DNA of 63,720 bases, filler included, from Folioceros fuciformis (taxonomy: Eukaryota), in NCBI GenBank assembly GCA_049999805.1. It is 13 parts of 13 records of this genome, joined end to end, with 100 filler letters (N's around TTAATTAATTAA, not from the genome) between each part and the next. Parts side by side here need not be neighbours in the genome. Positions count along the whole stretch, not along the records: positions 55,237 to 62,137 come from JBNGIO010001702.1; 12 more parts are not named here. One strand, written 5' to 3'. The first letter of the stretch is position 1; every line of letters begins with the position of its first letter. Position numbers and translations under genes: made by a program. The notes beneath the pieces were generated by a model, which made no database searches, was not told where the DNA came from, and saw only the letters and a program-made list of their open reading frames with translations. Positions 1 through 63,720 of this stretch are shown piece after piece.

Positions 1-1317
1 CTCTTCACACTCCTTTCTATTGTACCTTTATATCTCTTCAGCTTGATCTTCCTCTTCTTTTTGCAAAGGGTTTTCATTGTTCTAGGGATTTTCATTGCTC
101 TAGGGTTTCTTTTGTTCAAAGGTTTCCATTGGTTCTAGGAGTTTCCTTTCTTGGGTGTGGGCACCCAAGAAAGGCTTTCAATACTGAAAACCTTTGTAGC
201 TACTTCAAAGCAAACACAAACTATTGGTTTATGTGGAGCATTTGGCCACAGGTGCATCTAGCTACAACTCCATGCCTATGCAATTTCTCCTATTTTGTAT
301 GTACTGTGTAGTCTCCCTCTTTGTTATGGTTCTCGTACAAAGAATTGGTCAATTGTGATTGAGTTTGCTGTTGTTGCACCACCCTGAACTACATAGCCTT
401 GCTCGACTCTTGTCAAATTGGGTGCTCTAGTTTTAAGATTCTTCACCTTTTTAACAGCTTCCTTTGACCATGTTCTTTAAAACATACTACAACCCACACC
501 TTCCTAACTGCTACTATCTTAGAATTACAATCATGAACCTTGCATGAGGCTAAAGTGGGTTAACCTCTAATACCTTAAGGTAAAACGATAATTTACAAAG
601 AGGTCATGTAGTCATCTCATGGGTGATTACCCAAGTAATGGGAATGTCATTCATAGAGAAGTACCCTTTATTGAAGCAACTTGATTGTGGTTAGCTCTTA
701 ATCAAATAGAGCTTTACTTATTTGAGCTCTACTTGGTCTTGTATGCAAATTTAGAGTTTCTTGACTAAGCACTTGTAGAAATCTCAACTTTTATTTTCCA
801 CAGTCCTACACTTTTAATTAGTTCATACTGAAGTTAGAGGATGTTTAAACAAAAAATTTTGAACTAATTATTACTTTATATATATCTAAATTATATAAAA
901 TATATTATTTTAAATTACGTTTTCTGTTAAGCACCCCTGGCTCGGCATACGGTGATGGCTTATTATTAATTAAATCCATGTACATACACAGGTCTATTCA
1001 GAACGCTCCAATGCCTGTACATACGGGTTCGTATATCCGTATATACAGTATGTATGTAGTGCACATCGTATGTGCAGTCGTAGTGTCGGAAAAGCGCGGC
1101 AGGTTGGTGGCGTGGCCCGCGCAAAAAGGCGTCCGCGCTTAGTGGGCGATCGAGAGCTCCTAGGATCGGATCGAATCACTCGCTCAGGCGGAAATGGATT
1201 CCATAAGTATGCCTTGGAGGCAGATCGAGCAACCAGTGTCTTGCTTCTGCCTGCGCTGCTCCGTCCTGGTGACCCGGTCGCTGTATCGTGTGCTTCCGAA
1301 GCAGGCACTGAAGCGCA

Positions 1318-3096
1318 ATGGATTCGTTGCTGAAGGGAGTCTTGGACATTGCGTTGGATGCGCTCAGGGGAGATGGTAATAAGGAGGACAGCAAAGGCGA
1401 GCAGCCACAGTCGTCGGATCGGGGCCAGACCTGGTCTCAGGTACTTGTTGCTTGAGAGCTGTGGAGTTTGCCGGACTCGTTCCTCGAGATCGATGTGGAT
1501 CGGAACGTACTGTTGCTTGGAGGATTTTGTTTCCTGGTTTTGCTGCTGATGGTAAGGTGTCTGGAGAGGAAGGGTGTGAGATCCGGTGTTCCTTTTGCAG
1601 GTTGCGGAAGGAAGGCAGGAGGAAGACGTTAGTTCCTGGAACGAGGAGAAGCAGAGACGTGGCCAACAGTCCGGCCAGGGGTCCTGGAGTGGGCAAGGCT
1701 ATGGTGGAGGACAGCGTCGCGAGGTTCGTGCCAGCCTGCATTTTGTTATTCCTTCTTCGTTTGTTGCCTAGCCCGTGTGTTGCATGCCGTAGTGCTCTGA
1801 AGCGCCTGGTGGTTTCAGCTGTAGTTTGGTGGTGACAAGAAAGTTTGATGTGAAGCAGGATGAAAGCGAGGGCGGATGGGAGACTGTCGGTGGGAACCGT
1901 CGTCAAGGGTACCAGCAGGTATGTGGTGAGGGTGTAGAGGGTGAAGTTTTGGTATTTGGGAGACCCTGCTCGCTATCCCGCTTCAGCTCTGCTGTTTGTG
2001 GCAGGTCCCTGACAACGTGAAGAACCAATACAGGCAGAATGTCAGTGAGCAGCATTACTCTGAATCTGTCTCCAATGTTAATGTTAAGCCAACGGAAGAT
2101 GAGCTCCAGGACCTGTCCAGAGCTGCCAGCCGTTTGTGGGACCTGGACACGAACCGTTTGAGTCCTGGTACCGAATACTCGATCAACGTGGGAGACGGGA
2201 AGCGAGTTGGTGACAGGCAGGACGCTGCTGACAACACCTTCTTCGCCCATGTAGACCAGAGTGTGTTCAGCAGGCCCACGTTTGCTCGCTTCTACGCTCT
2301 GATCAACAATTACAACCCTGATGAAGGATCCAAAGAGCAAGTGACGGAAGATGAGAGACAGGAGGAGCTGGCCTTCATTGAAGAAGTTAGTAGGACGGCT
2401 GTCTTCCAGTATGTATTCCGCTATCTGGCAGCCTCCGGAGTTGTCTCCAACAGCATCGAAGAGTTCAAGCAAGTTGTCCACAACCTTTGGTTCGGGCTTT
2501 ACGGGCGGGGAGGGACTCGTGATTGTTCCTCTGCCTTTGAGCACGTCTTCGTGGGAGAAGTGAAGAAGTCTGGGGAGGTGTCAGGGTTCCACAACTGGAT
2601 CACGGTAAATATCGATGTCTCTCCACCCCACCCCACCAAACTGCATGTGCAGTTGCTCTGTCGTTGTTGTTTTTGCTGAGGTCCATCTCTCTGAATACTG
2701 TGCAGTTGTACAGCGAGGAGGCCAAGGGGAGAGTGGACTATCGTGGTTTCATCTTTCCCAAGCGAGGATCGGACCAGGTTTGAGTTTCAGTCTAGCTACT
2801 CAGGCTATGTCGAGGCAGCTGCTGGATGCTTGTATACTGATATTGTTTTGTGTACGTTACAGCCTGACGCAGAAACCCAGGTGCTCACCATTCAGTTCGA
2901 ATGGAACGGTAAGCTGAAGCAGGTTTCAAGCACGCTGGTTGGAGTGAGCCCTGAATTTGAGCTGGCTCTCTACACGTTGTGCTTCTTTGTGGGCCAGGAG
3001 AATAATTGGGTAGAGTTGGGCCCATACAGGGTCAATGTGAAATGCTACCATCTAGGACAGGATAAGATCGGCTCTGTGTATCCGATAGCCGACTGA
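1318..3096 (+). CDS. Poly(U)-specific endoribonuclease (EndoU/XendoU family), 6 exons: 1318-1440, 1601-1723, 1859-1918, 2005-2604, 2706-2777, 2863-3096 (~403 aa)
   Basis: All five introns are GT-AG and phase 0, giving one open frame. N-terminus MDSLLKGVLDIAL...TWSQVAEG resembles plant EndoU proteins. Core motifs LWDLDTNRL, SSAFEHVFVGE, SGFHNW, VDYRGF, TIQFEWNG-LKQVSS and GVSPEFELALYTLCF include the expected His, His, Lys catalytic positions. Confidence 0.92.
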
Positions 3097-3123
3097 CACA
3101 TATTCATAGGATGTAGCTCGACG

Positions 3124-3223
3124 NNNNNNNNNNNNNNNNNNNNNNNNNNNNNNNNNNNNNNNNNNNNTTAATTAATTAANNNNNNNNNNNNNNNNNNNNN
3201 NNNNNNNNNNNNNNNNNNNNNNN
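3124..3223. other. Artificial contig linker N44-TTAATTAATTAA-N44 (first of 12; others at 10763, 22127, 26091, 30122, 36163, 42224, 45679, 48449, 50690, 55137, 62138; each 100 nt)
   Basis: Identical 100-nt spacer with stop codons in all six frames, seen 12 times. Confidence 0.98.
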
Positions 3224-3445
3224 AGTTTCACTTTTCTGCGAGCCAGACGGGGAGGGGAGGGGAGGAGAGGAGAAAGGGAAATCTGGGAGTCAGTGCGCAT
3301 CACAACCAAGCAAGCTTCACTTTTCTGCGAGCCCGGCGCGCTAGGAAGGACAAGGGGAAATCTGGGCGTTAGAGCGCATCGCAACTGAGAAAGCTTCACT
3401 TTTCTGCGAGCTCAGCGCCGAAGGAGGAGGAAGAAGAAATTGGAC
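3224..3445 (+). repeat. Three ~80-88 bp degenerate direct repeats upstream of the F-box gene
   Basis: AAGCTTCACTTTTCTGCGAGC core at ~3224, 3312 and 3391, each followed by a purine-rich tract and GAAAT(C/T)TGG. Confidence 0.75.
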
Positions 3446-3543
3446 TGTGCGTTTGCGGGAGCCTTCTATCTCACCTGCCAGACTTGTAAGGAAGGAGAAG
3501 ACGAATCGGGGAGCGTGTGACACCGAACATTGCCTTCTAGTAC

Positions 3544-5149
3544 ATGGCGGTGGATCAGGATTTCGCTATGGTCTCGCGCTCCGTGCCAAAGTTCAGCGTG
3601 AGTCACCGCAGAAGCTTCAAACCAGAGCGCGCAAAGAGCCATGCGGCGGCAGACGATTGTAGCGGCAGTCAGGACATGAAGCTGCCGGGGTCGAGCCAGG
3701 GGCAGGGTCCGGGAGACGTGTTCCTGCCGGAAGAGATCTGGAGCAAAATATTCGGCTTTCTCCCGGACTTTCAGTCGCGCTGCATCGCAAGGTGCGTTTG
3801 CCGGACGTGGAACTCGGTGCTCTCCGTGGATGGGCCTGCGGGGAGGCAGATGTGGGGGGAGCACTCGCCCGTTTTCTTTCTCGATCGAAACGGATCTGGC
3901 TCCGGCGCGGGGTCAGGCTCCAGCGCCGGCTCAATCTCGCTAGAGAGTGTCGGGTATAACATGCAGACGGAGAATTGGGAGCGGTTGCCGCCTTTCTCCA
4001 GGTCAGGGCGCGGGGGAAGAGTGGTATTCGTGTCAGGAGCAGGCGGGATCTTCTGCTTCGGGACATCGCTAGAAGACTTGTGCGTCACGCTCTGGAACCC
4101 GGCCACGGACTGGAGCGTGGAGCTCCCGGCGGTGAAGAATTTCGGTATGTACTACTGTCGGATGTATAAATGCAATCCCTTGCCGGCGCAGCATGTACGT
4201 AGCAGTAGCCCTGCGCGAATGAGCAGAAGGCGCGCGGATTTCACCATCTTTGCCGCCGGTCTGAAATCTCCCCGGGACTACTCCTCCACGGTTACCTCCG
4301 TCATGCTCTTCCGCTCGGGCTGGAGCGGCTGGGGCACCGAGTACTGCCTCCCAGATGGCTGCAACGTGCTGGTAGGGTCCGTCAACACGCCGGCCAACCC
4401 CGGCTTGCTCTACTGCTTGGTGGAGAAGTCCATCAACCTTCGCGCGGGGATGCATCTGCTAGCCCGCCAGCGCCTGGCCGTGTTCGATCTGGAGCAGGGC
4501 GGCTGGATTAGCAGCGAGGAGATCGCCTCCTCCAAGATCACCGTGGACGGGAAAGAATGCCTGTTGATCCCTAACTGCATCAGCGAGTGGCAGGGCCGCA
4601 TGTTCGGGACCGCGCAACTCCGCCAAGACACAAGTACGTATACACACGCTATCCAATTTGTTGTTGCTGTTGCATCGCTGCACCTTTCGTTCGTTGTTGC
4701 CTCCGCTTCCCACGGGCAGCGTTGTTGACTCGTCCTTCCTTGTCCGCGTCCGTTCAGCCGAGACGTATTTCATTCTGGAGCTGGTGCGCGACGGCGTCCA
4801 GGAAGCTGTGTGGAAGTGGCAGGTGCTGGGGCAAAACCCCTACAGAATCGCCGACATGTCCCGTCAGAGCTCAATTGCCACGCACGATGGCCGCATTGTT
4901 TTCACCCAGTCTTCGCAGTGTAATGCCAAGTGCGCGGTGGACTGCTCAGGCCTGAGAACGGTGTACGATATCAAGAGCGGGTCGTGGACGGACCTCCCGC
5001 ACTCCAGCATCACGCGCCTCACGGCGCATTCGCAGCTCAAGAAACTCAACATGGAGACCCTCAAACTGTGCAACGGCGTCTTCATGCCCAACCTGGAAGA
5101 TGGTCCCGCCAATTTTGCACGTGTGGCGAAACCACTGGAAAAAGTCTGA
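3544..5149 (+). CDS. F-box protein with a probable beta-propeller/kelch-like C-terminus; exons 3544-4633 and 4758-5149 (~493 aa; alternative start 3676)
   Basis: F-box motif LPEEIWSKIFGFLP...RCIARCVCRTWNSVL; repeats YNMQTENWERLP, LWNPATDWSVELP, VFDLEQGGW and VYDIKSGSWTDLP. A phase-1 GTACGT...TTCAG intron (4634-4757) joins ORFs 3544-4728 and 4658-5149 in frame. Confidence 0.85.
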
Positions 5150-5734
5150 CACTGCCGTGTCCGCAGATTGTCACGCCAACCCTACATTGATTCATGCGGA
5201 ACCTCCAACGCCTGTCAGTCACTAGCTTTTGTCTCTAACACCAACTTGTATTCGTTGTCTCTGGCTTCCTTGTACCATATTCCTTGGCCTTTACTGATGC
5301 ATGGCACGTGCGGATATTTTTGTCTTCTGTATTTTGAGCATATCGAAATTATTTGCGAATTTAATTGGGAGGAGGCCTTTACGCTTTCCCCACGGGCGGC
5401 GCCGTAGGGCTCTGTACAATATAACGGCTTCGTTTGTAAGAGAGATGTGTAGAACGCATCCACACCTTGAACGTGGCACAAAATTCTCATTCCATCCCAC
5501 TACTGATCAGCATTTTAATAGCTGTGATGATCGTGACACGGAGTTGTTGACAAATACCATCTCAATTCTGAATGCTAGCATGTTTCTGAAAATCATGAGT
5601 TCTGGACGGTGTGTTCCCTTCTTGTAGAAAGCAAAGGAAGGAATGCTAGTCGCTGAGTGGTTACACGGTACAAATCCTGAAAAGCATGGTACAAATGTGC
5701 GTGATAGGTGTGCAAAGTGTAGTTGCAGGAGTAA

Positions 5735-6110
5735 CGCTTTGAACAGCAAAAGCTGTTATGAAATGGCCGACCTTTGGAACAAAAGCTATCATGGAATGAC
5801 CTTGTGTACAAAGGTGGTATGGAGTGACTTTCGGGGCAAACATGTTACGCAATGACTTTCTGGGCAAACATGTTACGCAATGACTTTCCGGACAAACATA
5901 TTATGGAGTGACTTGGGACAAAGGTGTTATGGACTGACCTCTGGGATAAAGGGGCTATGGACTGACTTTTGGGACAAAGGTGTTATGGAGTGACCTTTGG
6001 GACAAATGTGCTATAGAGTGACATTTGAGACATAAGCTATTGTACCTTTAGTCTTTGGGAGAGAAGTTGTTCTTCCTTTGGCCTTTGGGACAGAAGTTGT
6101 TGTGCCCTCC
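5735..6110. repeat. 28-bp minisatellite (~12-13 degenerate copies, consensus about TGACTTTTGGGACAAAGGTGTTATGGAG)
   Basis: TGAC starts at 5797, 5825, 5853, 5881, 5909, 5935, 5963, 5991 and 6019. Confidence 0.9.
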
Positions 6111-6866
6111 ACAAAAAAGGCAAGGGACAAATTAGAATGAGAGGGAGGGGCTGAAAGATATTTGAGAGAAGACCAGGGCTTCGCTTATCTATACTGTTGA
6201 TGTTGAACAGCTAGTGTGATCTTCACATTTTCTTTGTGATCACTTACACATTTCTAGTCCATCTTCTACAAAGCTCACCTTTGTAACACTTGGAGTTGAG
6301 AAGTTAGTGTAGCTACATCCCTTCTAGTAGATATTCTCTTATGCTAAAGAACTTTACCTTAGCTGTAGAATAGTAGTTTCTGTTGGATGATTTTTCACCT
6401 TGGATAGTGGTATCAAATTGATGAATTGCCCACTGCATGAAATGTCGTCCCAAGATTCATCAGTTCACTCATCTTCTATTTTATAACCTCCAAATCCTAT
6501 GGTAAGCTCTATATGTTGAAAAAGAATAGTTACTATAGAAGTGGCTCAGAATTGACAGGCTAAGCTTATTAGAAGTTAGAATAGAACCCGTCCCCTTGGT
6601 GTTACTAGTTAAACAACAGGCATCTAGATCTGCAGGTTATGTTGGGTAGTGTGTGTTACTTGGCTTGGCTTGGCTATCTCTCTACAAATCCTAATTACGT
6701 GCAAGTCATGTCAAGTTGAAAATGATTCTATGGATTGGATTGGAATAGAAATTAATAAAATTGGGCTGGAAATTCGTAGCACGTCTGCGAATTCGTGAGC
6801 AATTGTGCTGGGCTCCTCAGCCACTTTGTTCGAGTTGAGTTGATTTGAAAGTGGACCATCGGAGTA

Positions 6867-7830
6867 GTGTACGATGCAAGAGTGAGCCGACTCTGCTGGG
6901 ACTCTGATGTTCGAGTTGACATGTGTTGCTATATAAAGGGGCTATGGAGTCGTATCGTGAGGCCACCGGTACCTCTTCCTGCTGCCACTTCGGGGACCGC
7001 AGACTTGGACTATCCCTGCATTGGATGGACCTTACGTGACAGCTGTTTGTGTGTCTACCCAGGAAGCTGCAGCGTTGTGCGCTGCAAGCAACCAACTAGA
7101 CAGGGAAGCGAAAATGTGAAGCAATTGGTATTAAAAAAGGATGGATCACTCCTACCCCGTCCATTCTCAGAATTCCCCGGCCCGGAGGCATGTGCAGACT
7201 GGTCCTGCCCTGCCTCCATCAGCCAAATTGAATGCTACATGAGTTGGGAGAGCTTCCGTGTTGTGGTCATGAGAGGAGGGCCCTGGATGTGTGCGTGGCG
7301 CGCCAGCGTCGCCAGAGGACGGTTGGAGTGGAGCCTACCTTTCGCACACACTCCTGCAGCTACTCGTCATGTGTGTAGCCGCAGTAGCTGGCACAACAAG
7401 GTGGGCCGCTGTAACTCCAACAGGGTCTTGTTACGAGGGAAAGCGCAGCAAACAAGAATCGGATTGGAACATCATGTGTTTGAAAATTGGACTCCAGGGC
7501 GCCCGAAATGTGCCCTCTTTCACAACCCCGTCACTCTGAGTCGCAAAGGTCGCCCTCAGCCACCGCCGCGCTTGTCGCCGTTTCTACTTGTCACCTCCGC
7601 GACGATGCTGAATTCGGACTGGCCTGGTTCACTTCTCACCAACGGCGGGTTCTGCGTGCAGAGGAGAGGCCGAGGGTTGGGGGACCTGTTGGAAGAACCT
7701 ACTGATCCACTGGGACGAGGTGAGGCAGTTTCGTACGGGCATTTCTGCCCGCACATGTAGAAAGCGAGCAAGCTCGAGCAGCGAGCTACAGTCCCGGCAC
7801 ACAAGATTGGCCAGTGTGGAGCTGGTGGAG
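6867..7830 (+). pseudogene. Possible highly diverged ARF/B3-like gene or pseudogene
   Basis: 297-aa ORF contains RGRLEWSLPFAHTPAATRHVCSRSSW...[14 protein letters not shown] (B3-like spacing) and NWTPG. A second frame encodes GWGTCWKNLLIHWDE followed by a GTGAGG donor (ARF-like). Judged by eye only. Confidence 0.25.
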
Positions 7831-8777
7831 GGGATCATCAAGCTCGATACGGAGTGGTGGCAGGGTTCTGTCCCCTTTACACCGTGATTGTTTTTGTGAA
7901 AAAGGTTAGGGACCTCTGAAGGGTTGCATGGCTAACTGAAGAACTTGCTCGGGTTTCATTTCAGGACAACAAGGATCGCAGTCGATCCAGTGAGAGTGTA
8001 CCGATCCGGAAATTTCAACAGACGTGTGATTCCCAACGCACTACAGTTGCATGCCTACAGAATACAACATGAGGACAGCCACATAACGTTATCCAGACAC
8101 CGGACACCCTACGCAAGGCTCAGAACAAGAAACCATGTTGACACACTGCGAGGTGCCATCGCGAGGATTGTCGACGCCACGACCAACTACCGCTAGCTTA
8201 TAACACTGCACGGGCATCCTCGACCACAGCTCACACGCGTAAGCATGAATCCGTATTAGGCAGAGGGACGACAGAGCTAGGTATATTCCTCGTGAGCGGT
8301 TTAGCTTTATGAGTTCGAAATTCTTGCCTAAATCGTGCAAGCCGCCATGGACCATGCAAATGACAAAAAAATGGTAAACGTAAAGGCGTGTTGAGCAAGG
8401 AGATGCATGATCCCCTACCCGCTTTAGCAACCATCGTCTTGCAGGTAGGAGGTGCATGAACCCTTGGCCCCTTTGCCCTCGAGCCCGTTCAGCCCTAGGG
8501 CTCTTCTAGCCCTACAAGCCCCTTTAGCAAATCACCATCTTGAAGATCGGAGGTGCATGAGCCCTTGGACTCTTAGCCGCTTTAGCAACCATTTTCTCGC
8601 AGGTAGGAGGTGCAGGTACTACGCCAGGACTCGGTCCTCTGGTGACGAGTGCTTCTTTGTGAGAAGCAGGAGGCAGGTGTGTGTTGGCTAAATTGAGTCG
8701 ATTTCCCATCTCCCTTGTGAGAGTTAACACGAATTCTTACAGCCCTTCAGCCCTTCATCCCTTCGTTACCTAGCAAC

Positions 8778-9551
8778 ATGGGAAGGAAGAAGATAGAAAT
8801 AGTGAAGATCGAGGATCCCACGGCTCGGCAAGTTACCTTCTCCAAGAGGCGGGCAGGATTGTTCAAGAAGGCCAATGAGCTCGCCATTTTGTGCGGTGCA
8901 GAGATTGCCATGGTGGCCTTCTCTGAAGGAGGGAAGTCTTTCACCTTCGGCAGCCCTCAAGTGGACTACGTGATCGACAAGCACGTGCACGATATCGAAC
9001 AACGCGAAGGAGATCCTCCCAACCAGGCCGACTACGTGGATCCCTCCAGAATTGAAGCGATGAAGGGCTTGGAGGACACTTACAACGCAATTAACGAGCA
9101 AATCGTTATTGAGAAGGCGAAGCAGGTTCAACTGATTGCAGAAAAGCAAAGGGCATCAGGGGCAAGTACTAGCGGCACGTCGGACCAGGCCCAGGCCCAG
9201 GCCCCGGCCCAGGCCCAGGCCCAGGACCAGGGCCAGGGCCAGCAGCTCATCGATATGCAATCCCGATTTTGGTGGAGAGATTTTGATGCAGAAGAAATTT
9301 CGGACGTCGAGACTTTGGAGAGCGCAATCAGACTGATGGCCGAGGAAGAAGAACACCTGTATCGACTCATTGAACTTGTTGAAAACGAGCTAGAGGAGCA
9401 GAAAGCTGAGCCGACAGTTGAGCGACAGAATTATGTGTTGGAAAACTCTAACATGTGTCAGGGCAATCATGCGCAGGCTAATCTCCAACATCCCTCCGGG
9501 TACGTACAGTATATATCCTGCGATCTTGTGGCTGCCTTGCTTTTCGTCTAA
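8778..9551 (+). CDS. Type I MADS-box transcription factor (M-alpha/AGL62-like); C-terminus may extend through further exons to ~10180
   Basis: [60 protein letters not shown]; no intron after the MADS box and no K-box; downstream FWW motif and helix typical of M-alpha; Gln-Ala repeat at ~9185-9243. Confidence 0.92.
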
Positions 9552-10862
9552 CACGGTGTGACACACAGGCTTGTGGCTGTGTTAATTGTTTCATCCAACT
9601 GGGTGTGACACGTGCTTGTGGCTGCCTTCTTTCCCGCCTTCTGACCCTGTAAGCCATCCTCTGAAGCATGCATGCGCGTGATCGGACAGGGACGCTTTGC
9701 ACGGTTTACAAGCTTACCAGGCTTCAGGGTCTAACGGTCCTGATTCAAACCCAAAGTTTGTGCAGCGGAATCATGCAATGAATCCGTCGGTACAAGGACC
9801 TTTCAACCTACAGGTCACGACTGACGTGAATCAAGTGAGTTTACCATGTGGGTACGACTCCGCTGCAGCAGGTACAGCCAATCTTGTAGCAGGTTCTTTG
9901 TTTCTGCTGCAGGCTTTTCCCAATTGTAGTCCGCGCAGTGTCATCTGATTTGATACAGCCACTCACTGATCAGGCTGGATGTCCGTCCCTCTCTTGTCCT
10001 CCACCAGATACAAACCCTTGTCAAGCTAGTCGGAAGGGGAAGGGCAAAGTGCCTGCAAGAGCTAGTCGGAAGGGGAAGGGCAAAGTGCAGCGCACTGCAG
10101 GTGACAACGATGGCGGGATCGTTCTGCTCAACGGGGATGGCGCTCCATCCGACATATCTAACTTAGCAAACCAGTCCTAGCTCTCGGATATGGCATACCA
10201 TCGGCGATAGAAGGGGCTCCCCATTTTGTTTTTTACCATCTTTCAGGGTATCCTTATGGATATTCTATGTGTGACGTTTTGGTACACATGCCTTGGTTAG
10301 AGCGGCTGTTGTTGTACCAAAGCTGTCACCTAGGCCCGGGCCGGCGCTGAGGCAGTACTGAGCGCCATGGCTCGGCTTTGGGGGTTGGCTCCCACCTCCA
10401 AGATTGGGCTAGGCACGGTCCAGTCGTAGACATAGTGCTAGATGCGTTGATAGTTTGGACCGGGCCAATGTTCAGAGCGAGACCTCTGTCCGCTGCGGAA
10501 TTTTGAGTCGGGATGGACGTCAGATGCACCACAGCAGATACTTTGGTGGTGTTGATGACGGAGTCGGGGGAGCCCCTGTAACAATATTTGGTATGCCATA
10601 ATCTGATCATAGCTCTTGTCACAATTTTGCTATGATGTCCTTGTCGTTCTACTTTGCTGTGATGTACTTGCGTCATGTAACTTAGTTAGGGGAGACTTGC
10701 AGGGTCTGACTTGCGACGAGAACTTGGTTCTACAACACCCTGCAACGAGAACTTGGTTCTACNNNNNNNNNNNNNNNNNNNNNNNNNNNNNNNNNNNNNN
10801 NNNNNNTTAATTAATTAANNNNNNNNNNNNNNNNNNNNNNNNNNNNNNNNNNNNNNNNNNNN

Positions 10863-11356
10863 AGCTGACAGGGCCTTGTCGCCCTTCTCCTCACTTCCTG
10901 CACACACCGATATGAGAGTTAGCTGCCGGGACGCTTGCTGCCGATCTCCCTCCAAGCTGCTCCAACTTCTCGTAGATGCTGTAGCTTCTGGTGTGCACTC
11001 TTGCTGCCTCTTGCAGCACCTCCTACGCCGATCTTGCACCGCCTGCACCGGGCTCTGATTCCATGTCAATAGGATCGACTCCAATCTACGTGCAAGTGTA
11101 GGAGAGGAGAGGAGAGAAGAGAGGGTGGTATTGGTGATCACAACCATGAAAACAATACACATCACCACTGTCTTACTATGGAGGTCCGAGGTCTCCATTT
11201 AAGTAGTACATTTAGGGCTATACAACTTCCAGGTTCAATATGGGATAATCTACACTATCCTAAGTTCACTAATAACTAGAACTAGTCTAGTATGAACCCA
11301 ACTGGGATAACTAACACCACATGAGTTTAGCTCATATAGAGCTCGATAACTCAACA
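10863..11356 (-). mobile_element. 5' end of an LTR retrotransposon: LTR 11064-11356, mutated tRNA-Met PBS 11052-11063
   Basis: GCTCTGATTCCA (reverse complement of TGGAATCAGAGC) abuts TGTCAA...TCAACA (293 bp). Confidence 0.65.
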
Positions 11357-12908
11357 CAGTGCAGGGGTATTTTCTGGGTCTAGAGAATGAGCAGCGGTGA
11401 AAGTGTCTGGCCAAGCGGCCGATGTGGAGTCCCAGGTGCCCTCGCAGAGAGGGTGTGCCTCATCTAGTACCAGACGATGGTTCCAGGCAAGAGTGTTGTC
11501 ACTTTGATACACTCAAAATCACCAAGTGGGCTGCCAGGAGAATGAGTGCAGACGAAGTTGGGGGATACCACCCCAACCAAAGGACATAAGTGGCATTCGG
11601 CTTGCCATCCGCAAGCAGCACGCCTGGTTGTTTGAAGGTAGAAAGCCTTTAGTACAGGCGTGCTCCTAGTGGGTGGGAAGCCCAATGATGGTTATGTTGG
11701 CAGAGATGGTGGGTTGTCGCTTCCGATGCCAAGCCTACAAGGTGCTCATTCAGGGGCACTAGAGGGGTAGTTTTTCCGGGTCAGGGGTCTTGGCCAGCAG
11801 AGTGGAGTGAGGGACCTGAAGGCAAAGGGGGTCTCTGAAGGGTTACAAGATGATCCAAGGGTCCGAGGGAGTGAAGGGCATTTTTGAGAGGCACTGGTGG
11901 TTGTTGGTAGGGGCAACTAGTGTCCAAGAGGTAGCGGGCAATTAGGGTTAGGATGAGGTTAGCGCTAGGCTTGGTTTAGGTCGGGGTTAGGAATAGGTTG
12001 GATTAAGGATTAGGTCATAGTTAGGTTTAGGTTAGAGTTAGGTTTAGGTCAGAGTTAGGGGCAGCTTAGGTCAGAATTAGGGATAGGCTTAGGTCGGAGA
12101 GAGAGACTATTGGCAGTGGAATGAGGCTAACCCTAGTAGACAGAGATGGGGGTCCTGGGCCAGGGTAGTATAAGGGGCCAGACCTGCTATTGAGGAGGGG
12201 GGTCTACGGTGTGATGTCCCCGAACCTTGTGTGCAGAACTCCTGGGTTCGGGCGCTGAGCCGGTTGAGACTGAATCGAGGTCCTGATTTCCCTTACCACT
12301 AGGGGAACGTGGAGATCCCAAGACTGTCAAGATCCGTGTGGCCGGATCCGCAAGGGCTGAATGATTCGCAGGTTGGCTGATGTGAAGGGACAGGACCGTG
12401 AGCTTGGAGGGCTATCTAGTCCTAGTATCCACACTATGCTTGAAGGCTGCAAGGAGTGAAGCCATTGTGTCCCAATTTCCAGGGAATAGTTGAAGAAAAG
12501 AGAGGAAGAGTTGAAGTGAAATGCATAGAAGTGAAGAGTGAGTTGCTGAAGTGCAGGAGTGTGTGCTAAAGTGAAGGGTGGAGGGCTGAAGTGAAGAGGA
12601 AGGGACTGAAGTGGGAATCTTGAAGAGCTGAAGTGAAGGAGGAAGGGCAGAAGTGGGAATCATGAAGAGCTGAAGGATTGAAGATCAGGAGTGTGAGTTG
12701 TGTGAGCTGATTTGGGGAAAGGCTAGGCTTCTAGCCATTTTGTTGTGAGTGTATGGTCAGGCCTATAGACCGGTTAATAGGTAGAAGTGTGATAGGTAGT
12801 GTTCCTTTGAACTAGTTCACTCCCTTGGGAGTGAACCATAAGACTGCAACGACAATAAGGGGATGTGTGGCCCTTGGGTGGTTCTTGGGTGCAAGAAACC
12901 ACTCCACA
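11357..12908 (+). mobile_element. Athila/Tat-like Gypsy LTR (U5 end at 12908) with a telomere-like array, nested in a Copia RNase H
   Basis: Ends ...CTGCAACGACA...CTCCACA exactly where the Copia reading (EACKEA|IWL) is cut. TTAGG-rich array at ~11940-12095 and TATA-like GTATAAG at ~12168. Homologous to 35592-36162. Confidence 0.65.
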
Positions 12909-15900
12909 GCTTCCTTGCAAGCCTCAGTCGCTGCAACATACTCGGCCTCTATAGTAGATAACGTTATGCACGATTGCAAACAAGATCGCCATGAGATTGC
13001 CCCTCTAGTGCACATGAAGACATAACCTGATGTGGACCTCCTTTTGTCCATATCCCCTGCATAATCAGCATCCATATATCCCACTACAGATGCATCTTCA
13101 CTACCAAAACATAAGCACAAAGCTTTCGTACCATTAAAGTACCTCATAACTCCTTTCACTGCCTCCAATGCTTCTTGCCAGAGTTTGACATAAACCTGCT
13201 AACCACTCCCACTGTAAAGGCAATGTCAGGACGTGTAGCAATCATTGCATACATCAACTCCCTACAGCTGATGAATATGGAACCTTCTCCATTTCAGCTT
13301 TGTCCTCCGTAGAGCTTAAGCAATCCTTGCTTGAAACTTTCACATATGGAGGCAACGGAGTACTCAATACCTTCCCTTTCTCTGTATTGAAATGTTGAAG
13401 CACCTTGTTAATGTACTCAGTCTGAAACAAGTAAAGCAAACGCTTCTGTGTGTCTCGACCAATACGCATGCCAAGAATATGGCTTGCCTCTCCCAAGTCT
13501 AAAATGTCAAAGCGAGCATTCAACTTTGACTTCAACGCTGAAATCTCATCACTGTTAGTCCCAGCAATCAGCATATCATCCACATAGAGGACCAGAATGA
13601 GCAAGCTTCCATCCTTAGCTTGCTTCGTATAGAGGCAATGATCCTCATCGCTATGTTTGTAGCCTTGAGAAAGCATAAATGAGTGGAATTTGAAATACCA
13701 CTCCCTGGGTGCTTGCTTCAAACCATAAAGGCTCTTCTTTAACCTGCACACCAGACTCTCTTTGCCCTTCTCAATGAAACCCTTTGGTTGCTACATGTAT
13801 ACCTCTTCCTCGAGATCACCATGCAGAAATACCGATTTCACATCCATATGGACAAGTTCCATGTCGTGCCTTGCAACCAAACCAAGAACACATCGCAAGG
13901 TGGTCATTTTGACAACTCGTGAGAAAATCTCATCAAAGTCAATACCTTACTACTGCTTAAGACCCTTAGCAACCAATCGCGCCTTGTACTTGGGTTTGCC
14001 ATAATGGGGTATGTCCTTCATCTTATACACCCATTTGCATGGCAACGCCTTCTTGCCCCTAGGCGACCGAACCAACTCCCAAGTTTGGTTCTTATCGAGC
14101 GAATCCATCTGCGACTGCATCGCCTTCTCCCATTTGTCCTTGTCAGTCACTGACATGGGCTCTTGATAACAAGAGGGTTCCCCACAATCCGTTAGCATGA
14201 CATAATCAAGAGATGCAACATAGCTGTCAGGACGACGTGAGATTCTTCCTGACCTGACCTACGAAGCACTTGTGCCTCGACCGGAGCTGGTTGCACTCTC
14301 TCCTCTTCTACAAGTGGAGGAACTTGTTCCTACACGCCACGACATTCAACTTGCGCGGGACGGTCAATTCTATCTTCTTGGAAGACCACATGTCGCACCT
14401 CCATAGTTAGAGTAGGCTTCTTGTGCATCTTGGTCTCATTGAAGAACACGTTATTGCTACGAACCATCCTCTTGGCTTCTAGATCCCACAGACGGTATCC
14501 CATCTCACCAGATTCACCATAGCCAAGAAAAATACATTTTCTTGACTTAGGAGTCAATTTGTCCCGAAACTCCTTTGAAACATGATAGTATGCCTCGCAG
14601 CCAAACACTCGTAGATGCTTGTAAGACGGCTTCTTTCCAGACCACATCTCCTCTAGAACCTGCTCATCCACAGCCCTATTAGGAGATCTGTTAATAAGAT
14701 GCAATGCCGTAACCACTGCTTCTGCCCAAAATCCGTTAGGCAATCTAGAGTTTGACAACAAACTACGCATCCTCTCCTGGATGGTCCTGTTCATCCGTTC
14801 AGCCACACCATTCTGGGGAGGAGTATACGGCGCAGTCAATTCTCTCTTGATTCCCTTGGAATCACAGAATAACTGGAAAGCCTTCGAAACATACTCTCCC
14901 CCATTGTCTGTCCTTAGACACTTCAGTTGCAGGCCAGACTGATTCTCCACGAGGGTGACAAACTTTTGAAACACTATCAGAACATCATCCTTTTTCCTCA
15001 AAGGATAAACCCACACCTTGCGTAAGAAATCATCTATGAAAGTGACAAAATAGGATGCACCGTCTAATGATACAGTGGGCATAGGTCCACAAACGTCACT
15101 GTGAACCAACTCAAGAGGTTTACTTTTCTGTTTACCTCTTGCTCCATGTGGTGGCTTCGTCTGTTTCCCATACAAACAGTGCTCACACACGGAGAAATCG
15201 GAGAAGTCAAAAGCAAGGATGTAACCAAAACGAGATAGTATCTTCATTCCTTTTTGAGACATATGTCCTAACCAACTATGCCACAAGGAAACACTTGGCT
15301 GTTCCGTTACACAAATCAGATGATCCTTGACAGTGGTTACCTGAAGTGAGTACAAAGTGCCACACTTCGATCCACGAGCTAACACAAGAGAACCTTTGGA
15401 GATCTTCCAAGAACGATCTCCAAACCAATAGTGGTAGCCAGCATCATCCAACTGCCCTGCGCTAATCATGCTTTTGGTCAACTTCGGAACATGCCTAACA
15501 TCCTTCAGTACGAATGAAGATCCAGTGTCGAACTTCAGCTGCCTATCACCAACGCCTGCAATCTCACATGCGTAGTTATTTCCAAGCCAAACACATCCTT
15601 TCCTAGTAGCATCATAAGTGCTAAACCACTCCCTATGCGGAGTAACATGAAAAGATGCTCCATAGTCAATTATCCAATTAGAGAATAAGTGACTCTCGAC
15701 GGCTGTCAGTTGTGCAGAATCGAAGGAAGAAGGGATAAGAACATCTCCATCGTCAACAACGTTCACCTCATCATGCTTGTAACTCATACTTGCCTTATTG
15801 TCGCTCTGCTTCTTCTCCTTTCCTTTGTCCTTCTTGATGTGACCCTTCTTATGACAATGGTAAGACTCAACATTATTACGACTACGAGATTTACTACGGG

Positions 15901-17049
15901 AAGAACTTCGCTCTTTGTACTTCCCCTTTGAAGTGGACCTTCCTCTCACTGTGAGGGCATTGGAACCTTTCGAAGGTTCCATATTCTTCCTGTTCACCTC
16001 CTCTGTTAACAGGCTACCTTCTACATTTACAACGGTAAGACCACTAGCTGGAGCGGAATTACTCATAGCTGTATGAAAGGTGTCCCAGCTCTCTGGTAAT
16101 GTGACCAACAGAAACATAGCTCTCATGGAATCTGGGAACGAGATACCTTGAGATGAGAGCTAGCTGAAAATGGTATTGAACTCGTTTAGATGATTGGACA
16201 TCCTCGTCCCTTCCTTCATCTTCAAGTCCACCAGTTGTTTCAACCAGTACACTTGAGAAGCCGCACTTTGCTTCTCGTACAGGTCACACAACTTTTGCCA
16301 TAGCTTGTAACTTGTGGTCTGTTTTTCACGTTGAAGTAGACCGACTTCGACAATGTTAGCATGATGGTAGACCTAGCAAGCTCATCTAGATCCTGCCACT
16401 CATCCTGAGTCATGCTAACGGGTGTCACTCCTAGCAACTTGATAGGCTTGATCTGCTTCTTCTGTACTAGAACATTATATGCTTGTTCTTTCCAAAACGG
16501 GAAGTTAGTTGCCTAGCGCCCGACTCGCGCCCGCGGCCGAGCGCCCTCCTCTTTGCGCCCCACTCCTAGCGTCCTTGCCGAAGTATGGCGGCCCGTGCTA
16601 CTGTTGCCCCTCCCCTGAGCACGTCGAGGTTGGAGACTCCTGTCGCCCCGGAATGCCACACACACTCGGATGAGTTCCTCATGGTCGCCTTGCTCAATTC
16701 CTCCGCAGCAATTGCAGTCATCACCCTTGCTCCATACCAAGCTCTGATACCACTTGTAGGATCGCTAGAAGGAGCTACTTGGTGAAGGAGAGGAGAGGAG
16801 GAGGCAAGGAGGAGAGGAGAAAGAGAGGTCACACTCTCACAATAGAGTCTCTATAGCAAGGGAGCTCAAGGGGGTATTTATACCCTTTAGAAGAGCTCCC
16901 TAGGAAGCTTTGCAAGAAGCGCACAGGAAGCTGCGCAAGAAGCTTCCTACAAATTAGCTTAAGCTAATATAAACTAATGGTACTTAACTAGACACTAATC
17001 TTAGACTAAACACATTAGTCTAAGCTCATTGGGCTTTAATAACCCTACA
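12909..17049 (-). mobile_element. Ty1/Copia (Tnt1/Tork-like) family A, copy 1: 5' LTR 16755-17049, PBS-Met 16741-16752, degenerate gag-PR-INT-RT-RH
   Basis: LTR TGTAGG...CCTACA; PBS TGGTATCAGAGC on the minus strand; gag NFPFWKEQ; integrase LELVHSDVCGP, LRTDNGGEY, PQNGVAERMNRT; RT LYVDDMLI; RNase H DADYAGDMDKRRSTSGY; several stops and frameshifts. Confidence 0.95.
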
Positions 17050-18024
17050 CTCCAATCTGTGTGAACTACAAAGGGCATGTTAAAATTGGGTCTGGCCAAC
17101 ATTGGTGCAACGATTAGCTCCAGCTTTAAGGTGTCAAAAGCTTGTTGTGCCTGTTCTGCCCATGTCCACTCTATATCCTTGCGCAGCAAATCATTAAGAG
17201 GCTTGGCAATCTTGCTGAAATTGGGTATGTATCTCGATAGTAATTGCATATTCCTAGAAATGCACGCAGGGCTGATACGGTGGTCGGTTCCTTAACTTGC
17301 ATAATTGCCTAAACCTTGGCAGCATGTGGGGTGACACCATTGGGAACAATTTTGTGGCCCAAATACGCCATAGTGCTCATGCCAAACTCACACTTGGCTG
17401 GGTGGCATGTGAGTTGTGCCTTCTGCAACCTTACAAACAGGTCTTCCAGGTGTACCAAATGATCCTCGAAGTCCATGTTGTGGACTAGCACATCATCAAT
17501 GTAGCACATGAGATAGCCGGCTCTAGCTAGTACTATGTCCATGATGCGCTGAAAGGTCATTGGCGCATTCTTGAATCCAAAGGGCATCATTAGCCATTCC
17601 CATAGCTGTTGAGAACCATGGAAGGCTGTCTTCTTGATATCTTAAGCTGCCACTAGGACCTGGTTAAACCCTTGTCGCAGGTCCAGTGTGGAGAAGAACA
17701 TAGACTGTCCAATACGGTCAAAGATCTCCTATGGTGTCGGCATTGGGTACCAATCCTGGGCAGTTATTGTGTTGATGGGCCTATAATCGCCACACATCCT
17801 CTTCTCAATCCACAAACCCTAGTTGTCCTCTTTGGGTGGCATCACAGTGATAGCAGCATAGTCACTGTTAGAAGGACGTATTAGGTCTGCCTCATACAGT
17901 TCCTTGCATCTTGCATCCACCATGTCCCATTCCAAATTACTCAACCTATACTGTCGCATGTATACAGGCTCTTGGGTGGTAAGGTTGATGCGCAAGGTTG
18001 TGACATTGCACCTCTTGAGCTTAA
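17050..18024 (-). pseudogene. Ty3/Gypsy reverse transcriptase to RNase H start, fragment cut on both sides by Copia LTRs
   Basis: EKRMCGDYRPIN, FSTLDLRQGFNQ, KTAFHG, MPFGFKNAPMTFQR, CYIDDVLVH, YLGH, FVVHTDWS; internal stops. Confidence 0.92.
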
Positions 18025-21000
18025 TGAAATAGTTAAGTCACCTAAGGTTAGGTTGACTATATGCTAGTGGTTTTATGAACAGTTATAACCACTTACATAA
18101 CTTTTGCATATATGCTTGATTTTCCCATGAACTTAATAACCATTTTTCATTTTCTGCCGCGCTCATGTGCTTTCGCTCGCACCCGCTCGTGCCCCCTTGA
18201 ATGATCCACACTCGTTTTATGGTATCAGAGCCGTAGGCAATCGGTTCGAGCGCCCATGTGTGGCGAGGCACAATGCCTAAGAGAGGGATTGCCTCACGTG
18301 CGCCTAGGCGGAAGGTCAACATAGAAGTTGATCACTTTCCCCTCACCAGAACTGGTTTTGTCTGCACAACTTGCCAAGAGAATTATCATCGTTCCGTGTC
18401 CCGGCAATCTTCACCAAGGCTTCCAGCTCGTGCAACCAGTTCTAGGCGCAGTGTGAGCCCATCACCCTCCGTCGGCAGAATCAAGACGGTGTGTACTGCA
18501 CCAGCCACGACATCTTGTTCTAGGCGGCGTCCTGACAAACAGAAAAAGGAAAGTGAAGTCCTTTCATGCCGTGCTAAGGAGCGTGAACTTCAGGATTTGG
18601 TTGAGAGCCTGACCGCTGGTATCACGCAACTCTACCTCCGATGTCAGACCCATCAGAGCTCCAAGCGCATGCAGTTTGTGGAGCTTCTGACTGCTTGTTG
18701 CGAGAAAGCGACCCCCTACTGATTTCCTGTTTGAGTTGGATGTGATGCCGCCTAGGACATGTCCAGATCCTCCTGAAGAAGAGGACTTCGACTTAGATTC
18801 TGGCGGCATCGTAGAGCCAGATCAGGATCTTGATCCACCGCGTGGTGAAGAACCCTATAGGCGTCCGGATTTCAATTCTGAGTTTGGGCTTCCTAGAGAA
18901 CCACCTGAAGGTGCTCGTGAAGGGCCACGAGGAGGTTTTGACTATTACCCCCGTGGTTCCTTTGGGGAGCAGACACCTCTGATCTCCCCGGGAGCAGCGA
19001 ACAGAACACAGCCAACCATAACTAGAGGGGCTGTTTCTGCCTCTGCTACGACAACTACTACTGCGACAACTTCCACATTAGCCTCGACGGGGGCATCCAC
19101 CTCAACTATGGCCGCTGCTCTTCCTCAACCTGCCTTGAAGATCGATTTCAGGGATAAGGATCGTTTCAATGGAAACGACTACAACACCTGGTCATTGAGA
19201 TTGACCCAGATATTTGAGGAAAATGAGTTGATGTCGGTGGTAGATGGAAGTGAAGTATGCCCAGCAGCAACAGGTACAAATGCAGCAGACGTTCTCGACT
19301 GGAAACGAAGGGACAGGAGAGCACGTTCAATCCTCATAGCTTCTCTTGACAGAAACATGATGCCTTCACACCTTGGGTGCTACAACCTCAGCAGTTGTAT
19401 GGCATAGTTTCAGTCAGATTTACAAGGATAAGAGTAATGCATCCTAGGTGTTTGCACACAGGGACTTCTTTGGCATGAGGATGAGGGACAACGAATCCGT
19501 TGAATCCTATATTAATCGCTTCAGGACTGCACGAGCTACCTTGCATACTGTGGCACAACCCTTACAGAGGAACAAGCTGGGACCAGTCTGTTAGCTTCAC
19601 TTCCGCAGAGCTACAGTCATTTTATGAGTTCACAGTTCGCTCGTGCATCCTCTGCTGCAGCCGGAGCTGTTCCTGCCCTTACACTGGACCAACTGATAGG
19701 GGCTTTGCTAGCTGAAGAGCGCACTAAGGGTTTTCATAAGGGAAAGGAGACTTCCCAACAGCATTCTGATTCGAGAGTTCTATTTTCTGGCCGAGGCAGA
19801 GGGAGCTTTCGTGGACGTGGTCGTGGAGGACAAGGTCGAGGGGGCTATTTCACAACTAAACAGCCAAATCTCCAAAGGAAGACTTTTACTTGTAATTGGT
19901 GTAAGATCCCAAGAGATTTTGAGAAGGACTGCAGGAAGAAGCGTGCTGGAGAGCCACGCAAGGATGCGACTGCTCCTGAATCCAACCTAACTACAGCCAA
20001 GCCATCAACAACGGCTAAGTCACCTTCCATTCTTGTTGTTTGTTTAGCTTCGGTTCAGATTCAATATGACATGTGGTTTTTGGACTCGGGGGCTACTAGT
20101 CACATTTGTTACGATAGGCGTGCTTTCCATGAGTTCTTACCAGCTTCTGATAGTCAGCAGTTCGTCTTATTAGGTGATGATAGTGGTTTGTCCATTAAAG
20201 ATTCAGGCTCAGTCACCCTCGAGCTGCCTAATTCCACCACGATGATTCTCACAGGTGTCCTGTTTGTCCCCGCCATGACTAAAAATCTAATGTCAGTCAT
20301 TAAGCTTTCTGAGGAACACTCCTGTAGAATTTGTTTTGATCATTCTGGTTGTTCCATTTCTAACATAGCTGACTGGGATGAAATTTTCTCAGGAACTCCT
20401 TTTAATGACTTGTATCTCTTGGATGTCAGGACTCTTTCCCAAGCACCCACAGCTCAGGTCAGCCAGTCTCCATCACTATCTCCCACTCAGCTATGGCATT
20501 GTCGTTTGGGACATGTCAACTTTCAGCGTTTGTCTTTGTTGGTGAATAACACAGTCTTTAAAGATTCCCTGTCATTCTCATTTGATAACCATGCTTTTTG
20601 CGATTCCTGTCAAGTTAGCAAAGCCATTTCCCAGCCATTTAGAGATCAGAACTTATCCAGAGCATCTGGTCTTCTCCACACAGTTCATAGTGACCTTTGT
20701 GGCCCCATGTCCACAGCCTCCTTTGGGGGTGCCCAATATTTCCTGACCTTCATTGACGAGTGGAGCAGATACTGTACAGTATATGTGCTGCATAGCAAAA
20801 GTGACACTTTCACCTGGTTCCAAGATTTCGTCACTATGGCCCAACGACAGACAGGCTGCAAACTCAGGATTTTGAGGTCAGACAATGGTGGAGAATACAT
20901 TAGTCATGCCTTTTCAGACTTTTGTGCAACAGAGGGAGCTCTTCATCAGTTTACAGTACCATATACACCTGCCCAGAATGCGTTTGCTGAACGCAAAAAA

Positions 21001-22126
21001 TGTACTTTACAAGAGGCCACTCTTTCTAGTTTGTCTTTTGCTGGACTGACTCGTGGCTACTGGGCAGAAGCTCTCGTTGCAGCTACTTATGTGCAGAATC
21101 GTCTCCCTACCAAAGAACTTGGGCTCATTACACCATATGAACGTTGGACAGGCAAGAAGCCACGCATCACTCACTTGCGGATTTTTGGCAGCCCTGCATA
21201 TGCCCTTGTACCTTCTCAGCTGTAAGCTCGACCCGAAGGCTGTTCGTCGAATCTTTGTTGGCTATGCTGAGGAAGTGAAGGGTTACAAGCTGTTTGATCC
21301 CAGTACTCGGCAAGTTACTTATTCACGCAGTGTGATTTTCCATGAGAATGCTTTACTTCGTCGACATGACAGCTTGTTATCACCTTCTTCTGTGTTGCCT
21401 CCTGCCACTATCCATGGTGTTGATGATGACGCTGATTTTGCTGATGATAAGGACACTGATGTTGCTGTCTTTGATTTTGAGGATACAACTCCTTCAACTT
21501 CACGGGGGCACATCAACCAGCCAGCGTCACCTCAGCCATCACAGTCTGTGTCATCTTCTTTTGAATCAGGAGGCACTAGAGGATCAACTGCTACAGATTC
21601 ATCCTGTTGATGAATCTGTAGCAGTTGATCCTCCAGTGCCTCCTGATTTACCTTTAGTTGCAGCCCCTGATCCTCCTTCTATCGAAGACACACCATCCTC
21701 ACCTGTCCTTCGCAAGTCTACCAGGTCTAGACCCCCTCGCCATGAGTGGATAGAACCACCATTTGTTGCTGGTGTAGCTTCCAAAACTCCTGTTCCAAAC
21801 TTTAACACTTATGAGCCAACTAGTTACCTTAAAGCCATCACAGGCCCTGAGGCAGAATTCTGGAAGGAGTCCATACAATGTGAATACAACTCTTTAATGG
21901 AAAATGGTACTTGGAAACTCGTAGACTTACCAATAAATCCAATTCTATCTCGTGGATTTTACCTGCTTGGATGCTGATAGTACTGTCTACATATTGTGGG
22001 ATGGAGATGACTTTCTTATTATATCCGTTTATGTGGACGACAACTTCCTTTTCAGTACTTCCTTGGCGTTGATGGCCAGAATCAAAAATGTTCTTTTATC
22101 TCGTTTTGACATGACCGACCTTGGGC
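18025..22126 (+). mobile_element. Ty1/Copia family B: 5' LTR ~18025-18219, PBS-Met 18220-18231, upstream ORF, gag-PR-INT, internally deleted RT
   Basis: TGGTATCAGAGC at 18220; gag RFNGNDYNTW; knuckle CNWCKIP; protease WFLDSGATSH; integrase LWHCRLGH, VHSDLCGP, LRSDNGGEY; RT YVDD; deletion at ~21931. Confidence 0.93.
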
Positions 22127-22226
22127 NNNNNNNNNNNNNNNNNNNNNNNNNNNNNNNNNNNNNNNNNNNNTTAATTAATTAANNNNNNNNNNNNNNNNNN
22201 NNNNNNNNNNNNNNNNNNNNNNNNNN

Positions 22227-25200
22227 GGTTTAGGGGGGCCTTATATAGGCTTTTTAGGACTTGTTCAAAGGCCGAAGGCCAAGGAACAACTAGCACCCCT
22301 CCTGACTTGGTCCACGAACCAATTATTGGTCAATCCGAACCCCTAACTTCAAGGCCCAAGGAGTTCTTGAGCATAAATACCCAGGCCTATTCCCAACCTA
22401 AGCTGCTTTTGTAAATATCTAAGAAAAGACTAGACACTTTTGCTCATAATAGCAATTCAAATAATATCTGAGAGACATAATGTTTAAATAGTCAAGTGTA
22501 TGGATAACCCTAGTCAGGGTTACACCTAAGTATAAATGTATGTGTAACCTAAGTAGGTTAAACCAATTATTACTTCAACACTCCCTCTTAACCTGTGAGG
22601 GTTACAGCAGAGAGCCTTAAAAACGCACGCTTCACTTAAGCACTCAGCTCGAACAGCTCCCTCTCGTGATTGTCGTTTAGGCTGCCTCAGTAATGGCGGA
22701 TGCCCTTGAAAAACCAAGCTCAGCTATGAGGGGAACAAATGTAGTTGTCTTGCTTGTGATTCTAGCTTCAGGTGCAGGCAGCGATGGAAGAAATTCAGTA
22801 GCTCAAGGAGAGTGGCGGAGTGACTCTAGAGCTGGAGGAAGTCAGCAAGAACATCGCCAGTAGGATGGAGACTCCCCACATCAGGCTTGCTGTTGCCATA
22901 GCTCCCTCAGCATCAGTTCCTGGAACAGAGAAAACAGGACCACTGACAACGGCCGATAGAGACCTACTATGGCATCTGCACAAGACCTTGGAGAAGTGTG
23001 ACAAACTGAGGACCCTACTCAAGACAGCTAGGGTGCACACTCGCGAACTGGAGGAATTGCTAATAAACGAGCCTACGGGCTTAGAGGTATCTCGAGTGAT
23101 GAAACCTGAAGAGTGTATGGCGATGGCGAGAGACATGGAGACCCTTGGCTACGTTTGCAAACCTCCAGTGAACAATTAGCATGACAAGTAGAAAGGTAAG
23201 ACTTGTGGCACAGCTCACGATTTGATTCTAGACCTTTTCGCTTCATCCACTGAGTGTGCCATGTTTCAAAATGCAGTGTGCAAGGCAAAGAAGAAATCAG
23301 CCTTGACCTAGGCTAGCTAGTGGGAACTGATTACTCGGACAGTACTCCTACCTTGTGGCATCAAACTGGGTAGGTTAGACACTAGGTGCAGGGATGGTGA
23401 AGACCCTTAGACCCAAAGCCACCAGATGCTTGTAATGTTTCTCCTTTGAGAGACCCTTTGTAAAAATATCAGTTGTGTTCTCATCTGTACTAACATATTG
23501 TACTTGCACTATCCCTCTTTCAGCCACATCACGAATGTAGTGATGATATAACTCAATATGCTTAGTCCTCCCATGAAACCTCGGATTGGCCACAAGCGAG
23601 ATAGCTGACATATTGTCACACAAGAGAGTAGTTGGGCCAGGCTGGGGTAAGTTTACTACACCCAAAAATTGCCTTTCCCACTCTAACTCTTTGCATGTGT
23701 CTGTCAAGGCCTTATACTCAGCCTCAGTTGACGACAACGCCAGAGACGTTTGCTTCTTGCACTTGCAAGGAAGAACACATATGCTGAGAGGCTCTTCCGA
23801 GAGTAAACATTAGATGCCCAGTCGGCATCAGCAAAGGTGGACAATGTGAAATCTTGTCGGCCAAAGGAAGTATAATGCAGTCCCGAGGTAATAGTCCCTT
23901 TCAAGTACCTGTAAATACGTTTCACTGCTGCCTAGTGAAGCTTGCCAGGATTCTGGAGAAACTGAGAGACTACACTAACAACATATGATATGTTAGGCCG
24001 AGTCCAGTTTGCCAAGAAGATTAAGCTCCCAACAGCTTCTGCATAAGGAACTGCTGACATAGCCATCTGCTCAACTCCATCAAGAGGTGACTGCTCATGG
24101 GTAAGCTTCTCTCCTACTGTAGAGGGCGTTGACACTGACTTGGCAGCATCCAAGCTAAAATGCTTCAGTATCTCCTTTATGTATTTTGTTTGGTGCACTA
24201 GCCTTGTTTTCTGTTGCGCAGAATCTGGATACCCAGGCAGTACTACAAAGGGCCCTGATTAGTCATCTCAAATTTTGAACGAAGAAGGGCTTTTACTTCA
24301 TCGAGCTTAGAAGGGCTGCTACTGAGTAGGATGGCATCATCCACATACAACGCCAAGATCACAAACAAACTCTCAGAAGCAAGGTAGAAAACATTGTTGT
24401 CAGCAGGTGATTGATCAAAACCATTTTTCCTTAAGAACTTCATAATGCGTTTGTACCAGGCACGGGGACTTTGCTTCAAGCCATAAAGTGTCTTCAATAG
24501 CTTGCACACCTTCTACGGCCAACGTTTGTCTACAAACCCTTTAGTCTGCTGCATGTAAAGGACCTCTTCAAGCTCACCGTATAAGAAGGCTGTACACACA
24601 TCCATTTGATGAAGCTCGAGGTCGAATTCAGCAGCCATGGCAAGCAAGATACTCACAAAGGGAGGCTTAACTACCAGGGAAAACGTGTCCCCATAGTCAA
24701 TGCTAGGTATATGAGAAAAACCTCTTGCAACCAAGCGTGACTTATACCTCGCAATTGTGCCATCTGCCTTCAATTTTGTTTTGAACACCCACTTACACGT
24801 GATGGGCTTTCTTCCAGGAGGCAAGTCAGCCAGCTCCCAAGTATAATTCTTGATAAGGGAGTTGTACTCTTCATCGATAGAGATCCGTCAGTGCTTACCA
24901 TCAGGGCCACTGATGGCTTCTGTGTAAGTCTGAGGATCTGGCCTTACATCAGGAACATGAAGGTGAGTTACATGTGCTGCATGTCTTCGAAAATCCACGG
25001 ACTGATAAGGAGGCTAAATCCAGTTGTCTCTTGACCGCTTGCCTCTGAAGAAATAACGAGGAAGATCTGGTGGAGGGGGAGCACCTTCAGGGTCATTCCC
25101 CTCTACTCCCTCTACAGCAGCATCATCCTTGAAACCATCAACCTCGGCATGGTGAGAAGGAGGAGCAGAACTCGAATCCGAAGAATGTTGGGATTGTATA

Positions 25201-25900
25201 TCATCATCTGGACCAGCTGCTGGTGGTACTGGATCTGGTAAGGGTTCTTGTAGAAGAGGATCAGCATCCACCTGAGCAGTAATCTCACCATAAAAAACGG
25301 GATATGTGACAGCTTGCTCAGAGTCATCGAAGTCCAAACCAGGAGAAGGATCATTTGAAGAGAAGGGTCTGCAGCATACAACTGGCCTACAGACGAATCA
25401 GATGGAGGAGAGGTAAGGTCTAGAAAAGTGGCACTCCGAGACAGAGTAATTTGAGACGTGTCAGGATCATAGAGCTTATATGCTTTTGACTCCTCAGAAT
25501 AGCCTAAAAAGATGAGAGGCTTCGATTTGGCATCTAACTTCTTTTGTTTGGGTTCAGGAATAAAGGCAAAAGCTGGAGACCCAAACACCTTCAAATGAAG
25601 AAGACTAGGCTTACGACCCTAGAATGCTTCATAGGGTGTCTTGCTAGGGAAAGCAGATATAACAACTCGATTTAAGATGTAAGTGGCACACACTATGGCT
25701 TCTGCCCAGAACTTCTTAGGGAGAGCTGCCCATGACAACATACTCCTGACCATTCCCATCAAAGTCTGATTCTTATGCTCTGCCACACCATTTTGCTGCT
25801 GTGTGTAGGGAACAGAAAGTTGTCTCACTATGCCAAGTGAATCAAACAGGACATCAAATTGCCGGCCAGTAAATTCACCACCATTGTCGGTTTGAAAGCA
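22227..25900 (-). mobile_element. Ty1/Copia family C, 3' part: INT-RT-RNase H (pol stop 23375), ~790-bp 3' region, PPT 22581-22591, 3' LTR ending in the gap
   Basis: TDNGGEF, QQNGVAEHKN, CKWVFKTK, LKQSPRAW, LYVDD, SSTEAEY, CDNMSAI, RTKHI; AAGAGGGAG followed by TGTTGAAG on the minus strand. Confidence 0.92.
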
Positions 25901-26190
25901 TTTAGCGTGTTGCTGGCTGTACAACGTCTGGTAGGATTGCGGGCAGCGTGTTGCCGGTTGTATAGTGTCTGGTAGGATCACAAGGTGTAATGACCAGGGT
26001 GAAAGGGCTTGCCCCTAGCTCTTGATTGTAAAGGATGTGTCTTTCTCTCAACCTGTCCACTCTTGTTCCCTGTTTGGACAAGTGCTGTAGNNNNNNNNNN
26101 NNNNNNNNNNNNNNNNNNNNNNNNNNNNNNNNNNTTAATTAATTAANNNNNNNNNNNNNNNNNNNNNNNNNNNNNNNNNNNNNNNNNNNN

Positions 26191-29100
26191 AGATCGCCCT
26201 GTAGGATGGTCTCCTTCTTCCTCAACCTACCATCGTGGCGGTTTTTCCTTTGCTCTTCATCCTCCTGTGGATCTTCATTCTCCACCACTTCAGTATGGAA
26301 ACAAGTCACCTCTTGACCCAAATCCACCATCCTGACAGTATGCCCTACTCCCTTGTAGGCTCCTGTACTGCTGGAAGTGCTACCTCCAACACTACCGGAT
26401 GTGTACCCGGGGGATGGTCCTGTTGTTTCTCCCCCATAGGGAGCTTTGCTCCACGAGACAAACGAAACTTTAGTAGGTCCTGTAGGTTTAGACCTAAAGG
26501 TCACACCTTTCCTGCCAAAATCAAACACACAAGCTGTCCCGTACAACCACGGTCTCCCAAGGAGCACCTTGTACCCTAGGTCAGACACTGGCCTCATGAC
26601 AATGTAGGTTAGCTTGAACATGATCCCTCCTATCACCGTGGGCACATCCTTCAACACTCCTAGAGGCTTCCTCTTGGTCTGATCTGCCATCCGAAGGTAC
26701 ACGCGGATAGGGTCAAACTCCGTGAACCCCAAACGATGGGATGTGTCCTCCATCATGAGATTGACACCAGACCCCGTATCCAACGGTACATCCGGTACCA
26801 GACAACCTGCAATCTTCACCTCTATTTTAGGAGCTCCACAATCAGCCAACTCCACTGAACTCATCCAAGTCGGGACTGTCTTCCCTTCGAGTGGCTCCGG
26901 TATCCCTCAGATGGCTTCCTTGACGATCTTCCTGGCCTTGGGACTAACAGACAAGAGCTGCCTCAAGCTCACCACAAACTCCTGGTCAAGCAACGCGTCA
27001 GCAAATCCAGCAACCTTCATGGCCAAAGCCTCCCTTGCTGTTGTTGTCTTAGGAGGATTGATCCCTCCATCCTCCTTGCTTCGATCAACCTTGCACTCTC
27101 CACCACCCCTGTCACAAGAGGGTCTGCAAATGTGAACTTCTTAGACCGGTGCATCAGCCTAGTCAGCTCTTCCTCCAGCATTGCAGCAACCTCCTTGCTG
27201 ATGTCGGGTGGAAATGCTAATTCTTCAACCTCTCCTTCATCTAGTTCACCTTCCTCTCGATGAGGTGGAACAACCTCTTGTCCAATCGACACATCATTCT
27301 TCCCTTGCTGGACGAGTGGTTCCTCCCTTGCCTCTGGTGGATTAGGAGTGTTGTAACGTTCTCTCCTCCTTCTCTTCTCTTCCTTCTTCGTCCTCTCCCG
27401 ATAACGACGTTCAGAACGAGTGGTGACCCTTGCCACCATGACTTCTTCACCATCGCTAGCTTCGCCTGAATATCCCTCCTCCACAATGCCAGAAAATGCT
27501 TGAGAGTCAATCAAAGGCTCCTCCTCGGCCTCCACCGACAACACAGGTGCGCTTGTCACCGGAGCTGCTGTCTTCACCGCGGGAGGAAGTCCCTCTTGCG
27601 GTGCCTCCGTGATCCTCACTCCAAATCTAGGCAGCGCAGGCCTAGGGATGCCCGAACACCTTGGATCCCCAGCCCTGTGCCCTGGATCCTTACACACCTG
27701 ACAAAACAGCACAAATCCAAGTTGCCTACGTGGCTCTATGCACTCGTTAGCATAGTGTCCCGGCAAGCCACAATTAAAACAACAACCTGCTGCCACCACT
27801 TGTGGACGCTGGGATGGATCTGGCCTCCAATGGCCTGGAGATACTGGACGAGGACCATACCTCATTCCAGGAGGTCCTGGTGGTTGGAAAGATGGCCGAA
27901 TGGACTGTGGTGGTCGAGGAGCAGTCACAGCCTGTACCTGATAGGAGTCATCCACGTACCAATAGTCTCCTGATAGGTAGGTGTCCACTTGGTTGACGGC
28001 GTGGCGGGGAGCCCTAGTGCACTCTTGGTGGGTGTGTCCTGATTGGTGACAAATAGAACAGTACACCAGCTGCCGACCCGGTGAAGGTGACCTCCTTGGT
28101 GCTTGGTTGCGTACAGCCTTCACCTCCAACTCGGCCAGCCTCCTCGTCAATGCCTCAACCTGACTGGTCAGTCCTCCACCACTTGAGGACGGTTCGCCTC
28201 TCTCCATCCTATAGGATCCTTTGCCTCTCTTGTCCTTCTCAGCTCGACGATCCTCATCCTCCTCACGCCTCTTGCGTGCTTTCTCCAGATCCTTCCTCAT
28301 CCTCTTCTCATGAGCCTTATCGGACTCCTCATCGGTGTAAGGATCCGACACAAGGCTGTCATAATCTGAATCAGAGTGAGACGGTGACCTCGACCTTGAA
28401 GAGGAAGATGGGCTGTGATGCCTCGACCTCCTATGATGCCCATACTTCCGGTTCTGCTTCCTCTTCTCTCTGCTAAACTCCGAAAGCTCAAAATCTTCAG
28501 CAGCCTTCAAAGCCTCCTGCAAAGTGGTCACACCTCTTGTGCAGTAGGTTGCCATCCTATCGGGTAGTCCTCCAGCAAACCAATCCAAAGCTTGAGCATC
28601 CGTGTACCCTGGAGTACTCGGACCTCCTGGGACAACTGGCCTACCACGTGGGATCCTGTCCACATAGCTGTAGAACCTCTCAATGTAGTCATAGAGATCC
28701 TCCTTCCTTCCTCGCTTCAAAGTCCTCAACCTCGCGTAGGTGTGATGGCCATGGCTGAGACCTCGAAACCTGGTCAAGAAATCGTCCTTCAGGCTGTCCC
28801 AATCCACTAGTTGTGTCACTCCATACGTCCGACTGTACCACTGCTGAGCTTGTCCTCTCAGCAAACCTGGAAAGATCCTCAAACGATCAGCTGTAGTGTC
28901 CTCCATGTTGGCACGAGACACATGCTCGAACGTCCTCAGGAAGGATTCAGCATCCTCCCCTCTTCTCTTGTCTCCAAACTTCACGTATTGTTGACGACTG
29001 TGAATAGGAGCAGCCATCCTTGCAGCAACTCCTCCACCCACTTGGCTGATACTTGACGTAGGAAGTACTGCCCCTACTGAAATCACTACGGGGGCTGACA

Positions 29101-30121
29101 ATGGAACAATGGCCGGCAAGGGGACTAACTGACCACCAACAAGTGACTGCAAGCTATCCAGCAATGATACCACAACTGAAGTATCACCTAGAGTTGACTG
29201 CACAACACTCGACTGTAACACGGACTCCCTCTCAACCCAACCCACTTGTTGGCTGTAAGACTCCTTCCTGCAACAAGATGTAATACCAACCTCCTGGATG
29301 TCACGCTCTCCGGCAATCAACCCTTCAGATTCGTGCTCTCCACTTCACCAAGGCAGCTCCTCCTGCACAAGGGTGCTAGCCTTAGGGGTCAAGCTACTCT
29401 CTCCTCTCAGCAAATTCCTCCATGTTGCACGCAGATCCCTTCTACCAGTTCTGCGATCACCTCTTCCATCAGACATCTACAGGACAACTTAGACTCTCCA
29501 TCCGATCAGCAAAAGAAACTCCCAAGCCGCTCCCCGGCAACGGCACCAAAAATGTGGAGGCAAAACCCCGGGCACTGATTGCCAACGGGTTCCACCTTTA
29601 GTGGCCACACTTATCCCGCTGTCGTTGAGACATTGGGTTTCGTTCCCACGAAGGAGCGATGGGGTTCCTTGCTGCTGTGGATGGAGGGTCGGACTTGATC
29701 GACTCAATGATGGATTCGAGGGCTCCCCTCTAGCTCCGATCAGGCGTAGGACAGGCCTCGTTGTCCGGCGGTCAGCTGCACCTCTCTCGGTGCCCACAAA
29801 CTCACTCCAGTCACTACAACGACCCTAACCTCTTAGATCTGCGACTTCCCTTATTCACTTGACTCACTCTTTCACTCCAGCTCCAGCACCAGCAACTAAG
29901 AATGACACCACTACCTTCTACACTTCCCTATTGAGTCCTCCTACTCGGCAAGAGTCACTAGACTAACCCCAAAGGAAAGAAAGAAGGGATCACACTCTCC
30001 CCCCACACCCCCTCGGATATCTCCTCCCCACAACCTTACCAGACGCCATGAAACATGACCGGCCTACAACACTTGAGAAAGAGAGGTCACAATGTCTCTC
30101 ACAGCTCTCTCCCATCTCTCT
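26191..30121 (-). mobile_element. Ty3/Gypsy (Athila/Tat-like) 5' half: LTR 29553 to beyond 30121, tRNA-Asp-type PBS 29531-29548, gag 27017-29320 with three CCHC knuckles, protease 26191-26864
   Basis: LTR end GCCTCCACA followed by TGGTGCCGTTGCCGGGGA; retrotransposon gag (LRGQAQQWY, WDSLKDDFLTRF); CSICHQSGHTHQEC, CFNCGLPGHYANEC, CQVCKDPGH; protease LDTGSGVN...VLLGRPWL. Confidence 0.93.
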
Positions 30122-30221
30122 NNNNNNNNNNNNNNNNNNNNNNNNNNNNNNNNNNNNNNNNNNNNTTAATTAATTAANNNNNNNNNNNNNNNNNNNNNNN
30201 NNNNNNNNNNNNNNNNNNNNN

Positions 30222-31864
30222 GCCGTGTGTTGGAGATTTGGGTTCCTCTTTGACAGCTACCAAGGTCGACGTCAACTTGGAGGTGTTTGATTGGAAATCG
30301 TGCTTAGGTAGCACGCATCGCATAGCAAGGAACCGTCGAGGTTGAGGAGGAACTCCATAAGAATTGCCAGGAAATTCTGATTTTAAAGCACCACCAGAAG
30401 CATTATAAGTAGAGAAATTGGGAGCATAATCATGGGGACCGTTCACATTACGGGGGGTCGCATCCGTTCGAAGAACGGGTGCACCGTCCCGTTCCGGTTT
30501 CCAACTTAAGTTGGATACCGGCTGTACCGGTTGGCGAACGGGGGCAGTTATGCATCCCGGCTCCTCCCCCGCGCGCGGGGGCAAGTTTCCTCCACCCACG
30601 GGCACACCCGTAGCATCCGCTCCAGCCACCGGCGCGCCCGTCCAAATCTCGGCTTCAGATGTGCAATTGTGGGCGACTCTTGCATGGATCCGTGCGCCCT
30701 GGATGGGCGATCTTACATCTGAAATGCAGTTAGGAATTGAAGCAACATCGTGCTGATCCTGCACCAGCAGACCAGAGTCCAATTCCTCTTGATTTGAAGC
30801 AAATTCACAGGCAATCTTGGGGGGACGGCCACAATGTGAGGCGCCTGGACGTGAGGAAGTCGGCTGGCGTCTCAAACTTTGCTTGGAATGACATACAGAT
30901 GGGGAGATTAGCAGCAATTCCTCATCACTTTCTCCCCATGCAACGAAGTTAAGTGGTTGTTCTTTTGCAGGTGAATTGCCTGGACGCTTGGTTGTTTGAT
31001 GTCCTCCACGCATTCGTGGAGAGCTTGAACGAAGTGCCGAACTCAAGCTTGAAGAAGAGACGACGAGATCAACGGTTTCATCTCTTCTCGTTCGCGCACT
31101 TGTTCTTCCCTATTGACTATTAGAGAAAGATTGAGAGTGACTTGACGTCAATTCGATGTTGCCAGTGTGGCATTGTGCCGGTGGAGTCCATCCTTGTTCT
31201 TGCAACGTGTGGAAGAGATTATCCAGCCAGCTGTCGCCGAGAAGACGATGTGATCTCGGTGAGTAAGAATGCCCAATCCTCCTTTCAATGCTGCTGCGAC
31301 GTGGGCGTCCACGAGTTCGATCCCGATCTTCAACACTTCGTCTTAATGAAGCTTGAGAGCGGCGATGATTCCTTGCCATTTGTGAATTGGGAATCTAGTG
31401 TAGAAGAGGAGACTTGCAAAGGATAGCTTGTAGAGAAAGCGGTGGAGGGAAAAGAAGTGTTTAGGGCTCCTTCTCCCCTACTTTCTCGTTTAAATGCCAT
31501 TTGCTTGTACCCCTTTAGATCCCATTCAAGAATTGTTTCTAGCGTTTGCTTTTTGACTAAACTATCATTCACACATCTAAATGTATGAACTACTCCATGA
31601 TCTAAACATAATGCCTGGAGACCATGGAGATGGTCCTAGAGCCTAGGGCTCTGATACCAAGTTGGAAGACTACATGCGGAAGCGTGTCTTCAATACAAAA
31701 GATAAATTAAGAATAATACAAAATGCAAATAGTTGTCCTTTTATAGGTATCACCCTAAAGGGTGTGACTTTTCACTAGCCTAGCAAATTAACATAACTCT
31801 TGGTTGGCTAAACTAGCATGACTTATGGTTACTTAACTCTAGTGGACTGGTACCCCTTCTAACT
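30222..31864 (-). mobile_element. 5' end of an LTR retrotransposon: LTR 31660-31864, PBS-Met 31648-31659, degenerate Ser/Pro-rich leader ORFs
   Basis: Perfect TGGTATCAGAGC on the minus strand; LTR sequence recurs at 60240-60350; terminal inverted repeat AGTTGGAAG/CTTCTAACT. Confidence 0.75.
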
Positions 31865-34552
31865 GCAACAGGGGTCACTCTTGGCTCAGTTGAGGAAAGC
31901 CCACGAGACTAACCTGGAAATACAACAGGAGATGGCTAAGGCTCAGAAGCAGGAGATGGCTGCAATGGAACAAGCCCAGAAGATGGCGGACAGTTACAAA
32001 CGGGAGCGGAATGAGGCCCGAGAGCGAGTAAAAGGGAAGGGCAAGGCTGGGCGCAGTGGTCGGATGACGACGCCGGTAGCCGGAGGGGCTACCGGTAGTC
32101 CAGCTCCAGAACCGGTAGCTGATGGGGCTACTGGTAGTCGAGTTCTAGAACCGGTAGCCGGAGGGGCTACCGGAAGTCGAATGGCCACACCAGTAGCCGG
32201 AGGGGCTACCGTTAGTCTCGTGATGCCCGAGGTAGTTAAAGGAGCTACCGGTAGGGGAGGAACGATGCCGGTAGCTGAAACCACGACCCCGGTAGCCGAA
32301 GCAGTAAGGGCAGAGGCGCCTGTGCCTAGGCGTTCCAAGAGGGTGACTCGCACCAGGCGGACTGAGCTGGAGGAAGCAGCAGCAACTGGGGGGATGGAGG
32401 ACTCTCAGGTACCCCAGGAGAGCAGGGGTCAGGTAGCCCGAGGTAGCCCAAGGGAGGAAGGGGTAAGCACCTCCTTTATGACAGAGGGTCAGATTATGCT
32501 GCAGTATGAGGAGGAGGCCTCTTATGTGCCAAGCCTCTATGTGGAAGAAGCCCGAGTTCTGAAGCTGTTTTTGTATGTACGTATGGGCACAGGAGGGACG
32601 CGGGGCTACGGCCTACAACTGAAGACTTGTAGGGGCATCTACTGCTAGCGTTGGTAGGTATGGGGGCTGCCTCATTGCTATTCCGAGGCAGTCTTGGAGG
32701 AACTGACGGAGGAGGAGGCGCAGCGGTGGGTTGAACGGGAGCATGTCCTTATCCTCAGTAATTGGCGATGTAAGGAGGAGAGGGGTTTCCTGCAACGGGA
32801 CCCACCTGCGCCGCTGCCAGCGAGGGCCAGCAGCAATAGTGACATGGAGGTCCTGTGGGAGGACCTGCCTGACCAGTGGCAGGGTAGGAGGGCCAGAGGC
32901 GGGCCAGTAGGAGGAGGAGCGCGACGGCCAGGAGGAAGGTGCCAGCGGCAAAGAGGGAGGCGATGGTAATTACAATCTAGAATAGTTTTTTTTAGATTGT
33001 TTTTGCTTGGACCTAAGCCGCTCAGAATTTAAGAGCGTCGACTGACTCCTGACACACTTTATGGCAGAAAGACTGCCACTACCATGCACAAGAGGCCAGT
33101 TTGAGGTCTCGGAAAAATCAACAAGAAACCAGCCATACATTCCGACCTTGTGGAAGCCTAGCGATGGTCGTTGCTGGATAGGAGGTCCAGGCAAGCGAGC
33201 GCACGTAGTGTTCTGAGGGTGTGGGTGCAGGTGGTGGATGCTCCGTAACCAGGGACCAGGATCGAATTGGGAGGAGAGACCTCACCGAGTGGGAGACGAG
33301 CTCCCCAGCTATTCCCGTGACGGTTGCGTGGAGTTGAAAGGGTGCTGGAGGCTAAATCCGCAAGTCCGGAGTGGAAGTGGATGCCCCTTCCCTTAGCCTC
33401 CGGTGACCCACCATTCCTTCAATTTTGTAGGAGAGAGAGGCCCTGGAGGGGCGAGGTGGAGAAGAATGTCGAGAGTCATGAGTGGGTTGAAAAATGAGAG
33501 GGAATGTGTAAGAATGCTGATGAATGTATGTTGGTGGAGAAAGAATATGGGTCGGAGTGACTGAAGTTGCGAAAGCGGTGAGCGGCCATGGGTCGCGAGG
33601 AGGACGATGTTAGAAGGATGGGGTTGTATGATTGAATAACTGTGGTGGCTGTAAGCCTGAGGTGTGGCGAAGGTTGAGTTGAGAAGCTGAACAACGGGAT
33701 TATGGCACTGTAGCGAGGTGGTCGTGGTTGGCAAGAAAGTGCACTGGGTAAAGGGTGTGGCGAGAGCGAGATGTGCTTATGCGCTAAGACGGAAGACCGT
33801 GAGGTAAAGGGATGACTGTATGTGTGTGAGATTGAGGCGAGAGGACGCGTGAGTGGTTGTGTGAGATCGGCTGAGGATGGGAGCAGAATATGGTAGTAGA
33901 TGAGAATGCGCTAACTGCTTCGGCGCCTTATATGAGCGCGTATGTGTTTGTGAACGGCACGCCTTTGATCCCTGAGAGGGGCTGTGCATAGGTGTGACTG
34001 GACGGAAGGGCATGTGTTGTAAGGGGAGGACATTCGCCAGCAAGGGAGATAGAATGTGACTGTCGGGAGGCATAAGTCGGAAAAGTAAGCCATGGGGGTA
34101 AATAAGAGCGGGGAAAAGAGGAGAGAGAGAGTGCGTGTGTGGGTTAGAAAGAGGCGAGAGGTATAGAGAGTGTGTGTTAGAGAGAGGAGAGAGAGTGTGT
34201 GTGGACCCCACTGAGGTAGCCGGCTGGGCGACCGTTGCCAAGAGAGAAACGGGAGTAGCCGAGGGCAGTAGTAGCTGTAGGGCCGACCGAGTAACCGGGC
34301 CGGCTGAAGGTAGTCCGGGGATAAGGTAGTCAGGGGGGTGACGGTGGTAGTTAGGCCACGCATAGGTCAAGGTAGCTGGATAGGTGGTAGCAGTAGTTGT
34401 GTGAGACTCCCCTGGAGTAGTAATTGAATTTGTGACACAACATGTGTTATTTAACACAAATAATTCCCGTGGGATCGAATCCCAATGCTAAAACGACAAA
34501 GAGGGTTTGTGTGGACCTCGCAACACCCCCGGGTGCAATATTTTCCTCCACA
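31865..34552 (+). mobile_element. Athila-like family X, copy 1: accessory ORF (31865-32969), GA/GT-rich region and LTR U5 end
   Basis: Ends TCCCGTGGGATCGAATCCCAATGCTAAAACGAC...CCTCCACA, homologous to the PBS-adjacent LTR end at 29553. Collinear with 37098-39383 and 39384-41719. 36-bp tandem repeats encoding PVAGGATGS at ~32070-32300. Confidence 0.8.
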
Positions 34553-35591
34553 TGAGCACATGTAATAAATCTTCATGTACCTGATGTTCGACCAAACCCA
34601 CAGAGTTATTCAAAGGCTTTGTCAGGACCTGATGCTAAACACTGGAGAGTCTCCATTGATGATGAGTACAACTCGTTGATGAAGAATGGCACATGGGAAC
34701 TTGCAGATCTTCCCCCTGGACGTAAGCCGATCACTTGCAAATGGGTTTTTAAAACCAAACTTAAAGCTAATGGAACTATATCTAGATACAAGAGCAGACT
34801 TGTAGCTAGGGGATTCTCACAGATTCCAGGTGTTAATTTTGGAGATACATTCTCACCTGTAGCCAAACCACCATATGTTCGAATCTTGCTTGCCCTTGCT
34901 GCTGAGTCAACCTGAAGGGTTTGTTAGTCAGAAGTGGCCTCATAAATTTTGTAAACTATTGAAGACAATCTATGGCCTCAAACAGAGTATGAGAGCATGG
35001 TACAAACGTATCACAAAGTTTCTAATTCAGTCTCGTTTCCTACAATCCTCAGCGGACACAAATGTTTTTTACTTAGCTGACTCAAGCTCGTTTGTGATTC
35101 TGGCTCTGTACGTTGATGATGCCATTCTCCTTAGTAACAGTGTGTCCCACCTCAACCATGTTAAGGCCCTCCTACGCGATGAATTTGAGATGACGGATCA
35201 AGGTCCTCTCCAGTTCTGCTTGGGCATACAGATTCTATGAAACAGACAGAATGGAACTATAGTCCTTCATCAGACTAAATACCTCAAGGAGATCTTAAAG
35301 CGTTTTTACCTTGATGAAGCTCAGCCAGTGTCTACTCCCTTTGTTTTTGGTGAAAAACTCACTACATATCAGTCCCCAAAGTCTGCTGAGGAGGAAAAGG
35401 ACATGGCCTCTGTCCCTTATGCAAAGGCAATTGGGTGCCTGATCTTCTTGGCTAACTGGACTAGGCCTGACATCAGCTTCTCATTTAGTGTAGTCGCCCA
35501 GTTCCTGAAGGCTCCTGGTAGAGCTCACTGGTCAGCAGTTTAGCGGATCTATGGTTATCTTTAAGGCACTATCAATTTTGGTTTACACTTT
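34553..35591 (+). pseudogene. Copia family C reverse transcriptase fragment with an internal deletion
   Basis: WELADLPPGRKPITCKWVFKTK, LYVDDAILL, NWTRPDI; close paralogue of 23900-24970; deletion at ~34908. Confidence 0.92.
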
Positions 35592-36162
35592 TGTGGACTC
35601 CACATGCTGAACAGACCCCTGAGAAATGATGGGTTCTCTTCTTTTTTGGATCTGTGAGTGAGTGTTGTAGAGGAAAGGTTAGAAGGTTCGGTTAGATTAG
35701 AGTTAGATCAGAGTTAGGGTTAGGATTAGGTCGGACTTAGGTTTAGGGTTTTGACGAGTGGAGGGTTCTGTCTAAGGTGTGCTAACCTGGTTAGGTAGTG
35801 ATAGGGGTTCCGAGCCAAGGGAGTATAAGAGGCCATGCCTGTTATTGAGGGGGGAGGTTTTTTTGGTGAGAGCTCCCTTGACCTTGTGTGCAGGCTGCTG
35901 GGTTAGAGGGTTAATCCAGTGTGCAGATGCACCTCAGCCTTGATTCCCCATGCCACTAGGGGAACGTGGTGGCTCCCAAAATTGTTGAGATTTGGGTGGC
36001 CAGATCCGCAAAGGCTGACCTTTCTTGCATGCTGGTTGGGTGGTTGGGGTACCTTGACGTCCCTAAGGGGTTTCCAAGGCAACGGATTGCAGGGCTGTGA
36101 GCCAAGGAGGCTATGCAGCCTGGGTCTGCACATCCCTGCCTCAAGGACTGCAAGTGAGGGGC
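35592..36162 (+). mobile_element. 5' part of a Gypsy-type LTR with a telomere-like array, inserted in Copia RT
   Basis: Starts TGTGGA where the Copia frame breaks; TTAGG/TTAGA array at ~35675-35750; GTATAAG at ~35823; 35800-36020 is homologous to 12145-12365. Confidence 0.65.
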
Positions 36163-36262
36163 NNNNNNNNNNNNNNNNNNNNNNNNNNNNNNNNNNNNNN
36201 NNNNNNTTAATTAATTAANNNNNNNNNNNNNNNNNNNNNNNNNNNNNNNNNNNNNNNNNNNN

Positions 36263-37097
36263 GTATTATCTATAGTCTCCCCCTATTGGATCTTTGTGTA
36301 CCTCAAAAAGTCTCCTTCACTTGTTTCCCACTTAGCACAAAAAAACATTCTTCTTTCTATGGAAACACAATTTGAAGTGGTGCTTGCTCCATTGACATAC
36401 ATAATAACCCCTAGCTCTACCCATATTGACATTCGATTACTTGGTAAGTGCACTTTCTTCAATAAATTCTGCCTCCACACTTTCCTTACGTACCACAAGC
36501 ATAGTAATATAGGCATATTACGATTCCACATTGAACAAATAGTAGCAATCTTTGGCTGATAATCATCAACAAGGAATGAACTTGGTGTCCAATCCTTGTT
36601 GATCTTTTCAACCTTCTTCCGTAAAGATGACAGCCAACTGATAAGAGACTCCGTAGTAGCATATTTTGTAATAGCCCATGCTACTGGAACTCCATTCAAA
36701 CAATGGCCAAAAGCCATAACTGTGAATAAGTGGTAGCGATACCTGTTCAACCCCAAAGTTGTATCCATAGCTAGCACATTATTATTCCCATAAAGCAACA
36801 TGAAATTTAACATAAAAGGAGTTTGGATACCTAAAGCAAAAGGTTGATTCCTGTTAATTGGTGGAAAACTATAGACGCATTTTGCTCCAACCACAGTGAC
36901 ATTGATGTGGCATCATCTGGGGCTAGCTTCCATTCACCAACTTCAACTTGTGTAACTATCTTGAGAACGTCATATCTCTGCATGTAATCATCTCTTACTA
37001 CCTCATATACCTTCGTCTTGTTGTTGATTTGAGCGTATAATGCATCTAAATGTCTGCGCATTATTTCATCAATAGGAACTTTGCAATATAGACAATG
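36263..37097 (-). pseudogene. Mutator-like (MULE) transposase fragment
   Basis: FALGIQTPFM...AMDTTLGLNRYRYHLFTVM...GVPVAWAIT...WTPSSFLVDD...LLCLWYVRKVW matches the MULE DDE-domain pattern; frameshifted and cut by the family X insertion. Confidence 0.85.
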
Positions 37098-39383
37098 TGT
37101 GGGGGAAAATATTGCACCCAGGGGTGCTGCAAGGTCCACACAAACCCTCTTTGTCGTTATAGCTTAGGGATTCGATCCCAAAGGAATGATTTGTGTCAAA
37201 TAACACAGTTTTACTCTAACAGTCGGCTACTACTTAGGCCGGGCTTTACCTACTCCAGCTTCACTACCTACAAGTTCAACTGCCCTCGTTGTGGCTCAAC
37301 TACCTCGGCTCTTCGACTACCTAGATTCCTATTCCACAATGTGAGTAGGGATCTCCACGATGGTAGTGGACTCCACTACCTTTGGTGGGCCCCACCTTTA
37401 GTCTCTCTCTAACTCCGGGTTAGACTTATCTCTCTCCTGGCTTCACTCATACCTCAAGCAACGTTTCGGGTTTCTTACCACCCTGCATACTCATGGACAA
37501 TCGGTCAAGCCAAGCAAACACCCCAATCGTCACACCCCACATCCAACCATGACCCGCCTACACTCAAGGTCTCTCCACCCAATTCCACACCTAGCCACAG
37601 CCGCGTTCTGGCACTACTGGCCCGCGCTTGTTCCCGCTCTTACCTCGGACAATTCTCAATCGGCACGTACAACGATCTCTTAGTCGAACGCTTCTAATCT
37701 CGGACACAACACGCACCGGCTCCCCGGCCCCTTACGACTTGCGACTCACTTACTAAAGTTCGCACACAGCAACCCTCGGCCTCACCCGAGTCGTATTTCT
37801 TCTCACACAGCACCCTCCCTTGGGTCGCTACAGTTTACACACACACTTCAAACATGGAAACAACTCAGACCGGGTCTCTCCCACAGCTCACTCGCAGCCT
37901 GTCACACCGCGTTCTAGTCATTCATACAAACAATCAGGAACCCAACCAACGGCACACGTCCGTGACAGTCCCTCAGACAGAAGCCTCACGATCGCAACAA
38001 CCTCCTTCGGGGCCAGGTTCTCTAGCACACCCGCCACTCTCTCGTCGCCCACGTTCGCGACTTTCTCTTCACACACTCGGACTCCGATGGCCTGCAACCA
38101 CCCTCCTTTCTCTTCAAGCCTCACACACTCCCTTCTTCTCCCGTTTTCTTCTTACTCCTTGATTGACTTCCTTCTCTCTCACTCACTTCTCCTTCTCGAC
38201 TCACCCCTTCTCCAAATCTCCTTCTTCTTCTCAATAGTTTAAAAGGTTGGCGGGATCGCCAGGGAATAAGGGACACGGTAGCCCGCTCCACTCTGCAATC
38301 GGGGGATTCGTCCCCTCACGTCCTCACCAACTCGTGCAATAGAAAATAGCCGGGGTAGCAGGAAAGCGGACTTCCACTCGGTGAGGGTCTCCCTCCCAAT
38401 TCGCCCCTAAAATCACTGTCGCGGAGCAACACAACCTCGATGCCTCCTCCCAGGAATGCCGTGTGTAGTCGCCTACCTGGATCTGCCTATCCAGCTATGG
38501 TCATCGCTAGGACCCTCGAGTCGAAATGTTGATTTTGCTTGCTACCTTTTCGAGGCGGCCACAAGCCCCTTTGTACATCACGTTTGGCGGGTCCAGAGCG
38601 ACCATTAAACTTTGGTCTGTGGACAAGCAGGTGCTCTTAATGACGCGCGGTGTTAGGTCCAAGAAAAAACATTTCCTAGAGATTGTCTATGATTCGAATC
38701 TAGCATGCAATTACTATTGCCTATTTTCATCTCCGCGCCCGCCTTCCTCCCATCCTTCTTGCTCTTCATCCTGGCCAGCCACCTCTAGCTCTCCTTCCCC
38801 GCCGCTGATCGAGCAGGTCCTCCCAGAGGATCTCTACCTCGCTATCGCTCTTTACCTCTGGCGGCGGCAGTGTAGGTGGGTCCCGCCGTGGAGGACTCCT
38901 CCTTACCTTGTGCGGCTTGTTTCTGAGGACGAGAACTAGCTCCCGGTTGACCCACGCTTGCACCTCCTCCTCCGTCAACTCCTCCAAGATTTCTTAGGCA
39001 TAGTGGTGTGGCAGCCCCCACACCCGACAGCAGTGAAAAAAGGACCCCCTACGGATCCTTAGCCGCAGGCAGTAGCCTCTTGTCCCTCCTATGCACACAT
39101 GCACATGTACAATTAGCTTCAACACAGGGGCTCCATCTACAAAGAGGCCAGGCACATAAGTGTCCATAGTGCAACACAACCTGACCCTTTGTTGCAAAGG
39201 AAGTGCTTACCCCCTCCTCCCGTGGGCTACTATGGGCTGTATGCCCTCTACCACTTGGAGGCGCTGGAGGATCTTCCATCCCCCCAGCTGCAGCCCCTTC
39301 TAGCCGCGCCCTCTTGGTGTGAGTTGCCCTTCCAGACCTCCAAACGGCGAGTTCCTCAGCAGGCACCTCTTCAGCTACCGGGG
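37098..39383 (-). mobile_element. Athila-like family X, copy 2 (more diverged)
   Basis: Terminus TGTGGGGGAAAATATTGCACCCAGGGGTG...; accessory ORF remnants at 38766-39383 (EELTEEEVQAWVNRELVLVLRN). Confidence 0.8.
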
Positions 39384-41719
39384 TGTGGAGGAAAATATTG
39401 CACCAGGGGGTGCTGCAAGGTCCACACAAACCCTCTTTGTCATTATAGCACTGGGGTTCGATCCCAAGGAAATGATTTGTGTTAAATAACATGGGTTTTC
39501 TCACAAAGTCAGTTACTACTCAGGGTCAGTCTTACTCACTTGCCGCACGTCTACCCCCTATTCATGTACCTCTACCCTATCACAACTTCGCTACCACCGT
39601 CGCCTCCTCAACTACCGTGACCCTAAACTACCTGACAGGCATACTCGGCTACCGGGGTGAGGGTTACTCCAACTACAGTTCCCCGGCTACCCCGTCGCCC
39701 TTACGGCTACAGCTATGCTCTACTACTCCCATTGTCCCTCCACAACGGTCATCCAACTGGCAACCTTAGTGGGGTCCACCCTCTCTCTCTCTTCCTTACT
39801 CTCTCTTCACTCCCTCTCTCTAACTTACTCCACGAACTTACTTTTCCGACTTACGCCTCCTAACAGTCGTGATCCGTCTCAGTCCTCTCTCACTTGTGAC
39901 CATTCTTCCCTCACGGCTCACACCCTTCCATCCACTCACCACTACTCACTACTTCGACTCGGAGCTCATCAGCCCTCGGTTTACACACCCATACATACCC
40001 GCACTCTGCTCGTGTTCGCCATTGGCTCTTCCCGTTTTGTTCAGGAGCCCTTACGCTTCGCTGCACACAACAGCTCACCCACACACACACACACACACAG
40101 CTCCACAAACCTGACAGCATAGTCTTAGCACACTCGCGCGTCTCGCTCACAACCTCAGGCCAGACTCCCCACATCCATTCCCGCTTTCTGCGGTTCAGTC
40201 ACATGCACATACAGGCTTCCCTTCACTTCACGGCGTTTCGTCACAGTACATAATCACACGTGGTTCTTTTCACCCTCACGCTCCATTCATTTGCTCATCA
40301 GCCACGGTCACACCCCCGCAGCGCAGCATACTCACCTCTCCGATTTACAACTCCTTAGCTCAACGCTCGACTCACTCACAACTCACACCAGTCTTTCAGT
40401 CATATAGCCACTTCCTTCCTCCGTCGCCACACTTGCAACTTGCGACTCGCGTCCACTCATAGCTCTCACAACAGCGGTCACTCAGAACCGCCCGTCACTT
40501 CACACGATCATCGACACTCTTTCTCACACACTCTCATTTCTTAGTCCACTCGCAACTCTCGACCTTTCTCTCCGACTCGCCCCTTCAGGGCCTTCTCTTC
40601 TCTCTGAAATTCGAGGAATGAGGGGATCACCGGAGGCTAAGGGAAGGGGTATCCACTTCCACTCCGAACTCGCGGATTTGGCCTCCGGCACCCTCACCAC
40701 CCCACGCGATCATTCCGGGGATAGTTGGGGAGCTCGTTTCCCACTCGGCGAGGTGTCTCCTCCCGATTCGTCCCCAGAGCCCGATCACGCAGCATCCACC
40801 ACCTGCACCCACACCCTGAGAACACTACGTGCACTCACTTGCCTGGACCTCCTGACCAGCAACGGCCATCGCTAGGCTCCACAAGGTTGGAATGTTGGGT
40901 TGGTTTTCGCTGATTTTTCCAAGACTCCAAACTGACCTCTTGTGCACGGTAGTGGCGGTCTTTCCGCCATAAAGTCTGTTAGGGGTCAGTCAGCGCTTAG
41001 AATTTCAGAGTGGCTTAGGTCCAAGCAAAAATAATCTAAAAAAAAACTAGTCTAGACTGTAATTACTATCGCCTCTCTCTTTGTCGCTAGCGCCTTCCTC
41101 CTTGCCGTCGCGCTCCTCCCCCTACTGGTCCACCTCTGGCCCTCCTACCCCACCGCTGGTCAGGTAGGTCCTCCCACAGGACCTCCACCCCACTGCTGCT
41201 GCTGCTGGTCCTTGCTGGTAGCAGCGCAGGTGGGTCCCATCGCAGGGAATCCCTCTCCTCCCTCCGTCGCCGATTGCTGAGGATGAGGACAGGCTCCCAC
41301 TCAACCCACTGCTGCGCCTCCTCCTCCATCAATTCCTCCAGGACTGCCTCGGAATAGCAGTGAGGCAATCCCCGTACCCACTAGCGGTAGTAGTAGAGGC
41401 CCCTGCGGGTCCTCAGTTGCAGGCCGTAGCCCCGCGTCCCTCCTGTGCCCATGCGTACATACAAAAACAGCTTCAGAACTCGGGTTCCTTCCACATAGAG
41501 GCCCAACACATAAGAGGCCTCCTCCTCATACTGCAGCACAACCTAACCCTTTGTCATAAAGAAGGTGCTTACCCCTTTCTCCCTTGGGCTACCTCAGGCT
41601 GCTTATCCCCTACTCTTCTTGGGTACCGGAGGGTCCTCCATCCCTCCAGCTGCGGCTGCTTCCCCCGGCTCAGTCCGCCTGGTGTGAGTCGTCCTCCTGG
41701 AAAGCCTTTGCTCAGGCGC
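39384..41719 (-). mobile_element. Athila-like family X, copy 3, inserted into the ORF of copy 2
   Basis: Terminus TGTGGAGGAAAATATTGCACCAGGGGGTG...; ORF remnants at 41087-41719; strongly similar to 32330-34552. Confidence 0.8.
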
Positions 41720-42532
41720 TGTGAACGAAAAAAAACTTTCAGAACCCCCATTTTGAGCGATGGAATGAGCAGGTTGTGATTCTTTTGTGAAGGGACAGGC
41801 GAATCGGCTTAGTAAGCGAGTAAGACCGGGGTGTTTACCCCCAAAGTCCACCTTGGGCTTCGGGGTTTAGGGAGTACAGGAGATCGGGACAAGGAGGGGG
41901 AAGCAGCGAGTGCCTCCTTGGCCCTCAGGTCATTGAGAACATTAAGGTAGGCAAAAGTAAGGGCTCGAGGTGACGGGGCAATGGTAGCCGGCAGGGCAAC
42001 CGTTACCGGAGGGACGACTGGAGGTAGCCCAACGGGCGTAAGGGTAGAAAGCAGGCAGGGTATAAAAACCCTAGAGAAAGGGGGGCTTTGTCTAGCATCC
42101 GAAAGTACGGGGAGCGGGAGTAACTTGAAGCGTGAAGCGGTTGAAAGAGGGGAAAGCGCCAGGACGACGGGAGAGACGGCGCAGGCGTGAGAGGAGGAGG
42201 ACAGGCAGGATGACGGCACGGCCNNNNNNNNNNNNNNNNNNNNNNNNNNNNNNNNNNNNNNNNNNNNTTAATTAATTAANNNNNNNNNNNNNNNNNNNNN
42301 NNNNNNNNNNNNNNNNNNNNNNNATCCATCCCCCTCTAGTTACCTTGAATTACCCATGCATCCCCCACATTCATCCATGTAAATAAATTACATGGACTAT
42401 TACTCACATCTCCTCCTACTCATTCACCTCTACCTCACAACACAATCCAAATCCTACTTCACTACCCACCCATTAAACTCATATCCTTCACTTATTAAAT
42501 CAAACTTAATTATTCGACCTAATTAAGTGATT

Positions 42533-42610
42533 AAACCCTAAACCTTAAACCTTGAACCCTAAACCCTAAACCCTAAACCCTAAACCCTAAACCCTAAACC
42601 CTAAACCTTA
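42533..42610. repeat. Arabidopsis-type telomeric repeat tract (CCCTAAA)n, ~11 units, about 7 of them contiguous and perfect
   Basis: Read directly: aaaccctaaaccttaaaccttgaaccctaaaccctaaaccctaaa... Confidence 0.95.
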
Positions 42611-43618
42611 TCGATCCAAACATAACGGTAACATCCATCCATCGTTTGAATGATCCCTAATTAGAGCGAACTTTTAAGCAAATTGTGCCAACACAACCGC
42701 CACCTTTCACTGGACCACACATCCCACATAGTACTAGAAAGAGAGAGCTCTATCTTAGTTTATACCAATTTTTCAAATAAATATTTGTTTATGAATTTTA
42801 TATTTCTAGATAATGTTACATTTATAATAAAAAAATTATATGTAATAATTTTCTTATAGATATATGCTGCACTTCACTCTCAACCTTGATAACATAATGC
42901 CCTTGTGAACAACTTTTTTAATCAAAGTATATAGCATTCTACTCTTTTCTTACAGTTCTCACTTTTAGGAGATATTTATTAATAATATCTATACAAATTT
43001 AAAAGTGTTTCTTTCTTTTTAAAACTATTTTTTCCATCTTTAGATATCATATTTAAATATGAATGTGTTATATATATAGCTAAAAATACATAAATATGAT
43101 AAATTAGATCATGTCTTTTTTGGGTAATTGTGATGATCCTTCTTCAACACAAACACAATCTATCCTCCCTGGACGAGTAGCACAACTGCTTCAAGAGCCA
43201 ATACGCTACGAGCTCAAAAGAGCTCAGTGGTTAAGCCACCACCCATTGGTTGGACCACTCTGGTAACAAGGTATCCTTATTTCTCAAGGACGTTGAGCTG
43301 GAGACATTTATGTAAACATAGCAACACTTTACACATAACTAGTAAATGCTAAAATATTTAACCTTAAGTAATAACAACACTCTCACTCTAGTGTTTAAGC
43401 CTCTAGGTGATACTAAGATTATCACCATTAGCTAGAATCAAGATCTAGGTAGTCATAGACTTGATATCACACAATATGATACCAATAAGGCGGGTATTTA
43501 ATACGGATTGAAAAAGAGATGGAAGTCCCATCTACTCCAAAGATTGGAGGAACAACCCCATTAGGGCCAAAGGCAAAAAGAGCTACTCTCCCCTGCGAAT
43601 GTCATTTTCAAAAACTAC

Positions 43619-43970
43619 CTACTGCTCCCAATATGCCATGATGTGGAATAACACAAAGGGCCTACTTACCACCGATGCCGAAGAAGCCGCTTGACCTGTG
43701 CTTGTTGCTGTTCTAAAAACTGCATTGGCCAATGCTCGTTGCAAAGCAATGGATACACGATGTGGAAAGAAGGCCACCACAAAGAAAAGAGGGAGAACAC
43801 CATTCCTATTGCTATGATAAACCTTGGCGCACTCTTTGATAAATCTTGAAAATTCCTTGCCCATAGCTCCATGAGTCTCAAGAGCAAGGGGATGAAAGTA
43901 TACCCATCTTGCAAGGTAGAATACTTATGAACTTTGGCACTTGCACAACCCTCTACTGCCTAAACAGGGA
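43619..43970 (-). pseudogene. C-terminal restriction-like endonuclease (RLE) fragment of a CRE-like non-LTR retrotransposon
   Basis: Correcting one frameshift gives AKVHKYSTLQDGYTFIP(F)ALETHGAMGKEFSRFIKE...HRVSIALQRALANAV, matching the K..KY...F.P.A.ET.G..G...R.SIALQR pattern. Confidence 0.75.
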
Positions 43971-45246
43971 GGGTTGATGATGACCCAACAAGTGAATATA
44001 AGGAATACAAAAAACTAAGAATGCTAATAAACCCAGCAAAAAACACCTAGCCAAAGCAAACACTAAACCTCCAAAGAATTTGAAAACTATCTTACTTTAT
44101 TTGCATAGAAATAGGGGTAGACTAACATCTTAGCTAACGGACCGATGAGAGCTAACTTCAGTGAAAGCTTACATCCCTAGCATAGCATAAGTATAGAGTC
44201 TTCATTTAGTATTTCAAACATAGTTCTCATGATATCATTCTTTTCAAGGTAATCTTAAGAAAACTTTTTTTTTGTAGGAATTAATATTTTTTGTATTTAA
44301 AACTACTATTTTTTATAACTTTTTAATTTTTTTGTTTGTATATTTTCATAATATATATTTTTTAGTTTATAAAAATAAAATAAAATTTTGAACACCTTGA
44401 GTAAGACTCTCTAAAGGAGAGCTATTTTAAATTATCGTAAATGATAATCTTTTATAATTTTAGATAACAAATATTTCTAATATATTTTTTCAAATATTAT
44501 TTTAAATTTTAATTCCTTTTTCATTCTCATGCTTTAGTCCCCTATTTTCTAATAAACAAGTAACAACAATGCATAAATAATTAGCACCATTGTTTTATTG
44601 TGAATCAACCGTTGCTCTAGAATCATAACATTCATTATTCAATTCTTAAACAATGCATTAAAATGGTGAATGAACATGGTGGACCAATCTGCCGATTTGT
44701 ATGAACATGAGGATCAAATCTGTGTGGAATAAATCATGACGTTGATTATTCAATTCTTAAACTATGGATTAAATATCTTACCAGATCTTTCCACTTGTAT
44801 GGACATCATCAAGCTCATGCAGAATCAAGAATGACGTCTCCTTCACCATTCAGTTCTACAGTTCAACAATGATATTTGAATCGATACTTCTACTTTAAAC
44901 GAGAAAAATGTGACATGCGTGTTAAATATCTACAACATAAAGGCTTTGGATTTGTTTTCTTAACGAGATTAAGCGCCACATTCAATGCTTTTTTAACTGA
45001 AGGGTTTAGGGGTTAAGCTGTGGTGCATTTTGTTCGTTTTTATGTGTCGAATACATTGTTGTTAAAAGATATTGGATAGTGTATGTGAACAAGCTTAGAA
45101 TTTCTCCATATGAAGCTTCATCCATACATACCTTTTTACAATGTGATTAACTTTAGAAGCATGTTTGTTAATATATTCAATACAATTTTTTTCCATGTTT
45201 GTGCTTATGAATGTATGGTTTGATTTCAAACATAGTCAGCGAACAA

Positions 45247-45500
45247 AAAAAACATTTGATTGATTGTATATAGTCTACAAACATAAGAAACATTTGATTG
45301 ATCATACATAGTCTATAAACGTAAGAAACATTTGATTGATCATACATAGTTTACAAGCAAAAGAAACATTTCATTGGTCCTCCATAGCCTACGAAGACAA
45401 GAAACATTTGATTGATCGTATATAGCTTACTAATAATAAGAAACATGTTATTAGTCCTAAATAGTCTACGAATTTAAGAAACATTTCATTGTTTGTATAT
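45247..45500. repeat. 38-bp minisatellite, ~7 copies (AAGAAACATTTGATTGATCATACATAGTCTATAAACGT)
   Basis: AAGAAAC at 45285, 45323, 45361, 45399, 45438 and 45476. Confidence 0.92.
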
Positions 45501-45778
45501 GGGTCATTATTTTTATATTAATATGGATATTAAATAAATAAATAAATAATATCAAAACAGACAATAAATGAAATTCTAGCTATTGTTTATTCTTTGTTAC
45601 ATGATGGCTCAATTATGCCAAAATGTGTTATAAGAACTTTCTAATTAACAATCCTCCTCATTGAACAAGCTTCTTATTNNNNNNNNNNNNNNNNNNNNNN
45701 NNNNNNNNNNNNNNNNNNNNNNTTAATTAATTAANNNNNNNNNNNNNNNNNNNNNNNNNNNNNNNNNNNNNNNNNNNN

Positions 45779-48448
45779 TAACCACTCCCACTGCAAAGGC
45801 AATGTCAGGACATGTAGCAATCATTGCATACATCAAACTCCCTACAGCTGATGAGTATGGAACCTTCTCCATTTCAGCTTTGTCCTCCGCAGAGCTTGGG
45901 CAATCCTTGCTTGACAACTTCACATATGGAGGCAACAGAGTACTTAATACCTTCCCCTTCTCCATATTGAAGCGTTGAAGCACCTTGTTAATGTATTCAG
46001 TCTGAGACAAGTACAGCAAACGCTTCTGTCTGTCTCGACGAATACGCATGCCAAGAATATGGCTTGCCTCTCCCAAGTCTGTCATGTCAAAGCGACCATT
46101 CAACTTTGACTTCAACGTTGAAATCTCATCACTGTTAGTCCCAGCCATTAGCATATCATCCACATAGAGGACCAGAATGAGCAAGCTTCCATCCTTAGCT
46201 TGCTTCGTATAGAGGCAATGATCCTCATCGCTACGCTTGTAGCCTTGAGAAAGCATAAATGAGTGGAACTTGAAATACCACTCCCTGGGTGCCTGCTTCA
46301 AACCATAAAGGCTCTTCTTTAACCTGCACACCAGATTCTCTTTGCCCTTCTCAATGAAACCCTCTGGTTGTTGCATGTATACCTCTTCCTGGAGATCGCC
46401 ATGCAGAAATGCCGACTTCACATCCATCTGGACAAGTTCCATGTCGAGCCTCGCAACCAGACCAAGAAAACATCGCAAGGTGGTCATTTTGACAACCGGT
46501 GAGAAAATCTCATCAAAGTCAATACCTTGCTGTTGCTTAAAACCCTTCGCAACCAATCGTGCCTTGTACTTGGGTTTGCCATAATGGGGTATGTCCTTCA
46601 TCTTATACACCCATTTGCATGGCAACGCCTTTTTGCCCTTAGGTAACCGAACCAATTCCCAAGTTTGGTTCTTGTGGAGCGAATCCATCTGCGACTGCAT
46701 CGCCTTCTCCCACTTGTCCTTGTGAGTAACTGACATGGCCTCTTGGTAACAAGAGGGCTCCCCACAATCCGTGAGCATGACATAATCAAGAGATGCAACA
46801 TACTTGTCAGGAGGACGTGAGATCCTTCCTGACTTGCGAAGTACTGGCGCCTCGACCGGAGCTGGTTGCACTCTTTCCTCTTGTACAAGTGGAGGAACTT
46901 GTTCCTGCACATCACGACGTTCAACCTGCGCAAGACGGTCAAGTCCATCTTCTTGGAAGACCACCCGTCGCACCTCCACAGTTGGAGTAGGTTTCTTGTG
47001 CATCTTGGTCTCATTGAAGAACACGTCATTGCTGCGAACCATTCTCTTGGCTTTTGGATCCCATAGACGGTATCCCATCTCACCAGATTCACCATAGTCA
47101 AGAAAAATACATTTCTTGGACTTGGGGGCCAACTTGTCCCGAAACTCCTTCGAAACATGGTAGTATGCCTCGCAGCCAAATACTCGAAGATGCTTGTATG
47201 ACGGCTTCTTTCCAGACCACATCTCCTCTGGAACGTGTTCATCCACAGCCCTATTAGGGGATCTGTTAATAAGATGCACCGCAGTAACCACTGCTTCTGC
47301 TCAAAATCCGTTAGTCAATCCAGAGTTTGACAACAAACTACGCATCCTTTCCTGGATGGTCCTGTTCATCCGTTCGGCCACACCATTCTGGGGAGGAGTA
47401 TACGAGGCAGTCAATTCTCTCCTGATTCCCTTGGAATCACAGAATGACTGAAAAGCCTTAGAAACATACTCTCCCCCATTGTCTGTTCTTAGACATTTCA
47501 GTCGCAGGCCAGACTGATTCTCCACAAGGGTGACGAACTTCTGAAACATTGTCAGAACATCATCCTTTTCCTCAAAGGATAAACCCACACCTTGCGTGAG
47601 AAATCATCTATGAAAGTGACAAAATAGGATGCACCGCCTAACGATACAGTGGGCATAGGTCCACAAACGTCACTATGAACCAACTCAAGAGGTTTACTTT
47701 TGTGTTTACCTCTTGCTCCATGTGGTAACTTCATCTGTTTCCCATACAGACACTGCTCACACACGGAGAAATCGGAGAAGTCAAAAGCAGGGACGTAACC
47801 AAAACGAGATAGTATCTTCATTCGTTTTTGAGACATATGTCCTAATCGACTATGCCACAAGGAAACACTTGGCTGTTCCGTTACACAAATCACATGATCC
47901 TTGACAGTGGTTACCTGAAGTGAGTACAAAGTGCCACACTTCGATCCACGAGCTAACACAAGAGAACCTTTGGAGAACGATCTCCAAACCAACAGTGGTA
48001 GCCAGCGTCATCCAACTGCCCTGCACTAATCATACTCTTAGCCAACTTGGGAACATGCCTATCATCCTTTAGTACGAATGAAGATCCGTTGTCGAACTTC
48101 AACTGCACATCACCAACGCCTGCAATCTCGCATGCGTAGTTATTTCCCAGCCGTACACATCCTTTCCTAGTAGCACCATACGTGCTAAACCACTCCCTAT
48201 GCGGAGTAACATGGAAAGATGCTCCAGAGTCAATTATCCAATTAGAGAATAAGTGACTCTCAACAGCTGTCAGTTGTGCAGAATTGAAGGAAGCAGAGAT
48301 AAAAACATCTCCATCGTCAACAGAATTCACCTCATTAGGCTTGGTACTCGGACTTGCTTTGTTATCGCTTTGCTTCTTCTCCTTTCCTTTGTCCTTTTTC
48401 AACTTCTCGCAGTCCTTCCTGATGTGATCCTTCTTGTGACAATGGTAA
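45779..48448 (-). mobile_element. Copia family A, copy 2 (PR-INT-RT, fills the whole contig)
   Basis: WIIDSGASFH, LELVHSDVCGP, 522-aa INT-RT ORF with YVDD; collinear with 13200-15860. Confidence 0.96.
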
Positions 48449-48659
48449 NNNNNNNNNNNNNNNNNNNNNNNNNNNNNNNNNNNNNNNNNNNNTTAATTAA
48501 TTAANNNNNNNNNNNNNNNNNNNNNNNNNNNNNNNNNNNNNNNNNNNNGAAGATAAGAGATAAGACAACTATCTGCATTTAAAATGACTTGCATAGTATG
48601 TTAAGAACATAAGCTAGCAGCAGACACTAAGTTTTTACACTTGGATGGTACATGAAGGA

Positions 48660-49045
48660 TATGAGAGAGAAAGAACTTGGCCTGAAGAACATTTGAGAAC
48701 GACAGAACCTACACCAGAGATGGGGAGGTTGTGGTCATCGCCCAGTAGGACAGTCTGGTGTCCTGTGACTGGTGAATAGGACTCAAAAGAGTTTCTGTTG
48801 TGAGAGATGTGTGATGTAGCTCCACTGTGCAAGTGCCAATATGGATTTGTTGGTTTTGATGATGCCAAGCATATAGTGAGAGTTGATGGTGTTGAGGAAG
48901 ATTGTTTCTTCACAGCAACATATCCTCTAGGTGCGGCCTCCTTTCTAGGCTCACCATTCTTCTTCTTGTTGCAGTCCTTCTCCAGATGATTCGGTGTTTT
49001 GCACCAATTACAAATAACTCCAATCTTCCTTTTACCTATAAACAT
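48660..49045 (-). pseudogene. Copia zinc knuckle-protease fragment (family B-related)
   Basis: CNWCKTPNHLEKDC...WHLHSGATSHISH...VLLGDD. Confidence 0.85.
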
Positions 49046-49354
49046 GGTCTAACCCAAACGGGCAGATTCCACAAAGCCCATTTTGCGCATTTCACATTTG
49101 TCGTGATCCACGCTTCTTATCTACTTTTGATTTAATTTCACAAACAATGACGCCACCGACATGTATCCGAATATTTTTGTTGCTGCAAAGGTCACTAAAA
49201 CCAAAATTACTGAGAAAAATAGTTTGAGTCTTCTATGCAAAACTTGATATTTTGCAACCATAAACATATGGTGCGCCGGTCAACCGGCGCACAAATTTTT
49301 AAAAGTACTTCAAGTTTAGGTTTATATCAATTTCAAATTAAGTCAAGTGTATTC

Positions 49355-50395
49355 TCAAACAAAAACAGGGTCGTCCTGGTTGGCTTCGGAGTCCACAACT
49401 ACATCTAAATCATTCATGCCCTTGACTGCCACATTTGCGGTCTGGGGGAGGCCGGGCTTCTGAGGCTCCCCGGCTTTCTTCTTTCGGCATTCCCGCGCCC
49501 AGTGGCCGGGAGTACTGCACCAGTTACAGTTGCCTGTCCGGCGAGGTGGAGCAGAGGTCGAAGCGCCCTTGGAGGTGTTGGCTTGCTTCCCATTCGCCTT
49601 CCCGGGCCTGGGACGAGCAGCGAGCGCCTTATCAGCCTTGGGCTTGGACCCGCCTGCTGAGGTAAGGCGACTTTGCTCGTGTTGATAAAGTGCTCCAATG
49701 ATCTCCTCCACAGTAATAGAGGAGATAGAGCCGGTGGCGCCACGTGTTGACATCAGCATCAAACTGGTGACGAAATGCTGATAAGAGTGTGGTAGGCTCA
49801 TCAATAGCTGGGCGGCAGCGTCGGTCTCGGACATAGTCGAGCCGAGGGACGCCAACTGTCCTCGTAGCTGCCGGAATCTTGAAGTATGGGCAGCCACTGT
49901 GTCGGACTCCCTCATCTTGAGTGCATTGAACTCCTGCCTGACGCTATAGAGAGTCAGGACATTGTTGACGTTGTAGGTGTTGGCAAGCTGGTTCCAAATG
50001 GCAGAGGCCTCGGCGAGGAACTCGATACTGGGAACCAGGCTTGAGTCCAAGCCGCTGATGATAAGGGCGATGGCGATCCCGTTGAGGATGTCCCACCACT
50101 CGATGTCGGCCGCAGAAGGCGCAGGGGTAGAGGTGGGTGATGGCTTGGGGTAGCTGCTGTCCATGACCTTCCATACGCCTCTGCCGGTGAGCAAGAACTT
50201 CATCCGGACTCGCCATACTGGATAGCGCTGTCCGTTGAAACGGTCTTGCTCCTTGATTTGCTCGGTGAACATTGGAATGGCACCCGATGCTGGGACTGGA
50301 GAGCTGCTGGTGGCCATCATGGTTGTTGTATTCAAAGAAAGTGAGTTCAATTGCTGGATGAGCTGGTCCAGAAAAGTGTTGGCGCCTGAGGTCAT
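49355..50395 (-). CDS. Copia gag (346-aa open frame, truncated before the protease)
   Basis: RFNGQRYPVWRVRMKFLL, LKMRESDTVAAH, LLMSLPHSY, knuckle CNWCSTPGHWAREC. Confidence 0.9.
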   Translation of the reverse strand: MTSGANTFLDQLIQQLNSLSLNTTTMMATSSSPVPASGAIPMFTEQIKEQDRFNGQRYPVWRVRMKFLLTGRGVWKVMDSSYPKPSPTSTPAPSAADIEWWDILNGIAIALIISGLDSSLVPSIEFLAEASAIWNQLANTYNVNNVLTLYSVRQEFNALKMRESDTVAAHTSRFRQLRGQLASLGSTMSETDAAAQLLMSLPHSYQHFVTSLMLMSTRGATGSISSITVEEIIGALYQHEQSRLTSAGGSKPKADKALAARPRPGKANGKQANTSKGASTSAPPRRTGNCNWCSTPGHWARECRKKKAGEPQKPGLPQTANVAVKGMNDLDVVVDSEANQDDPVFV

Positions 50396-50789
50396 AAAAG
50401 CCGAGCTTCGAAGTCGAAGCTGGTCACTTCCTTAGAAAGTATATACAGAAGAGAAAAGTACAGCCACGAGAGTTCAAGGAAACATTCTCAAGTTCGATGG
50501 GTGAGCAGCCGGAGATGTGCCGGGATCTGGCTCTGTAAGTCGCCGGAGCCGGAAGATGAGGTCCACGAGCTCGTCGGCGGTCCTCTCCAGCTGGCCCCAC
50601 AGTTCCTGAGTTTGGTATGCTAAGGCTGTCGGTGATGGCATCGTCGGGGGCTCCGTCTTCACGTAGCACTCAGGGGTAGGCGCTGGCAGNNNNNNNNNNN
50701 NNNNNNNNNNNNNNNNNNNNNNNNNNNNNNNNNTTAATTAATTAANNNNNNNNNNNNNNNNNNNNNNNNNNNNNNNNNNNNNNNNNNNN

Positions 50790-51768
50790 CATCTGCTTTC
50801 GGATGCCGGACCCAACTGTCTCTTCTCCTACCAGCGCTCAACGTGAACCTTGCCACCGTTGTGGTCGCTGGTGATCCACGCTTTGGCTTCCAGCTTCAAG
50901 ACTCCTCTGGTCTATTAGTTATGTCTGTGCCCCCCACACTCAAGTCCATAAGAACATTCTTCATAGCGTGAGCACACTTCTCACTTTGTCCAAGATTGTT
51001 GAATCTCACGATTACGCATCAAGAACTGCCAGAGCCTGAAGCGTCAAAACGCCTCTTGCATCGTCTTGGGTCCAAGACCTCACGACTGCAAGGTGACAAG
51101 AGCCTGAAGCATCAAAATGCCTCTTGCATCGTCTTGGGTCCAAGACCTCACGACTGCAAGGTGACGGATCTCCTGGAGCTGAAATCCTCTGGCGTTTGCA
51201 CACTTGCACTTTCTCATTCGCAGCTTCTTTTTCCTTGCACCTTTCGCACGTGATCCCCATCCTTCCTGAATGATCACACTCCCACTCCCGTGATCGCTCC
51301 TCCGTCATGAGCTTTCGTACCAACAGGCACAAATCCAATCAAAGATTTGGCTATTTTTTGGAGTTGTGTCTCCTGCATGATCAACCGGGCTCTAATACCA
51401 GATGTAAGTGGAGATGCGCCGAGACATCTCGCAAACGTGGGGTCGAACTGCCAGAAGCAAGGAGGCCTCCGTCCAGGAATCGAGAACCCTGATTAGAGGA
51501 GCCCTTAGTTCTTTGTACCCCGCCTTCTGGGTCCGACCGTTTCGTTTCCTAAGCTAAGTTAACTACTGGATTGGTTAGTAACTGATTGGTGTTAGCTTAA
51601 TCCTGCTCGATCTAACCTCTAATTCTGACCTTGTTTCCTTCGTCTAGCTCTAGCGGCTATGTCCTAGGCCTGCCCTATGCGTACTTTGCTGCGACCATTC
51701 CCCGTATGCCAACAGCACCATCTGGACGCTGATTAGGTGTCCAGTCCTTCTCGTTGAGCTGCTCTCAT
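50790..51768 (-). mobile_element. 5' end of an LTR retrotransposon: mutated PBS-Met 51389-51400, LTR from 51403; 68-bp tandem duplication 51031-51165
   Basis: GCTCTAATACCA followed by GA-TGTAAG; duplicated AGAGCCTGAAGC...GCAAGGTGAC. Confidence 0.6.
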
Positions 51769-53929
51769 CTGGTGAGAAAATCTCATCAAAGTCAATACCT
51801 TGCTGTTGCTTAAAACCCTTAGCAACCAATCGTGCCTTGTACTTGGGTTTGCCATAATGGGGTATGTCCTTCATTTTATACACCCATTTGCATGGCAATG
51901 CTTTCTTGCCCATAGGCAACCGAACCAACTCCCAAGTTTGGTTCTTATGGAGTGAATCCATCTGTGACTACATCGCCTTCTCCCACTTGTCCTTGTTAGT
52001 CATTGATATGGCCTCTTGATAATAAGAGGGCTCCCTACAATCCGTCAGCATGACATAATCAAGAGATGCAACATACCTATCAGGAGGACGTGAAATCCTT
52101 TCTGACCTACGAAGCACAGGCGCCTCGATTGGAGCTGGTTGCACTCTCTCTTCTTCTACAAGTGGAGGAATGGGTTCCTGCACATCACGACGTTCAACCT
52201 ACGCAGGACGGTCAAGACCATCTTCTTGGAAGACCACCCGTCGCACCTCCACATTTGGAATAGGCTTCTTGCGCATCTTAGTCTCATTGAAGAACACGTC
52301 ATTGTTGCGAACAACCCTCTTGGCCTTTGGATCCCATAGATGGTATCCCATCTCACCAGATTCACCATAGCCAAGAAAAATACATTTCTTGGACTTGGGT
52401 GCCAACTTGTCCCGAAACTCCTTTGGAACATGGCAGTATGCCTTGCAGCCAAACACTCGTAGATGCTTGTATGACGGCTTCTTTCCAGACCACATCTCCT
52501 CTGGAACTTGCTCATCCACAGCTTATTAGGAGATCTGTTAATAATATGCACTGCTTTAGCCACTGCTTCTGCCCAAAATCCATTAGGCAATCCAAAGTTT
52601 GACAACAAACTACGCATCCTCTCCTAGATGGTCTTGTTCATCCGTTCAGCCACACCATTCTAGGAGGAGGGTACGGGGCAATCAATTCTCTCTTGATTCC
52701 CTTGGAATCACAGAATGACTGGAAAGCCTTCGAAACATACTCTTCCCCATTGTCTGTCCTTAGACACTTTACTCGGAGGCCAGACTGATTCTCCACAAGG
52801 GTGACGAATTTCTGAAACACTGTCACAACATCATCCTTTTTCCTCGAAGGATAAACCCATACCTTCCGTGAGAAATCATCTATGAAAGTCACAAAATAGG
52901 ATGCACCGCCTAATGATACAATGAGCATAGGTCCACAAATGTCACTGTGAACCAATTCAAGAGGTTTACTTTTGTGTTTACTTCTTGCTCCATGTGGTGA
53001 CTTCGTCTGTTTCCCGTACAAACAGTGCTCACACACGAAGAAATCGGAGAAGTCAAAAGCAGGAACGTAACCAAAACGAGATAAGATCTTCATTCCTTTT
53101 TGAGACATATGTCCTAACCTACAATGCCACTAGGAAACACTTAGCTGTTCCGTTATACAAATCACATGATCCTTTACCGTGGTGACTTGAAGTGAGTACA
53201 AAGTGCCACACTTCAATCCACAAGCTAACACAACAGAACCTTTGGAGATCTTCCAAGAATTATCCCCAAACCAACAGTGATAGCTAGTGTCATCCAACTG
53301 CCCTATGCTAATTATGCTTTTTGTCAACTTCGGAACATGACAAACATCCTTCAGTATGAATGAAGATCCGTTGTCAAACTTCAGCTACACATCACCAATG
53401 CTTGCAATCTTGCATGTGTAGTTATTTCCAAGTCAAACACATCCTTTCCTAGTAGCATATATGAGCTAAACCACTCCCTATGCGGAGTAACATAGAAAGA
53501 TGCTCCATAGTCAATTGTCCAATTAGAGAATAAGGGACTATCCACGACTGTTAACGGTGCAGAATTGAAGGAAGAAGAGATAAGAACATCTCTATCGTCA
53601 ATAGAATTCACCTCGTCATGCTTGATACTCAGACTTGCCTTGTTGTCGCTCTACTTCTTCTCCTTTCCTTTGTCCTTTTTGAACTTCTTGCAGTCCCTTC
53701 TGATGTGACCCTTTTTGTGACAATGGTATCACTCAACATTGTTACGACTACAAGATTTGCTACGGGAAAGACTTCGCTCCTTGTACTTCGCCTTTGAAGT
53801 GGACCTTTGTCTCACCATGAGGGCAGTGGAACCTTTCGAAGGTTCCATATTCTTCATGTTCACATGTTCTATTAACATGCTACCTTCTACATTTACAATG
53901 GTGAGACCAATAGTAGGAGTGGAATTACC
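51769..53929 (-). mobile_element. Copia family A, copy 3 (gag end-PR-INT-RT start, degenerate)
   Basis: Collinear with 13920-16060; multiple stops and frameshifts. Confidence 0.95.
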
Positions 53930-54173
53930 TCGGGTTAATTAATTACTGATTCAGTAATTAATTACTTCTGATCAGTTACCTCGGATTTCTGGGGGTCTGT
54001 CCGCGTACGGGTGCATTGTTACGTAAATGTGGAGGGTAGGCCGTCTTGGGGTATCCCATCATGGGCATCGTTTCCTGAATTTGATAGGCATCCTCCAAGT
54101 AAGCCTCCTCCTCTTCCTCTTCACATTCCACGATCTGTACCTTAACCTACGGACAACTCGCCCTCGAGTGCCC

Positions 54174-55136
54174 CTACTGTCCGCATGTCGAACAAAAAAG
54201 ATTTGCCCTTCCCCCCGTCGCGACCCTCCTCTTCTCATGGTCCTTTACAGCATTGATTTGCAGTTTTTCCAGTTTGGCCAAAATCTCTCCCATCTTATTC
54301 CCTTGCTGTTCAACCTTCTTGGTTGCCAACTCTACCTCCTTCCTCACTTGCTCAGCCCCTCTCCTCGCACTCCTAGGCTCTACCTTGATCCTCCCCGACT
54401 CCCTATTTCTGGACTGAATTTTTTTTCGCGATCCCGGCTTACTCGACTGCCTGTGCTTCCTCCTTCTTCTCTCATCCTCCGATGAGTCTTCCTCTAAACT
54501 TGACGATTCCTCAGTGGTCTCGCTATCCGAAGCGGTACTCGAGGACCCCTCCTCCGCTGAGTCGTCCTCCGAGGAGGAGTGTTTCTTCCTTCCCTTAGAA
54601 TGTTTCTTCTTCCCCTCATAACTCCGTTTCTCCTCCTTCCAAGTCCTCTTTTTTACCTCTGCGTTGGATTCCTCATAATTCAGCGCAGCTCCTATGGCTC
54701 GCTCCAGATCCCTCTCCGCTTGCAAGCGCACGTGCCTGCCCATGGCTGACCCAAGACCCCTTGCAAACCACCGAATAGCCATTAGTTCCGAGTGAGGTCC
54801 CGCTCGATCTCGCAGACTGTGGAACCTCTCCACGTATGCTTGCAGTGTCTCCCTTTTCCTTCGCCGCAGCCCCTCCAATTTGGACAGGACATACCCTTCG
54901 ACATCCACCCCGCGGAATCGCTCAGAGAATGACCTCTTGAGCGCGTCGAAGGTGGCCGGAGGTGTTGCTGTCTTCAAGTACTCCCTCTTGTACCATTTGG
55001 CGGCGGCTCCTCGCAGAACTCCATAGAACAGCTGCACACGCTGTGCGTCATCCGCCTCCTGATTCGAGATGGTTAACTGTTCAAAACGCTCAACAAAGTC
55101 GTCAGGGTCCTCATTATTGGTAGGATAAAATAGGTT
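54174..55136 (-). CDS. Ty3/Gypsy gag fragment
   Basis: EDPDDFVERFEQ...LRGAAAKWY...FDALKRSFSERF...ETLQAYVERF, Ser/Arg-rich linker, knuckle start FCSTCGQ; same layout as gag 27017-29320. Confidence 0.88.
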   Translation of the reverse strand, partial: NLFYPTNNEDPDDFVERFEQLTISNQEADDAQRVQLFYGVLRGAAAKWYKREYLKTATPPATFDALKRSFSERFRGVDVEGYVLSKLEGLRRRKRETLQAYVERFHSLRDRAGPHSELMAIRWFARGLGSAMGRHVRLQAERDLERAIGAALNYEESNAEVKKRTWKEEKRSYEGKKKHSKGRKKHSSSEDDSAEEGSSSTASDSETTEESSSLEEDSSEDERRRRKHRQSSKPGSRKKIQSRNRESGRIKVEPRSARRGAEQVRKEVELATKKVEQQGNKMGEILAKLEKLQINAVKDHEKRRVATGGRANLFCSTCGQ

Positions 55137-55585
55137 NNNNNNNNNNNNNNNNNNNNNNNNNNNNNNNNNNNNNNNNNNNNTTAATTAATTAANNNNNNNN
55201 NNNNNNNNNNNNNNNNNNNNNNNNNNNNNNNNNNNNTATATACACGCAAATATGTAAAGGCACGAAACGTGCCCTAGTGAAACATCACCCGTCAACCATC
55301 GTACAGGTTCACGGGACACGGCCATAAAGGGCCTCACTCACACACATTCAAGTTGATTCATTCATTCATGCTTCTTTTCTACGCTAGTTTGTCGATCCTA
55401 TTTACGCTAGTTAGGTCAATAGGGGAATAAAAAGATATCAGCTCTGTAGGAGGATTTGATATTTTGTGTCAAAAGTTTGTTGGAGTTGTGTATTAAGGCA
55501 AGAATAGCTAAAGTAAAAATTCAAGAACTTTTTCAGGAGGTCATTTCTTTTCAACATAAAGATAACTCAGCGGCTAAGCAAAACT

Positions 55586-56060
55586 GTGGCATTTTGTGTG
55601 GATAATGGTCAAAGGACTTTCGAACAAAGAGTGAAAGTTAAGATGAGGATTGCATTTTTAGACAATAGCAAACAGGATTTCTTAATAGATGGCTTTGCTC
55701 CAGCAAAGTTGTTGATTGATTCGGGAGCTCAACCCACTTTGATACATTTTAGCACAACATATGCGATGGTATTAAGGAGAAGGGATGTATAAGAGACCAA
55801 GTAGAAAATTAGAATGGCTAATGGAGGTTTAGAGATGATGATGGTAGAGATAAAAGAAACATTACAGTTGTGCTTTAAGCTTGGAATTGAGGAGGAGACC
55901 ACTATAGAAATGAGGTGCTTGATTGTCAAATCTGGAAACTTTGATGTTATTCTACGAACAGAAGCTTTGTTTATGGAGGGGCTATGGACTTATGGATAGA
56001 AGAATTTTATTTTCGTCTAGGATGGCGACAAGGGGATGGAATGAATTTGGCAACTATTCC
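55586..56060 (+). pseudogene. Retropepsin (Gypsy-type aspartic protease), degenerate
   Basis: LLIDSGAQPTLI (DSG at 55718-55726)...KIRMANGG...CLIVKSGNFDVILRTE; in-frame stops and one frameshift. Confidence 0.82.
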
Positions 56061-56275
56061 ACTAAAGTTGCAGTGGAAGGAGGATGAGTAGGATGCATGT
56101 GTGGTGAACATGATGACTTCTTTAGGAGGACAGGATGAGGAGGATGAGGAAGATAAGTTGTGGGTGGTGTGTCATATGTGAGAGTTGTGCACTAATGAAT
56201 GCAGCGGTGTCAAAGTGGATGAGGATTCGATGAGACCAGATGTTGTTAGAGCATTAGCTAACATTTTTAGAGAGC

Positions 56276-57133
56276 TTGAAAAGGTACACTGAATTTCAAC
56301 TAGATGATAAGATTCATGCTTGTACAAAGCAGGTAGTATGTAAATTGGAAATTGTGTGTAATAAACTTGTGTCTTTGAGTTCATCGGTGCATGGATTGGT
56401 TGTGGTTGAGTTGTTTGCTAGAATTGCATCTGGTTTGGAGGCTGTACTGGCTGCTGGTTTTACAGTCAAATGTTACATTTATTGTGATCTAGATGAAGTT
56501 TGTCAAACTATTGCAAAGTCTAGATTGTTTAAGTTGTGTAGGAAGTATTTGGAGCGGTTGAAACTTGAGGCTGTCAAACAGTCATTTTCTACTCGGCCAC
56601 AAGATGTTAGGCTCATTGGGTCAGTGCAATTTCAGATGGTAGAGGAGATTGATCTTGTAGTTGTGGGTTGGGAATGTCAAGGGCACTCAATGGCAGGAAA
56701 AGGAAAAGGGCTAATGGATTATAGAATGTCAAGGGCACTCAATGGCAGGAAAAGGAAAAGGGCTAATGGATTATAGACCTGTGTTATTTTATGAGCTAGT
56801 AAGGATTTTAAATTTTACACAAGAACATCAAAAGAAGGAATGTGGGTATTTAATTGAGAATGTAGATTCTCATATGGATAGAAGGGTTCTATTGAGACAG
56901 GATTTTGAGGAAATCAAGTATTATTTGGGAGAGCGTATACGGTTGGATGCAGTACAGTTTGGATCAAGGGCTCATAGGCTTCGATGTTTTTGGAATAATA
57001 TGATTCACAAGCATTTGTTGCAGAGACATGTACATCGGTGGCATAGGAATGAGGAGCTTACAATTGATTAGATCTTGGATGAAGGGCGAGTGAGTAGGCG
57101 AGTGGTTTTGGATGATTGGCAACCCTTTTATTG
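56276..57133 (+). pseudogene. C5-cytosine DNA methyltransferase domain (DNMT3-like), retrotransposon-borne, frameshifted and truncated
   Basis: Motif I VVELFARIASG (FxGxG with G>R); motif II YIYCDLD; motif III QDVRLI; motif IV IDLVVVGWECQGHSMAG (catalytic Cys); motif V LFYELVRIL; motif VI YLIENV; motif VIII DAVQFGSRAHRLRCFWNN. Confidence 0.9.
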
Positions 57134-57748
57134 TGATGAAATATATCTAGTTTAGGGCACTATTCATTAGGGAACCTTACTTAAACATTATTATTATATA
57201 TCTAAGGCATTAAGTAGTTACTTAATTAGTTGCTCTAGATAGTTAGTTGTTATATTAGTTGCAACTTTTTAGTGGTTACAACAACTTATGGTTGTAACCA
57301 CTTAACCACCTAGCCTATAGAAAGGCTTGTACTCTTTACTTTCATAATTCCAAGCACATTGTAGCACTTTTGCCTAAGAGCTATTGATTCTCATCATGGT
57401 ATCAGAGCAAGTAGCTCTCTATGCTTGAGCTCTACACTCCTTGCTGCCCAATGCTACTCTAGCTCTCTTCTATTGCCAACAATGCATCGTGGAGGCTTCA
57501 TTCTGGGCAGCAATCAAGTATAGCATCAGGTGCTCTATGGATGCACCATTTGTGCATCCATTTCTTGTTCGCTCTCCATGGATTCTCGAAATCCTAGCGA
57601 ACATGGAAGAAGGTGGAAAGTTAAGACACAAAGAAGGAGGAGGCAACATCAAAACTTTATAGAAGCATCATCAGTGGAGTTTGAAACTAACTCCCCTATT
57701 AAATGTGATATGCTTGAAGTCCATGTTTGTAACCTCATATTTGGTCTT
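57134..57748 (+). mobile_element. LTR retrotransposon 5' end inserted in the DNMT: LTR 57134-57396, PBS-Met 57397-57408
   Basis: TGATGA...TCATCA perfect terminal inverted repeat followed directly by TGGTATCAGAGC. Confidence 0.88.
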
Positions 57749-60239
57749 TGAAGGAATGCTCTAGGAACCACATGGTGAAGGAGAAGAGAGGAGGAGGCAA
57801 GGAGGAGGAGAAACAGAGAACACACACTCACAATAGAGTCACACCAATACATGGGAGCTCAAGGGGGTATTTATACCCTCTAGAAGAGCTCCCTAGGAAG
57901 CTTCTCAAGAAGCCCACAGGAAGCTGCACAAAAAGCTTCCTATGGATTAGCTTAAGCTAATCTAAACTAATGATACTTAACTAGACACTAATCTTAGACT
58001 AAACATATTAGTCTAAGCACATTGGGCTTTAATAACCCTACAACCGCCCCCTTAAAGGCCAATTTACCTTCATAGGGGAGTGGTCTACCTCATGCCCATG
58101 AGTGTCCGAGCTTGTGCGAATTGCTCCCAAGAGAGCCCCTTGGTAAGAACATCTGCAGGTTTCTGACTAGTGTGAACTTTGACAAGCTGTACCCTCTTGT
58201 CTTCCAACACCTCTCGAATGAAGTGATACTTCACTTCCATATGTTTGGTCTTCGCATGAAACACTGGATTCTTCGCCAATTGGATAGCACTCTGGCTATC
58301 ACAATGCAACACTACGAACGCAACCTTGATCCCTAAATCTCCCACTAGACGAGCAAGCCAAATGGCTTCCTTGCATGCCTCAGTCTTTGCAACATACTCG
58401 GCCTCTGTGGTAGATAGCGTAATGCAAGATTGCAAACGAGATCGCCATGAAACTGCCTCTCCTGTGCACATGAAGACATAACCTGATGTGGACCTCCTTT
58501 TGTCCATATCCCCTGCATAATCAACATCCGTATATCCCACGATAGATGCATCTTCACTACCAAAACATAAGCACAAAGCTTTCGTACCATTCAAGTACCT
58601 CATAACTCCTTTCACTGCCTCCCAATGCTTCCTACCAGGGATTGACATAAACCTGCTAACCACTCCCACTGCAAAGGCAATGTCAGGACGTGTAACAATC
58701 ATTGCATACATCAAACTCCCTATAGCTGATGAGTATGGAACCTTCCCCATTTCAGCTTTGTCCTCCACAGAGCTTGGGCAATCCTTGCTCGATAGTTTCA
58801 CATATGGAGGCAACGGAGTACTTAATACCTTCCTCTTCTTCATATTAAAACGTTGAAGCACCTTGTTAATGTATTTAGTTTGAGACAAGTACAGCAAACG
58901 CTTGTGTCTGTCTCGACGAATACACATGCCAAGGATATGGCTTGCCACTCCCAAGTCTGTCATGTCAAAGCGATTATTCAACTTTGACTTCAACGCTGAA
59001 ATCTCATCACTATTAGTCCCAGCAATTAGCATATCATCCACATAGAGGACCATAATGAGCAAGCTTCCATCCTTAGCTTGCTTCGTATAGAGGCAATGAT
59101 CCTCATCGCTACACTTGTAGCCTTGAGAAAGCATAAATGAGTGGAACTTGAAATACCACTTCCTGGGTGCCTGCTTCAAACCATAAAGGCTCTTCTGTAA
59201 CCTGCACACCATATTCTCTTTGCCCTTCTCAATGAAACCCTCTGGTTGCTGCATGTATACCCCTTCCTGGAGATCACCATGCAAAAATGCCGACTTCACA
59301 TCCATCTGGACAAGTTCCATGTCAAGCCTCGCAACCAGACTAAGAACACATCGCAAGGTGGTCATTTTGACAACCGGTGAGAAAATCTCATCAAAGTCAA
59401 TATCTTGCTGTTGCTTAAAACCCTTCGCAACCAATCGTGCCTTGTACTTGGGTTTGCCATAATGGGGTATGTCCTTCATCTTATACACCCATTTGCATGG
59501 CAACGCCTTCTTGCCCTTAGGCAACCGAACCAACTCCCAAGTTTGGTTCTTGTGGAGCGAATCCATCTGCGACTGCATCGCCTTCTCCCACTTGTCCTTG
59601 TCAGTCAATGACATGGCCTCTTGATAACAAGAGGGCTCCCCACAATCCGTCAGCATGACATAATCAAGAGATGCAACATACCTGTCAGGGGAACGTCAGA
59701 TCCTGCCTGACCTACGAAGCAATGGCGCGTGGACCGGAGCTGGTTGCAATCTCTCCTCTTGTACAAGTGGAGGAACTTGTTCCTGCACATCACAACGTTC
59801 AACTTGCGCAGGACGGTCACTTGGGTGCCAACTTGTCTCGAAACTCCTTAGGAACATGGTAGTATGCCTCGCAGCCAAACACTCGTAGATGCTTGTATGA
59901 TGACTTCTTTTCAGACCACATCTCCTCTGGAACCTATTCATCCATAGCCCTATTAGGAGATCTGTTAATAAGATGCACCGCAGTAGCCACTGCTTCTGCC
60001 CAAAATCTGTTAGGCAATCCAGAGTTTGACAATAAACTACGCATCCTCTCCTGGATGGTCCTGTTCATCCGTTCAGCCACACCATTCTGGGGAGGAGTAT
60101 ATGGCGCAGTCAATTCTCTCTTGATTCCCTTGGAATCATAGAATGACCGGAAAGCCTTCGAGACATACTCTCCCCCATTGTCAGTCCTCAGACACTTCAG
60201 CCGGAGGCCAGACTGATTCTCCACAAGGGTGACAAATTT
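57749..60239 (-). mobile_element. Copia family A, copy 4: 3' LTR 57749-58042, PPT 58043-58056, open RT-RNase H ORF 58085-59656, partly deleted integrase
   Basis: LTR homologous to 16755-17049; AAGGGGGCGGT PPT; 523-aa ORF with YVDD, LHCDSQSAI and KTKHM; deletion at ~59820. Confidence 0.96.
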
Positions 60240-60350
60240 CCTAAAGGGTGTGACCTTTCACTAGCCTAGCTAATTAACCTTACACATAGTGTGCTAAGCT
60301 AACATGACTTAGGGTTACATAACTCTAGTGAACTGCTACCCCTTCTAACT
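60240..60350 (-). mobile_element. Partial LTR of the 31660-31864 family
   Basis: CCTAAAGGGTGTGAC...AACTCTAGTG...TACCCCTTCTAACT shared with 31755-31864. Confidence 0.85.
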
Positions 60351-61324
60351 CCTGTCCAAGGAAACCTCTTCCTTGCTCGATGCTTGCTTAGGATCAATCA
60401 TACATAGGAGGGGCAAGATCCCTTCCTTAACAGACCCAGCCTGCATCTGTCTCACTAATCTTTTCATCCTAGCTTCGTCTACCTCCCTTATCTGTGCGTC
60501 AGAGGTGATAAAAGACGCAGGATGCAAAATATCCACATGTAGATCAAACGTTGTGGACCTTATCCACTTGGCATGGGTCTTCTTCCTTATCCCATTCAGG
60601 TAGTCCTCATCTTGCGCTAACCTCTCAAACCTCTCTGTGTCTATTCCCACTTCCCGGGTTGGCTCTGGCTGCACTTGTTGCACTGCACCGCCCTTCCGTC
60701 TCTTTTGCTTCGTTGCTTTCCCTCTTGTTGCAGTGCCTGCTGCTTTTCACCATTTCGGCTGCAGAGATGTGGCTATGAAGACATACAGGAGGAGTAACAT
60801 CGGGGTCAGTGGTTAGTTTTTTAGCAATTAAATCCAGGAAGCCAGAAACAAATCCAAAGCAAAATGCTCAGCTTGCACACAACAGCCTCACCGGATGTCA
60901 TCTTCCACTATTCCGCACGAGATGCTGATGCTTTCCTCTTTCGCTGTTCTGGTGCGTTAGTAGACCGGCGCCCCTGGGTCACCCTCTTCCGCGGTGGAGT
61001 GATCTCCACAGGAGACTCCTCAGATGCATCACCCTTGTAGGAATTGCGGGGCGTCTCTAGAGCATCATTCAAATTGTCTTCAGCTAAGGAGTATTGAGCC
61101 ATCTCCTTGACTTCCTTCTCTTCGCTATGTTCTTGAACGTAGGGTGCCTCTTCTTCCAAAATCTCAGGTCGCATACGAGGCATCTTCTGCTTGTCTTTCA
61201 GAAATCCTACTGCACGAGTGTTAAGGACTCCGAATTCTGCTTGCACAGACTTTCGCTGCCGCTCCCCTGCAAGCCGCGCCACAAGGGCCCTGTTCTTCAG
61301 CACCGCGTCTCCTACACAGCGCAA
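60351..61324 (-). pseudogene. Degenerate, probably spliced gene with a charged N-terminus and a ParB/Srx-like segment
   Basis: ORFs 60908-61324 and 60345-60683; candidate GTGAGG...TTCATAG intron at ~60890-60773; QIREVDEARMKRLVRQM...ILPLLCMID. Confidence 0.35.
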
Positions 61325-61837
61325 AACTATTCGACAAAACTGTTCTCCACCCTAATTAGCAAAAAACAAACACAAAAGTTAGGGTTTAGGATAATTCTTG
61401 GTAATGACATTTTAACCTTTTAAGCTGATAAGACCACTTACATCCTTCAATAAAAGACAATCTCTTAGCTCGTTTTTCATCCATAGTGGTTCGCATCGAC
61501 GAGGTATGGCTTTCGCAACCACTAAACTGTGACTGTCGTAGTCATCCGTAATGTGGCTTGGTGGGTGTCGGGTGAGGATGAAATTCAAGTGAGTTTTGTC
61601 GTCTTCACTGCCCACAGACGCATAAAGAATCCATCCTACCCTTCCTGCTTCGTCCTCCGCCAAACCTTGAAACCCATTCACCCACAAAGCAACACGAGGA
61701 ATCCACGGCAAGTTCAAGTCATCAAGCTCATCTTCAGCTATCAAAAACCATTCCTTATCAGTGTTGAATCTTTTGGCCATAGTGTCTTCTAACTTCTTCA
61801 GTCTCAATCACTCTACAAAGTTGTAGGCATTCGGAAT

Positions 61838-62137
61838 TGTGGAGGCAAAACCCCGGGCACTGATTGCCGACGGGTTCCACCTTTAGTGGCCACACTTATC
61901 CCACTGTCGTTGAGACATTGGGTTTCGTTCCCACGAAGGAGCGATGGGGTTCCTTGCTGCTGTGGATGGAGGGTCGGACTTGATCGACTCGATGACGGAT
62001 TCGAGGGCTCCCCTCCAGCTTCGATCAGGCGTAGGACAGGTCTCGCTGTCCGGCGGTCAGCTGCACCTCTCTCGGTGCCCACAAACTCACTCCAGTCACT
62101 ACAACGACTCTAACCTCTCAGATCTGCGACTTCCTTC
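61838..62137 (-). mobile_element. U5 end of the same Gypsy LTR as 29553-29850 (another copy at 62238-62323 on +)
   Basis: Near-identical sequence starting TGTGGAGGCAAAACCCCGGG; no PBS adjacent. Confidence 0.92.
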
Positions 62138-63410
62138 NNNNNNNNNNNNNNNNNNNNNNNNNNNNNNNNNNNNNNNNNNNNTTAATTAATTAANNNNNNN
62201 NNNNNNNNNNNNNNNNNNNNNNNNNNNNNNNNNNNNNACCCAATGTCTCAACGACAGTGGGATAAGTGTGGCCACTAAAGGTGGAACCCGTCGGCAATCA
62301 GTGCCCGGGGTTTTGCCTCCACAATCTTCAAAACAATAGGTTTGGTAACAATAGGCTTGGTAACATGGTTTCATAAAGCGAGTTTCTTAAAAGCCCATTG
62401 GGTGCTATTTTGAAAAAGAAAAGGGTAATTCCAATTGTATTTCTTGATTTTATGCTTTTTTTCGGTCAAAAATATGATGTGTGCATGTGGATGCATAGTT
62501 TAGGGTATAATTACTACCTTGTAGAGAAGATACTTTTGAAAGCCTCATGTACTTACTTAGAGAGAAGATTCGGTTCATATCGTGTATCGTTCATTGTGCC
62601 TCGGTCTACCGGCCCACTTCAAGAGCAAACATGACCAATTGACACCTCGAATTGAGTTGGAATACCATATTTTGATTCCTCTTTGAGTCCAATACAATGT
62701 CCACATTTCAAAGCCACTAGTCTTCATTATCCGTTAAATCATCATCCTCCACATCCAAACTTGAAAATTATGGTGCCTCTATTGTTTTGGGTGGAAGAAT
62801 CCTATTTTCAATAATTGAAACAATAAAAAAGGCTTAAGTACAAAACCTATATTCCTAAAAAAAGAATCTAAGGAAGAAAAACTTTACCGCGTGCACTTTT
62901 GTTGCACCTTTCATCTAATGCGCTGGTCTACCAAAGCACCTCCATCATTATATAGCAATTATATTAAGGGTAACCCATGTTTGTTTAAGTGTTGGGCATC
63001 CAAATTACAGTAAAGTAAACTAGGCGTGGTAGACTTAATCAAAACCTATGTTGCTCACTTTGAACAAAAGTCAACTGTTTTCGGAATTATCCTTAATCAC
63101 GTGATCCTAGAGAAATTACTATTTAAAGGAAATATACTGTATTCCATTTTTTATGATACAATCAATGATGCATTCCTTTCCAGGAAAAAGACATTCGATA
63201 TGTTTGGAAAATAATAATGGATCAAGTTTACCAGCTTAATATATAGCTTTCTTCATGACCATGGGGACTTCCAATACACAAGAAAACTACAACACAAACT
63301 TGGACTGCTATAAAAAAGCCTTGTGAATATGAATGTTTCTTGTATTTTTGAATCTTGTGATGCTTTCTATATATGTGATTCCATATATAAGACAAATATA
63401 TTCTAGAAAC

Positions 63411-63720
63411 TGTAAGCAAGCATATATAGAATGATAATAAATAGTTGTATATTGTTGTTTTTATAGTCTGAGTTTTATTAACCCTGTTGGTTTAAGAACC
63501 GAGTTAGGTTAACCATAGGTTACTTATGTAACCTCTAACACCCCCTCTTAACCTAACGAGGTTAAAAAGGAGATTTTCTTAAACCCTAGTCCATCATAAA
63601 CCTTCGCAACTTTTCATGATGAGACAAGGTGCAGAAGTTAATGCTATGCAAGCGGGAAGGCACTTAGGCGGTGTGTCTGTCGATCTGACTTCAGCCAAGA
63701 AACACATGACGTCCTGGAGC
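63411..63720 (-). mobile_element. Short (~130 bp) 3' LTR 63411-63540 with PPT 63541-63553 and adjacent internal sequence
   Basis: TGTAAG...CTAACA followed by CCCCCTCTTAACCT, matching the PPT context at 22581 (CTCCCTCTTAACCT). Confidence 0.55.

Follow-up and report, generated by a model that had tools for sequence, protein, structure and literature searches.

The locus described here raises the question whether a protease and a C5 cytosine methyltransferase (DNMT) domain found side by side are the remains of a single retroelement polyprotein. Both lie in a window of 63,720 nucleotides, which is the whole stretch of DNA that was analyzed and consists of short contigs (3–11 kb) joined by N44-TTAATTAATTAA-N44 linkers. 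The protease and DNMT pieces share one strand of one 6.9-kb contig (55237–62137).

Borders of the element fragment

On its 5′ side the fragment is truncated by a high-copy repeat unrelated to the element (55238–55409, no strand assigned). Summed contig depth was 324–524 over 55238–55409 as compared to 25–190 over the element; these depth figures do not equal copy numbers and both flanking high-copy repeats are counted in. Contigs from the sequencing runs of the organism have loose ends at about 55409, and diverged contigs of the same organism begin at 55417–55448 and continue into the protease. The sequence between this border and the protease core (55410–55612, plus strand) belongs to the element and does not include gag; its frame reads KFKNFF...LIDGFAPAK.

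On the 3′ side the DNMT is truncated by a Copia element, the LTR and 3′ untranslated region of which occupy 57134–58084 (minus strand). A preliminary description of this DNA had placed the start of an LTR at 57134, and this position was confirmed: depth rises to 420–740 from 57134, each run shows seven loose ends ahead of 57133/57134, and the letters TG at 57134 are the first of the Copia LTR. The boundary is real, since contigs of the high-copy repeat match from 57133/57134 and are preceded there by unrelated sequence. The inserted Copia element further comprises an RT/RNase H reading frame (58085–59695, minus strand; PF07727 RVT_2, E = 2e-73) and, beyond this frame, an integrase (59934–60257); the contig stops within it. 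Another contig carries a Copia integrase (52638–53129) with almost the same peptide sequence, hence the contig 55237–62137 is part of the same genome.

RT, RNase H, integrase, gag and LTR of the DNMT element itself were all absent from contig 55237–62137. Its full structure was therefore deduced from relatives that are 33–48% identical. A self-search of the whole stretch found no second copy of either the protease or the DNMT, and Rfam gave no match over the same stretch.

Protease and linker

The retropepsin (DSGAQ ... FDVILRTEAL ... GAMDLW) was located in three pieces at 55613–56088 (plus strand) by profile and tblastn. Frame 2 (coordinate mod 3) reads ...LLIDSGAQ...RMANGG...FDVILRTEALF from 55517 to 55999 and is interrupted by in-frame stops at 55790 (TAA) and 55802 (TAG). 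Following a frameshift located between 55945 and 55999, the reading shifts to frame 1 and continues as ...GAMDLWIEEFYFRLGW... up to 56088. The Pfam model PF13975 reached 12.6 bits (E = 0.22) against a cut-off of 28.2. A profile of 141 positions derived from the proteases of six relatives with a protease-DNMT (PR-DNMT) order matched the three pieces in order (positions 2–40, 48–107, and 107–137; E 1e-3 to 1e-4), and these pieces were the top matches among 1518 ORF pieces of the whole stretch. Furthermore, tblastn aligned residues 987–1115 of the relative P0008 with 55613–55984 (E = 1e-10) and residues 242–440 of P0005 with the locus (E = 4e-17). The proteases of P0005 and P0036 pass or approach the Pfam cut-offs (PF13975/PF13650). 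A weak second match of the protease profile was observed at 26142–26906 (minus strand; E = 0.0065); it is without similarity to the family polyproteins and was taken to be an ordinary Gypsy protease.

Three-frame translation placed an acidic linker between protease and DNMT at 56089–56380 (plus strand). Both domains had been described as joined by a reading through this linker; the domains were confirmed on one strand of one contig, but the reading between them is not open, as the linker contains stops at 56089 (TAG) and 56179 (TGA). A frameshift lies between 56258 and 56290. The spacing from protease to DNMT is about 100 residues here and ranges from 37 to 145 residues in relatives.

Methyltransferase domain

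With PF00145 and a family profile, a C5 methyltransferase of the DNMT3 type was found at 56381–57133 (plus strand), of which the N-terminal two thirds with motifs I to VIII are present. On 56715–57071, PF00145 scored 24.3 bits (E = 2.5e-5) and so passed its cut-off of 22; on the other piece, 56258–56776, it remained below (14.1 bits, E = 0.031). The profile of the family DNMT domain reached 135 bits on one piece and 131 bits on the other. Of the HMMER check that had been proposed for this locus, the methyltransferase part succeeded on one of the two pieces and the retropepsin part fell short of its Pfam cut-off.

The motifs occur in the expected order, as stated previously: I, IV (GWECQG), VI (YLIENV), and VIII (QFGSRAHRLRCFW), the last three being intact. 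Motif I reads ELFARIASG; at the position of the Arg, at least 90% of 61 relatives have Gly. The domain keeps 21 of the 22 columns that are conserved at ≥90% in relatives, and its alignment to them shows no intron-like gaps. Tandem Repeats Finder revealed an exact 52-bp tandem duplication in motif IV and its flank (56672–56777, plus strand; period 52, 2.0 copies, 100% matches, score 212), which causes a +1 frameshift inside the DNMT. An in-frame stop is present at 57069 (TAG), and the reading reaches the insertion point. Owing to the Copia element inserted at 57134, motifs IX and X as well as the target-recognition part are absent.

The copy is dead, as the preliminary description had it: it carries five in-frame stops, two frameshifts, the 52-bp duplication and the Gly-to-Arg exchange in motif I, and is truncated at both ends.

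Relatives and their domain order

In a library of 1.84 billion proteins, the DNMT family was represented by 418 cluster representatives at E ≤ 1e-3, a number that fell to 113 at E ≤ 1e-10; the best relative is 48% identical to the locus copy. Sorting of 152 relatives by domain order with purpose-built profiles placed the DNMT after PR and/or before RT or RNase H (RH) in 24, with the protease directly before the DNMT in 20, and after RT/RH and/or before the integrase (INT) in 55; the other 73 are DNMT-only pieces. Pfam alone reproduced the first order on P0131 (zf-CCHC 530, DNMT 978–1226, RVT_1 1421, RNase H 1638, rve 1967), and likewise found protease then DNMT in P0005 and P0036, and DNMT then RVT_1 in P0044 and P0079. 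Among ten further proteins, seven show the order PR-DNMT-RT-RH-INT, including P0273, which is named as Closterium sp. NIES-53. This order was found in P0131, P0273, P0274, P0276, P0277, P0279, and P0280 and in the metagenome loci L001 and L004. A PR-DNMT-(RT) Gypsy lineage, which had been postulated from the locus, is thereby substantiated: gag-PR-DNMT-RT-RH-INT is present in P0131, P0273, L001, L004 and others. Because protease followed by DNMT recurs in relatives, their pairing at the locus is not a chance one, and both domains stem from one retroelement polyprotein. All ten family members that bear organism names are green algae.

Across 20 metagenome loci, PR precedes the DNMT in 11 and RT follows it in eight. 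L001 and L004, which are 78% alike, are near-intact, with one in-frame stop each over 1776 and 2417 codons, respectively. A nucleotide search with the fragment against the 20 loci gave no match; protein identity was 32–60% per local match, the highest values being reached over stretches of 30–45 residues. Terminal repeats were absent from the four longest loci (L001, L004, L011, and L015), the flanks of which may be too short. A reassigned stop codon in the metagenome loci was considered and ruled out, TAA, TAG and TGA all being present in frame.

A degraded Gypsy RT/RNase H fragment is located at 17040–18022 (minus strand) on a separate contig with no physical link to 55410–57133. It is most similar to RTs found in PR-DNMT-RT polyproteins (tblastn: P0277, 49%, E = 1e-91; P0079, 52%), whereas its identity to P0001 and P0003, which have the RT-RH-DNMT-INT order, is 39–40%.

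Class and phylogenetic placement of the methyltransferase

The clade profile was compared with solved structures. The top 29 of 57 matches were all DNMT3A/B/C (E 1e-23 to 9e-19), followed by DRM (1.7e-10) and M.HhaI (9e-9); DNMT1 or CMT chains did not occur among the matches at E ≤ 1. The pieces of the locus alone do not separate DNMT3 from bacterial M.HhaI (E = 0.0027 versus 0.0036). The DNMT3-like identity assigned earlier holds at the level of the family or clade profile and is ambiguous for the locus pieces taken alone. In the protein atlas, matches were limited to generic phage and bacterial DNMT clusters. Motif IV had been regarded as an oddity of this copy; however, GW[EPS]CQ is the form seen in the retroelement family, in place of the SPCN of DNMT3A, and GWECQ is the normal motif IV of the family.

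In a FastTree phylogeny of 92 rows, all 14 rows of the PR-DNMT type and the locus DNMT formed a single clade (support 0.912). A quick IQ-TREE analysis of 62 chosen rows separated the two architectures with an SH-aLRT of 88 and recovered a core clade of RT-RH-DNMT-INT elements (SH-aLRT 97) with the locus DNMT outside, the latter standing on a long, unresolved branch. Judged from domain orders and trees, the family comprises two fixed architectures, each of which has its own DNMT clade.

Copies in the organism

Contigs from three sequencing runs of the organism were aligned to 55238–57400. At ≥80% likeness, 230, 241, and 196 contigs matched, most of them being less than 90% alike; one of the runs, X3, has the appearance of a converted-base library. 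At individual DNMT positions, at least 8–11 distinct diverged contigs overlap, and contigs 80–95% alike span protease, linker and DNMT. The passage from protease end through linker to DNMT start is bridged by records 21 and 22 of run X3 and record 11 of run X2. A DNMT that is single-copy and, in other copies, unlinked to the protease or to RT had been named among the observations that would speak against the element; neither applies in this organism. Contigs with 0 differences, found in two runs, cover 55359–56001 and 55979–56417; they may be source data and hence not independent. The DNMT element is a decayed multi-copy, intronless family in this organism.

Alternative explanations

We regard 55410–57133 with high confidence as a piece of a decayed Ty3/Gypsy-type LTR retrotransposon, truncated at both ends, whose polyprotein had the order gag-protease-DNMT-RT-RNase H-integrase with a de novo cytosine-5 methyltransferase of the DNMT3 type. 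The two domains could also be a host DNMT3 pseudogene that came to lie beside a retrotransposon protease, be it through accidental placement or as a processed pseudogene. The DNMT3-like family profile fits this, and the region is a nested-repeat mosaic where unrelated pieces do adjoin. Yet both domains line up, in unchanged order, with the single proteins P0005 and P0008, a protease immediately precedes the DNMT in 20 of the 152 relatives, motif IV is of the retroelement form GW[EPS]CQ and not the SPCN of DNMT3A, and diverged contigs bridge protease end, linker and DNMT start, all of which makes a host pseudogene highly improbable. Equally remote is the possibility that the contig arose as an assembly chimera or from contamination and is foreign to the genome of the organism. 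The assembly is indeed very fragmented, with contigs of 3–11 kb, and the exact 52-bp duplication, which has no confirming contig among those listed, could be an artefact; however, many diverged copies occur within the same runs, the integrase of the interrupting Copia is nearly identical to Copia sequence on another contig, and 0-difference contigs of two runs, possibly not independent, cover 55359–56001 and 55979–56417.

Slightly less improbable, albeit still very unlikely, is a non-autonomous or internally deleted derivative of an RT-RH-DNMT-INT-PHD element, in which a deletion brought the protease beside the DNMT. The locus DNMT is similarly identical to both architectures (37–41%), the RT-RH-DNMT-INT order is found in 55 of the 152 relatives, and shortened database proteins do exist (e.g., P0048, P0060, and P0063). 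Against such a deletion, the locus DNMT falls on the PR-DNMT side, outside the RT-RH-DNMT-INT core with its SH-aLRT of 97, and both the protease and the spacing of ~100 residues match PR-DNMT relatives.

Comparison with known systems

Gypsy-DNMT3 retrotransposons have been in print since 2018 (de Mendoza et al.; PMC5890265), and the locus is a further member of this known kind. KnitGypsy-Dnmt3 of Klebsormidium nitens resembles it in having an intronless, non-rearranged DNMT3-type domain in a streptophyte Gypsy-type Pol polyprotein, in being multi-copy, and in the conservation of catalytic residues across the family. KnitGypsy-Dnmt3 may or may not share the PR-DNMT order seen here. In contrast to it, the locus copy is dead, and it is only 33–48% identical to every relative found. 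No Klebsormidium sequence was recognized among the matches, few of which bear organism names. The literature searched, which did not extend to subscription journals, contained no report of such an element from a land plant.

A further comparison is provided by chlorophyte RT-RH-DNMT-(G-patch)-INT-PHD polyproteins, the sources of which are named as Scenedesmus sp. PABB004 (‘pol’), Monoraphidium neglectum, Chlamydomonas eustigma, and Cymbomonas tetramitiformis. They contain the same DNMT family (GWECQ, YLIENV, GSRAHR.R..W; 37–41% identical), but the domain is situated between RNase H and integrase, most of them end in a C-terminal PHD finger, and their DNMTs form the separate clade (SH-aLRT 97) that excludes the locus DNMT.

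A cytosine methyltransferase in a retrotransposon Pol is also described for SymbioDIRS-Dnmt3 of Symbiodinium (PMC5890265), whose backbone differs, DIRS elements using a tyrosine recombinase. EpiLTRs, reported from Euglena gracilis and C. tetramitiformis, likewise have a Pol-borne cytosine methyltransferase but add an adenine methyltransferase and a chromodomain, and their DNMT was placed beside DNMT4 and not DNMT3 (bioRxiv 10.64898/2026.05.21.726589). As a separate observation, protein P0106 combines the present DNMT family with a Dam domain.

Among host enzymes, DNMT3A/3B/3C are the top solved-structure matches (DNMT3A, E 1e-23) and share the linear motif order I–X; the retroelement family differs from them in being without PWWP or ADD and in having GWECQ instead of SPCN as motif IV. 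As compared to plant DRM2, the motif order is not rearranged. Unlike in host DNMT3 and DRM2, the domain of the family is embedded in a retroelement polyprotein.

Proposed mechanism and significance

This particular copy is functionless. For intact family members we infer self-methylation of cDNA. The polyprotein would be packaged into particles and cleaved by the protease; either the freed methyltransferase or the uncut precursor would then methylate the new cDNA or the new insertion, using S-adenosylmethionine, and the new copy would enter the genome with the mark of the host already on it. In the sub-lineage nearest by tree distance, the DNMT appears to end the first frame (gag-PR-DNMT) and a conserved in-frame TAG, which in L001 and L004 lies between DNMT and RT, to be followed by RT-RH-INT; there, the DNMT may be made in Gag-like amounts and RT by read-through only. 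To our knowledge, methyltransferase activity has been demonstrated for no Gypsy-borne DNMT3. Cleavage and self-methylation of the cDNA form a published hypothesis (PMC5890265). As reported in the same paper, the Klebsormidium Gypsy DNMT showed no activity in yeast, a result called inconclusive by its authors, and SymbioDIRS-Dnmt3 domains carried out de novo CG methylation in yeast.

In the contest of genomes with their parasites, retrotransposons equipped with the silencing enzyme class of their own hosts are an uncommon turn that is still little understood. Being a dead fragment, the locus alone adds little to it; the near-intact natural copies L001, L004, and P0273 could serve to test DNA methylation by such enzymes. 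The preliminary description placed the element in a land-plant genome; the one conserved host gene is 48–56% identical to named land plants and groups with a transcriptome sequence and, weakly, with a fern. Speculatively, and we consider this rather doubtful, the host may be a non-seed-plant embryophyte in which a DNMT3-Gypsy lineage was transposing after the colonization of land and made its DNMT in structural-protein amounts by means of the read-through TAG. If so, it would have left copies 80–95% alike, although the named relatives found so far are all algal, and structural amounts would be better suited to an enzyme that coats or marks the cDNA of its element than to one of which catalytic traces suffice. 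A land-plant host would carry the known range of DNMT3-Gypsy elements beyond algae.

Results

The plus strand was translated in three frames to read a decayed Gypsy-type fragment extending from about 55410 to 57133 on contig 55237–62137. The main part of a retropepsin lies in frame 2 (...LLIDSGAQ..., RMANGG, FDVILRTEALF), contains stops at 55790 (TAA) and 55802 (TAG), and is continued by a last part in frame 1 (GAMDLWIEEFYFRLGW...). Next come an acidic linker, interrupted by stops at 56089 (TAG) and 56179 (TGA), and a C5 methyltransferase (DNMT) which begins in frame 2. Inside the DNMT, an exact 52-bp tandem duplication (56672–56777) moves the reading to frame 0, and a relative-like reading continues as far as 57133 with a TAG at 57069.

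HMMER analysis was positive for PF00145 on the DNMT (24.3 bits, cut-off 22) and negative for the Pfam retropepsin model (E = 0.22). Two database proteins with the same domain order, P0005 and P0008, matched the protease with E = 4e-17 and 1e-10 and the DNMT with E = 4e-27 and 3e-26, respectively. Furthermore, a profile built from the proteases of six protease (PR)-DNMT relatives matched the three protease pieces of the window in the right order, and these were the top three of 1518 ORF pieces in the window. Pfam backs the DNMT alone; at the level of sequence likeness, the relatives settle both domain identities. The preliminary description of a retropepsin and a C5 methyltransferase on one strand of one contig was therefore confirmed, by PF00145 for the DNMT and by the alignments of relatives for both.

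The window is a chain of contigs of 3–11 kb each rather than a single locus, and the real context of the fragment comprises 6.9 kb only. The linkers (N44-TTAATTAATTAA-N44) carry stops in all six frames and occur at 12 places; features spanning a linker represent joined, unrelated DNA. Both ends of the fragment, which measures about 1.7 kb, are cut. On the 5' side a high-copy repeat ends at about 55409, as judged from contig depth and loose ends. A second high-copy repeat with the first letters TG starts at 57134, since contigs of the organism matching it differ before 57133/57134, and a Copia element on the minus strand lies behind it (RVT_2, E = 2e-73); the LTR insertion proposed at 57134 was thus borne out. 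This Copia and one located on a different contig of the window have nearly identical integrase peptides; therefore, contig 55237–62137 comes from the same genome as its neighbours. At 56001–57000 the coding strand is strongly C-poor (GC skew +0.46), and G+C is 0.36–0.40 as compared to the 0.50–0.60 reached on other contigs.

Five in-frame stops, two frameshifts, the 52-bp duplication and truncation at both ends were counted; therefore this copy is dead, as had been assumed. The DNMT retained 21 of the 22 columns conserved in ≥90% of 61 aligned relatives. The exception lies in the cofactor-binding loop, where the second motif I glycine is replaced (ELFGG to ELFAR). Judged from the alignment, this suggests descent from a once-constrained gene and no long drift without constraint.

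Against 1.84 billion cluster representatives, the query 56258–56776 retrieved 418 proteins at E ≤ 1e-3, of which 113 reached E ≤ 1e-10; the closest was 48% identical, and several carried a protease ahead of the DNMT. Architectures were determined for 152 proteins using profiles for PR, DNMT, reverse transcriptase (RT), RNase H (RH) and integrase (INT) built from members of this set itself; 90 of them were also scanned with Pfam. In 55 proteins the DNMT is located after RT/RH and/or ahead of INT; most full-length members read RT-RH-DNMT-INT, and a PHD finger is frequent and a G-patch occasional among them. In 24 proteins it is located after the protease and/or ahead of RT or RH; 17 of these read PR-DNMT and the others are single cases, up to PR-DNMT-RT-RH-INT with a CCHC knuckle in P0131. 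The remaining 73 are pieces with the DNMT alone. Three proteins (P0100, P0116 and P0106) additionally contain a Copia RVT_2 or a Dam domain and may be chimeric gene calls or another kind of element. P0106 (1417 aa) combines a DNMT of this family at 633–769 with a Dam adenine methyltransferase domain at 1221–1292, a combination resembling the EpiLTR elements as described in part of a preprint (bioRxiv 10.64898/2026.05.21.726589); in the tree it is found on the PR-DNMT side.

In a second search, 12 aligned PR-DNMT-type domains were used as the query against proteins of 1491–4255 residues, and 65 matches were obtained at E ≤ 1e-10. Organism names were attached to 10 of these, all green algae: Cymbomonas tetramitiformis (five), Closterium sp. 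NIES-53 (two, including the top match P0273 with the order PR-DNMT-RT-RH-INT), and Scenedesmus sp. PABB004, Monoraphidium neglectum and Chlamydomonas eustigma (one each). No embryophyte was among these 10 names, whereas embryophytes dominated the named matches of an ordinary gene of the window (XendoU). Of 10 proteins examined for their domain order, P0273 among them, seven read PR-DNMT-RT-RH-INT. Among 20 JGI metagenome loci, the protease precedes the DNMT in 11 and RT follows it in eight; in one locus (L007) the DNMT is followed by a weak integrase match. Loci L001 and L004 are open across 1776 and 2417 codons, respectively, except for one TAG each.

By identity (37–41%) the window DNMT is equidistant from both architectures. 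A FastTree analysis of 91 well-covered proteins and the window, using 235 window-covered columns, placed the window in a clade (support 0.912) that also contains P0106, 10 DNMT-only rows and every one of the 14 PR-DNMT-type rows. A quick IQ-TREE run with 62 selected rows (27 from the PR-DNMT side, six new full-length PR-DNMT, 28 of the other type, and the window) separated the sides of the two architectures with an SH-aLRT of 88; the RT-RH-DNMT-INT core (97) excluded the window, which formed a long branch with no resolved position inside the PR-DNMT side. These trees and the protease directly upstream place the fragment in the PR-DNMT-RT lineage, in agreement with the lineage initially proposed; relatives read PR-DNMT-RT-RH-INT.

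The PR-DNMT clade profile matched 57 distinct solved sequences at E ≤ 1. The best 29 were all DNMT3A, 3B or 3C (E = 1e-23 to 9e-19), followed by tobacco DRM (1.7e-10), M.HhaI (9e-9), DRM2 (1.9e-8) and DNMT2; chains of DNMT1 and of chromomethylases were absent from the 57. Motifs I, IV–VIII and IX–X aligned in DNMT3 order, hence the domain is without the rearrangement seen in DRM. The pieces of the window itself do not separate DNMT3 (one matched M.HhaI at 0.0027 and DNMT3C at 0.0036, the other M.HhaI at 0.26 as its sole match), so that the DNMT3 likeness claimed for this copy holds for the clade profile and is ambiguous for the window pieces alone. GWECQG in motif IV, considered unusual in the preliminary description, proved to be the family signature (DL[LVI][VIF]AGW[EPS]C in the family alignment), and this column is conserved across both architectures.

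Three DNA-like sequencing runs (X1, X2 and X3) of one sample, perhaps the sample behind the window assembly, were analyzed by aligning their contigs at ≥80% likeness. On 55238–57400, flanking high-copy repeats included, 230, 241 and 196 contigs were found, of which 114, 130 and 120 were <90% alike; contig depth does not equal copy number. A differing letter was present at 56446 in eight X1 and 11 X2 contigs and at 56935 in 10 X1 and 11 X2 contigs. One diverged contig (X2 record 11) spans protease to linker (55622–56145, 100 differences), and two reach from the linker into the beginning of the DNMT (X3 record 22, 56034–56417; X3 record 21, 55975–56201 and 56320–56459). A single-copy DNMT unlinked to the protease had been named as the alternative; with 8–11 distinct contigs per position and diverged bridging contigs, the DNMT is not single-copy and its linkage to the protease recurs.

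On another contig, a degraded Gypsy RT/RH fragment with at least one frameshift (17040–18022, minus strand) is flanked by Copia pieces. Its RT is 45–52% identical to PR-DNMT-RT RTs as compared to 39–40% to RT-RH-DNMT-INT RTs; this likeness makes it a candidate for the RT belonging to the lineage of the DNMT-carrying fragment. At 26142–29344 (minus strand), a long open Gypsy gag frame of 775 aa (Retrotrans_gag) and a 255-aa frame with a weak retropepsin match, cut by the contig end, showed no detectable similarity to DNMT-carrying polyproteins. The gene content is plant-type, with many Copia elements and, on other contigs, frames for an XendoU endoribonuclease (1945–2679), an F-box protein (3541–4728), a MADS-box (SRF-TF) ORF of 276 aa without a K-box match (8721–9551) and a MULE transposase (36283–36912). 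The XendoU ORF is 74% identical to a EukProt transcriptome protein and 48–56% to named land plants among the best 120 matches (angiosperms; fern Adiantum, 54%; liverwort Calypogeia, 52%). A 41-row tree paired it with the EukProt protein (100) and joined the pair to Adiantum and two further rows (85) outside the angiosperms (98), the ORF branch being long. Such a placement is compatible with a streptophyte alga as well as with a non-seed land plant, and does not establish the land-plant host of the preliminary description.

Discussion

The fragment is a new but dead example of the already described Gypsy-DNMT3 retrotransposons. KnitGypsy-Dnmt3 of Klebsormidium nitens, as described in the relevant sections of de Mendoza et al. 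(2018; PMC5890265), carries intronless DNMT3-type domains under purifying selection in a Gypsy Pol ORF and has DIRS-like terminal repeats; compared by text description, both share a DNMT3-type domain in a Gypsy-type polyprotein. According to the same sections, SymbioDIRS-Dnmt3 domains methylated CG in yeast and the Klebsormidium domain did not, an outcome described there as inconclusive; that cDNA is self-methylated is a hypothesis of these authors. In the relevant passages of two later texts, this is the sole streptophyte case cited, worded "LTR Copia and DIRS" (PMC12344493) and "streptophytes (Gypsy-DNMT3)" (the 2026 adenine methyltransferase preprint, bioRxiv 10.64898/2026.05.21.726589).

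The domain order of intact relatives, PR-DNMT-RT-RH-INT, was read directly from sequence. Ty3/Gypsy polyproteins build particles, the protease cuts the polyprotein, and RT makes cDNA inside the particles. In intact relatives, a DNMT3-type enzyme would be co-delivered in the particle and could methylate cDNA or a fresh insertion. Overall, the observation made in the preliminary description stood, and its interpretation was partly supported, self-marking or evasion being a proposed role.

In the sub-lineage nearest to the window by tree distance (P0008, P0275, L001, L003 and L004), the first frame ends with the DNMT; P0008 and P0275 stop shortly after it. In L001 (4661), L004 (5083) and L003 (2081), copies which are 73–78% alike, gag-PR-DNMT and RT-RH-INT are divided by an in-frame TAG whose codon position is shared (...D*Q...); it is the sole in-frame stop in L001 and L004, and L003 has an extra TGA at 704. 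The shared TAG suggests programmed read-through of the stop codon, the DNMT lying on the side of Gag. Read-through would yield RT-RH-INT, and the DNMT would be made in Gag-like amounts.

In X1, transitions account for 345 of the 506 places at which this copy differs from other copies. In X3, unlike X1 and X2 of the same sample, nearly all listed differences on 55238–57400 are full-depth changes from C to T (142 C>T places), and this run looks like a bisulfite- or enzyme-converted library. If so, it would reveal how this repeat family is methylated.
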